Shown here one piece after another: positions 1 through 56,165 of a DNA stretch of 56,165 nt. Source of the DNA: Octopus bimaculoides. Lineage: Eukaryota. The notes beneath the pieces were generated by a model. It worked only from the letters and a program-made list of their open reading frames with translations. It did no database searches and was not told the DNA's origin. How positions within the stretch are numbered: the first letter of the stretch is position 1; each line of letters starts with the position of its first letter. A program made the translations under genes and the position numbers. The stretch is from assembly GCF_001194135.2 (NCBI RefSeq), contig NC_068989.1, forward strand, positions 74,822,129 through 74,878,293, read 5' to 3'.

Positions 1-86
<86 letters not shown>

Positions 87-100
87 TATTATTATTATTA
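1..100. repeat. (ATT)n microsatellite
   Basis: Near-perfect attattatt array; a second array lies at about 314-351. Confidence 0.98.
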
Positions 101-313
101 GGGCGACGAGCTGGCAGAATCGTTAGCACGCTGGACGAAATGCTTAACAGTATTTCGCCCGTCGTTACGTTCTGAGTTCAAATTCCGCCTAGATCGACTT
201 TCCTTCTCATGTTTTCGGGGTCGATAAAACAAGTACCAGTAGAACACTGGGTTTGATGTAATCGGCTTACCCCCTCCCCGAGATATGCTGCCCTTGTGGC
301 GAAATTTAAAACC
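101..313 (+). mobile_element. tRNA-derived SINE, family A (octopus-type)
   Basis: ggcgacgagctggcagaatcgttagcacg...gttctgagttcaaattccgcc head with A/B-box-like motifs and an (ATT)n tail; homologous to 54828-55060, 20325-20520 and 50269-50357. Confidence 0.85.
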
Positions 314-351
314 ATTATTATTATTATTATTATTATTATTATCATTATTAT

Positions 352-1810
352 TTGGTTTTATTCGGTCTTATTCCTGGTAGTATCTATGTGGGTAACAGGT
401 TACTACCTGTAACTTTAGGTGTCCACAAGTTTTCAGTAGTCTTTCAAGTGCTTAAAACACTCCTGATAATCCTTGTTAATCCTAAGAGACAAATTTTTTG
501 TAAGAGCTCTACAGGGCATTCTATTCCAATCTCCCTCAGCCATTTGTCTACATCTTTTCTTTGCTTACTGTTCGCAACGCATTAATTAATATAGGCACGT
601 TCTTTACTATTTTCATGCTCCAAATTCTTCCCATTTAATTTTTTCTTTTGTTTTGTTTTTCGTCCTCTTACTTTACAATCCTAAAATCGCTTTTCCTTAT
701 CTATGATTGTTATATCCGGTCTATTATTTTCTAACTTCTTGTCCGTTTCAATAAGAAAGTTCCACAAAATTCGACCCCAGTACTCTTCCGATTCGAAGAT
801 TGTGCTATGTATTTCTAGCTTCAAATCCCCATTTCTTATAGTCTTCCTGTACCAACTTGGGGCTTTCTGTCACAATGTGTGCCACTGTCTCATCCCAAGT
901 TCCACGGGCTCTACATTTTTCTGCCACATTCTCTCCATATATTTTTTTTCTCAAGTTCTTTGTTTTTATTGCTTGTTCTTGGTCTGCTACAATTAAGCTC
1001 TCTGGTTCTTTTTCTTAATTGCCCTTGTTTTAAACTGCTCAGGATTTTGTTCCACATACATCATCAGTGGCTTTCCAGTATTGGCCATATAAAGGTTTCG
1101 TTTCAATCTATCTGACGTGTTCTCTTTGAATTTTATTCTTGTCCTTTTCTCTTCTTACGCGCTTGCTCACCTGTTCTTTATTCACTGTCTTTAGTAGTTT
1201 TTCTGTCTGTTCTGTAAATACTCAACTAGGCTTTTTTCTTTTCAGCTCAACACATTCTCCTACTGCAATTAAGCTTCTTCCACACTGGTCTCACCTCAAG
1301 TACAGCCGGTTGATATCAGCTTTCGGATGGTGGGCTCCATATACATTGTCAACAACTTCCTAGTTTTCCTGTCAAGTTTCTTTAAATTGTTTTTGGACCA
1401 GTCTATAATTCCAACACCACATCTGATTAAAGGTACTGCTCTTTAATTTGTTGCTTCGATAAGATTTTTTAAATTCAGTTTTGACTGCAATCATTTTCTC
1501 ATTCTCCTGGTGTACTTACTACTTGTAATTTGTTTCGTTTCTTCATTTTTTATTGCATCTGCTTCCAGTATTTCCAAGTACTTATACCACTGTCTTTTCT
1601 CAACTGCTCTCATTGTTTGCCCATTTAGCATTTTAGTTCCCTGGTTTCTTTAAAATCGTCTTCGTTTCATTTTCAAAATAACGTACTTTTCTATCCCAAA
1701 TTCCACACCTACGTCATTTGTTTCTCATTTTTCGCATAAACATTTATATCACCCATAACAATGAGATGATTTATCTGACCATCTCTTTTTCCTAAATCGT
1801 AAGCTATTTT
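352..1810 (-). mobile_element. Decayed R4/Dong-like (RLE-type) non-LTR retrotransposon, RT to C-terminus
   Basis: Minus-strand translation, broken by frameshifts: HLIVMGDINVYAKNEK (degenerate YxDD region), WYKYLEILE, HPKADINRLYLR, ETVAHIVTESPKLVQEDYK (CCHC-like) and terminal LLQKICLLGLTRIIRSVL, followed by a (TAA)n tail. Confidence 0.8.
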
Positions 1811-1964
1811 AACTTTTCGTAGTATCAATGCATGCCATCAAAATAACACTGGGATATAAATGTACGAAGCCCAATATACCCAACGTGACTACTCGTTTGA
1901 TAAGGGTACAGCAGACACATGCATCACAATCATATGTGTATGACGTGGTGATATAACAAGATAA

Positions 1965-2245
1965 ACAGCGCATGACCTTTCAGGTGGGGCCCCTGTTGGA
2001 ATTTTCTTCGAGTCGGGTAGCCCAACCCGCTCAAAAGCTCGCTGAATAAGTTTTGTTTAAAGATGGTGAACGAAATACCCATGGCTCCAGAGGTGAATTA
2101 TTCAAACCCCAAAGAATTTCTCTCAACACATGGCTATGATGCTCTTCCAGTACTTCTGCACTTGATCAGAGATGCACATATCGCCAGGCACTTAAGGACA
2201 TGCTCAACTGCTTAAGGTCAAACAACTGAGAAGCAAGTCTGTGGT
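1965..2245. repeat. Interspersed repeat, probably SINE/LINE-derived, followed by a (GTC/ATC)n microsatellite at 2254-2310
   Basis: GC-richer non-coding block resembling a common octopus repeat by recall only; the trinucleotide run is seen directly. Confidence 0.4.
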
Positions 2246-3016
2246 ATTACTGATGTCGTCGTCGTCGTCGTCATCGTCGTCGTCGTCATCGTCGTCGTCG
2301 TCATCGTCGTCTTTATCATTTTTAGCAGTTAGTTGTCACTAAGCAACAACTGTCGTAGTTGTAACGCTATTCCATATATTCTCTGCAATAATTTCTCCAT
2401 CTAAAAAAGTATTTGATATTGGTATGAAAACATTATTAGGAAATTCTGAGAGTGTACATTTTAAAATATCTTAATGCGTTTTCATTTAACTTCGTAATCC
2501 AGGTATAACGCCCTTTTTGCCTGCAATAAAAGTTTTTTTGTCTCTTCGATAATAGGAGTGGAACATAAAATAGCGTTGGGTATAATATTTTGTAAGAGAA
2601 GTACTTACCAGTACATTCGTTATAAACAGTTGCTGCCAAGCAGATTGTATAAATTTAAAGACCACAATCACAGTCGCAAGTATTTTCTATATAAAATGAC
2701 AAATGTTACGATACAAAATGCATGAATTTTATAGTTTGCATATATGTGCGCACATTCATTATACCATTTAATGTTATTTCCTTTTTCTTCTTTTTTTTTT
2801 TGCAGACACGTCCACAAAGGTTAAAATATACAAGTGCAACAATGTAATCAATAACGAGTGCCTTACGTTCAGGATTTGATATCAGTGTCTTCGTTCTAAC
2901 TTCACAAACGTTCATATTCTTTAGTTCATGCAAGAAAAAATCAAGGAACAAAAAAACTGGTGAAAATATCATTTTAAATTTTCGTTTATATTGGGCCTGT
3001 ATTAATACATTATAAA

Positions 3017-5008
3017 ATGGGAAATTTTCTTCCATTTTTCATAGTCATATTTTCGCTTCCATATTTGGTATCTCAAACGAAAGTTTACAATAAACGATCG
3101 CGTTGGAGATGTCCCCCAGCTTTATGCGTTGAAAATACCAGTAAAAACATTTATCGTTGTTCGTGTCGTCCGGACTGCTACCTCTACAGTGAATGCTGTT
3201 CTAATAGGATTAATAAGACCGCTTCTGACCACAAACAACCCTATCCTTCAATATATTACAGTTGTAGAAAGGTTGATCTCTCTTATTATTATCAATTTGA
3301 CCGTTGTCCACCTAACCATGATGTTACAGAGTATGTAAACAACTGTGAAAACCCTGACTCAGATGATCAAATGCAGTCCATTCCTGCTTTTGGTAAAACA
3401 AGTAAAAAACTCTACAGGAACTTATATTGCGCTCTCTGTCATGGAGAAGAATTCATTCTTTGGAATCTTTTATATAAATGCTCTTTCATCTCTAACATGA
3501 GCTTCGAAAATATATCCAGTTATGTCAAAGAGGGAAAATGTAGGCCAACTGTGGAGCTTCCTTCAGAAGATTTGAAGAAATATTTGTATTCCTGTGTTTC
3601 ATACATTTCGGATTGTCCTCAGGATAACCTTAATAGAAAACAAAGATTTAAATGTGAGTCTAAACCCATGGCATTAGTAACAGATCGAGTTAATATATTC
3701 AGGAACGTTTATTGTGCTACTTGCAATGGGATAAAAAAAGACAAAATCAAAAATCATTGCAAGCATGTACCAGAACGAAGGGTTAAATCACGGAAAATGT
3801 CTTTAACTATACTTTTTAACTACCATAGCAGTTCACTGGTAGTGACAGACAACCAGCTTAAGGAAGTTTCTGTTGTGCAGTTACCCTCCTGTCTGACACA
3901 TGCTCTGTATGATATGAATACCAATCAATGTCGACAAGTTATCTACCATCCTCAACTAAATTGTACGACAACCACATTAAATGAATCTGAGTATTACATC
4001 ACAAGTGATGGTCGTCTCTACTTAAATAATACCCAACGTTTACTGAACCAATCAGAATACACTCGTGATTCTCAAGGTATAATAAGTATCTGTGTAAAGA
4101 ATAATACCACTTTCATGCCAAAGTATTCTACTGCTGAACATTATATCACATATGTGGGATTAATTATCTCTATTCCGGCTTTAGCAATCACTATCATAGC
4201 CTACCTTTGTATACCTGATCTTCGTACCTTACCAGGTAAATTACTCATTAGTCTTTTATCAGCATTGCTTGTAGCTGAGCTACTCTTTCTTATTTCATTT
4301 CAAATAACACCATCTACAGTGCTGTGTATATCTTCAGCAGTTGTCATGCATTATTCCTTTCTTGCGACTTTCTTCTGGATGAATATCATATCATGTGATA
4401 CCTGGTACACTTTCTCAGGACTTACACAAATTCGAAATATAGGGAAAGGTACTAAGAGACTTGTCTTGTATTCCTTGTACGCTTGGGTCTGTCCACTTGT
4501 ATTAGTAACAGTATCACTGATATTTGAGTACATACCAAGAAGACATGAACTTTCTCCAGGATATGGAAATGGTACTTGCTGGATTACAAACAGAAAAAGT
4601 CTGCAGTGGCTCTTTGCAATACCCGTACTAATTATATTATGCCTTAATTTCATTGCATTTATCCTCACTGCTAGAGGAATCTATTTGACTGGTAAACTTT
4701 CTTCGAAATATTTGTCAAAACATAATAAAGACGAATTCATTGCTTGCATAAAACTATTCTTTATCATGGGACTTACATGGATATCTGCGTTTCTATATAC
4801 GTTTACAAGTATTGAAGAATTTTCTCTGTTATTTTGTATTTTGAACTCATTCGTTGGATTATTTATCTGTATATCATTTCTATCAACAAAGACTGTTCGT
4901 CGCAGTATTCTTCGGAATTTGCATAAAATTACAAAATTCTCCACAAAAGAGCCTATTGTTTCTTCCACTGAACAATCAATGGATATATCAACAAAAGCGT
5001 CTGATTAA
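3017..5008 (+). CDS. Class B-type (Methuselah-like/SMB-domain) 7TM GPCR, copy 1, 663 aa, single coding exon
   Basis: Signal peptide, CSCRPDCYLYSECC (somatomedin-B-like), two RNxYCAxC motifs, then 7 hydrophobic helices with LRTLPGK (ICL1), HYSFLATFFWM (TM3), YAW (TM4), GTCWI (ECL2) and KLFFIMGLTW (TM6). Most divergent copy. Confidence 0.95.
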   Translation: MGNFLPFFIVIFSLPYLVSQTKVYNKRSRWRCPPALCVENTSKNIYRCSCRPDCYLYSECCSNRINKTASDHKQPYPSIYYSCRKVDLSYYYQFDRCPPNHDVTEYVNNCENPDSDDQMQSIPAFGKTSKKLYRNLYCALCHGEEFILWNLLYKCSFISNMSFENISSYVKEGKCRPTVELPSEDLKKYLYSCVSYISDCPQDNLNRKQRFKCESKPMALVTDRVNIFRNVYCATCNGIKKDKIKNHCKHVPERRVKSRKMSLTILFNYHSSSLVVTDNQLKEVSVVQLPSCLTHALYDMNTNQCRQVIYHPQLNCTTTTLNESEYYITSDGRLYLNNTQRLLNQSEYTRDSQGIISICVKNNTTFMPKYSTAEHYITYVGLIISIPALAITIIAYLCIPDLRTLPGKLLISLLSALLVAELLFLISFQITPSTVLCISSAVVMHYSFLATFFWMNIISCDTWYTFSGLTQIRNIGKGTKRLVLYSLYAWVCPLVLVTVSLIFEYIPRRHELSPGYGNGTCWITNRKSLQWLFAIPVLIILCLNFIAFILTARGIYLTGKLSSKYLSKHNKDEFIACIKLFFIMGLTWISAFLYTFTSIEEFSLLFCILNSFVGLFICISFLSTKTVRRSILRNLHKITKFSTKEPIVSSTEQSMDISTKASD

Positions 5009-5666
5009 TTATGTCCTCCGACAAGTTTTCTACGGAGCGAAGTCATTATTAATGAAGTCAACGTGATGTTGGCTTCTATTCTCTATATAATCGCTTTTAA
5101 CTTCTACATAATCGCTTGTCCTGATAGAATAGCAGACTGACAATTTTCATTCAATGTTCTGTTACCCTGGAAGATGAAACGTAATCTAAAATATACTATG
5201 TAACGTATATAACGTAATCTAAAATATACTATGTTTGAATGTGAGACCGGTTGATTTCTATCGGAATGTCTTTGATCGTAGATTTCGATCTCGGCGATCT
5301 GTGAGCGGTTTAACAACAGTCAACCAATACCAATAATTGTTAGCACGAAGTGGGTTTGGTGATTTTTCTTTTACTCTTACATGTATGCCAAACCTATCTT
5401 AAATCTGCAACGAGCGAGTGTATATTTCTTACAAGAACCAGTCAAATACTTTTGTTCATATATTTAAGTTTTGATGTCCATGTTAATCCTCCAGAGATCA
5501 CACATCTTCCTGTAAAACCTTGTTGCTCGTCAGTTTTTGTCATGCGAAACATATCAAGAGACGTTCATTAATTAATAATTGACCCCACATTAATTAAAAC
5601 AAGCCTTTTAATTACATATCTAATTACCTATTTAATTACATATTTATCAATATGGATATATCTATC

Positions 5667-5801
<135 letters not shown>

Positions 5802-5934
5802 TATACACATATGTAAATATATATATAAAATGTCTGACAAATCTTCACTCTCTCACTAATAAACTGGATTTGGAGAATCCCGTAAATCTTTATATACAGA
5901 GCCTAATGTACATATGATGATAGGTAGAAATGAA

Positions 5935-7060
5935 ATTTTATAGTTAATGTACGAGAGCTGTTAGTCTTGCATTAATCTTTTTCCTGAACTTTTGATGGTA
6001 CATTTATATCTGCTGAATAGCTGACCTCTACAACTGTTCATGGCTTCTCTTCCTGTCCCACAGAACAATATCAGGTAAATTGTGTTTGCTCCGGATTGCT
6101 GCTTTTATTGCAATATTCTTCGTTTGAGAAGGAGTGAGTGCATTGTGGTTCTAACATGCCTTTGATGTATCCGCCAGAACAATCCTTCCTGTGTATAGCA
6201 CTGTAGATAGTTTTTGCAACTATATTATGTCTTATGAGCAGCTAGTATCACGCAGACATTTTGGCGTAGTTGCTGGTAATGCAGGTGATATCTTCCATAC
6301 TGGTATAGCACCACTGGCATTTTCTATCACATGGAAGTTTGATGGATCTTTTTCCCGTTTGTTTATCAGATAATTTGTAGTTATTTCCGCTTCATGGACA
6401 GCGCTGCCATATCCTTCTAAATGAATGGTAAGGTGTTTTCACAGGTCCAGGAAGGTATCTTCACAGGCCCAGGAAGGTATCTTCACAGATCGATGCTGTT
6501 GTTAACTTCTAGCTCACGCGGTATGTCCCCTTGCATTACATTTTCTTTTTGAGAATGCATGTAATGTACTCATTTCTGTTCAGCAGGTGTTGTCTGAGCG
6601 ATACAATGCGACATTCAAAGGCCGTTTGAACTGGCCTTATACCTCTACCACCATCTCTTCCTCTTCCATTGACCTATCGGTGTGACCGTTAATGTGGATA
6701 TTACCAGTGATGGTTAGTATTTTTCTATTTTTAATCTGCGGACCCCGTGAAGCGTCCAGTGCAACATCTCAAATGATGGTGCTAGCACTGAAAGAACAAA
6801 AGCATTGTGCATTGTAAAACATTATCTTGCTAACTGCAGACAACTCTGACTTCCATATTTTCTGGAGTCCGCAGACTTTTGCTATGCAGGCTTTAATGCA
6901 GAGTGATCCTTCTCTTCATATTAATTGCTTTTGTCAGTTGTACCCATAATGTTACTATATAAGTACGATGTCTTATACCGACTGATATTTTCCTTGCTTC
7001 TTTTATTTGTTCTTATATTTCCTTCGTTTATATTAAAATTGATTTAATATATCGTGTCGT
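5935..7060 (-). mobile_element. Second decayed R4/Dong-like RLE-type LINE fragment
   Basis: Minus-strand peptides LQKIWKSELSA, NAFVLSVLAPSFEMLHWT, RDGGRGIRPVQTAFECRIVSLRQHLL, RHNIVAKTIY, KHNLPDIVLWD and VEVSYSADIN (PD..D/E restriction-like endonuclease). Confidence 0.75.
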
Positions 7061-7499
7061 CAGGTAAATTCTTTCGTTTCTTCTTTTTTATTTTATTTTA
7101 ATCCTTATTTTTCATCAACGTTTTTAACAATATATCCTCTTTCTTTGTTTACGATCTCTAGCCAACGTGCAACTAGCTTATTAATAGCCTTAACAGTAGA
7201 AATCACCGGGTCTTGATTCGAAGAATTCATCGAGCCACGTTTTCAGTTCCCTATCGCCTCGCGAACTGTTAGAAAGCGATTGAGGTAGATGATAATGTGA
7301 GGGCGTTGTGTTAGGTGAATGCGGTAGATGCGATAGTATTTCTCAACCGAGCTCTGGTAAAGCATTTGTCAAATTAATTACCTAGTGGAAAGGAACGTTG
7401 ACATGTTGAAGAAGCACACCGTGTCACCAGTCGGGTCGATTCAAATAGACGATATCGTAAAGAAATTTTTGCTTTTGTCCACGAGCTGTCTGACCATCG

Positions 7500-7975
7500 A
7501 GCAAACTGGCGGCGAAAGAAGAGTACTGGAGCTTGTCGCTTTCGTTTAGAGAGTGTGGTACACATGCACCAAGATTTTAGATCTTACACATCGATTGAAA
7601 GCCACGGGCAAAGTATCATGAAAGCACCTTATCTGCTATTCCAATTCCCTAGAGGATTGGTGCTGGTCTTTGTGCGTGAGCCCATTCAATCGATCTTCAT
7701 TGAACTGAACGGGTTGATCGGATCGCAGAGAGTCTGTGAAGTCGAAGCGGGAAAACAGTTTTTGTGCAGCTCTTTCAGTAAAGATTCCTTCTCCGAACAC
7801 CGTACAAATGTTCCAAGACGCTTTAGCAGTTTTGGAACCTGAGTTAAAAGCTAAGAGAAGCAGGTATCGAAAATGCTCATATCTTTCTAATTGGCACTGC
7901 ATTGTCTTATCCATGTTCTTACCACACAGCCATAAAATATTTAACGAAATATGAAAACATAATTCTAAGCGATGG
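7500..7975 (-). mobile_element. Mariner transposase 5' relic (HTH to WVPH region)
   Basis: EHFRYLLLLAFNSGSKTAKASWNICTVFGEGIFTERAAQKLFSRF, plus KNLGACVPHSL (degenerate WVPHEL) in another frame. Confidence 0.85.
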
Positions 7976-8152
7976 TTAAGAGTGTGGTTTCGCTCACTGG
8001 CGAAGACTTAAGATTAAAATAAACAGGAGGTAAAGAAAAAATAAAACGAAATGGAAATGACGAAATATTAGTCTTCAGATGTAAAATTGACTAAGAAAAA
8101 GTGAAACCATGCGAAACGAGAGCCGTGTAAAAAGAGGAATGACCATATATAT

Positions 8153-8219
<67 letters not shown>

Positions 8220-8757
8220 NNNNNNNNNNNNNNNNNNNNNNNNNNNNNNNNNNNNNNNNNNNNNNNNNNNNNNNNNNNNNNNNNNNNNNNNNNNNNNNNN
8301 NNNNNNNNNNNNNNNNNNNNNNNNNNNNNNNNNNNNNNNNNNNNNNNNNNNNNNNNNNNNNNNNNNNNNNNNNNNNNNNNNNNNNNNNNNNNNNNNNNNN
8401 NNNNNNNNNNNNNNNNNNNNNNNNNNNNNNNNNNNNNNNNNNNNNNNNNNNNNNNNNNNNNNNNNNNNNNNNNNNNNNNNNNNNNNNNNNNNNNNNNNNN
8501 NNNNNNNNNNNNNNNNNNNNNNNNNNNNNNNNNNNNNNNNNNNNNNNNNNNNNNNNNNNNNNNNNNNNNNNNNNNNNNNNNNNNNNNNNNNNNNNNNNNN
8601 NNNNNNNNNNNNNNNNNNNNNNNNNNNNNNNNNNNNNNNNNNNNNNNNNNNNNNNNNNNNNNNNNNNNNNNNNNNNNNNNNNNNNNNNNNNNNNNNNTAT
8701 ATATATATATAAAGAGAGAGAGAGAGAGCGTGAGTAAGCAAGTGAAAGAGAGGGAGA

Positions 8758-8905
8758 GACGCAGGTATGTCCATGTGGTAAGAATTTGCTTCTCAACCAA
8801 ATAGTCACATGGCACCTTCGGCAGGTGTCTTCTGCTATAGCATCGGGCCGACAAAAACCCTGTGATTGGATTTGGTTAACAGAAACTGAAACTGAAAGAA
8901 GCCCG

Positions 8906-8948
<43 letters not shown>
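8758..8948 (+). mobile_element. tRNA-derived SINE family B, 5' half with (TA)n
   Basis: Homologous to 48541-48720 (tgtggtaag...cttgggcaag-like core...gaaactgaaagaagcccgtc). Confidence 0.75.
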
Positions 8949-8952
<4 letters not shown>

Positions 8953-9429
8953 CCTAAGTCACCCCAACGTCATAAGTAGCATGGAAATACAACCAGAGCT
9001 CCCACATTCGCACTCGAGAAAAGCACAGAGGGGCTTGTATATAGTTTGTAGAGAAAACGGTAATCGAGTCTACATGAAGAACTATCAAACAAGGCAAAGA
9101 AGTACTGATGTCAGGATATTAAGGTTTTCTTTAAAATTATTCCTGTTTTATGAGTATGTTAAAATATTTGTATCAATAGCTGGAAGGTATATGAATTTAA
9201 ATTTTCATGTAGCCAATTTTTTTGTATTAGACAACTAAACTGTAAATTTTGTTAATGTTTACTCAGCATGCTTGTATGAAGCAGTTTGTGTGAATTTAAA
9301 GCAAGCTAGATTATTTGTTTGACTATTTATTTTTTAACTATAATTATTGATGTAGCCTGGCAGCCGTTTTGTGTCATGAACTTTTAGTTTAAATGGTTGC
9401 TTTGACATTAAATTTATTTATGTTTAGGT

Positions 9430-9672
9430 TCAAATTTCAGAATCCAAATTTCGAAAACAAAATTTATGAAACAAAATTTCGGAATCCAGATTTATGAAAC
9501 CATATTTTTGAAACCAAATTTATGAAACCAAATTTGTGAAACCAACTTTATGAAACCAAATTTATGAATCCAAATTTATGGATCCAATGAAACCAAATTA
9601 CGAATCCAAATTTTTGAAATCAAGTTTATGAAACCAAATTTATGAAACCAAATTTCTGAATCCAAATTTCTA
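9430..9672 (+). repeat. About 14-bp unit minisatellite (consensus GAAACCAAATTTAT)
   Basis: Roughly 17 degenerate head-to-tail units with no unique spacers. Confidence 0.9.
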
Positions 9673-11159
9673 AACTGTATATATTTTAACTTTTGTAAAT
9701 ATTTTGACTGCACGTCTAGTGTAGCATTAATTTATTTATTCCTTATATATTTGTTTTGTATGTAGGTTGTTTGTGTATGCTGACTCTTAATTGTTAATAA
9801 TATTTAAAAAAAACTTCATGGTGTGTTGTTGTTTTGGGTTTACCCCATTATTGTTGGTTATGGCCACCAGGTCTTAACACTGAAGAAAGAAAATAATAAT
9901 AACAATAAATGGAAAAAATAAAACAAGATCTTTCAAAGACTTCCAGAGCGAAATCCCAAACACGTAAGAGATTTTTTTCTTTGTCATTCAATCTATTTCT
10001 CTTTTCATCTCTCCTTCACAGTTAAAAGTAAAGAAAACAGAAAATATCTTGTGTATAATGTTACTTTTAATTTTAAATGACTCAGAGGCTTTCATTGCTC
10101 TGCCCCTATCTCTTCCTCCTCTTCTCCACTTCTAAGAGAGTAAAGAAAAAAAAGAAGAAAAGAAAACCACTTATATATAATTTCTAAATGTCTTAAGTGA
10201 ACATAGACCAACTAGTTTCATGATCCCAAGTTTCGTTGCATTGCTAAGCTCCAATAAGCCAAATAAAGTTATATGCAGATAGTAGGACATCCAAAATGAG
10301 AAACAAAATTAATTATATGGAAATATTATTTCATCTCTCACTCATAAGAAAAACACCTCACATAATAATAATAAAGTAAAAAAAAAGAGATTATAAGCCT
10401 TGAGCTGTTCTCTCCTATGAAGACAAATTTCTCCCTCCCTTCTATTTTGTACCAAACTCTCATTCTCTCCGTCTCTTACTCTGGATGCACCGTTGGTGGC
10501 AGTAACAATTTTCCTGTGTTTGCGTTAAATTTCCTATGTGTGCGTTAAACGATGATCGAATTCTGAATGCTACACGCAAAACTGATGGTAAGGTGACATG
10601 GGAAGATGATGAAATATATTGGAAATTGAGCCTAAGTCATCCTGACATGATAAGTAGAATGGAAATACGACTAGATCACCCACATTCGCACCTGAGAAAA
10701 ACACAGAGGGATTTGTATGTAGATTGTAGAGAAAACGGTAATCTAGTCTACAGGAAGAACTATCAAACAAGGCGAATAAGTACTGGAGAAAAAAATAATA
10801 GTGATAAATGCGAGAAATAAAACGAGGTCCTTCAAAGACTCCCAAATGAAATCCTGAATACGTAAGAGATTTTCTCTCTTTCTGTCACTCAATCACTCTC
10901 CCTATTCGTCTCCCTATTCGTCTCTCCTCCACTCTTAAAAGTAAAGAAAAGAGAAAATGTATAATGTTAATTTTAAATTACTCAGAGGCTCTCAATTCCC
11001 CGCCGCTATCTCTTCCTCCTTTTCTCCACTGCTAAGACAGTAAGAAAAAAAGGGTCATCCCATATATATAGTCATCCCATAAATAGTAGGTTTTTTTTAA
11101 TACTTTTATTTTTCAAACTTAAGATAAAAAAAGTTTGTTTTTTTTTAATCTAAAATATA

Positions 11160-11590
11160 CTCACCTTCATTTTCTACAACGCTCTTCCATCTATCTGGTA
11201 GACTTGCGATGTCCCTCTTCCAAAATTCACTTGTCCGTGATGAAAAATATTCCTCCAGGATTGTCAGGAATTCGTATATTTTTCGTTCAAATGATTTTGA
11301 ATACTGCGGAATAAATGATAATCAGATGGAGCAATGTCCGGTGAATATGGTAGGTGGGGCATCGTTTCCCATTCAAACTGTTCCAGCCTTTCCAATGTCA
11401 TCCTCGCTGTATGTGGCCGATCATTATCCTGATGGAAGAATACCTTTCGTCTTGAACTCAATGATGGTCGTTTTTCTTCTAGCGCTGACTTAAGCCGCTC
11501 AAGCTGGTCGCAGTAGGTCTCCATTGTTATCGTTTGGCTAAACCTTTCATATCCCACCAAACAGATAACAATACCTTACGTGGATGAAGA
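11160..11590 (-). mobile_element. Mariner transposase 3' relic (DDD domain)
   Basis: FFHQDNDRPH...YSPDIAPSDYHLFRS in ORF 11264-11560. Confidence 0.93.
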
Positions 11591-11599
11591 CCATCTTTA

Positions 11600-14170
11600 G
11601 CCTGGGGTGACGGTGTTTCTCCCACTGTCTTCAGTGCTTGACATTTTTATAGAGAATCGGAGACCACACCCGTTCACCGTCCAGGTAGAGTTAAAGATGC
11701 CTCAGCCTCAGTGCATGCCTGTGCATCATTAGCCACGGCATCCCTATCCCACCCTTTGACGGTTGTTGGGAGCAAATAGAGCGCCTTACAAGAGGTCCTT
11801 TTCCCTTCCACAAAAAGCGGAAGAGCAATCGTTCCAACTTGTTTAGCCGCGAATAGGGGCAAGGCACGACGGTTAGGCGGTAAATGATCCCCGATGCGAT
11901 AAACACATCTGCGACGTCCCCACTCCATTTTAGGGATAACCACCGTTCAAACCAGGTCTGGATTAGATGAGTCCCCCTGCTCATAACCTCACTCCACTTC
12001 TCCATCTGGAGGTCTAGCATTTTAACCGGACCGTCCGTCCAACGTCCCACGACACTGTTGGGCGGCATCGACTTACCCCTCCAGGTGCCTAGATGCAAGC
12101 CGAATGACTTATCCCGGTTAATTTTTGCTCCTGTCGCCGCTTCGTAATACTTAATAGCCTCGCTTACTCTCTGTAGGTGTTTCACGATGATGGCGACGTC
12201 GTCTGCATACGCCGTAACCGACCTCCCACAAACTAGATAACGCAGTAAAGGCTCCAGAGCCAACGCATACAGAAGGAGGAAGAGGGGACATCCTTAACGC
12301 ACCGAACGCTTGATGCAGAACGGTTTCAAATATAAACCGTTCACCCGAACGATCGAATTGATGTTGCTATATAAAGCAATAATCCACGGACGGAAGACCG
12401 GGCTAAACTTGATGGCTTTTTTGAGGGCATACAACCATTTGTTGTTAATAATGGATCTGGTTAATGTCCTCATTACTAACTGCCTAATCCGGCTCCTGTA
12501 CTCCTCACAAGCCAAAAGTGGCTTGTTAAGTTTCCTGTAGCCGGGACGCTGTCTACATAACCTATCTAAATCAAGTCTACAGGTCACAAACTTGTGATCA
12601 CTGTAGCTGACGTAGTGGGATCGTGGACGCCTGATTAATTCTTTGTCTTTAATCCTAACTATAATCCTATCTAAGTAAGATCTAGAAGACCCATCGCTAT
12701 TAGACCATGTCCACAATGGAGCGTCCGGGAATTCAAGTCTGTATCGATCTACCAGCTAAAAACAACTGAGCAGATCGCTGAGGCAAGGGTTTCCCCTCCT
12801 ATTGGGATTCGAGCCAACACAATCTACGCGTGCATTGCAAATTGTGTTAAAGTTTCCTACCACCACTATAGTGTGCAACGTTCCTAGAGAATTCTCTAGA
12901 CTTCTGAAATAGTCAGACTGCCTAGCTCCACAAGGAGCATAGACAGCCACCAGTCTGAAGGTCTTACCACTGCTGTGTCAAGGACGACCAACCTGCCCTC
13001 TGGGTCAACAAAGATTGTTCTTATCTCTATCGACAGATTTTTGCCGAGTAGAACCGCGACGCCTCTCCCGCCAGGTTGGCATAGAGAAATAAATTTCTTG
13101 TAGCCATTGAAGAGGGGTGAAAAATCTCGCATTCCACTCAATCTGGTTTCTGTAGTGACATCTATTTCCAACCTATGCGACCTCAGATCATTAAGGAGGC
13201 ATCCTTGCTTCTAATCGACACCAGTCCCCGTACACTTACACATCCTACATTAAGAGAGGACAAAAAAATCTTCCCTTAATGGAGGAGAGTTGAACCCTCC
13301 TCTTTGTCTGTGGGCTGTGAAGCCACCTCAATGAATTGGTGGTAGAGTGATTGGGTGATCTTTTTCCTCAGAGTACCTACGTATTCCGGGAATGATATTT
13401 TTAGTTTATGATGCTGTTCTCGACTGATGAAGATAAATTTAACGTTTTTTGGGACATCCTTTTTTGGACAGCTGATATGATATACTTCTCTTTTACGCTT
13501 TGTATTTCTGGTGTTATATGCCATAATAAGACCTGTTTTGTGGGAAGGGGTTGGGGAGTTTGGGTATCATGTGTGCTTGCCTTTGTGAATTTTTCTGTGG
13601 GGGAAGGGATGGGATTAGTGTCTGGGATGGTAGGAGGGGTTGGTGTCTATGGGGACAGGGTGGGGATCAGTGTCTATGGGGATAGGAAGGGGACTAGTGT
13701 CTGTGGGGGCAGGATAGGGAGACTTTCTTTTTTCTTAGACACTATCGTTCACTCACTGTCTGACGATTTCTCCTGGGCTTCTTTTCTTTTCATTAAAGTA
13801 TTTTCTTCTGTGCTCTTCATAACTTCGTAGGTGTCGTGGACGGTGGGGGCGCGGCTGCTTTCACGACTGGTGGGGGCTCTGGAGTTTTAGGTAGAGGACA
13901 CTCTGCTTTTATATGTCCTTTCAGGCCACATTTAAAACAACGCATCTTTCTGCCTTCCATCATAACTCTCAACTGTGTTTCCTCTCCCACCAATATGGTG
14001 ACGGCAATCTTCTTAAGGTCTTCAGGGGCAGCTTGGATTAGTATTTCTAAACCTTGCCCCAGCCAATTTTGTTGGTTGACTTTCGTTGCTTGGAGGATTG
14101 TTATCTTCTCCTCCAAGCCTAAAATGATAGCGGCTACAAGCCAGGAAACGTCGACCTCTGGTGGCCTCTG
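11600..14170 (-). mobile_element. Decayed L1/Tx1-clade LINE (ORF1 gag zinc knuckle, ORF2 APE and partial RT)
   Basis: CFKCGLKGHIKAEC (CX2CX4HX4C). APE motifs ETR, GVAVLL, DPEGRLVVLD, AVYAP, VGNFN, WTWSN...YLDRI, SDHKFV. RT motifs YADDV, KINRDKS. Frameshifts and a large deletion between APE and RT. Confidence 0.9.
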
Positions 14171-14842
14171 ATATGAAATTTGCTCGTCGCTTCTTCTCCG
14201 TAACCAGACCGATCCATTTCTCGACCGTATTGTAACTTGCGATGACAAGTGTATTCTGTACAATAATAGAAACATTCTCCGCATTGGTTGGACCAAACTA
14301 AAGCACTGAAAACCTTCCCTAAACCCGAGCTCTTCAAAAAGAAGGTTATGGTGACTGTTTGGTGCTGTACTACTGGATTCAACCACTATAATTTCTTAAA
14401 ACCCAGAAAAACCATTACCCCAGAAATATATCGCCATGAAGTTGCCAAAATGAACGAAAAACTGCTAATTCTCCGTCCCAGACTGGTCAACAGAAGAGGG
14501 TCAATCATTCTTCATGACCATGCTCGGTCACATGTCTCAATAATGATGCTCGACCCAGCTTATTCCCCAGACCTTTCTGCTACCGAATACTACTTTTTCA
14601 AGCTCCTTGATAGTCTCCTGCGAGAAGAGTTCAAAAATCAAACCTATGCTGAAAGTACGTTCAAAACGTTAATCAGCTCCAGAACTCCAGATGTTACCGG
14701 AATAAACAAACTTGTAACTCGTTGGTAAAAATTCGTTGATTGTAATGGTACTTACATTGATGAATAAAATTTCTGCATTATTGATATATATTTTGTTGAA
14801 TCTCATGTTTCAGCACGTTGTTTTCTTTTTAGTCAGTCTGAT
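14170..14842 (+). mobile_element. Mariner (Hsmar1/cecropia-like) transposase 3' part with TIR-like end
   Basis: FLDRIVTCDDKCILYNN, KKVMVTVW, LHDHARSH, AYSPDLSATEYYFF; ends ttttagtcagtctgata|ta. Confidence 0.9.
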
Positions 14843-15709
14843 ATATATTTATATATATANNNNNNNNNNNNNNNNNNNNNNNNNNNNNNNNNNNNNNNNN
14901 NNNNNNNNNNNNNNNNNNNNNNNNNNNNNNNNNNNNNNNNNNNNNNNNNNNNNNNNNNNNNNNNNNNNNNNNNNNNNNNNNNNNNNNNNNNNNNNNNNNN
15001 NNNNNNNNNNNNNNNNNNNNNNNNNNNNNNNNNNNNNNNNNNNNNNNNNNNNNNNNNNNNNNNNNNNNNNNNNNNNNNNNNNNNNNNNNNNNNNNNNNNN
15101 NNNNNNNNNNNNNNNNNNNNNNNNNNNNNNNNNNNNNNNNNNNNNNNNNNNNNNNNNNNNNNNNNNNNNNNNNNNNNNNNNNNNNNNNNNNNNNNNNNNN
15201 NNNNNNNNNNNNNNNNNNNNNNNNNNNNNNNNNNNNNNNNNNNNNNNNNNNNNNNNNNNNNNNNNNNNNNNNNNNNNNNNNNNNNNNNNNNNNNNNNNNN
15301 NNNNNNNNNNNNNNNNNNNNNNNNNNNNNNNNNNNNNNNNNNNNNNNNNNNNNNNNNNNNNNNNNNNNNNNNNNNNNNNNNNNNNNNNNNNNNNNNNNNN
15401 NNNNNNNNNNNNNNNNNNNNNNNNNNNNNNNNNNNNNNNNNNNNNNNNNNNNNNNNNNNNNNNNNNNNNNNNNNNNNNNNNNNNNNNNNNNNNNNNNNNN
15501 NNNNNNNNNNNNNNNNNNNNNNNNNNNNNNNNNNNNNNNNNNNNNNNNNNNNNNNNNNNNNNNNNNNNNNNNNNNNNNNNNNNNNNNNNNNNNNNNNNNN
15601 NNNNNNNNNNNNNNNNNNNNNNNNNNNNNNNNNNNNNNNNNNNNNNNNNNNNNNNNNNNNNNNNNNNNNNNNNNNNNNNNNNNNNNNNNNNNNNNNNNNN
15701 NNNNNNNNN

Positions 15710-15768
<59 letters not shown>

Positions 15769-16189
15769 CTATTGCTATTGAGTACTTAAGTAGAATTCTG
15801 CAGTAGAAAATATGTCCTTTACCATGTTACAATAGAAAATTTTTTTGCGGTTTTTTTTTTCTTTCGATATATCACTTGTATAATATTGTTGAGCATAAAG
15901 ATCATAGTATTCAACGGAAAATAAAGAGTGCATTGTTTATCCACTAGAGTAAATTAAAGTATACAATTTGCTCTATGTTTTTATGTTCTCATAATCATAC
16001 TAATCCATTAATGCTTCCTTCTGTATCCCATGATAGCTTATATGCACTTAATGGTATTAATATATTTACACGTCTTATTCTTATTCATTTGTTTTTGTTG
16101 TAAATGCTTTCGTTCTATTCTATGTTCTGTATTATTCTCGGTGATAGTGGTTTTGATGTATGGTACATTATATCAACTCCTGCTCCAAT

Positions 16190-16880
16190 AACAAATGGTG
16201 CCCGAGCAAGCAATCCAAAACCTCGTAACCTCTGAGAAACTGTTTTGCGCGATACGTTGACATCGGAAGTAGAGCTAAACTCTCGGAATATCTCAGCAGC
16301 ACCCTTAAAACCTATCCTTCAGTGACATTCTAACCATAATACGACCCTGTCTTGGTGAAGATTTACGAGGTCTACCGGTTTGGGATTTAGCATCTGTCGA
16401 TCCTGATGAGTTAAAACTAGCTACAATTCGTTGCACAACACTTCTAGACCTTCCTACAGTAGTTGCTATCACAGAATTTGACTTGCCCTCTTGGTGAAAG
16501 CGCACAATCCTTTGTTTTTCATCACAGGACACTGGTCATCTCTCACAAGCCGCCATGTTGACAGTTGAATATTCCAATAATGTAATAACACAAGAAGTAA
16601 CTGTTAGTCCATTAACAGTCTTCTAAACAACAAATACCTCGGTGAGTAGTTCCTTTTTCCTAAGTGACCCTTAACTTTTGGCCGCTGCAATTTGGAAGAT
16701 TGTTTGTTTATTTCCTCATAACTTACGAAATATTTACTCCATTTCCTTGAAATTTTCACGAAAGAAGGATATTAGATATATCTAAATATGTATAAAATAT
16801 CTAGTCTCAACGTGTTGTTAATCTTCTATAGTAACTATTTCGATACACTTGTTCTTCCTGACCCTTTTGGCCGCTACGTG
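16190..16880 (-). mobile_element. Tc1-like element, 5' end (HTH and GRPR) with TIR sequence
   Basis: ORF 16305-16532: RIVRFHQEGKSNSVIATTVGRSRSVVQRIV...TGRPRKSS. Tc1-type gcggccaaaag motif at about 16676-16686 and 16865-16875. Confidence 0.85.
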
Positions 16881-17069
16881 TGTGTGTGTGTGTGTGTGCG
16901 TGTGTGTGTGTGTGTCCGCGCGCGCGCGCGCGTTTCTGTTCATAATATGTACATTATATTTTAAGAACAAAACAACTTCATAGTTGTATGAAAGTGTTCC
17001 ATACAATTTTAGGAAGGGAGCGTATCAGTTCCTATGCATAGTAATATAAGTGAACGTATCATGTGTATA

Positions 17070-17136
<67 letters not shown>

Positions 17137-17803
17137 ACGCGCGCACACACACATGCGCTCATAAATATGAAGAATTTAAATGGAGTGTTACATGTGTTTT
17201 TACTATATAGCATTTACTTATATAATACTGTTTCGTATATTATAACAGAATAATACACGGACTTCGGAATTGAATGCATTGATTTCCATTAAAAATTTTC
17301 TTTGTATACAAATGGATATATCTTAACATATTTTTCCTTTAGCATTAACGGCTGTTTTTCGCACATGATGACCTGCCTCTACTTGTTTTAACATTTTGAT
17401 TTTGTTTTTAATATAAATGTTTCTTGTTGTTTTCAATATGCTTTTCTTTTGTTCTCGTTGTTGTTCGTTTTATTGTATAAAATATTAATTGTCTATTGAA
17501 AGTGGTTTTGTTATGAAATATTTTATATTAATTATTGATCCAGCAATTAGTTTTGTTTAAGCAGAAACCCTCTGATGACTTTAGCGAAAATGAAATTGAA
17601 AACATGGAAGGTGCGGTCTTATTATAATGAACAACGAACGAGAAAATCACAGCTTCATGACATTGATTTAGTTGGTCACAATGTCTTTTAAGTATAAATA
17701 CACATATTTTTGATCTTATATGAATTAATAAGAACGATGATTAGAATGTCGCTATCATTGAAGATAATATAAAATACGGTAAGTCCGTAGATATACTTTC
17801 CCG

Positions 17804-19018
17804 GTCAGTATAAAGATCCTCACCCGGGAACAAAAACAAAATTAACCAGTCTGTGGAGTGTTAACAAGTATGTGGAAAACGAATATTTAAAAAAAAATGC
17901 GTGCTAACGACCCTGGGGGGGGGGAACTTTCGGAAAATTCACAAAATCCGATTTTTCCGTCATAACTTCTAGCAAAATGGATATATATATATATATATAN
18001 NNNNNNNNNNNNNNNNNNNNNNNNNNNNNNNNNNNNNNNNNNNNNNNNNNNNNNNNNNNNNNNNNNNNNNNNNNNNNNNNNNNNNNNNNNNNNNNNNNNN
18101 NNNNNNNNNNNNNNNNNNNNNNNNNNNNNNNNNNNNNNNNNNNNNNNNNNNNNNNNNNNNNNNNNNNNNNNNNNNNNNNNNNNNNNNNNNNNNNNNNNNN
18201 NNNNNNNNNNNNNNNNNNNNNNNNNNNNNNNNNNNNNNNNNNNNNNNNNNNNNNNNNNNNNNNNNNNNNNNNNNNNNNNNNNNNNNNNNNNNNNNNNNNN
18301 NNNNNNNNNNNNNNNNNNNNNNNNNNNNNNNNNNNNNNNNNNNNNNNNNNNNNNNNNNNNNNNNNNNNNNNNNNNNNNNNNNNNNNNNNNNNNNNNNNNN
18401 NNNNNNNNNNNGAAAAAAACTGGTTTGGAAAATTTCAATTTTTCAAAAAAAGAAAACAACCGTTCATTTTCATATTTAGACAGCGGAGTTTTTCATTAAA
18501 TATTTGAAATTAAAATTTGAATTTGTGTTTATTTTTTCCATATTTTTAATTTCCCCACGTAGATTGATGGGAGAAAAAAATTCGAAAAAGTTTTTTAAAA
18601 AGTTTAAAAAAGAAAGTTTGAAAAAAAAGACCACTTTAATTTCACATGAATACTTTGCCATATTACTGCGGGAAATTACTCTGAAAAGAATCTTTGCAGA
18701 AAGGTGAGTAGATTGATTGCATTATGCTATAGCAGTTTTATGAGATTTGGCTGTTATTTCTAGCATGTGGATAGCCTGCTTGAAGGCCTGGGGTTATATA
18801 TATACTCTTTACTCTTTTACTTGTTTCAGTCATTTGACTGTGGCCATGCTGGAGCATCGCCTTTTAGTCGAGCTAATCGACCCCAGGACTTATTCTTTGT
18901 AAACCTAGTACTTATTCTATCGGTCTCTTTAGCCGAACCGCTAAGTTACGGGGACGTAAACACACCAGCATCGGTTGTCAAGCGATGTTGGCGGGGGGAC
19001 AAACGCAGACACACAAAC

Positions 19019-19071
<53 letters not shown>

Positions 19072-19496
19072 CGACGGGCTTCTTTCAGTTTCTATCTACC
19101 AAATCCNNNNNNNNNNNNNNNNNNNNNNNNNNNNNNNNNNNNNNNNNNNNNNNNNNNNNNNNNNNNNNNNNNNNNNNNNNNNNNNNNNNNNNNNTAAGGA
19201 AGTGGGTAATTGAAATTTTGAAAATGCGATTTTTTGAAAAAAATATTTTTTTCAGAATCGGATCCTCCATAACCAAAAACATGGGATTCTGTAAAAAAAA
19301 ATCAATATATATCCATTTTACCGGAAGTTATGACGTAAAAATCGGATCTTGTGAATTTTCCGAAAGTCACCTCCACACCCACCCACCCAAGGTCGTCAGC
19401 GCGCATTTTTTTATGTTCGTTTTCCCCATATTTGTTAACACCTCCCAGGCTGGTTAATTTTTGTTTTTGTTCCCGGGTGAGGATCTTTATATTGAC
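17804..19496. mobile_element. Non-autonomous TIR DNA element with about 170-190 bp inverted repeats and a nested SINE
   Basis: gtcagtataaagatcctcacccgggaacaaaaacaaaattaaccag...ggatatat (17804-17985) is the reverse complement of 19308-19496. It is absent at the paralogous sites near 29840 and 37735. No transposase visible; two gaps inside. Confidence 0.85.
18800..19106 (-). mobile_element. SINE family B (reverse), truncated by a gap
   Basis: Reverse complement of 48680-48960, including the internal (CA/TA)n. Confidence 0.9.
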
Positions 19497-20324
19497 AATT
19501 TTTCCTAATTCTTTCTCAATCTTTTGTAGTGGGGCTTACTCTAAATATATTTTCTTATTTATGAACGAGATGCCAATATATCACAAGCGTTCCAACTAAA
19601 ATCTAATAGAATTTTAAGCTTTCTCAGGTGAAGATACTTTAAAGTGAGATGGCATGGAGGTAGTAATACAGATAAACAGTTAGGCTTAACGTGCATAAAT
19701 ATATATATTATTTATATAAAGGGTACAATACATGTATTTATGCGCTACTAATAGTTTCATAGGTTGAGAAACACTCATATTTGTTCTTCAAGCGCAAACT
19801 TTATATCATAACGAACTAAAGAAATTGAATAATAGAAGAAACGCAAAACAACTGAGAATGCAGCATATAGAAAACGTAGAAAGTAAAAAGCTGAGAATGA
19901 AAAACGATTAACGGAAAACGTAAGCTCAAAAACTAAAATGTAAAAAATAAACAGTAAAAAGATTTTAAAAAGCTATCCTTCTTAGACTTTAAATTATAAG
20001 GATGGTAGGATAGCAATTTTTTAAAAGTCGCTATGTCAATTATATAGCCTCCTTCCGACATAGGGACTTAAGTAAAGCTACTAAGCTCTTATTCATCCAA
20101 CAGCCAAACACTGGAAGGAAATCATATAAAATAACATCCCCTCCATTCTAATGTGCAGGTTTGTGACAAATTTCCAATTTGTTTGGCCACGGAATCGATT
20201 TTGTTGATCCTAGGTTGCCCGAAGAAGAAAAATAGGAACACGTGTAGAACGACATAATGATTCGGCATCTCATTTTGCTTATGTTATATCAAGCTGCACT
20301 TATTAATTTTTGCTTGTTCTGACA

Positions 20325-20520
20325 GGAGAGTTGTTAACACACCAGGCAAAATGCTTACCGGTATTTCGACCATTATTATGTTCTGAGTTCAAATTGCCCC
20401 CGTAGTCTACTTTTTTCTTTCATCCTTTCAGTGGCGATAAAATAAGAGCAATGGGGCCGATGTAATCGACCTCCCCCTATTCCGAAATCGCTGGCATTGT
20501 AATAAGATTCGAAATCAATG
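20325..20520 (+). mobile_element. Degenerate SINE family A
   Basis: aaatgcttaccggtatttcg...gttctgagttcaaattg...gatgtaatcgac matches 101-313. Confidence 0.7.
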
Positions 20521-20737
20521 TCATTAGTCTGTCATCAATGGTATATTTCATTCTTTATCTCTTCACTTGGCGCAATGTCAAATATCATGTGTATTTTACT
20601 GGCAACTGTCCTTTGGTGCAAACATACACATACACACACACACACGAATATATATATNNNNNNNNNNTTAAAAGCAGCAGAAATATAACAAAAGCTGTTA
20701 CTCAGAGTTTCACGTTAATATATATATGCATGTGAAC

Positions 20738-21010
20738 TCGCATGGCCGAGTGGTCAGCGTGTTGCACTTACGATCGCTCGATCGTGATTTCAATGCTTAT
20801 ACCGGGTGGTGCGTGGTGTTCTTGAGTAAAGTGCTCTTGAGCAAAACACTTCACCTCGAGTTGCTCTGCAATCAGTGTTCAACACTTAACACGTGAAATA
20901 CAGTGCAACTGTTCAGACAATGTCGATTTGATGGAGAGAGTGAATAAATGTCCAACACGGGCATTTGATTACTATAAACAAATCATTCGTGCAGGTCGTT
21001 CGACAGAAAC
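20738..21010 (+). mobile_element. Degenerate tRNA-derived SINE with CORE-like segment
   Basis: tggccgagtggtcagcg A-box-like head; cttgagcaaaacacttcacctc resembles the CORE-SINE central motif. Confidence 0.55.
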
Positions 21011-22829
21011 TGAATTTTAAAAAGGTGTCTTCGACGGCAATTTTGTTGAAGGCTCCTATGCGTTTCTAAATAATTGATGTTGCTACAAAACAATAAATAT
21101 TCAATTTGACATCACTCAACAGCAAATAAATTTAATATTCCAAAATACATTTAGAACATTTTACTGACATGTTTTCATCACAAAACATTCAGAAAGCACG
21201 TTGCCCCATTTTACTAACAGTCCCATACCATATATTCAATCAGAGGCTGTGTGCATATGCATTACATGCATTTTAAAAACATTTTTTGTTTTCCCAGTTG
21301 GCCTTAACACTATCACCTTTCATCATATATTCGGATGAGAAGGTATCAATTTTTGTTCAGTTTCAACTTCTCTGGGAAAGCTACCTCAAACTATTTGACC
21401 ATGTTTCTCGATTTGCTGAGTTAGAACCTGCTTACTATGTTCTCTTTACTGAGGATCCTGCTAGATTCACGGATTGTGTTGATCTACCTCAAGCTACAGG
21501 GTCACTGCAACTGAGGAGGTATTTTGCGGAGATGGTACGCAACTTGCAAGCTCAGGGGAGCGGTTATCGTCACAGATCCGGTGCAATAGAAAATGACAAG
21601 AAGTATCTATGGTCAACAAAATACAGCACGCTAGGGAGAGAGTCGTTTACAACACTCCAATTAGATATCAAGAGAAATAGGATATATTAACAGCATATAT
21701 CCACTTAAGGAAACAGATGTCTAGTAAAGTCCAAACTTGAAGGTTGTTAGGTCTCAGGAAGTGATCAGACGTAAACTATTTTCTCTCTACATAAAAAGGT
21801 GTAAACGTTTAACATTTCTTAATAGTTATAATATGCAGAATATTTCAAATTATATATATATATCATAGATTGTGACATTTGAAAGTAAACTACAAATAAA
21901 TATCATCGGATAGAACATTAATTTGTATAATACATCACTAATGATTACATTCTATGAGCTTTGGATCTCTGGTCTTTCCTGTCCTTCACTATATTTGTGA
22001 CATTTGGACTGTCCGGAACCTTGAGGAGCCGCTTTGAACTCCTTTGATACTAGGATGATCAACAGGATGATGTGTTATCATTGGTCCGATTTTGTATCCA
22101 ACCAACGACTCTACTAACAAAACGGGATCTGTCATGTTACTTGTATGATTCGGAAGCGCTAGCGCAGTCTGTGTGGTCATGTTTCTTGAATATCTGAGTT
22201 AAACTTTGCTTAACATGTTCTCTTCACTAAAGGCCCGGCTTGGATGACAGCTCGTGTTGATCAGCCACATGCTAAGGGCCGCTGCAGATGCGGAGGTGCT
22301 TCGTGGAGGTGGATACTAACTGGTGCTCAACTCGACTAGTTAACCGGGTGGTCCCGGGAATATACCAACAAATGGTGAATGTAGCAAAATGCTGCAACGG
22401 CGCACTTCCCCACATCTGACTTCACCTGCATATAATGCATACGTGTGCTTGCTTGTGTGACTGAATTGGAATGGGTGCCTACAGTTGTGCCTGTGCTTAT
22501 GATAACGTGTGTAATTATATACTTTTTTATTTTACAGATACATGTATCATCTTCGAATATAGAGCTCCAGTTAGAAATGAAAATATTTCATTGCTGGCAA
22601 TTTCGTATTGTTTCCATCACAAGTGAGCTGAAATACAAGGGTTACTAATAGTACTCCTGAATGTGGCCAACGTGTAGAAACAATTGTGGAAACCGAAAGA
22701 TGATTACTTTCTATCATTCAGGTAACAGTCAAATTTCGAAAATACATATCAGGTCTTTTGCTTGAATTCATTTAGAGTATCACTACGACTTAAAGATCGA
22801 TTATTACATTGTCGATTATATCTTTTTAA

Positions 22830-24861
22830 ATGGCAGCATTTATTCAGTTGTGCGTTCTTCCTCTCCTACTTTACTCAAAAATTGTATCGCATGCACGAGA
22901 CTTCGACAACTGTATCCCAGCTTTGTGTTCTTTTTCTACCGAACTTGGAGTAGCTAAACGTTGTTCGTGTCGCTCGGGTTGCTACCTCTACAATGAATGT
23001 TGTTCTGATATGATTAATGACACCACCTCTAATCAGAAACAACCCTATCCATCAATATATTACAGTTGTAGAGAAGTCGGAGACTCTTATGTTCATTACA
23101 CTTATTATTATCAATTTGACCGTTGTCCACCTAACCATGATGTTACGGAGTATATCAACAACTGTGAAAATCCTGACGCAGATGATCAACTGCAATCCAT
23201 TCCTGCTTTTTGTAAAACAAGTAAAAAACTATATAGGAACCTATATTGCGCTCTCTGTCATGGAGAGGAATTCATTCTTTGGAATCTTTCATATAACTGC
23301 TATTCCATTTTTAATATAAGCTTCGAAAATATATCCAGTTATGTCAAAGAGGGAACATGTAAACCAACTGTGAAGCTTCCTTAAGAAGATTTGGAGAAAT
23401 ATTTGTTTTCCTGTATTCCATATATTTCGAATTGTCCTCAAGATAACAATAATACGAAAGAAAGAACTGCATGTGAATCTGGGGCCATATCCTTAATATA
23501 TTTACCTGAGAAAAATTCTTGTGTATATGCTGAATATGCATTTATTAAGATTTACAAAAACAGAGGTTGTGCCAAATGCAACGGGGTTTCTCAAATTCCG
23601 TGTATAGTGTCCTGTGTGGAAATGTTACCACATTTAAGATCTCCATCACTAACAATCCTTTTCAATTATCATACAAATTCCATAAAGGTAAGAGAAGAAA
23701 TCAGCGGAACGGAACATACACTTGTACAGTTGCCCTCCTGTCCAAAACACGCAGTCTACGATATGAATACTAAGGAATGTCGGCAAGTTATCTACCATCC
23801 TCAGCTAAACTGTACGACAACAAGATTAAATGAATCTGAGTATTATATCACTAGTGATGGTCGTCTCTACTTAAATAATACCCAACGTTTGATGAACCAA
23901 TCAGAATTCACTCGTGATTCTCAAGGTATAATAAGTATCTGTGTAAACAATGGTACCAATAATATATCAAATATACATGGCATATCAAAATATTCCGTAG
24001 CTGAGAGCTATATTACATTAGTGGGACTAGTGATCTCTATTCCAGCTCTAGCAATCACTATTTTAGTCTATCTCTGTATACCTGATCTCCGTACCTTACC
24101 AGGTAAATTACTAATTAGTCTTTTATTAGCATTGTTTGTAGCTGAGCTTCTCTTTCTTATCTCATCACAAGTCACTGTATCTACAATGCTGTGTAAATCT
24201 TTAGCTGTGATGTTGCATTATTATTTTCTAGCGACTTTCTTCTGGATGAATGTCATGTCTTTTGATGCCTGGAACACTTTCTCAGGACTTACACAACTTC
24301 GAAGTAAAGGGAAAAATACCAAGAGACTTGTCTTGTATTCCTTATATGCTTGGACCTGTCCATTTGTAATAGTAACTGTTTCACTGATATTTGAGTACAC
24401 ACCTGGAAATCATGGACTTTCTCCAGAATATGGAAATGGTACCTGCTGGATTGGAAATGGAAAAAGTCTTTTGTGGCACTTTGCAATCCCCGTAATGATT
24501 ATTTTATGTCTTAATATAATAGCATTTATTCTTATCACTTTCTTCAAAATATTTATCGAAACATAACAAAAATGAATTTGTTATTCACTTAAAACTATTC
24601 TTTATCATGGGTCTAACATGGACATTTGCATTTCTGTATACGTTTACAAGAATTGAAGAATTTTCTCTGTTATTTTGTATTTTAAACTCATTCGTTGGAT
24701 TATTTATTTGTGTATCGTTTCTATCAACAAAGACAGTTCGTCACAATATTCTTAGTAATTTGCACAAAATTGCAAAATTGCCTACAAAAGAATTTACTGA
24801 TGTTTCTTCTGCTCCTAAAACAATATCAATGGCTGTATCTACTGAAGGCTCAGCTAATTAA
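22830..24861 (+). pseudogene. GPCR copy 2, disabled by one nonsense codon and one 26-nt frameshift deletion
   Basis: CCT TAA GAA GAT TTG at 23379-23393, where copies 1 and 4 have CCT TCA GAA GAT TT(G/A). After ATC ACT (24539) the paralog segment AGA GGG CTC TAT TTG GCA AGT AAA CT is missing. The rest is collinear to the shared stop at 24859-24861. Confidence 0.93.
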
Positions 24862-24959
24862 CATCACAGATTCTATGGAGACTCTCTGGACTTCAGTACA
24901 GTTGCTAGAAATAGCAACGAAATCTTTATCGTATAATACCGTCGAAAAATAGAATTTTA

Positions 24960-24965
24960 AATAAA
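24960..24965 (+). promoter_or_regulatory. Candidate polyadenylation signal, copy 2 (paralogous AATAAA at 42341-42346 for copy 4)
   Basis: ttttaAATAAAccatg is conserved in the homologous 3' UTRs of copies 2 and 4. Confidence 0.45.
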
Positions 24966-25692
24966 CCATGTCCGAAAAGGAAGTCGGGATGATCACGGCT
25001 GGAATACTTGTAGCTATGGATGCTTTTCATCTCTCTGAACTGTTGCTAAACAACAACAACAATAGCAATCGACTTTAAACATCCTTAATGCGAACAGCAT
25101 TTGATATTTCTTTTGCTCTGGTACCAATATCCTTTCACGTATATCAAACATCTTTCAAATGTACAAAATATGACGTTCTTTCATGAAATGTAATATTTGC
25201 CTCTGAGAAAAATTATTCATCCTCTCCTGCAGGCACACTAGAAAGTTTTAAATGTCAAATGAAAAAATTCCGTATGGGTAAAAATTTTCGACTTTCGAAA
25301 AATTTTGACTTTCGAATTTGAAATTGGCTTTTACACCTAATGTATAGACACTTTTTTGTATTACAATGCTGGTACATATTTCACCTCATATTTAACATTT
25401 TACATTCGACTTTTAAGAAAGCCTTCAACTATTTTACAAATTTGAATTTAAATTTCGCTGGGGTTAAATTTTTCCTCACTTTTACTCATTTTTTATATTT
25501 AAATTTTAAATTATTCTTTCAGATTTTTATATTTTTTAATTTATATATGTATATTGCATTTAGTTATGTTATATTAATTCATTGTACAATTTCCTCATTT
25601 TAATATTTTATACACCAGGCAATTTTTAGATATATTTGTATGCTTATATACGTTATGGGGTATATATTTATCTGGATGTGAAGACATGGAAA

Positions 25693-25736
<44 letters not shown>

Positions 25737-26164
25737 ATTTGTATATTTGTATGCGTGTCTATATGTGTGTTACTTTTGCATATATGTATCAATTTATGTA
25801 GACATGTATCTATTTATATAGACATGTATGTATTATTTATGTAGACATGCATTTCGTTTTACATGTGTGGGTTTTGTTTTTTGTTTTTTTTTAATGTATG
25901 CATTTGCAAGCTTACCGAAGTATCTAACATTTATTAGATACCTTTTAGGAACGCCAACTTCCGAATCATCTCATTCTCTTTCTCTATCTATTTTATCTAA
26001 TTCTTTCTTTTTTTTTTTCTTTCTTCCATCACTTCTTTTATCCTCCTTCTTTTCTTCTTTTTCTTTCTCCCACTCACTTATTCTCTGATTTTCTTTTCGA
26101 TTTCTTTCTCCAACTTGTAACAACTAGGTTGTATATTTGAAACACACGGAGAAGTATTACGTGC

Positions 26165-26201
<37 letters not shown>

Positions 26202-26960
26202 CATGTATGTGGATACCTTTATATGCATTTGCATATAGTTATGTTTTGCCTGTATTTGTTTGTATATGTATGTAGGCATGTACCAACGTTCGTATGTTTA
26301 GTGTATATATGCATATATAGGGTTTTTTGGTATGTGTATTACTAAATGTATTTATATTTTTATGTTGTTAGTTCTTTGTAAATGTTTTTATTTTAAACGG
26401 ACATATCTTTTTAATTTATGTATATTTTAATTCTTACCATCAATTAATTTACCCTGGGTATACACCGTTTTTTCATTCTACTAAAGCTATTTTTTTAATT
26501 TAAGGTTTTCTTCGATTTTTATAATAAAAAGATTTTAAATCGTAATTGTAATGTCATAATACCGGTTATTGAAAGGACCAATGAAACAAAGCCATTTTCA
26601 AATGTGTATATATCAAAGTAATTGCATATTTACGCATGTAACCATGATTTGTTCCATTCTAAACCAAAACTGTCTGACGAACGGGAACAAGCCCCAAGAA
26701 GCGGTTGTTGGACTTGTAAAAGACCTAATTAAACCCTTAATTCTTAATATCATTTCCATTCTATGTAAGTTGGGATTTTTTTTTATATGTATACACATGT
26801 ACATTTTTTTGTATTAAATGTATTTAACATTTAATATATATATCGACTTGCCTAATTGCTTCACCTTACATGTACTCCTCTGCTGCTCAAGTTTAAATCT
26901 CTTGAGCACTACGAAGTGTATTTTATACAGAGAACACCTGTCACTAATCTATAGATAAAT

Positions 26961-27064
<104 letters not shown>

Positions 27065-29164
27065 GAAAAAAACAAATTTATCTTATTCCACACGGGTAGA
27101 AATATAGGCAAAATAGAAGTTGAAAATGCACTAGAAAGAGGTGGCTTATGTCGCAGCTGTTTTGCTTCTGACTCGTGTTTGAAGCTTGCCCTATTTTTAT
27201 AGGGAGTTCATGGTTGAAATTAGTATGTTTTGAATAGAATTTGATTGGTAGAGGATGGTTACATGACTGTTCTTAGGAATGTAAATTCCCTGCTTCATCC
27301 GTGTGTTACTGTCAAGTGACAATGTTTGGTGTCGTAAGTTAAGGCTGACACGCTTGACTGAACATGTCCAAACAATCAATGATCTGAATGTTTCCTGTCA
27401 AATGGTTGTAGAGAATGAACACATGATTAAGTTTATAACCTTTTATCTTCCACTATGTTCGTGCATTAGTGCCACGTGACTGTATAATTTGTGCCTAAAA
27501 AGAAGGCCAAGGTTGAGTGAATATGGTTAGTTATAATCAAGGCACTCCAAGCTCAATCTGTCTGGTAGGAGAGTGGACAAGATTCGTTTGTATGTAGTCC
27601 CGTGGCTAAAATTTAATTAGCTATGTAGCTTTCTTTTTTCCTATATATATATATATATATNNNNNNNNNNNNNNNNNNNNNNNNNNNNNNNNNNNNNNNN
27701 NNNNNNNNNNNNNNNNNNNNNNNNNNNNNNNNNNNNNNNNNNNNNNNNNNNNNNNNNNNNNNNNNNNNNNNNNNNNNNNNNNNNNNNNNNNNNNNNNNNN
27801 NNNNNNNNNNNNNNNNNNNNNNNNNNNNNNNNNNNNNNNNNNNNNNNNNNNNNNNNNNNNNNNNNNNNNNNNNNNNNNNNNNNNNNNNNNNNNNNNNNNN
27901 NNNNNNNNNNNNNNNNNNNNNNNNNNNNNNNNNNNNNNNNNNNNNNNNNNNNNNNNNNNNNNNNNNNNNNNNNNNNNNNNNNNNNNNNNNNNNNNNNNNN
28001 NNNNNNNNNNNNNNNNNNNNNNNNNNNNNNNNNNNNNNNNNNNNNNNNNNNNNNNNNNNNNNNNNNNNNNNNNNNNNNNNNNNNNNNNNNNNNNNNNNNN
28101 NNNNNNNNNNNNNNNNNNNNNNNNNNNNNNNNNNNNNNNNNNNNNNNNNNNNNNNNNNNNNNNNNNNNNNNNNNNNNNNNNNNNNNNNNNNNNNNNNNNN
28201 NNNNNNNNNNNNNNNNNNNNNNNNNNNNNNNNNNNNNNNNNNNNNNNNNNNNNNNNNNNNNNNNNNNNNNNNNAAATAGCCGAGTTTTCCGGCGAACCAA
28301 TTGAAGGAATCCAAGAACTGGCGAGGTGTGACTGGTTTTCCCGACCATATCCCAATGAGGGTGGGGCGGCTGCTGGACATGGGGTTCATAACAGTGAACA
28401 ACTTGTTAGACAGAACAATAGTACAGACGCAGAATGACACTCGTGATATTGCGGGGATGGTGTTGGCGGAGCCCAGGGGAGCTAAGCGGCAAGTAGTAAA
28501 ATGCGAAACCGGAGAGCATTGTAGAGCTGTTGTGTCCATGTTAGTCAAATAATAATCCATTACAATGTGTAAAAACAAAGAAAAGGAAATCTAATATGTT
28601 GGTAGCTCCCCTGTCAACCAAGTAAAGGCGCTCCTTCATTGGCTGCCTGTAATAAGGGTTTTGGTATGGGGAAGAAAAGTGGGAACCCTCGTGGACAGGA
28701 GCTACACAACAACCTTATTGACTCTGAAGGTGACTGAAAACTGAAAAGCAGTAATCACTTTAAGGGTTAAGAGTGAAATGGAAATTAGGAGTAAGACATT
28801 TGTGTAGAGGTTCGTGTTTATATATTTGACGTACACAGTAGGTTTACAAATGTGGGTGAGAGCATATGGACATAAGCAACATTGAGCGAGAGCAAATATA
28901 CTCCCATGTAGAGATTTCCTATTGAATACTGCAATAGAAAATACATTCTTATTGTAATTGATTCAAGTAATGTAAATGTGTATATTTGTATGTTTGTGTG
29001 TTTACGTGTGCGTGTGTGTGTATGTTTGTATGTGTGTGTTTTTGTGTGTTTTTGTGTGTGTTTGTGTGTGTAGATTATTCACAGTTGAAGTACAAAATTA
29101 ATTAAAAGTTATATATCACTTTATGAAGGGAATATGTCAATTCTTATGCACTTTAACTAAATGG

Positions 29165-31675
29165 TGAGTGAATAATGTGTATATGCACACACACACATAC
29201 ACACATGCACACATACATACACAAACGCGCGCGCACACTCATACATGAAGAATTTAAGTGGGGTACTCCAGACTTTTTCAATTAATCACTTATATAATAC
29301 TAATTGTGTATAGATAACACAATATTTCACACTTGGATGCATAGATTTTCATGAAATTAGTTCATTATATACAAATGGGTGCATCGTAACACACTCTGTT
29401 TGCTTATCATTAACGACTGTTTTACGCACCTGGTAACCTACATCCACCTAATTATGTTAATATCTTGCTAATTGTTCATCTTTTGATTTTGATGCAAATG
29501 TTTTAAGCTGTATTCTATGTAATTTTCTAGTTTTCTCGGTGATGTCGATTTTTTGTGTGTTAATTTATATTAAATATCGGTCCAATAGATTAGTCGTGTT
29601 TGAACAGATACACTCTGTTGACGTTTGCGAGAATAAAAATGAAGACATAGAAGGCGAAGTCTTAATGCAATGAACAAAGAACGAAGAAATCACAACGTCT
29701 ACGTATTCAAGTTGTTGGACACCAGTGTTTTTGTTTAAGTATAAATACAAATATTATGATTTTATAAGAATTAATAAGAAAAATGAGGATCAGAACGTCC
29801 CTGCCATTGACGGTAATATGAGATAAGGTAAGATCGTAGTTACGTTTTTCCTAATTCTTTCTCCGTCACAGTCTATCCAGCGATTCTGTTTTATAGTGAG
29901 GCTTACTCTAGATATACCTTCCTATTTATCAACTGTACACCTATCTTTCCCAAGAGTTCTGACTAAGATCGCTGCTACTATATTAAGCTTTCTTAGTTGA
30001 AGACATTTTAACATATATGATATTTTGTTATCAAGCCATTAACCATTACCTTTAATTCTATAATATAGTGTTTATATATAATTACTATACACCTGTTTTA
30101 TCATTTAATCAATATATAATCTAGTGGTTGTATTTTTTATATCTTATACATATACGGAGTCCAAATCTAATATTTTCTCTAATATCCCATGTTATAATTG
30201 CTACATTTTGTACTTTGAATAGTAGGTAGAAATAAAAGCATTAGAGTATCTTTTGTGAAGTACCAGTCTCTAAGTTATTAGTGAATAAGCAATTAAATAC
30301 TTGCCCATTAGATTGAAACTCTACTATTCAGCAAGTTACAAATATTCAATTTCATACATACGTATATATATATAACAATGAGACCTACTGATCAGAACTA
30401 AGGAAAACATCTCAAAGTTCGAAATCACGTAATATAGGTATACCTGTGATCCTTATTTGCGACTTTCAGCTGCAATGTTGAGTTAAATTTTGCTCGTCCC
30501 TGGATTTTCGTCAGCCTGTTGTACTTTCAGCGAAATTCTGGCTTATTTTGAGTATTTTTCGACTCTTATTTCTAGCATCAATTGTCGGCTGTCCTTCTAC
30601 TCCTTATTTCGAGCATTCAAATGACACGTTGATTATCTAGAGGAAAGATTTACTACAGTGTATAGAGAAGTTTAAACATATGGAAATTATAACATAACGA
30701 GAAACATGCAAATGAATATTGCGAATGATATTGCACGCACCTTGCAAACATGGGATAGCGGATACCGTTTTAGATTCGGTATAATGGACAAAGATGAGAA
30801 GCAGTATATGTATGTGCTGCCACAGGCAACATGCTACTGAAGCAGTTATTAACAAGAATCCAGTTGAATTTCATGAGTTATTGGGTTTAGGATAATTTTA
30901 CAGCATATGTCCACTCAGTGAAACAGAAGTCTTATGATGTTGAAAGCTGAAGGTTGTAACGTTTATGAAAGTGATCACAGATTAACTATTTTTTCTCTAC
31001 GCCTAAAAAAGGAGTATACGTATAACATTTCTTAAAATTTATAAGAAAAGGATATTTTCGAATGAGACTAACAATACATTGTGATATCTAATAGTAATCT
31101 ACAACTGAACATCATTGATATATTATATATTTACTAGGGATGAACTTTGATTAGTAGTATAAATAACCATGATTTAAATTGAGAACTGTATCTATCATTT
31201 GTGTTTGTATATGTATATGTGTGTGGGGGGGGGGTGTTCATATATGGGTGTTTGCGTTTACAATAATATGTATAATTATATATTTCTTCTTTTACAGACA
31301 CGCTTACTATCTCCCGATATATATACAGACTGTCTCGTGACCGAAGTGCAAGCATTGATAATTTACAATCAGTATAATCAGAAGACCTGCTTAAACCTAA
31401 AGCAGATAGTCGGGGATTGTTAAATGGTGACGATTTCGTATTAATAACTTAACAAGAAATCTGAAATAAGGGAGTCGCTAACTGTATTGATGCATGTTTC
31501 TAAATTGTATAAATCTGGAAACTGAAAAGCAATTTCGTTCTATGATTAACATAATACTTATATAAAATTTCAAAATACATATCAGGATATTAAATTTACG
31601 GCAATAAAATAAATTACCAAAATATCACCAAGATTTGATGGCTCAATTATTACTTTGTTAATTATATTTTTAAAA
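29165..31675 (+). repeat. Paralogous upstream block of GPCR copy 3
   Basis: Matches 17050-17800/19497-19660, 37030-38510 and 47065-47335; 30900-31120 matches 21690-21920. Confidence 0.8.
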
Positions 31676-33714
31676 TGGGAACTTTTATTCAATCGTTTAT
31701 AATTTTACTTCTACTGCTTTCAAATGTTATATCACATACAACATACTTCAACAATTGTAGCCCAGCTTTGTGTTCTGTTACTCCCACACCTGGCATACCT
31801 AAACGTTGTTCGTGTCACCAATACTGCTACCTCTACAGTGAATGTTGTTCTGACATTATTAATAAGACTACTTTTTATCACAAACAACCCTATCCATCAA
31901 CATATTATAGTTGTAAAGACGTTAATGGCTCGTATTATTATCAAATTGATCGTTGTCCACCTAACCATGATGTTATGGAGTATGTAAACTACTGCGAAAA
32001 TCCTGTCTCGGATGATCAACTACAAAACATACCTGCTTTTGGTAAAACAAGTAAAATGCTCTACAGGAACCTTTATTGCGCTCTGTGTCATGAAGAGGAA
32101 TTCATTCTTTGGAATCTTTTATATAAATGTGAATTCAGGCCTAATGTAAGCTTTGAAGATATTACAAGTTATGTCAAGAATAGATGCCAGTTAACTCTAA
32201 AACTGCCTTCAGTAGATTTGGGGAAATATTTGTATTCCTGTAATCGATATATTTCGAACTGTCCTCATGGTAACAATAACACGGAACAAAGAATTGCATG
32301 CGAATTTCAGCCCATGGCGTTAATATATTTAGATAAGGAAGAATATTTTATACATACCAAATATAGACATTTTAAGTTTTACAAAAACCGAGGTTGCGCC
32401 ACATGCAACGGGGTTTCTGAAGTTCCATGTAAAGTATCCTATCCTAAGGATAACTTGAAAGTTTTACCTACAGCTTTAACAGTCCTTTTCAATTATCATA
32501 CAAATTCCATAAAAGTAACTGATAAGTCCACTGAAAAGAAACATACACTTGTGAAGTTGCCCTCCTGTCCAAAACATGCTGTCTACGATATGAATACTAA
32601 CAAATGCAGACAAGTTATCTACCATCATCAACTAAACTGTACGACAACGAGTTTAAATGAATCCGAGTATTACATCACTAACGATGGTCGTCTCTACTTA
32701 AATAATACCCAACGTTTGATGAACCAATCAGAATTCATTCGTAATTCACAAGGTATAATAAGTATCTGTGTAAACAATGGTACCAATGATATATCAAATA
32801 TCAATGGTTTATCAAAATATTCCGTAGCTGAGAGCTATATCACATTAGTGGGACTCGTGATCTCTATTCCAGCCCTAGCAATCACCATTATAGTCTATCT
32901 CTGTATACCTGATCTCCGTACCTTACCAGGTAAATTACTCATCAGTGTCTTGTCAGCACTGTTTGTTGCTGAGCTTCTCTTTCTTATCTCATCACAAGTC
33001 ACTACATCTACAGTGTTGTGTAAATCTTTAGCTGTGGTGTTGCATTATTCGTTTCTAGCGACTTTCTTCTGGATGAATGTCATGTCATTTGATGCTTGGT
33101 ACACTTTCTCAGGATTTATACAACTTCAAAGAAAAGGAAAAGGCACCAAGAGGCTTGTATTGTATTCCTTGTATGCTTGGATCTGTCCACTTGTAATAGT
33201 AACTATTTCACTGATATTTGAGTACACACCTGGAAATCATGGACTTTCTCCAGACTATGGAAATGGTATTTGCTGGATTACAAACGGAAAAAGTCTGCTA
33301 TGGTTTTTTGCAATCCCCGTAATGGTAATTTTATGCCTTAATATCATAGCATTTATCCTCACCATCAGAGGGCTCTATTTGGCAAGTAAACTTTCTTCAA
33401 AATTTTTATCAGAACATAATAAACAGGAGTTCATCATTTCCATAAAACTATTCCTTGTCATGGGACTTACATGGACATTCGCTTTTTTGTATACATTTAC
33501 AAAAATTGACGAACTTTCTCTGTTATTTTGTATATTAAACTCATTCGTTGGACTATTTATTTGTTTATCGTTTCTATCAACAAAGATTGTTCGTCGGAGC
33601 ATTTTTCGTAATTGGCACAAAATTACAAAATTGTTGACAAAAGAATTTACCGATGTTTCTTCTGTTTCTGAAACAATATCAATGGATATATCTACTAAAA
33701 GTTCGGGTAATTAA
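31675..33714 (+). CDS. Class B-type (Methuselah-like/SMB-domain) 7TM GPCR, copy 3, 679 aa
   Basis: Intact ORF with signal peptide, RCSCHQYCYLYSECC, RNLYCALCH, KNRGCATCNG and a 7TM region collinear with the other copies. Confidence 0.96.
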   Translation: MGTFIQSFIILLLLLSNVISHTTYFNNCSPALCSVTPTPGIPKRCSCHQYCYLYSECCSDIINKTTFYHKQPYPSTYYSCKDVNGSYYYQIDRCPPNHDVMEYVNYCENPVSDDQLQNIPAFGKTSKMLYRNLYCALCHEEEFILWNLLYKCEFRPNVSFEDITSYVKNRCQLTLKLPSVDLGKYLYSCNRYISNCPHGNNNTEQRIACEFQPMALIYLDKEEYFIHTKYRHFKFYKNRGCATCNGVSEVPCKVSYPKDNLKVLPTALTVLFNYHTNSIKVTDKSTEKKHTLVKLPSCPKHAVYDMNTNKCRQVIYHHQLNCTTTSLNESEYYITNDGRLYLNNTQRLMNQSEFIRNSQGIISICVNNGTNDISNINGLSKYSVAESYITLVGLVISIPALAITIIVYLCIPDLRTLPGKLLISVLSALFVAELLFLISSQVTTSTVLCKSLAVVLHYSFLATFFWMNVMSFDAWYTFSGFIQLQRKGKGTKRLVLYSLYAWICPLVIVTISLIFEYTPGNHGLSPDYGNGICWITNGKSLLWFFAIPVMVILCLNIIAFILTIRGLYLASKLSSKFLSEHNKQEFIISIKLFLVMGLTWTFAFLYTFTKIDELSLLFCILNSFVGLFICLSFLSTKIVRRSIFRNWHKITKLLTKEFTDVSSVSETISMDISTKSSGN

Positions 33715-34299
33715 CATCACACGTGTCCTGTGGGATATACCTATATGAAGACTTGGAATATCTCTGTATGAATTCACTAGAGTTGCTAGAAATATCATCG
33801 AAACGCGTCATATGTTTTTTTTTTCTTTCAAATCCCCTGGTCCTCGATGTCTTTCATGTTGAATTTGCAATGATTTCGCCTTTTTCTGCAAGTCAACCAT
33901 CCAAGGTCATTTACAGAGCTCTACTTGTTTAACCTAAGCAATTTGGTTCATCACTTTTTCACTAACCCTGAACTGAAGGAAATATGGAACGTTGTGAATA
34001 CATGTAGCATTATCTATATGGATATTGTGGACGGTATCTGAGGACAGATTTAAGATTTTTAATAAACGCCTGTATAATAACAGGAAAAAACTGTATTTTT
34101 ATAAAAATATTATAAACATAAAGCTAAATCATCAATTTAATAATTTCATTCAATAAAACTACTATAAGCATCAATAACTGCCTCAACACCGAGTTGAAAT
34201 CGTTTGCGAATGAAAAAACTAGATCCGAAATAAGTGTTATAGAGGTATAGAAGGGGTATGTATTAATGATCACAGGGGTTTGTATATGGGTGCTATTCG

Positions 34300-34893
34300 T
34301 GGGGCGGGGGCTTACATTTAGATTAATATAAGAATTTTAAAGTGCGGAAGAATTTGTGCTTACATGTAGTGAAGGCCTCGTTGTATATAAATACATTGTG
34401 GTGAGTTGTGGGTTAGAATTCTGAGAGCTTCTTTTAAGCAAAGTTCATAACTGAAGTGTTGTCTCTGATATAGGGTACCCGAGTCTTTTATGGCCCAGTT
34501 TATACTGTATTTTTCTATTAATTAGTTGGTGTATGTGGCTGGCTGGCTGGCTGGTGATGTAGAATTGCTATTCTCTTTATATTTAAACGAGTTTAAATGT
34601 GCCTAATACCTTTGTTTAAAATTGGTGCTAGAACCAATGTAGTAGCTACAGGAGTCATTTACCATGTTGTGAACAGTGCATCGGCATACGACGTTGAATC
34701 TTCTGCATTGGGCTTGCAACGAGCAATCTGTGCCGGATCTGCAGTTGCAGTTATCGGTTCTACGGTGGTTAAATGGAGAGAGAGAGAGATGAGGTAGTGC
34801 CGGTAGTGGCTTGGATGGTATTAGGTGAATCGATCGTGATATTGCTGCTATTATTGCTGTCGTTTCTAGTATCGATATCAATGCGAGCGTTAC

Positions 34894-34932
<39 letters not shown>

Positions 34933-36720
34933 CGTCATCATCATTATCGGCGTCGCCGTTGTAATAATCATTACCATTATTATTATTATTATTATCATTA
35001 TTATTATTATTATTATTAAGTCAAAATTAAAAGAAGAGTGCCATTTGCTATCTTGTGAACAATATTTCGACATATGTCGAAATATTGTTCACAAGATAGC
35101 AAATGGCNNNNNNNNNNNNNNNNNNNNNNNNNNNNNNNNNNNNNNNNNNNNNNNNNNNNNNNNNNNNNNNNNNNNNNNNNNNNNNNNNNNNNNNNNNNNN
35201 NNNNNNNNNNNNNNNNNNNNNNNNNNNNNNNNNNNNNNNNNNNNNNNNNNNNNNNNNNNNNNNNNNNNNNNNNNNNNNNNNNNNNNNNNNNNNNNNNNNN
35301 NNNNNNNNNNNNNNNNNNNNNNNNNNNNNNNNNNNNNNNNNNNNNNNNNNNNNNNNNNNNNNNNNNNNNNNNNNNNNNNNNNNNNNNNNNNNNNNNNNNN
35401 NNNNNNNNNNNNNNNNNNNNNNNNNTAGTAGTAGTAGTAGTAGTAGTAGGAGTAGTAGTAGTAGTAATTACAGCAGCGGCGGCAGCGGCAGTAGTAATAT
35501 CATTAGCAGTAGTGTTAGTTTTAGCGGTGGTAGAGGAGGTGGTATTAATGGTGTTACTATTGCAGTTATTAATAGTTGCGTTAGTGGTAGGAATGTTAAT
35601 AACAGTTCGGTTTTCAGTAATGGTAATATTGCCGTTGGTGTTAGTATTAATATTATTTCTATTCCTATTAGTAGTTGAAGTATAGGTATTATTAGTTGTA
35701 GTGGTTATAATGGTTATAATTAGTATTGTTAGTATCAGTGTGCCTATTAGTGTTTGCGTCGGTTTCAGGTGTGCACCCATTACCCTCAGAGGTGGGTATT
35801 ATATTATGTATGTTTAAGTTGTTTAAAGTGGTCGGGCCATGGGTGTTAGATATGTTATTGTGATCGGTGTTAGTGTTTTCATTGTGTAGGTATGTATTTA
35901 GAAAGTAGGAGCTAAGTTCATGTTTATTACATGAGGTGATTATAGATTCTATATTCGGTGTAGATGAATAGGATAATTTCAAAGTGGACCTGTTGAAGAT
36001 AGAAAGGTACTTATGATTACATGGGAAATTGGATTCTGCTTTTCTAAAGAAAGCATTAGCAAGGCCCTTTAAAGCGAATGGGGGTGTATACCAGAGAATA
36101 AATCTCCCGCTGCTTTTATTAGGCAAGTTAGAAGAGGTGTAAATCCTAGTGAGTGTTAGAGAGTTGGGAGGTCTAATGTTACTATTAGTGTTCGTAGATC
36201 GGTTGTTGTGCGTGCGGGTGCTAGGTGGGCGAAATCGACTGATCGTAGTAAGAGGGAATGGATTTCTAATACTTGTGCGCGTTTGTCCACAGCTAAGTTT
36301 CGAGAGGTGTTCCTTAAGTCTAGTGTTGGGTATAAGTCTAATCTTCTGGGAGAAACCACTAGCAACTAGAGCTTGGTTATAGTAGTTTTAGTAGTTTTGA
36401 AGATTTCTTCCTTGGCGGATAGATCGGATATTCTGATGGATATACCTATGATATTATGCTCGAAATTAGATTTACGGTGGGTAGATTCTGTGTTGATGTA
36501 TTTAAGGTATTGATTGGGTTTATGATATGGGAAGTATAGTGAAGAATTTTAATCTAAAGTAACATGTAGACAATTTGCTGTCTTATAAGAGTTTTCGAAA
36601 CAGCTGTAAGATTTTGAATTTCTTCCCATAAGGATATTGTATATGACTTGAGATGTTTGTCTTGCCTTAATATTTGCTGTCCTGTTTAACAATTATATAT
36701 CCGCTATATCGGAAATCCAT
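34300..36720 (-). mobile_element. Penelope-like retroelement (Neptune-type): RT C-terminus, N/T-rich linker, GIY-YIG endonuclease
   Basis: RFILWYTPPF...FPCNHKYLSIFNRSTLKLSYSSTPNIESIITSCNK; CNCRSGTDCSLQAQC...VCRCTV...YYIGSSTNFKQRY. Disrupted, with a gap inside. Confidence 0.85.
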
Positions 36721-36832
36721 AACTACCGTCTCGGCTATAATCTTGGAGCCCCAGTAATCCGTTACGGCACTTACCTAGCGTATCTAATCGTTTTGATTAT
36801 CTGAGAACTAACCCCCATACTGTGTGTGTATG

Positions 36833-36875
<43 letters not shown>

Positions 36876-37029
36876 TCTTCTCCCTCTTTTTCTCTTTTTC
36901 TCACTAAATGTATGTGTATTTATATATGTACAAATACACACACACAAACACACACATACACGTTCTATACTAATTTATAAAGACGGTGCGCCACTTCTTA
37001 TGCATCGTAATATGTGATTGTATAATATG

Positions 37030-38510
37030 TATATGCACAAATATATACACACACATACAAATACACATTCATAAAAATGAAGACACTAAATGAAGTTCTA
37101 CAGGTGTTTTTTTTTTTGGTTTTGTTTTTTTCAATATAACACTTACTCACATAATACTAGTGTGTATGTATAACACAATAACGCACGGATTTCACTACTG
37201 AGGGCATTGATTTCCATGAAAATTGTTCTTTGTATACGAATGGCTATATCTTAACATATTGTGACTTTAGCATTAACGACTGTTTTACACACCTGGTAAC
37301 CTATATCCACCTAATTGTTTTAATATTTTTAGATGTTATTCATCTTTATTTTGGTTTTCATGTAAACACTTCCAATGTATTCAATATGTTTTCGCTTTGT
37401 TCCCGCTGTTGGTGGTTTTATTGTGCAAAACTTTATATTAAATATTGCTTGTGGTTTTGTTGTGTTATGTTTGATATTGAATATTGGTTCAATAGTTAGT
37501 TGTGCTTAAAAAGAAACTCTCTGATGACGTTCGCGAGAATCAAATTGAAAACACGGAAGGCGCGGTCTTATTATAATGAAGAATGAACGAGAAAATCACA
37601 GCTTCATGACAGTGACGTAGTTGGTCACAAAGTCTCTTAAATATCAACACACATATTTTGATCTCATTTAAATTAACAAGATGTTGATCAAAACGTCTCC
37701 ATCATGAGCGGTATAAAATAAGGTAAGATTGTAGATATGTTTTTCCTAATTCTTTCTCCATCACATGCTGGTTTGTAGAGGGGCTCACTCTAAATACAGT
37801 TTCTTACTTATGAACGAGATACCAATGTAACACAAGCGTTCCCACTCAGATCTGATAATATTTTAAGCTTTCTCAGTTGAAGACATTTTAATGCATTTGA
37901 TAATTCGGTTTCAAACCATTAGTCATCACCTTTAATTCTACAATGTAATGTTTATGCATAAACTCTATACTCCTATGATCCCATTTAAACCTATATACCT
38001 TCTAGGGATTATATTCTTTATACCCTATACATATATGGATCCAAAACCTAATACATGATGTGATATGCCTTGGCATAATTCCAAAATATTGTGCTTTGGA
38101 AAAGAAATTATTTATAAATAGATCATAATAAAATTGGAGTATCTTTTGTGAAGTACAAATCTGTGAAATATTAGTGAACGATAAATTAAACATGCCGTTA
38201 ACTATCACTTTTAATTCTATAATATAGTATCTATATATAACTATACATCTATTTTATCATTTAACTCAATATATAATCTAGTGGTTATATTTCTTTATAT
38301 TGTATACATAGACAAAACTAAAACCGAAGATTTTCTTTAATATTCCATGGTATAATTGTAATGTATTGTACTTTGAATAGTGATAATTTATATAAAGGCG
38401 AAAATAATAAAATTAGAGTATATTTTGTGAAGCACAAATCTGTAAAGTATTAGTGAACGATCAATTAAATATGCCCATTGGATTAAAACTCGGCCATTCA
38501 GCAAATAACA
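37030..38510 (+). repeat. Paralogous upstream block of GPCR copy 4, including a ~280-bp local tandem duplication (37920-38198 / 38199-38480)
   Basis: The segment (c/t)tttaattcta...ataataaaatt(g/a)gagtat(c/a)ttttgtgaag...tattagtgaacgat occurs twice in succession. Confidence 0.8.
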
Positions 38511-38899
38511 AAACCAGTTTTGAGTTCTATATATCTTTTATCTTTTACTTGTTTCAGTCATTAGACTACGACATTGCTGAATCACAGAAATTAGCAAGGG
38601 GAGTGGTATTTGAAACAAAGGTAATGTGAGGGGAGAGGGTGGGGAAATATTTTTGGTGAAGGGAGAGAAAAAAGTATGCATGAAGAAGGCAAGATAGAAT
38701 GGGCAAGAATGGTGGCAGCTAATTAAGGAGTGGATAGCGTGCGTAGTGAGCGTGTTTACAGCATGAAGTAGTAGAGGTGTATGTTGGCGTATGTACTTGC
38801 AAGGAAAGATATAGAGTGGAGTATGTAAATGACAATAAGGAATTAAATGGAATATATATTGTCGGTTTAATATAAAGAGGTATGGGGCTGTTGTTATTT

Positions 38900-39520
38900 G
38901 TAATTTGAGAATAGATTTAGTGATCGATATTTGCAGGTAAAAATTATACTGCTGCGTTCATAAAGACGATCTGTGGATTTCAAAATAGCTAAGACCTCGG
39001 TTATGCAAAGATCACACTTGTTATCATAGCTGCTGTATGGTTTGGCGTGGGTGACTATGGATAATTTGAGAGTGTGAGGAGTTGAATCAATCTTTAATTT
39101 ATTGATAAGCTGAGATAACGATGTACTGTTGGATTTTGTTTAGGACTTAAAACTGGGGTATTGGTTGCTCGCTCTAGCTTTGAAGGTTGTGCTGCATGAG
39201 CCGATAAATATGCACTTACAGTTGGCAGCCGAGACTGTACACTTGTAAACGATGCTTTTTGTGAGACAGTGGTTATCTAAAGTAGAGGAGGTTGGGCGTT
39301 TGCAGCTGCATAGGTTTGTAGTAGGTGTTCCAGATGAACTTGTGAGGGGATTGTTATTTCGTGAGGAACCAGTGTTAGGTTCGTTATTATTGCAGGCGTT
39401 ATGATTAGTATTTGTTAGAGAGTTGAGAGTAGTGCTGTGGGGTTGTATATTATGATAATTATCGTGCCCAGTGGTATCGTCTGTGTCGTTTCCTATTTTT
39501 ACAAGATGCATAGTGAGACG
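38900..39520 (-). mobile_element. Penelope-like GIY-YIG endonuclease fragment
   Basis: N/T-rich linker, then CSCKRP...DNHCLTKSIVYKCTV...IFIGSCSTTFKAR...NSTSLSQLI...AKPYSSYDNKCDLCITEVLAILKS. Confidence 0.85.
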
Positions 39521-40158
39521 CTGTGGTAAATTATTGAATTTCCGATTTAGACACTGCTTACCATATTCTCTTCACTGAGGATCCTGCTGGGTTGACGGTT
39601 CATGTTGGTCAGCCACAAGCTACAGAGTCACTGAGGATGAGGAAGTATCTCACGGGGATGGAGACTGACTGGGACTTTACCCGACGGGTCATCCAGGAGG
39701 GCCCTTAAATATACCAACAAATGGTGAATGTAGTAAAATGCTGCAACGACGCAGCTCCCTCATCAAATCTCACCTGCATATACTGAATACATGTACGTGC
39801 TCGTGTGCCTGAATTAGCATGGGTGCCTACATATGTATCTGTCTTTACGATAATGTGTGTAATTATATACTTCTTATTTTACAGAAACCCGTATCATCTT
39901 CGAATATAGAGCTTCATTTAGGAATGAAAATATTTCGTATTGTTTCCATTACAAGAGAGCTGGAAAACAAGAGATATAAACTGTAATCCTGAATGACATT
40001 AACATTTAGAATGAAATGTGGAAACCGAAAGATAATTACTTTCTATCATTCAGGTAACAGTTAAACTTCAAAAATACATATCAGGTCTCTTGTTTGAATT
40101 AAAGTAACACCGGGAATTAAAGAGTCAGTTATTCCAATGTCAATTATATCTTTTAAAA

Positions 40159-42201
40159 ATGGAAACTTTTATTCTAATGTGCGTGCTTTTTCTTCTATTG
40201 TTCTTAAATATTGTATCACATGCCACAGAATTCAACAACTGTAGTCCAGGTTTGTGTTCTGATCCTCCTGTATATGACGTACCTGAACGTTGTTCGTGTC
40301 GCCCGGACTGCTACCTCTACAATGAATGTTGTTCGGACAAGATTAATAAAACCACTTCTGATCACAAACAACCCTATCCATCAATATATTATAGCTGTAG
40401 AAAGGTTAGCGGTTCTTATTATTATCAGTTTGACCATTGTCCACCTAACCATGATGTTACAGAGTATGTAAACAACTGTGAAAATCCTGACTCAGATGAC
40501 CAACTACAAAACATACCCGCTTTTGGTAAAACAAGCAAAAGATTATTTAGGAACCTATATTGTTCTCTCTGTCATGGAGAGGAATTCATTCTTTGGAATC
40601 TTTTATATGAATGCAATTTTATCCTTTCTCCAAGCATTGAAAATATATCAAATTACGTCAAGGATGGAATATGTGAACCAACTCTGAAGCTTCCTTCAGA
40701 AGATTTAGAGAAATATTTGTATTCCTGTATTCCATATATTTCGAATTGTCCTCAAGATAACACTAATATGGAACAAAGAATCACATGTGAATCCGAGGCC
40801 ATGGCATTAATATATTTAGATGAGGAAAAATATTTTATACATACCAAATATAAAGATTTTAACTTTTACAAAAACAGAGGTTGTGCCACATGCAACGGTG
40901 TTTTTGAAGTTCCGTGTGAATTATTTTATCCTATAATGCTCGGAAATCATGTTATTCCACCATTAACGATCCTTTTCAATTATCATACAAAATCCATAAA
41001 GATAACAGATAAACACATCGGAACGGAAGATACGCTTCTGCAGTTACCATCGTGTCCAAAACATGCTGTCTACGATATGAATACTAAGGAATGTCGGCAA
41101 GTTATCTACCATCATCAACTAAACTGTACAACAACAAGATTAAATGAATCTGAGTATTACATCACCAGTGATGGTCTTCTTTACTTAAATAATGCTCAAC
41201 GTTTTCTAAACCAATCAGAATTCACTCGTGATTCTCAAGGTATAATAAGTATCTGTGTAAACAATGGTACCAATAATATATCAAATATCAATGGTATATC
41301 AAAATATTCCGTAGCTGAGAGCTATATCACATTAGTGGGACTCGTAATCTCTATTCCAGCTCTAGCAATCACTATTATAGTCTACCTCTGTATTCCTGAT
41401 CTCCGTACTTTACCAGGTAAATTACTCATTAGTCTTTTGTCAGCACTGTTTGTAGCTGAGCTTCTTTTTCTTATCTCAACAAAAGTCACTACATCTACAG
41501 TGATGTGTATATCTTTAGCTATAGTGATACATTATTCGTTTCTAGCGACTTTCTTCTGGATGAATGTCATGTCATTTGATGCTTGGTACACTTTCTCAGG
41601 ACTCACACAGCTTCGGAGTAAAGGAAAAGGTACCAAGAGACTTGCATTATATTCTTTGTATGGCTGGATCTGTCCACTTGTAATAGTAACTATTTCACTG
41701 ATATTCGAGTACACACCTGGAAATCATGGACTTTCTCCAGAATATGGAAATGGTATATGCTGGATTAAAAATGGAAAAAGTCTGCTGTGGCTCTTTGCAA
41801 TTCCTGTAATGTTTATTTTATGTCTTAATTGCATAGCATTTATCCTCACCACTAGAGGGCTTTATATGGCTAGCAAATTTTCTTCAAAATATTTATCGAA
41901 ACATAGCAGAAATGAATTCTTTATTTGCCTAAAACTATATCTTGTTATGGGACTAACATGGACATTCGCATTCATGTATACATTTACCAGAATTGAAGAA
42001 TTTTCTCTATTATTTTGTATTTTAAACTCATTCGTTGGAGTATTTATTTGTGTATCGTTTCTATCAACAAAAATTGTTCGTCGCAGTATTCTTCGTAATT
42101 TTCGCAAAATTGCAAAATTGCCTACAAAAGAATTTACTGATGTTTCTTCTGCTCCTAAAACAATATCAATGGATATATCAACTGAAAAGTCAGTTAACTA
42201 A
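40159..42201 (+). CDS. Class B-type (Methuselah-like/SMB-domain) 7TM GPCR, copy 4, 680 aa
   Basis: Intact ORF with the same cysteine scaffold and 7TM motifs as the other copies. Confidence 0.96.
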   Translation: METFILMCVLFLLLFLNIVSHATEFNNCSPGLCSDPPVYDVPERCSCRPDCYLYNECCSDKINKTTSDHKQPYPSIYYSCRKVSGSYYYQFDHCPPNHDVTEYVNNCENPDSDDQLQNIPAFGKTSKRLFRNLYCSLCHGEEFILWNLLYECNFILSPSIENISNYVKDGICEPTLKLPSEDLEKYLYSCIPYISNCPQDNTNMEQRITCESEAMALIYLDEEKYFIHTKYKDFNFYKNRGCATCNGVFEVPCELFYPIMLGNHVIPPLTILFNYHTKSIKITDKHIGTEDTLLQLPSCPKHAVYDMNTKECRQVIYHHQLNCTTTRLNESEYYITSDGLLYLNNAQRFLNQSEFTRDSQGIISICVNNGTNNISNINGISKYSVAESYITLVGLVISIPALAITIIVYLCIPDLRTLPGKLLISLLSALFVAELLFLISTKVTTSTVMCISLAIVIHYSFLATFFWMNVMSFDAWYTFSGLTQLRSKGKGTKRLALYSLYGWICPLVIVTISLIFEYTPGNHGLSPEYGNGICWIKNGKSLLWLFAIPVMFILCLNCIAFILTTRGLYMASKFSSKYLSKHSRNEFFICLKLYLVMGLTWTFAFMYTFTRIEEFSLLFCILNSFVGVFICVSFLSTKIVRRSILRNFRKIAKLPTKEFTDVSSAPKTISMDISTEKSVN

Positions 42202-42388
42202 CATCTCAGATGCCCTGATAAAAAAAAAGACCTACATGGAGTATATAGAGGTTCTCCCTCATCTTCATTAGTGCTGCTAGAAATAACAACGAACTTTTCA
42301 TGAAATAATACCTTCGTAAAGAGAAGGAAATACGATTTTAAATAAACCATGTTTGAAAAAACGTCGGGATGATCAACGTTGGAATACT

Positions 42389-42389
42389 T

Positions 42390-42432
<43 letters not shown>

Positions 42433-42759
42433 TTATTGATAGATAGATAGATACATACATACATACATACATACATACATACATACATNNNNNNNNNNNN
42501 NNNNNNNNNNNNNNNNNNNNNNNNNNNNNNNNNNNNNNNNNNNNNNNNNNNNNNNNNNNNNNNNNNNNNNNNNNNNNNNNNNNNNNNNNNNNNNNNNNNN
42601 NNNNNNNNNNNNNNNNNNNNNNNNNNNNNNNNNNNNNNNNNNNNNNNNNNNNNNNNNNNNNNNNNNNNNNNNNNNNNNNNNNNNNNNNNNNNNNNNNNNN
42701 NNNNNNNNNNNNNNNNNNNNNNNNNNNNNNNNNNNNNNNNNNNNNNNNNNNNNNNNNNN

Positions 42760-42802
<43 letters not shown>
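42389..42802. repeat. (GATA)n/(CATA)n ... gap ... (TGCG)n microsatellites
   Basis: Direct inspection; the repeats flank an N-gap. Confidence 0.95.
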
Positions 42803-45800
42803 AAATTTTACAACTTTTATTATTAGTAGCTCCCTTTTTCATCAGCCTCCTTTCGGTCGCACAGTTCACAGTGGTCCACCTCCAAATCTGAAGATGTTGT
42901 TGCTCTCGCTTTTGAGTATACATGGAACATACTTATTTCTTTCTTTATTGTTCAGCAGAAGCTGTGTGAGTGATACATTCAAAGGCTGTTTGGATTGGCC
43001 TTATTCCTCTTCCGCCATCATTTCGTCTCATTTAAATCCTACCGTTGTTGCTGTTAAGCTGTTAAAGTGGAAGTCACTAGTGGTGGTCAGTACCTCTCTG
43101 GCTTCGGTGCCCAGGCCGTGTATCTCCCCGAGTGTCCAGTTCAACATGCAAAATGTTGGTACTGGCACATGTATGCATGTATGCATGTATATATGTCATT
43201 ATTCACTTTATTTCAAGATTTCTTGCCAATACAGAAAGAACTGGTTTCTAACCTAGATCCAAGGTTCCTTCATTGGAATTTCAGCATCAATAACAGGGGA
43301 ATTTTTGTATGTATGTATGTATGTATGTATGTATGTATGTATGTATGTATGTATGTACGTGCAGATTTTTTTGTATGTTTTATGTATATATTCTCATGCA
43401 TAGAGTTGCGTATCTAGACATGCTCATATATATTTAAATGATAAACTTCTGGAAAGTTTTACAGATTTTTACTCTTCCAGTGATTGATTGGATCTGTAGC
43501 CTTCGAATTAGCTTTCTCCTTTCTGGTTTTGAGAAGCCTAATTTCTCAAGATCAGTATTTTTGTGTTTAGAATCCTTTTAAATACGTTATTTTTGTGAAT
43601 GAAAATTATGAAAGCCAATTTTCAAATTTTAACTGTTATGAATGTCATATCTGGTAAATAAATTGTAATGCGCAGACATATTTGCAACACAAGTAATAAA
43701 AAAATAATAAAACTATTTACAGATATTGTTATTTTTTTTCCTGGAATTTCTCGTTTCGGTTTCATTTTGTCTCGAGCACCAAGCGTAATCTGTTGTTTGA
43801 TTCATATTTTCCGTGCCTTGATCATCCACCATGAATTTTTCTTTCTATAGAAACGACTTATGATGAAGACATAATGAAAATTTTAAAATAGTTTTTTGCT
43901 ATGTTTTCTAGAATTTTATAGAAACAGTCCACATAATGATGTAGTAGGTAGATGAAAATTTCCGAAAGGATAATCTTCGGGGAGCAAAACAGCTAAAGAA
44001 TGAGGTCGCTTTTGTGGTTTACGAAAATATGAATAAGAATCGACCTGTCAACAGGGGCATTGCTTTGGTGTAACATCCATATTTTGTTCATGCTTTAAGA
44101 CAGTATTTATTTGATTAATACAGAAAGCAGTTGTGACCTACAGACGAATAGATTACGTGATATTCATGAATAATTCTTTTACAAGATCTCTTGTTTGTAG
44201 TGATTGAAGTTAAATGTTGCAATGGCGGGAATATATAACTGATCAGAAATCTTTGACTTAGATCGTGGAATTTCTTATTTCAGAAATAATATTAGATTAT
44301 TTGCTAAAATGACTTAGTTTTGCGCAGCATAATGACCAAATACTCATATTATATATACTTTTTATTAGCTTGCCATCATCAGCCCCTACCATTGCAGAGC
44401 AACCACCATGTCCCCTAGATATAGCTATAGTTTTTCTAGATCAAAATCAAATTTTGGAAACTGATCAATGATTGTAATGGTAATAAAACAGCATCGAATT
44501 TACTTTGCAGTGTAAAGCCAATCAATTCCTCTTAAATTATATTATGAAGGTAAGTTTTGTCAAGAAACCGTACACAAAGTTATATCTACTCCTTCACAGA
44601 TACATTAGCACTCACAATAGAAATCATTGAAACTCCGGGTAAAACACTGAGAAGAGAAACGTTTTCCCTTAAAATTTCTTTACACAATTTCGTTAGTTCA
44701 TTTTGCATACGGATAAATGTATAACGACCAAGGCAATAATTATCCGGAAGTTTTTACAGTCACATCATTTACTCCTTTGCAATATCTGTAAAGACTTTGT
44801 AAGCAATGTCATGAGAAGTAAATAGCAATATCATTGGGTTATAGGAATTTTTTTTTTTCGATCTTCTGCTTCCAGTCGTTTCAGGTACTGTCAATATGAC
44901 ACAGAATGTATTTTATTTCTAGTTTGCTTCAGAACGCTATAAAACGTTTGCATCCACTTCGATGACATTTGTTAGATATATAAATAATCCAATCACAAAC
45001 TCCACGCACGTTAAAACACTTTAATGATAAAAGTAACATTTGTCCTAAGACGAAAAGGCAATGCAAGAATTGTGCAGTAGGTGCAGAGCTTCATTTCATC
45101 TATAAACAGCTAACCCATAGCAAATATTTTCACAGCGGAGCTTGTGTGTTTCATTGGCATCCTATTTGAAACAATAACTTGCTATAGATAACGCTTCACG
45201 AAAAAGATTGTATTGGAGACTATCTGTTAGTTTGTTCCACAAAAAGCATCTAACTCGATGGTATACTCACCAAATAACTTCACCATGGACGCGATTTAAT
45301 CTAGCTAAAATGTAGTGATTCGTTGATCTTCAGGTACTTAAAGTTTCGTTTACATCTAAACTAACAATTTCGAAAACTCTCTAATGACCAATTCTGAAAA
45401 ATTAGTTAAGAAATAATCTAGGCTTTCTCGCAAGCCTACAGTGAACATAGTGAACATAGGTGCGCCGAAAAAACAAGAACTTAATATAAAACAATGGGAA
45501 CCTGGCATTTGTGTCATTATCATCTAATATCACAGTAAAAAAAATGACAACGTAATTTAAAGTCGAACAATTCCTGTGACCGATCACTATATGTGTATAT
45601 GTATGTTCCTATATATNNNNNNNNNNNNNNNNNNNNNNNNNNNNNNNNNNNNNNNNNNNNNNNNNNNNNNNNNNNNNNNNNNNNNNNNNNNNNNNNNNNN
45701 NNNNNNNNNNNNNNNNNNNNNNNNNNNNNNNNNNNNNNNNNNNNNNNNNNNNNNNNNNNNNNNNNNNNNNNNNNNNNNNNNNNNNNNNNNNNNNNNNNNN

Positions 45801-46404
45801 NNNNNNNNNNNNNNNNNNNNNNNNNNNNNNNNNNNNNNNNNNNNNNNNNNNNNNNNNNNNNNNNNNNNNNNNNNNNNNNNNNNNNNNNNNNNNNNNNNNN
45901 NNNNNNNNNNNNNNNNNNNNNNNNNNNNNNNNNNNNNNNNNNNNNNNNNNNNNNNNNNNNNNNNNNNNNNNNNNNNNNNNNNNNNNNNNNNNNNNNNNNN
46001 NNNNNNNNNNNNNNNNNNNNNNNNNNNNNNNNNNNNNNNNNNNNNNNNNNNNNNNNNNNNNNNNNNNNNNNNNNNNNNNNNNNNNNNNNNNNNNNNNNNN
46101 NNNNNNNNNNNNNNNNNNNNNNNNNNNNNNNNNNNNNNNNNNNNNNNNNNNNNNNNNNNNNNNNNNNNNNNNNNNNNNNNNNNNNNNNNNNNNNNNNNNN
46201 NNNNNNNNNNNNNNNNNNNNNNNNNNNNNNNNNNNNNNNNNNNNNNNNNNNNNNNNNNNNNNNNNNNNNNNNNNNNNNNNNNNNNNNNNNNNNNNNNNNN
46301 NNNNNNNNNNNNNNNNNNNNNNNNNNNNNNNNNNNNNNNNNNNNNNNNNNNNNNNNNNNNNNNNNNNNNNNNNNNNNNNNNNNNNNNNNNNNNNNNNNNN
46401 NNNN

Positions 46405-46436
<32 letters not shown>

Positions 46437-46472
46437 GTGTGTGTGTGTGTGTGTGTGTCTATATTCTTTTAT

Positions 46473-46857
46473 TCTCTTGTTTCAGTTATTTGATTGCCAC
46501 CATGCTGGAGCACCACCTTTAGTCGAACAATTCAACTCCACAACCCATTCTTTGTAAGCCTGTACTTATTCTATCAATTTCTCTCGCCGAACCGGTAAGT
46601 TACCGGGATGCAAACACACCATTATCGGTTATTAAGCGATGAGGGGTCAAACACACACAAATGCACACACACACACATACATTTATATACATCGGACGGG
46701 CTTCTTCCAGTTTCCATCTACCATATACACTCACAAGGCTTTGGTCAGCCCGAGGTTATTGTATAAGACACTCACCCAAAGTACCACGCAGTGGGACTGA
46801 ACCCGGAACCATGTGGTTGGGAAGCAAACTTCTTACCACACAGCCACGCCTGCACCT
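46473..46857 (-). mobile_element. SINE family B, near full length (reverse)
   Basis: Reverse complement of 48541-48960. Confidence 0.9.
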
Positions 46858-46910
46858 AATAAGGAATAATTTGGACAAATACGTATGATTTGATTGGTGT
46901 ATTTAATTAA

Positions 46911-46972
<62 letters not shown>

Positions 46973-47064
46973 CCAGGAGGTCATGCATTTATATATATAT
47001 ATGTGTGTACATTTATGTATGTATGTACATGTATGTATACATATATATATATGGTGTTATAATA

Positions 47065-47537
47065 TATATAATAACTATACACCTGTTTTATCATTTAGCC
47101 TAATATATAATCTAGTGGTTATATTTCTTTATATCGTATACATAGATGTAACCAAAACCTAAAATTTTAGAATGGCATAATTGTAATATATTGTACTTTG
47201 AATTGAATAGTAATAAGCGGTAATAAAAGCATTAGAGTATCTTTTGTGAAGTACAAATCTGTAAGGTATTAGTGAACGATCAATCAAGCATGACCAATGG
47301 ATTAAACCTTTGTCGTTTAGCAAGTTACAATAGCAACATTACATTTTATATATGCTTAATCCTTCACGTGTTTTAATCATGAGACTGCGGTCAGAATTTT
47401 TAGTCGAATGAATCAATCACAATACTTTTCATTTTTTTTTCCTTAGGACTGGTACTTATTTTGTCGCTCTTTTTGCCGAACCGCTATGTACGGGGACGTG
47501 AACACACCAACACCGGTGTGGCGATACACAGACACAA

Positions 47538-47579
<42 letters not shown>

Positions 47580-48235
47580 ACACACACACACACACTTATA
47601 TACACACAATGGGCTTCCTATTTTCGTCTACAAAATCCATTCACAAGACTTTAGTCGACCCGAGATTGTAGTAGAGGACACTTGCGAAACACAGCATATA
47701 TTTGTTTGTGTATCCCTGCATCATTTCTGTCCGCAGATAGATGTGTATCCGTAAATGCAATACATATTACTTGATTGCACGCAGAAAGATCCTCACGAAC
47801 GCAATTTTGCGCTTGGTGTTGCTTTGTGGGAGGTCTCAGATATTTATTTTGAAAAATTGGTGTGATCGCTGGCTTTGCAGTAATGGTGGCCATCTGGGGT
47901 CTATTATTTATGGCTGACTTAGGTGGTGGCGTGCGTTGCTTTGTTCTAAAGGCTCCTTGTATAAGGCTGCCCAATCACAGTGGTTTCACCCTTATTCGAC
48001 CAGCCAGCAATATAGGAAAAAAACTACATAAAACTAAATCCCCTGCGTTTTAATACGCAGGTTTGTGACAGTTTTCTCATTAATTTGTTTGATCACTTTA
48101 TGGTGAACTTGTTTGTTCACCGAATTCATTTTGTTGACCCTAGGGTGCCCAGTGAGTGGAGATAAGAAAACAACATGTAGATAGACATGGGGATTCGGCA
48201 TCTCACTTCGCCCTTATTATATCAAGCTAAAGTTA
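47065..48235 (+). repeat. Orphan copy of the GPCR upstream duplicated block (interrupted by a SINE)
   Basis: 47065-47335 resembles 30080-30345 and 38220-38510; 47950-48235 resembles 20040-20300. No + strand GPCR follows. Confidence 0.75.
47365..47690 (-). mobile_element. SINE family B, degenerate (reverse)
   Basis: gccgaaccgcta...ggggacg.aaacac, (CA)n, gggctt...cacaagactttagtcgacccgag. Confidence 0.8.
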
Positions 48236-48540
48236 CATATGGTATTTTAGAAAAGATGAATAAGAAATGAAAAAATGCTGAAAATAAAACATGTATCTGA
48301 AAATACTTGATCTTTTATTATATTTTATTACATGTGTTGCAAATGTATCTTCGTATTACAACTTGTTTAATTCAATAAGATAAAAAATAATCCTAGATAA
48401 AGTAAATTCAAAGCTTAGCTTCAATAATTTTTCTTCGTCAAAGAATGATACGTCTAATAAGATTCTAAATCTGACAAAAGATTACATTTAATTCAGGATA
48501 GTATTTAGAAGACACCTCTGCTGAAAACATTAATAAATAT

Positions 48541-48726
48541 AGGCGTAGGATTGGCTGTGTGGTAAGTAGCTTGCTTACCAACCACATGGTACCGGGTTCA
48601 GTCCCACTGCGTGGCATCTTGGGCAAGAGTCTTCTACTATAGCCTCGGGCCGACCAAAGCCTTGTGAGTGGATTTGGTAGACGGAAACTGAAAAGAAGCC
48701 CGTCGTATATATGTATATATGTGTGT

Positions 48727-48766
<40 letters not shown>

Positions 48767-48960
48767 TTGTCCCCCCAACATCACTTGACAACCGATGCTG
48801 GTGTGCTTGCGTCCCCGTAACTTAGCGGTTCGGCAAAATAGACCGATAGAATAAGTACAAGGCTTCCAAAGAATAAGTCCTGGGGTCGATTTGCTCGACT
48901 AAAGGCGGTGCTACAGCATGGCCACAGTCAAAAGACTGAAACAAGTAAAAGAGAAAAGAG
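48541..48960 (+). mobile_element. tRNA-derived SINE family B, full length with internal (TG)n
   Basis: A-box-like tggctgtgtgg, B-box-like ggttcagtcc, CORE-like cttgggcaag, and a 3' gactgaaacaagtaaaagag tail. At least 5 copies in the window. Confidence 0.92.
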
Positions 48961-49606
48961 AAATCAGTTTCTCGAATAAAAGTATGTAATATTTATCTAA
49001 TCAATAAACAGTCTAGAGAAATACGAAATTTATATCATTTCGTTAATATAATTTTTGAGAGCATGTGTAAAGCATAAAAGTAAAGTATTTTTAAAGGGAA
49101 ACGTAAATTTGTTGCTGTCTTATAAATTTTCAGAAAAATAACATAGATTAAGAGACAACTTATATTAGTTACGTTTATATTAAAGCTTTAGACTGTTTAG
49201 CAAAATCTATTGTAATTCATAGAGCTAATTCATATAGCTTAACACTCCAAAACATACATTGGTCATCCACGAAAGCTTCAGACATATATGTATGCTGGGA
49301 CGCCGCCGTTTGCTTTGCTACTTTTTCACTAAACCTCCTGTGATGTGTGGTATTTGGTGAATGAAGGAGTTTAATGTTGCTAATCTCATCTGTGATTCTT
49401 GCCTTGAGGTAGGTACATCCGGAACTCTTGACAGAAGATCCAGTTTTATTTTGAAAACGCCTACAGATCTCTCCGATTGTGAGGAGGGAATATTGAAGAG
49501 TTATGGGCCCTTGAAACCCAAGCTGTTGCAGTACCGGCCCTGTATCCTGATGGCAATGTTGGGAATTTTGATATATATATATATATATGCATGTATGTAT
49601 ACGCAC

Positions 49607-49637
<31 letters not shown>

Positions 49638-50268
49638 AATATACACACATATTACATATGTGTATGTATGTGTATAAATACATATATATAGAAATAAAAT
49701 ATTTACGCACGCTATCAAGCATAACATGTAACCAAAGTTAGATGTATATAAATTTTGTATTTTCACTATTGGCTTGTTTGAGCATGTGTGCGCAGACACT
49801 AATGTGCATACGTGTATGTATGTATAAATATAAGTGCATATGCATATGCATATATATATATATNNNNNNNNNNNNNNNNNNNNNNNNNNNNNNNNNNNNN
49901 NNNNNNNNNNNNNNNNNNNNNNNNNNNNNNNNNNNNNNNNNNNNNNNNNNNNNNNNNNNNNNNNNNNNNNNNNNNNNNNNNNNNNNNNNNNNNNNNNNNN
50001 NNNNNNNNNNNNNNNNNNNNNNNNNNNNNNNNNNNNNNNNNNNNNNNNNNNNNNNNNNNNNNNNNNNNNNNNNNNNNNNNNNNNNNNNNNNNNNNNNNNN
50101 NNNNNNNNNNNNNNNNNNNNNNNNNNNNNNNNNNNNNNNNNNNNNNNNNNNNNNNNNNNNNNNNNNNNNNNNNNNNNNNNNNNNNNNNNNNNNNNNNNNN
50201 NNNNNNNNNNNNNNNNNNNNNNNNNNNNNNNNNNNNNNNNNNNNNNNNNNNNNNNNNNNNNNNNNNNN

Positions 50269-50357
50269 CGGAAATTAAACTCAGAACGTAAAGACCGACG
50301 AAATATCGCTAAGCATTTCGCCTGGCGTGCTAACTTTTCTGCCAGCTCGCCGCCTTG
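50269..50357 (-). mobile_element. SINE family A 5' end (reverse), cut by a gap
   Basis: Reverse complement of aaggcggcgagctggcaga...gttctgagtt. Confidence 0.85.
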
Positions 50358-51467
50358 CGTGCAGCACGAATTTTGTCAGTGAACAGGTTGCGGTCTCAAA
50401 GCGACGAAAATATTTTGGTAAATTAAATTTAAATGTTGAAGTGAATCTAACGGTTTTTGTGTGTTTTTAAATGGCTTATAAACACCTTCCATGCTGCAAT
50501 TGTTTTTGTTTCAGCACACGATCTCAGATCAGGTCACTTGCTATGCAAGTACATCTCCGTGATATATATATATATAGTTGGAATTTACCAAAAAAAAAGA
50601 AAATACGAAGACGGGTGTGTAAACAACAAAAAGATGTATTAGTTTAACGCCCGGGGAAGTGAGAAAGTCTTTTACGTTTCGAGCATACGCTCTTCAACAG
50701 AAGGGAACACAGAAATAAACACAGAGAAAAAATAAAAAAAGGTTTAGTGGCTAGCGGTCATTCATGGCGAATGCTGGAAAGATGTGGTCAGACAGGAGAG
50801 CTAGGAAAGAGGAGATATAATAAAGTAGTGGTGATCCCAAAACGAAGGTACACGTGCATGTGTGTATATATATATATATATATATACATATAATATACAA
50901 ATATATGTGTATATATGTACATACATATGTATGAATGAATATAAATCAGGTAACTTGACTCCATACAAGTAGCTAGAATAGAAAGTTTTTCATGACCCTA
51001 TCAGTCAGAAAGAGGAACATAAAATAGAGCAATCACAAATGCCATAACAATAGCCCAAATTTTCATCAACCTTTTTTAGATCAACACAAAAAAATGTATC
51101 ATCAAAAATGGTACAGGAAAATGACAAACGATATGGACTTTGCAGTAACAATTGAGTCCGTTCAATAGTTGACGTGGACATGAACATTTTGATATATTGG
51201 AGAACAGGAGAACTGGCCATAGATAAACTGTCAAGTTCCTGAAAGAAATAGACACACGCTTTTTACATTTATATGATGTATATCTTACATGCATTTGAAT
51301 AGATCCCAGAAAATGTGATTTTTTTTTTCGAATCAGCATCTAAGGATTTTCAGTTCAAATTGTTGTTAATTGTTCTACTTGTTTAACATCAGCTAATTCA
51401 CGGTCAAAGGCTATCCTGTCATATATTCAGATTTAGTATATAATTTGCTGTCCATTACCTCCATCTT

Positions 51468-53612
51468 TCAAGGCTTTGTGGAAGGATTCGCAACAGTTTC
51501 TGGCCTTTCAAGTGACGATATTCCACACTGGTTAAATTCATACAAGTTTCGCGTAACGGCGGAGTTAACTGACAGACTATTTTGTGCATCCGTTGATTTT
51601 GTTTCACGAGCAGAAGACACATCAACAGAATTTTTTGCGGGCAATTTTATAATTATTTGCAAATTCCGCAGAATACTGCGACGAACAATCTTTGTTGATA
51701 GAAACGATACGCAAATAAATATTCCAACGAATGAATTTAAAATACAAAATAATAGAGAAAATTCTTCAATTCTTGTAAACGTATACAGAAATGCGAATGC
51801 CCATGTAAGTCCCATGATAAAGAATAGTTTTATGCAAATGATGAACTCATCTTTATTATGTTTTGACAAATATTTCGAAGAAAGTTTACCGCTCAAATAG
51901 AGCCCTCTAGCGGTAAGGATAAATGCTATTATATTAAGGCATATAATAAACATTACGGGGATTGCAAAAAGCCATAGCAGACTTTTTCCATTTGTAATCC
52001 AGCAAATACCATTTCCATATTCTGGAGAAAGTCCATGATTTCCAGGTGTGTACTCGAATATCAGTGAAATAGTTACTATTACAAGTGGACAGATCCAAGC
52101 ATATAAGGAATACAATACAAATCTCTTGGTATGTTTTTCTTTACTTCGAAGTTGTGTAAGTCCTGAGAAAGTGTGCCAGGCATCAAAAGACATGACATTC
52201 ATCCAGAAGAACGTCGCAAGAAAGGAATAATGCATCACCACAGCTAAAGATTTACACAGCACTGTAGATGTAGTGACTTGTGATGAGATAAGAAAGAGAA
52301 GCTCAGCTACAAACAGTGCTGACAAAAGACTAATGAGTAATTTACCTGGTAAGGTACGGAGATCAGGTATACACAGATAGACTATAATAGTGATTGCGAG
52401 AGCTGGAATAGAGATCACGAGTCCCACTAATGTGATATAGCCGTCAACTACGGAATATTTTGATATACCATTGATATTTGATATATTATTGGTACCATTA
52501 TTTACACACATATTTATTATACCTTGAGAATCACGAATGAATTCTGATTGGTTCAGCAAACGTTGGGTATTATTTAAGTAGAGACGACCATCACTGGTGA
52601 TGTAATACTCAGATTCATTTAATCTTGTTGTCGTACAGTTTAGTGGAGGATGGTAGATAACTTGCCGGCATTCCTTAGAATTCATATCGTAGACAGCATG
52701 TTCTGGACACGATGGTAACTGCAGAAGCGTATCTTCCGTTCCGAAGTATTTATCTGTTACCTTTATGGTTTTTGTATGATAATTGAAGAGGATTGTAAGT
52801 GGCTTAAATGAATCTAATGGAGGATATGTCATTCGGTATTCTACTTCACACGGAACTTCAAAAATCCCGTTACATGTAGCACAAGGTTTGTTTTTATATC
52901 GAATTAAATGTTCTTGGTTTAAGTTTTCGTATCGAATTAAATGTTCTTGATTTAAATATATCAACGCCATGGGCTCAGATTCACACGCCATTCTTTGTTC
53001 TGTATTGTTGTTATCTTGAGGACAATTCGAAATATATGGAATACAGGAATACAAATATTTCTTGAAATCCTCTGAAGGACGAAAATCTGTTGATCGACAT
53101 CTTCCATCCTTGACATTGGTTGATATACTATCAACGCTTAGATTAGAGATGCGATAGCATCTATATAAAAGATTCCAAAGAATGAATTCCTCTCCATGAC
53201 AGAGAGCGCAATATAGGTTCCTGTAGAGTCTTTTACTTGTTTTACCAAAAGCAGGAATGGACTGCACTTGATCATCTGAGTTAGAGTTTTCACAGTTGTT
53301 TACGTACTCTGTAACATCATGGTTAAGTGGACAACGGTCAAACTGATAATAATAATCATCACTAACCTTTCTACAACTATAATATATTGATGGATAGGGT
53401 TGTTTGTGGTCAGAAGTGGTTTTATTAATCTTGTCCGAACAGCATTCATTGTAGAGGTAGCAGTCCGGGTGACACGAACAACGTTTAGGTACGCCATGTG
53501 TGGCAGGATCAGAACACAAAGCTGGGCTACAGTTGTTGAAGAATTGTGCAAGTGATGCAACATTTGAAAAGATTATAAGAGAAAGCACAAGCAACTGAAA
53601 TGATGTTACCAT
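51468..53612 (-). CDS. Class B-type (Methuselah-like/SMB-domain) 7TM GPCR, copy 5, 714 aa, inverted orientation
   Basis: Intact ORF. The ATG at 53612 (ttttaaaATGG, the same context as the paralogs) is preferred over the track's TTG at 53633. Has a C-terminal extension and an internal 11-aa duplication. Confidence 0.95.
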   Translation of the reverse strand: MVTSFQLLVLSLIIFSNVASLAQFFNNCSPALCSDPATHGVPKRCSCHPDCYLYNECCSDKINKTTSDHKQPYPSIYYSCRKVSDDYYYQFDRCPLNHDVTEYVNNCENSNSDDQVQSIPAFGKTSKRLYRNLYCALCHGEEFILWNLLYRCYRISNLSVDSISTNVKDGRCRSTDFRPSEDFKKYLYSCIPYISNCPQDNNNTEQRMACESEPMALIYLNQEHLIRYENLNQEHLIRYKNKPCATCNGIFEVPCEVEYRMTYPPLDSFKPLTILFNYHTKTIKVTDKYFGTEDTLLQLPSCPEHAVYDMNSKECRQVIYHPPLNCTTTRLNESEYYITSDGRLYLNNTQRLLNQSEFIRDSQGIINMCVNNGTNNISNINGISKYSVVDGYITLVGLVISIPALAITIIVYLCIPDLRTLPGKLLISLLSALFVAELLFLISSQVTTSTVLCKSLAVVMHYSFLATFFWMNVMSFDAWHTFSGLTQLRSKEKHTKRFVLYSLYAWICPLVIVTISLIFEYTPGNHGLSPEYGNGICWITNGKSLLWLFAIPVMFIICLNIIAFILTARGLYLSGKLSSKYLSKHNKDEFIICIKLFFIMGLTWAFAFLYTFTRIEEFSLLFCILNSFVGIFICVSFLSTKIVRRSILRNLQIIIKLPAKNSVDVSSARETKSTDAQNSLSVNSAVTRNLYEFNQCGISSLERPETVANPSTKP

Positions 53613-54188
53613 TTTAAAAGATATAGTAAACAATGTAATGACTGATCCTAAAAGTCCTGGTTATATATTGACAATTATTTGTAATTCTAAATATATTTGT
53701 ATTTCAAAAGTATTTGTTTTGAGAAATGCAAGTAATTATTACTTTAGTCATAAAAATGTAATTATCTTGNNNNNNNNNNAATTATTTGTAATTCTAAATA
53801 TATTTGTATTTCAAAAGTATTTGTTTTGAGAAATGCAAGTAATTATTACTTTAGTCATAAAAATGTAATTATCTTGCTGTTCTCATGCTGCATGTATATC
53901 TTGGCACTGTTCATTAGTACTATTAACGTCAGATGTATTCAATCCGTCTTGTGGTTTTGGTTGTATAAATTCGCTAATATCTAAAAGTACCTTTGTTCCT
54001 ACATGGAATGATGAATTAGTTTCAAATTTATTTTGGTTGGTAGTTGAAATATATGAATATCAAACGTTGAAAGTTACGGCACTGGCTATCTGGTGATATA
54101 TATATATACGTATGTATATTTATATGGGGGGGGGGGGGTACTTGAGAAATGTTCAGGTATCTGTAAAAGAAAAAAATATTTAAATAAC

Positions 54189-54341
54189 TCAGCAGTCCGG
54201 GCGACATGAACAACGTTCAGGTATGTCATGCGAGGAAGGATCAGAACACAAACCTGGGCTACAGTTTTTGAAGTATTTTGCTTGTGATACAATATTTGAG
54301 AATAGAAGTGATACCAGAAAGAATTGAGAAAAAATTACCAT
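54189..54341 (-). pseudogene. 5' fragment of a sixth GPCR copy (signal peptide plus first cysteines, 50 aa)
   Basis: ttttaaaATG start; MVIFSQFFLVSLLFSNIVSQAKYFKNCSPGLCSDPSSHDIPERCSCRPDC* is homologous to copy 4's N-terminus. Homology stops abruptly at gactgc|tga. Confidence 0.9.
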
Positions 54342-54827
54342 TTTAAAAGATATAATAGACAAAATTTCACCTATGAAATCCTGGTGATACCTAGATATTA
54401 TATTCAATTGCCGTTATTTTCGGGTCCTAAAATGTACTTTCGAAATTTTGCAGTTTCCTAAGAATATAACTATCACTTTAATTACGGAAAGCAATTGTCT
54501 TTCTGTTTCCACATTTGTTTCTACATCTTGGCACCATGCATGAGTAAATTTAGTAACTCATGTATTCCAGCCTCATTGTAATGGCTGTAACACAATATCT
54601 CAATTATTTAACTCGATTCTTATTCCTAAATGGAATAATGAAATTATTTTTTCATCAGATTTAGGTAGTTAGATGTCTTCGATATTAAATATTGAATGGT
54701 AGTATTTCGGTTGCGTATATTCGTAGATAGTACTTGTATCTGCAAAAGAAGAAACATACCATTACACAAAATATTATTGTAAACACTGCTCACGTACACG
54801 TACACACACATATAAACACACATATAA

Positions 54828-55060
54828 GGCGGCGAGCTGACAGAAACGTTAGCACGCCGGGCGAAATGCTTAGCTGTATTTCGTCTGCCGCTACGTTCTG
54901 AGTTCAAGTTCCGCCGAGGTCAACTTTGTCTTTCATCCTTTCGGGGTCGATTAAATAAGTACTAGTTACGCACTGGGGTCGGTATAATCGACTTAATCCG
55001 TTTGTCTGTCCTTGTTTGTCCCCTCTGTGTGTAGCCCCTTGTGGGTAGTAAAGAAATAAC
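54828..55060 (+). mobile_element. SINE family A, full length
   Basis: aaggcggcgagctgacagaaacgttagcacgccgggcgaaatgcttagc...gttcaagttccgccgagg...ggggtcga...cccttgtgggtagtaaagaaat. Confidence 0.9.
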
Positions 55061-56165
55061 ACACATATAAACACACGAACTTGCAATACATGTACACACA
55101 ATTCAGCTCTTACTAAACTAATTTACCAATTAAGGTTGTCTTGCAGTTAAAGTAAAAAAAAAAATCTATAGTTTTCTGTATTTATTTAAATGTATTATAG
55201 TATATTATACATTTACTTTAAAATAAATTTTATTTTCACCTATTCAGAAAATTAAAACATTTACACTTTTCTCATATTCCTACCACTTTAACGTTGTTGT
55301 CTTCAAATGCGAACTATGTCCTGTTTACTTACCCGGATCTGTGCAGCTATTACACTCTACAATATTCGAGGCATTATGCCTCCGCTCGAAATATTCCACC
55401 GAACAATTAGTAACGGATCCATCACCACCATGCCACAATTATTAACTAAGATACACTGTTCCCTATATTAATCCTAAATGAGGCATCTCCTACTCTGACA
55501 TAGCAAACTCAGAATGTGTCAAAACCTACAGAACACACATCACTTATTGTGTTACCATTAATGTTTCTCATAGTAAAGGTTTATTCTCTAGTACTGTAAA
55601 CTACGAGAATTACAGTACCCATAATCTTTGCACAGAAACCAACAAACATATGATCAAGCTGAACGGCAACAGCTTTCTTATCGTCTGACAACAAATGTAC
55701 ACTAAGATGGCAGATGTTGTCGCATATATATTGCTGTTTAATAATGAAAAATAGAAATATATTACCTTCAAATTGTATATGAAATGGACAATTATGCTCT
55801 TCCACTCCTTACTTAGATTTTGCATTAGAAAAGTGCAAAATGGAATTATGATAGATAGGTTTCTTTATTAGCCACACAGGGCTCAACACAGAGGGGACAA
55901 AATACAAATGTAGAGTTTTTCTTTTCGAGGGGGTCGAAAACAAAGCAGAAAAAAACAAAAGTGGGGACAACGATGAAAAAAAAACATCGCAAAACGTTTG
56001 GGGTATTTACAAAAAATACGAAATAATACAAAAAATTCCCAATAAATGGGGAGGTTATCCGTGGAAAGAAAAACCTACGAAAAGACCACGGTAACCTCGG
56101 TCTTTAGCGTCACACTTTGTTAAATAAAATTTCTTTTATTTAAGCAAGAAACGTGAGTAACTCTC

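What the first reader, a model, noticed from the sequence alone, without database searches (positions are those of the whole stretch)
32320..32480. Discrete hypervariable loops in the ectodomain against a near-invariant stalk and 7TM
Seen (copy 3 coordinates given): the loop between the cysteine after CA.CNG and LT.LFNYH differs completely between copies: KHVPERRVKSRKMS (1), IVSCVEMLPHLRSPS (2), KVSYPKDNLKVLPTA (3), ELFYPIMLGNHVIPP (4), EVEYRMTYPPLDSFKP (5). The loop before the second CxxC module, the loop after C-x-P-x-L-C and the loop after FILWNL also vary. In contrast, long stretches such as ISIPALAITI.VYLCIPDLRTLPGKLLIS are essentially identical in copies 2-5. Inference: diversifying selection on ligand-contact loops on a fixed disulfide scaffold, like variable immune or chemosensory receptors, with concerted evolution of the signalling half.
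Basis: partly seen in the sequence, partly recalled or inferred. Interest (0 to 1): 0.75.

Follow-up and report, generated by a model that had tools for sequence, protein, structure and literature searches.

The report
Hypervariable loop in octopus receptor genes
Five neighbouring octopus genes for Methuselah-like cell-surface receptors are nearly the same except for one 15-residue outside loop that changes faster than silent DNA sites, which suggests each copy recognises something different, although a local mutation hot spot is not excluded.

Summary
The window is Octopus (most likely O. bimaculoides) and carries five single-exon tandem paralogs of a class-B GPCR. This is the octopus-specific 'Methuselah-like' expansion already described by Ritschard et al. 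2019.

The 14-16-residue loop between CxxCNG..C and LTILFNYH is the least conserved 15-residue window of the protein (8% identity among copies 2-5). Between paralogs it is close to random even at the DNA level. Its length stays at 14-19 residues across the family.

In five ortholog pairs (O. bimaculoides vs O. sinensis or O. vulgaris) it is the only window where dN exceeds gene-wide dS. ML gives omega 2.6 with a shared synonymous rate (p=6e-7), or 2.2 without the pseudogene pair (p=3e-4). If the loop is given its own synonymous rate, omega=1.7 is not significantly above 1. Selection and a local hot spot therefore cannot be fully separated.

The other variable loops have omega near 1, which is relaxed constraint rather than diversification. 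The 'invariant' stalk-to-TM4 segment reflects purifying selection (omega 0.33) plus gene conversion, because paralog dS there equals ortholog dS. TM5-7 is not homogenised. Recombination breakpoints at the loop border move loops between copies.

This is a new detail in a known family. Interest is moderate.

The parts
3017..5008 (+). Copy 1: intact single-exon Mthl-type class-B GPCR gene (663 aa). It is the most divergent of the five.
   Evidence: ORF. Pfam 7tm_2 E=1.4e-29. O. sinensis ortholog at L002 10001.
3761..3802 (+). Hypervariable loop of copy 1 (KHVPERRVKSRKMS, strongly basic).
   Evidence: Ortholog pair 9 N / 1 S; ML omega 2.95, p=0.013.
22830..24861 (+). Copy 2: pseudogene in this assembly. 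It has an in-frame TAA at 23382-23384 and a 26-nt deletion after 24536 (TM5/ICL3).
   Evidence: The O. sinensis ortholog is intact at 677 aa.
23604..23648 (+). Hypervariable loop of copy 2 (IVSCVEMLPHLRSPS).
31675..33714 (+). Copy 3: intact gene (679 aa). Layout: signal peptide, SMB-like Cys knot, DUF8401 ectodomain with 24 Cys, N-glycosylated beta-rich stalk, 7TM, short tail.
32131..32199 (+). V2, the loop after FILWNL (copy 3). Relaxed, omega about 0.97.
32320..32376 (+). V3, the indel-rich loop before the second CxxC (copy 3). Omega about 1.1; pLDDT below 50.
32431..32475 (+). Hypervariable loop of copy 3 (KVSYPKDNLKVLPTA), the core of the finding.
   Evidence: AF2 pLDDT is below 50 for residues 254-263.
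32509..32544 (+). V5, the loop after LTILFNYH (copy 3). Omega about 1.07.
32668..33267 (+). Segment from the stalk end to TM4 of copy 3, homogenised among copies 2-5 by gene conversion and under purifying selection.
40159..42201 (+). Copy 4: intact gene (680 aa).
40918..40962 (+). Hypervariable loop of copy 4 (ELFYPIMLGNHVIPP).
51468..53612 (-). Copy 5: intact gene on the opposite strand (714 aa from ATG MVTSFQ), with a longer C-terminal tail.
   Evidence: P0002.
52800..52847 (-). Hypervariable loop of copy 5 (EVEYRMTYPPLDSFKP).
52890..52955 (-). 33-bp x2 tandem duplication inside V3 of copy 5 (NQEHLIRYE/NLNQEHLIRYK). It is absent from the O. sinensis ortholog.

Best explanation
The window holds part of an octopus-specific tandem array of intronless Methuselah-like (Mthl) class-B GPCR genes. 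The architecture is signal peptide, SMB-like cysteine knot, DUF8401 cysteine-rich ectodomain, glycosylated beta-rich stalk and a 7tm_2 domain.

The genes evolve as mosaics:
- A roughly 600-bp segment (end of stalk to TM4) is kept almost uniform among copies 2-5 by purifying selection together with inter-paralog gene conversion. This step is shown.
- TM5-7, the tail and the N-terminal cysteine module keep paralog-specific differences.
- Three or four ectodomain loops drift at about the neutral rate.
- One length-constrained loop of 14-17 residues, between the Cys that follows CxxCNG and the LTILFNYH strand, accumulates amino-acid replacements about 2-2.6 times faster than synonymous sites. The rate is shown; the cause is inferred.
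- Recombination with breakpoints at its 5' border sometimes swaps this loop between copies (shown for c6; the c7 replacement has no donor identified).

My reading (inferred) is that this loop is the paralog-specific recognition determinant of an otherwise shared signalling chassis, and that it is under diversifying selection. The array would then provide a repertoire of receptors with different ligand or partner specificities.
For: Identity and family:
- 7tm_2 E~1e-30 in all copies.
- The nearest homologs are all Octopus 'Mth/Mth2-like' proteins carrying PF28443 (DUF8401) plus 7tm_2.
- The family is described as octopus-specific group 4, tandemly duplicated, in PMC6408891.
- Somatomedin_B matches 7 of 27 members. 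SMB-bearing Mthl homologs are noted in PMC4768249.

Hypervariability:
-.
- Loop length is 14-19 residues, mostly 15, in about 20 distinct family members, with a weak xVxY...P frame.

Rate in five strict ortholog pairs:
- The loop has 47.5 N / 10.5 S changes, dN 0.323 and dS 0.245. The rest of the gene has dS 0.171 and omega 0.38.
- It is the only 15-codon window in about 700 codons with dN above gene-wide dS.
- MG94xHKY ML gives omega_loop 2.57; the LRT against 1 gives 2dlnL=24.9, p=6e-7.
- Without the c2 pair omega is 2.19, p=3e-4. Per pair: 2.95, 4.75, 1.03, 1.69, 3.30.
- The d3 pair shows 11 of 14 codons replaced, mostly by single first- or second-position changes, with only 1 synonymous change.
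- A sixth pair, at protein level: 10 of 14 residues differ in the loop against 57 of 394 elsewhere, p=4.5e-6.

Gene conversion:
- Quartet site patterns in columns 351-550 give orthology-supporting versus species-grouping counts of 1 vs 9 (c2-c5), 5 vs 8 (c3-c5) and 10 vs 5 (c2-c3). Outside that segment the counts are 131-159 vs 4-6.
- dS values are.

Cassette exchange:
- Os_c6 matches Ov_c6 in the 5' part but matches the broken Ov copy in the loop and 3' part. That broken copy itself switches from c7-like to c6-like exactly at CxxCNG.
- The c7 loop is replaced between two near-identical species.
Against: - When the loop is allowed its own synonymous rate, omega=1.74 and rho=1.45, and omega=1 cannot be rejected (p=0.22). 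The model 'omega=1, rate x2.3' fits almost as well (lnL -16998.76 against -16998.35).
- The within-loop NG86 N:S test is not significant (p=0.26).
- Copy 3's loop shows no excess (omega 1.0).
- The loop is predicted with pLDDT below 50, so it could be a floppy linker.
- A published codeml sites test on the whole family found no positively selected sites and a homogeneous omega of 0.306 (PMC6408891).
- Recombination in the array can mimic bursts of replacement, as in c6 and c7.
- No ligand, expression or polymorphism data were examined here.
- Only five DNA-level ortholog pairs were used, and one of them involves a pseudogene.
Confidence: 0.55

Rival explanations
1. Unconstrained surface linker plus a local mutational, indel or recombinational hot spot. 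The loop has no sequence requirement beyond its length. It diverges at or slightly above the neutral rate because of slippage, multi-nucleotide changes and short conversion tracts. The diversity has no adaptive meaning.
For: The ML model with omega=1 and a 2.3-fold local rate is statistically indistinguishable from the selection model. The neighbouring loops V2, V3 and V5 have omega of about 1. A 33-bp slippage duplication lies right next to the loop in c5. Loop replacement by recombination is seen in c6 and c7. AF2 confidence is low.
Against: Local synonymous divergence is not significantly raised (10 of 50 against 330 of 2155, p=0.33; rho=1 is not rejected, p=0.40). In c1 and d3 the changes are overwhelmingly single non-synonymous hits (9:1 and 13:1 N:S), which is not the pattern of random replacement. 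Loop length is held at about 15 residues while the adjacent V3 ranges from 0 to about 22 residues. The other relaxed loops, under the same genomic regime, stop at omega of about 1 and do not exceed it.
Confidence: 0.3
2. Age artefact. The paralogs are old. Everything except the loops has been repeatedly homogenised by gene conversion, and the loops simply preserve ancient, saturated, roughly neutral divergence because conversion tracts cannot cross them.
For: Gene conversion is demonstrably active in the array. The loops of c1, c3 and c5 are stable enough to be recognised between species at 85-87% nucleotide identity.
Against: Orthologous comparisons share one divergence time for all sites, and they still show the loop 2-fold faster than synonymous sites. 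Conversion is documented only for the stalk-to-TM4 segment. The Cys module, TM5-7 and 650 bp of upstream non-coding DNA give a consistent paralog distance of about 0.3-0.5 without conversion. Tracts would have to skip a 45-nt island flanked by conserved sequence on both sides in every copy, and that itself implies selection against homogenising the loop.
Confidence: 0.1
3. Artefact of assembly or annotation: collapsed or chimeric copies, sequencing errors, or pseudogenes drifting freely.
For: The window contains several N gaps. Copy 2 is broken. The O. vulgaris c3 has a homopolymer frameshift. Some public gene models are chimeric.
Against: Four of the five copies are intact ORFs of 663-714 aa. 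The same loops recur with recognisable orthologs in two or three independently assembled species. Omega in the rest of the gene is 0.2-0.5, as expected for functional genes.
Confidence: 0.03

Closest known systems
Octopus-specific 'group 4' Methuselah-like GPCR expansion (Ritschard et al. 2019, PMC6408891)
   Same: These are the same genes: class-B 7tm_2 receptors annotated Mth/Mth2-like, tandemly co-localised and octopus-specific. The paper reports expression of the octopus-specific expansions mainly in axial nerve cord, suckers and skin.
   Different: That study reported homogeneous purifying selection (omega 0.306) and no positively selected sites. It did not describe discrete hypervariable loops, gene conversion in the stalk-to-TM4 segment, or loop exchange by recombination. 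Here the loop-restricted ortholog analysis gives omega of about 2-2.6.
Ancient Mth/Mthl family outside arthropods (de Mendoza et al. 2016, PMC4768249); Drosophila Mthl1/5/14/15
   Same: Membership rests on the 7TM. The arthropod Methuselah_N ectodomain is absent. Some members carry Somatomedin_B domains. The history is one of lineage-specific expansions.
   Different: The octopus ectodomain is the uncharacterised DUF8401. The AF2 model of it has no significant match in the PDB. Hypervariability of one loop has not been described for Mthl receptors.
Adhesion GPCRs (ADGRL, ADGRG2, ADGRD1)
   Same: They are the closest solved 7TM domains by sequence (E~1e-18) and by fold (TM-score 0.7-0.8 on the target).
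   Different: No GAIN/GPS domain or HL|T cleavage motif was detected. The ectodomain is unrelated.
Tandemly arrayed recognition receptors with hypervariable binding loops and gene conversion (vertebrate V1R/V2R and taste receptors, MHC, KIR, plant NLRs)
   Same: Shared features are birth-and-death tandem arrays, purifying selection and conversion on the scaffold or signalling part, replacements concentrated in a few exposed loops, and frequent pseudogenes.
   Different: The protein family is unrelated. Here one short loop carries the signal, rather than a distributed binding surface. No ligand or polymorphism data exist, so the analogy is functional inference only.

Membership tests
Class B (secretin/adhesion) GPCR, Pfam 7tm_2 | Significant match of the seven-helix domain to PF00002 | tested here: met
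   E=1.4e-29 to 9.4e-32 over profile positions 5-250 of 250 in copies 1, 3, 4 and 5. All 27 of 27 family members match. AF2 gives 7 long helices.
Adhesion GPCR | GAIN domain with a GPS autoproteolysis motif immediately before TM1 | tested here: not met
   No GPS or GAIN Pfam hit at E<=0.1 in any of 27 members. The pre-TM1 sequence ...ICVNNGTNDISNINGLSKYSVAES... has no HL[ST] motif. The ectodomain model has no PDB match.
Adhesion GPCR | 7TM closest to aGPCR 7TMs | tested here: met
   The top PDB sequence hits are ADGRL2, ADGRG2, ADGRL3 and ADGRD1, E 1e-18 to 1e-16. The top Foldseek hits are the same group.
Methuselah sensu stricto (arthropod Mth) | Methuselah_N ectodomain (PF06652; 10 Cys, 5 disulfides) | tested here: not met
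   No PF06652 hit in 27 members. No structural match to any Mth ectodomain entry among the PDB hits. This agrees with PMC4768249, which finds that non-arthropod Mthl lack it.
Mth/Mthl gene family (7TM-defined clade) | Placement of the 7TM inside the Mth/Mthl clade in a phylogeny or by reciprocal best hits | not tested
   Taken from NCBI names and from the phylogeny of Ritschard et al. 2019. No tree with Drosophila Mthl was built here.
DUF8401-containing receptors (PF28443) | Match of the ectodomain to PF28443 | tested here: inconclusive
   The database's precomputed annotation lists PF28443 for the window's proteins and their homologs. The local Pfam copy returned no such hit, presumably because the model is newer than that copy.
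Receptor families under diversifying selection | dN/dS above 1 at specific exposed sites | tested here: inconclusive
   Omega_loop is 2.2-2.6 (p<=3e-4) if the synonymous rate is shared with the rest of the gene. It is 1.74 (p=0.22) with a loop-specific synonymous rate.
Receptor families under diversifying selection | Variable sites cluster on one exposed (ligand-binding) surface | not testable with these tools
The variable loops have pLDDT below 50.
Multigene family under concerted evolution | Paralogs within a species as close as or closer than orthologs at synonymous sites, with species-grouping site patterns | tested here: met
   This holds only for columns 351-550 (stalk end to TM4) of copies 2-5: paralog dS 0.14-0.26 against ortholog dS 0.12-0.22. 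It fails for the Cys module, for TM5-7 and for copy 1.

The most novel reading that the evidence does not exclude
The octopus-specific Mthl array is a diversified recognition repertoire, for example chemotactile, self/non-self or neuronal-identity receptors of arm, sucker and skin. In this reading a single 15-residue loop on a fold with no solved relative (DUF8401) sets specificity. The loop is driven by positive selection and is shuffled between genes as a cassette by recombination at the conserved CxxCNG border, while gene conversion keeps a common signalling core. This would be an invertebrate GPCR analogue of variable immune or chemosensory receptor systems.
Probability: 0.2. Interest if true: 0.7.

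Novelty: new member of a known kind. Interest (0 to 1): 0.45.

Why it matters
The octopus Mthl expansion is one of the few large octopus-specific gene family expansions. Its function is unknown. The only published selection analysis concluded that it is under uniform purifying selection.

Showing that replacements are concentrated in one short, length-constrained ectodomain loop evolving faster than silent sites gives a concrete, testable candidate for the specificity determinant of these orphan receptors. Loop-swap chimeras and deorphanisation screens could test it directly. It also suggests that the array diversifies recognition rather than only expression.

The analysis also shows that gene conversion and recombination are active in the array. 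Whole-family codeml analyses and public gene models of these genes should therefore be read with care.

Tried and rejected
- **Loop as a mini-intron.** Rejected. All copies are open and in frame, and there are no consistent GT..AG ends.
- **Compensated frameshifts behind the 'completely different' peptides.** Rejected. Gap-tolerant DNA alignments of the loops are no better than shuffled sequence.
- **Os_c6 vs Ov_c6 as an ortholog pair.** It gave loop omega 6.4. I dropped it because the Os loop matches a different, broken O. vulgaris copy, so the pair is a recombinant and not a substitution series. The same caution applies to c7.
- **Synonymous-site constraint or an RNA-level function behind the near-identical TM1 region.** Rejected. 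Ortholog dS there is normal at 0.12-0.22.
- **Foldseek of the full-length model.** It returned only 7TM hits. Foldseek of an ectodomain-only model gave no significant hit, best E=0.24, so the ectodomain fold stays unassigned.
- **Orthologs not found.** O. sinensis and O. vulgaris orthologs of copy 4, and an O. sinensis ortholog of copy 3, were not among the annotated proteins or the fetched loci. P0025 has no gene on record, so that pair could only be used at protein level.
- **Tree-based site models (M7/M8, FEL).** Not run. There is demonstrated recombination, and the paralog loops cannot be aligned.
- **Mapping variable sites on the model.** Not possible, because coordinates are not exposed.
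Full report
**What is in the window**

The window is AT-rich eukaryotic DNA (GC about 0.33) with microsatellites and N gaps. It carries five paralogous single-exon ORFs:
- copy 1 at 3017-5008 (+)
- copy 2 at 22830-24861 (+)
- copy 3 at 31675-33714 (+)
- copy 4 at 40159-42201 (+)
- copy 5 at 51468-53612 (-)

Copies 1, 3, 4 and 5 match Pfam 7tm_2 at E~1e-30.

A protein search found only Octopus proteins at high identity. They are named 'G-protein coupled receptor Mth/Mth2-like' and carry PF28443 (DUF8401) plus 7tm_2. The window's own products lie on the same 96.9-Mb contig as O. bimaculoides genes. Further copies flank the window on that chromosome (L007-L009). The array therefore spans at least about 160 kb with at least 12 copies.

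Copy 2 is a pseudogene here. It has a TAA at 23382-23384 and a 26-nt deletion after 24536. Its O. sinensis ortholog is intact.

**Checking the observation**

Among the five copies, amino-acid identity is 0.11 in the loop, against 0.71 overall and 0.82-0.83 in the stalk and 7TM. The lowest 15-residue windows of the whole protein all fall in this loop.

The DNA alignment shows about 45 nt with essentially no conserved columns, between the conserved motifs TGYGCNAnnTGYAAYGG and TTAACnATnCTTTTYAAYTAYCAT. Gap-tolerant alignments of the loops of different paralogs score like shuffled sequence. So the difference is not a frameshift artefact.

The loops are not introns, because all are open and in frame. 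For comparison, 650 bp of non-coding DNA upstream of copies 2 and 4 is still 77% identical.

Loop length is nevertheless held at 14-19 residues (mostly 15) in about 20 distinct family members, with a weak xVxY...P frame.

**Is the loop evolving faster than neutral?**

Paralog comparisons are saturated in the loop, so I used orthologs, where every site shares one divergence time. I fetched O. sinensis and O. vulgaris loci and built codon alignments. The strict ortholog pairs are c1, c2, c3, c5 and d3 (L009 10001 against L010 9200).

Pooled NG86 results:
- The loop has 47.5 non-synonymous and 10.5 synonymous changes, giving dN 0.323 and dS 0.245.
- The rest of the gene has dS 0.171 and omega 0.38.
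- In an unbiased 15-codon scan over about 700 codons, the loop is the only place where dN exceeds gene-wide dS, by up to 2.0-fold.
- Loop N changes per site against rest-of-gene S changes per site give an odds ratio of 2.0, p=2e-4.

I then fitted an MG94xHKY (F3x4) likelihood model with one branch length per pair:

| Partition | omega |
|---|---|
| HV loop, synonymous rate shared with the rest of the gene | 2.57 (LRT vs 1: 2dlnL=24.9, p=6e-7) |
| HV loop, c2 pseudogene pair left out | 2.19 (p=3e-4) |
| N-terminal region including V1 (columns 1-70) | 0.67 |
| V2 | 0.97 |
| V3 | 1.10 |
| V5 | 1.07 |
| Stalk | 0.33 |
| 7TM | 0.33 |

Per-pair loop omega values are 2.95, 4.75, 1.03, 1.69 and 3.30. 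In d3 and c1 almost every codon carries a single first- or second-position change. That is the pattern of serial point replacement, not of a swapped cassette.

A sixth pair (P0008 and P0025) was available only as protein. It has 10 of 14 loop residues different, against 57 of 394 elsewhere.

The caveat is statistical. If the loop is allowed its own synonymous rate, the best fit is omega 1.74 and rho 1.45, and neither omega=1 (p=0.22) nor rho=1 (p=0.40) can be rejected. 'Neutral but 2.3-fold faster' fits almost as well as 'omega 2.6'.

**The 'invariant' half**

Sliding-window distances show mosaic nearest neighbours. For example, copy 5 is closer to copy 4 or copy 1 than to its own ortholog in several windows, while in the loop region the ortholog is always nearest.

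Quartet site patterns make this quantitative. In alignment columns 351-550 (end of stalk to TM4; copy 3 coordinates 32668-33267), orthology-supporting against species-grouping sites are 1 vs 9 (c2-c5), 5 vs 8 (c3-c5) and 10 vs 5 (c2-c3). Outside that segment the counts are 131-159 vs 4-6.

Synonymous distances agree:

| Segment | Ortholog dS | Within-species paralog dS (c2-c5) | Cross-species non-ortholog dS |
|---|---|---|---|
| Stalk end to TM4 (cols 351-550) | 0.12-0.22 | 0.14-0.26 | 0.17-0.27 |
| Cys module (cols 51-160) | 0.12-0.31 | 0.31-0.49 | 0.28-0.47 |
| TM5-7 (cols 551-655) | 0.06-0.18 | 0.24-0.54 | 0.28-0.59 |

Ortholog dS in the stalk-to-TM4 segment is normal, so the uniformity is not due to synonymous constraint. 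It is due to gene conversion around and after speciation, on top of purifying selection. Copy 1 does not take part. So 'concerted evolution of the signalling half' is correct for a central segment of about 600 bp only.

**Recombination moves loops**

O. sinensis c6 is 0-4% different from O. vulgaris c6 in the 5' 800 nt, but differs at 17 of 42 loop positions. Its loop and 3' part instead match a second, broken O. vulgaris copy. That copy is itself c7-like up to the CxxCNG motif and c6-like after it.

The c7 loop is likewise replaced between these two nearly identical species, with identical flanks. No donor copy was found for it in the loci held.

At least one loop has therefore moved between copies by recombination at the conserved 5' border. 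Such pairs must be excluded from dN/dS, and I excluded them. This also warns that whole-family site models are confounded.

**What the protein is**

AF2 models were built for the full-length protein (pLDDT 72) and for the ectodomain alone (pLDDT 70, pTM 0.64). They give:
- a mixed alpha/beta cysteine-rich module
- a beta-rich stalk with many NxS/T sites
- seven helices
- pLDDT below 50 for the HV loop (residues 254-263) and for V3 (residues 222-232)

The 7TM is closest to adhesion GPCRs by sequence and by fold. No GAIN, GPS or Methuselah_N domain is detected in 27 family members.

The ectodomain model has no significant PDB match. The N-terminal eight-cysteine segment is Somatomedin-B-like. 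The match is weak in copy 3, but 7 of 27 members match, with a best E of 1.5e-6.

This fits the published picture of ancient, non-arthropod Mthl receptors, which lack the Mth ectodomain and sometimes carry SMB domains (PMC4768249).

**Comparison with what is known**

The family is the 'octopus-specific group 4' Methuselah-like expansion of Ritschard et al. 2019 (PMC6408891). That paper describes 45 sequences, tandem co-localisation, a homogeneous omega of 0.306 and no BEB-supported sites. It reports expression of the octopus-specific expansions mainly in axial nerve cord, suckers and skin.

The gene family and its tandem expansion are therefore already known. I did not find the following in two literature searches:
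- the discrete length-constrained hypervariable loop
- its faster-than-synonymous rate in orthologs
- the conversion-homogenised stalk-to-TM4 segment
- loop exchange by recombination

The general pattern is a conserved or converted scaffold with a hypervariable recognition loop in a birth-and-death tandem array. That pattern is familiar from chemosensory and immune receptor families.

**Verdict**

- One loop shows a rate excess consistent with diversifying selection, with a neutral hot spot not excluded.
- The other loops are merely relaxed.
- Concerted evolution applies to a sub-segment only.
- Surface clustering of variable sites could not be tested.

I rate it a new member of a known kind, of moderate interest.

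Noticed in passing
window 22830-24861 (+); stop at 23382-23384; deletion junction after 24536: Copy 2 is a pseudogene in this assembly (in-frame TAA and a 26-nt deletion in TM5/ICL3). The O. sinensis ortholog (L002 38453-40486) is an intact 677-aa ORF.
   Followed up: yes
window 52890-52955 (-), inside copy 5: A 33-bp x2 tandem duplication in the V3 loop (NQEHLIRYE/NLNQEHLIRYK). It is absent from the O. sinensis and O. vulgaris orthologs, so it is a recent slippage event right next to the hypervariable loop.
   Followed up: partly
window 31756-31914 (copy 3 residues 28-80): The N-terminal eight-cysteine segment looks like a Somatomedin-B domain. The Pfam match is weak in copy 3 (E=0.086) but is found in 7 of 27 family members, best E=1.5e-6.
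   Followed up: partly
window 22183-22829 and 39531-40157: About 650 bp immediately upstream of copies 2 and 4 is 77% identical. This may be a shared promoter or 5'UTR carried along with the duplication.
   Followed up: no
window 13817-14386 (-), in the GC-rich island at about 12-14 kb: An ORF with a CCHC zinc knuckle (Pfam E=1.4e-4) sits in a locally GC-rich stretch (0.46 against about 0.33). It is probably a retroelement gag fragment between copies 1 and 2.
   Followed up: no
L002 10001-40486 (O. sinensis): The public gene model P0006 ('Mth-like 12 isoform X2') splices the 5' half of the c1 ortholog to the 3' half of the c2 ortholog across 30 kb, although both loci are complete single-exon ORFs. 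It is probably a chimeric annotation.
   Followed up: partly
L003 about 11360-11395 (O. vulgaris c3 ortholog): A one-base insertion in a T run truncates the annotated protein (P0007, 472 aa). It is either a homopolymer assembly error or a recent pseudogene.
   Followed up: partly
L006 57582-59447 (O. vulgaris): A broken chimeric copy. It is c7-like in the 5' part, switches at the CxxCNG motif to c6-like sequence, and carries the loop type found in O. sinensis c6.
   Followed up: yes
L009 19106-21089 and L010 12937-14865: In one paralog lineage, about 40 residues between the loop and LNCxTT are replaced by unrelated sequence (…RKYNPPDRSKLQEFLLASLFALKNEEMLNKITQVS…). The replacement is conserved between O. 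bimaculoides and O. sinensis. It could be a frameshifted or inserted segment.
   Followed up: no
window about 8.2-8.7, 14.8-15.7, 27.7-28.5, 35.1-35.7 and 45.6-46.4 kb: Runs of N (assembly gaps) lie between the gene copies and are flanked by TA, TG or CA microsatellites. Inter-copy distances in the window are therefore uncertain.
   Followed up: no
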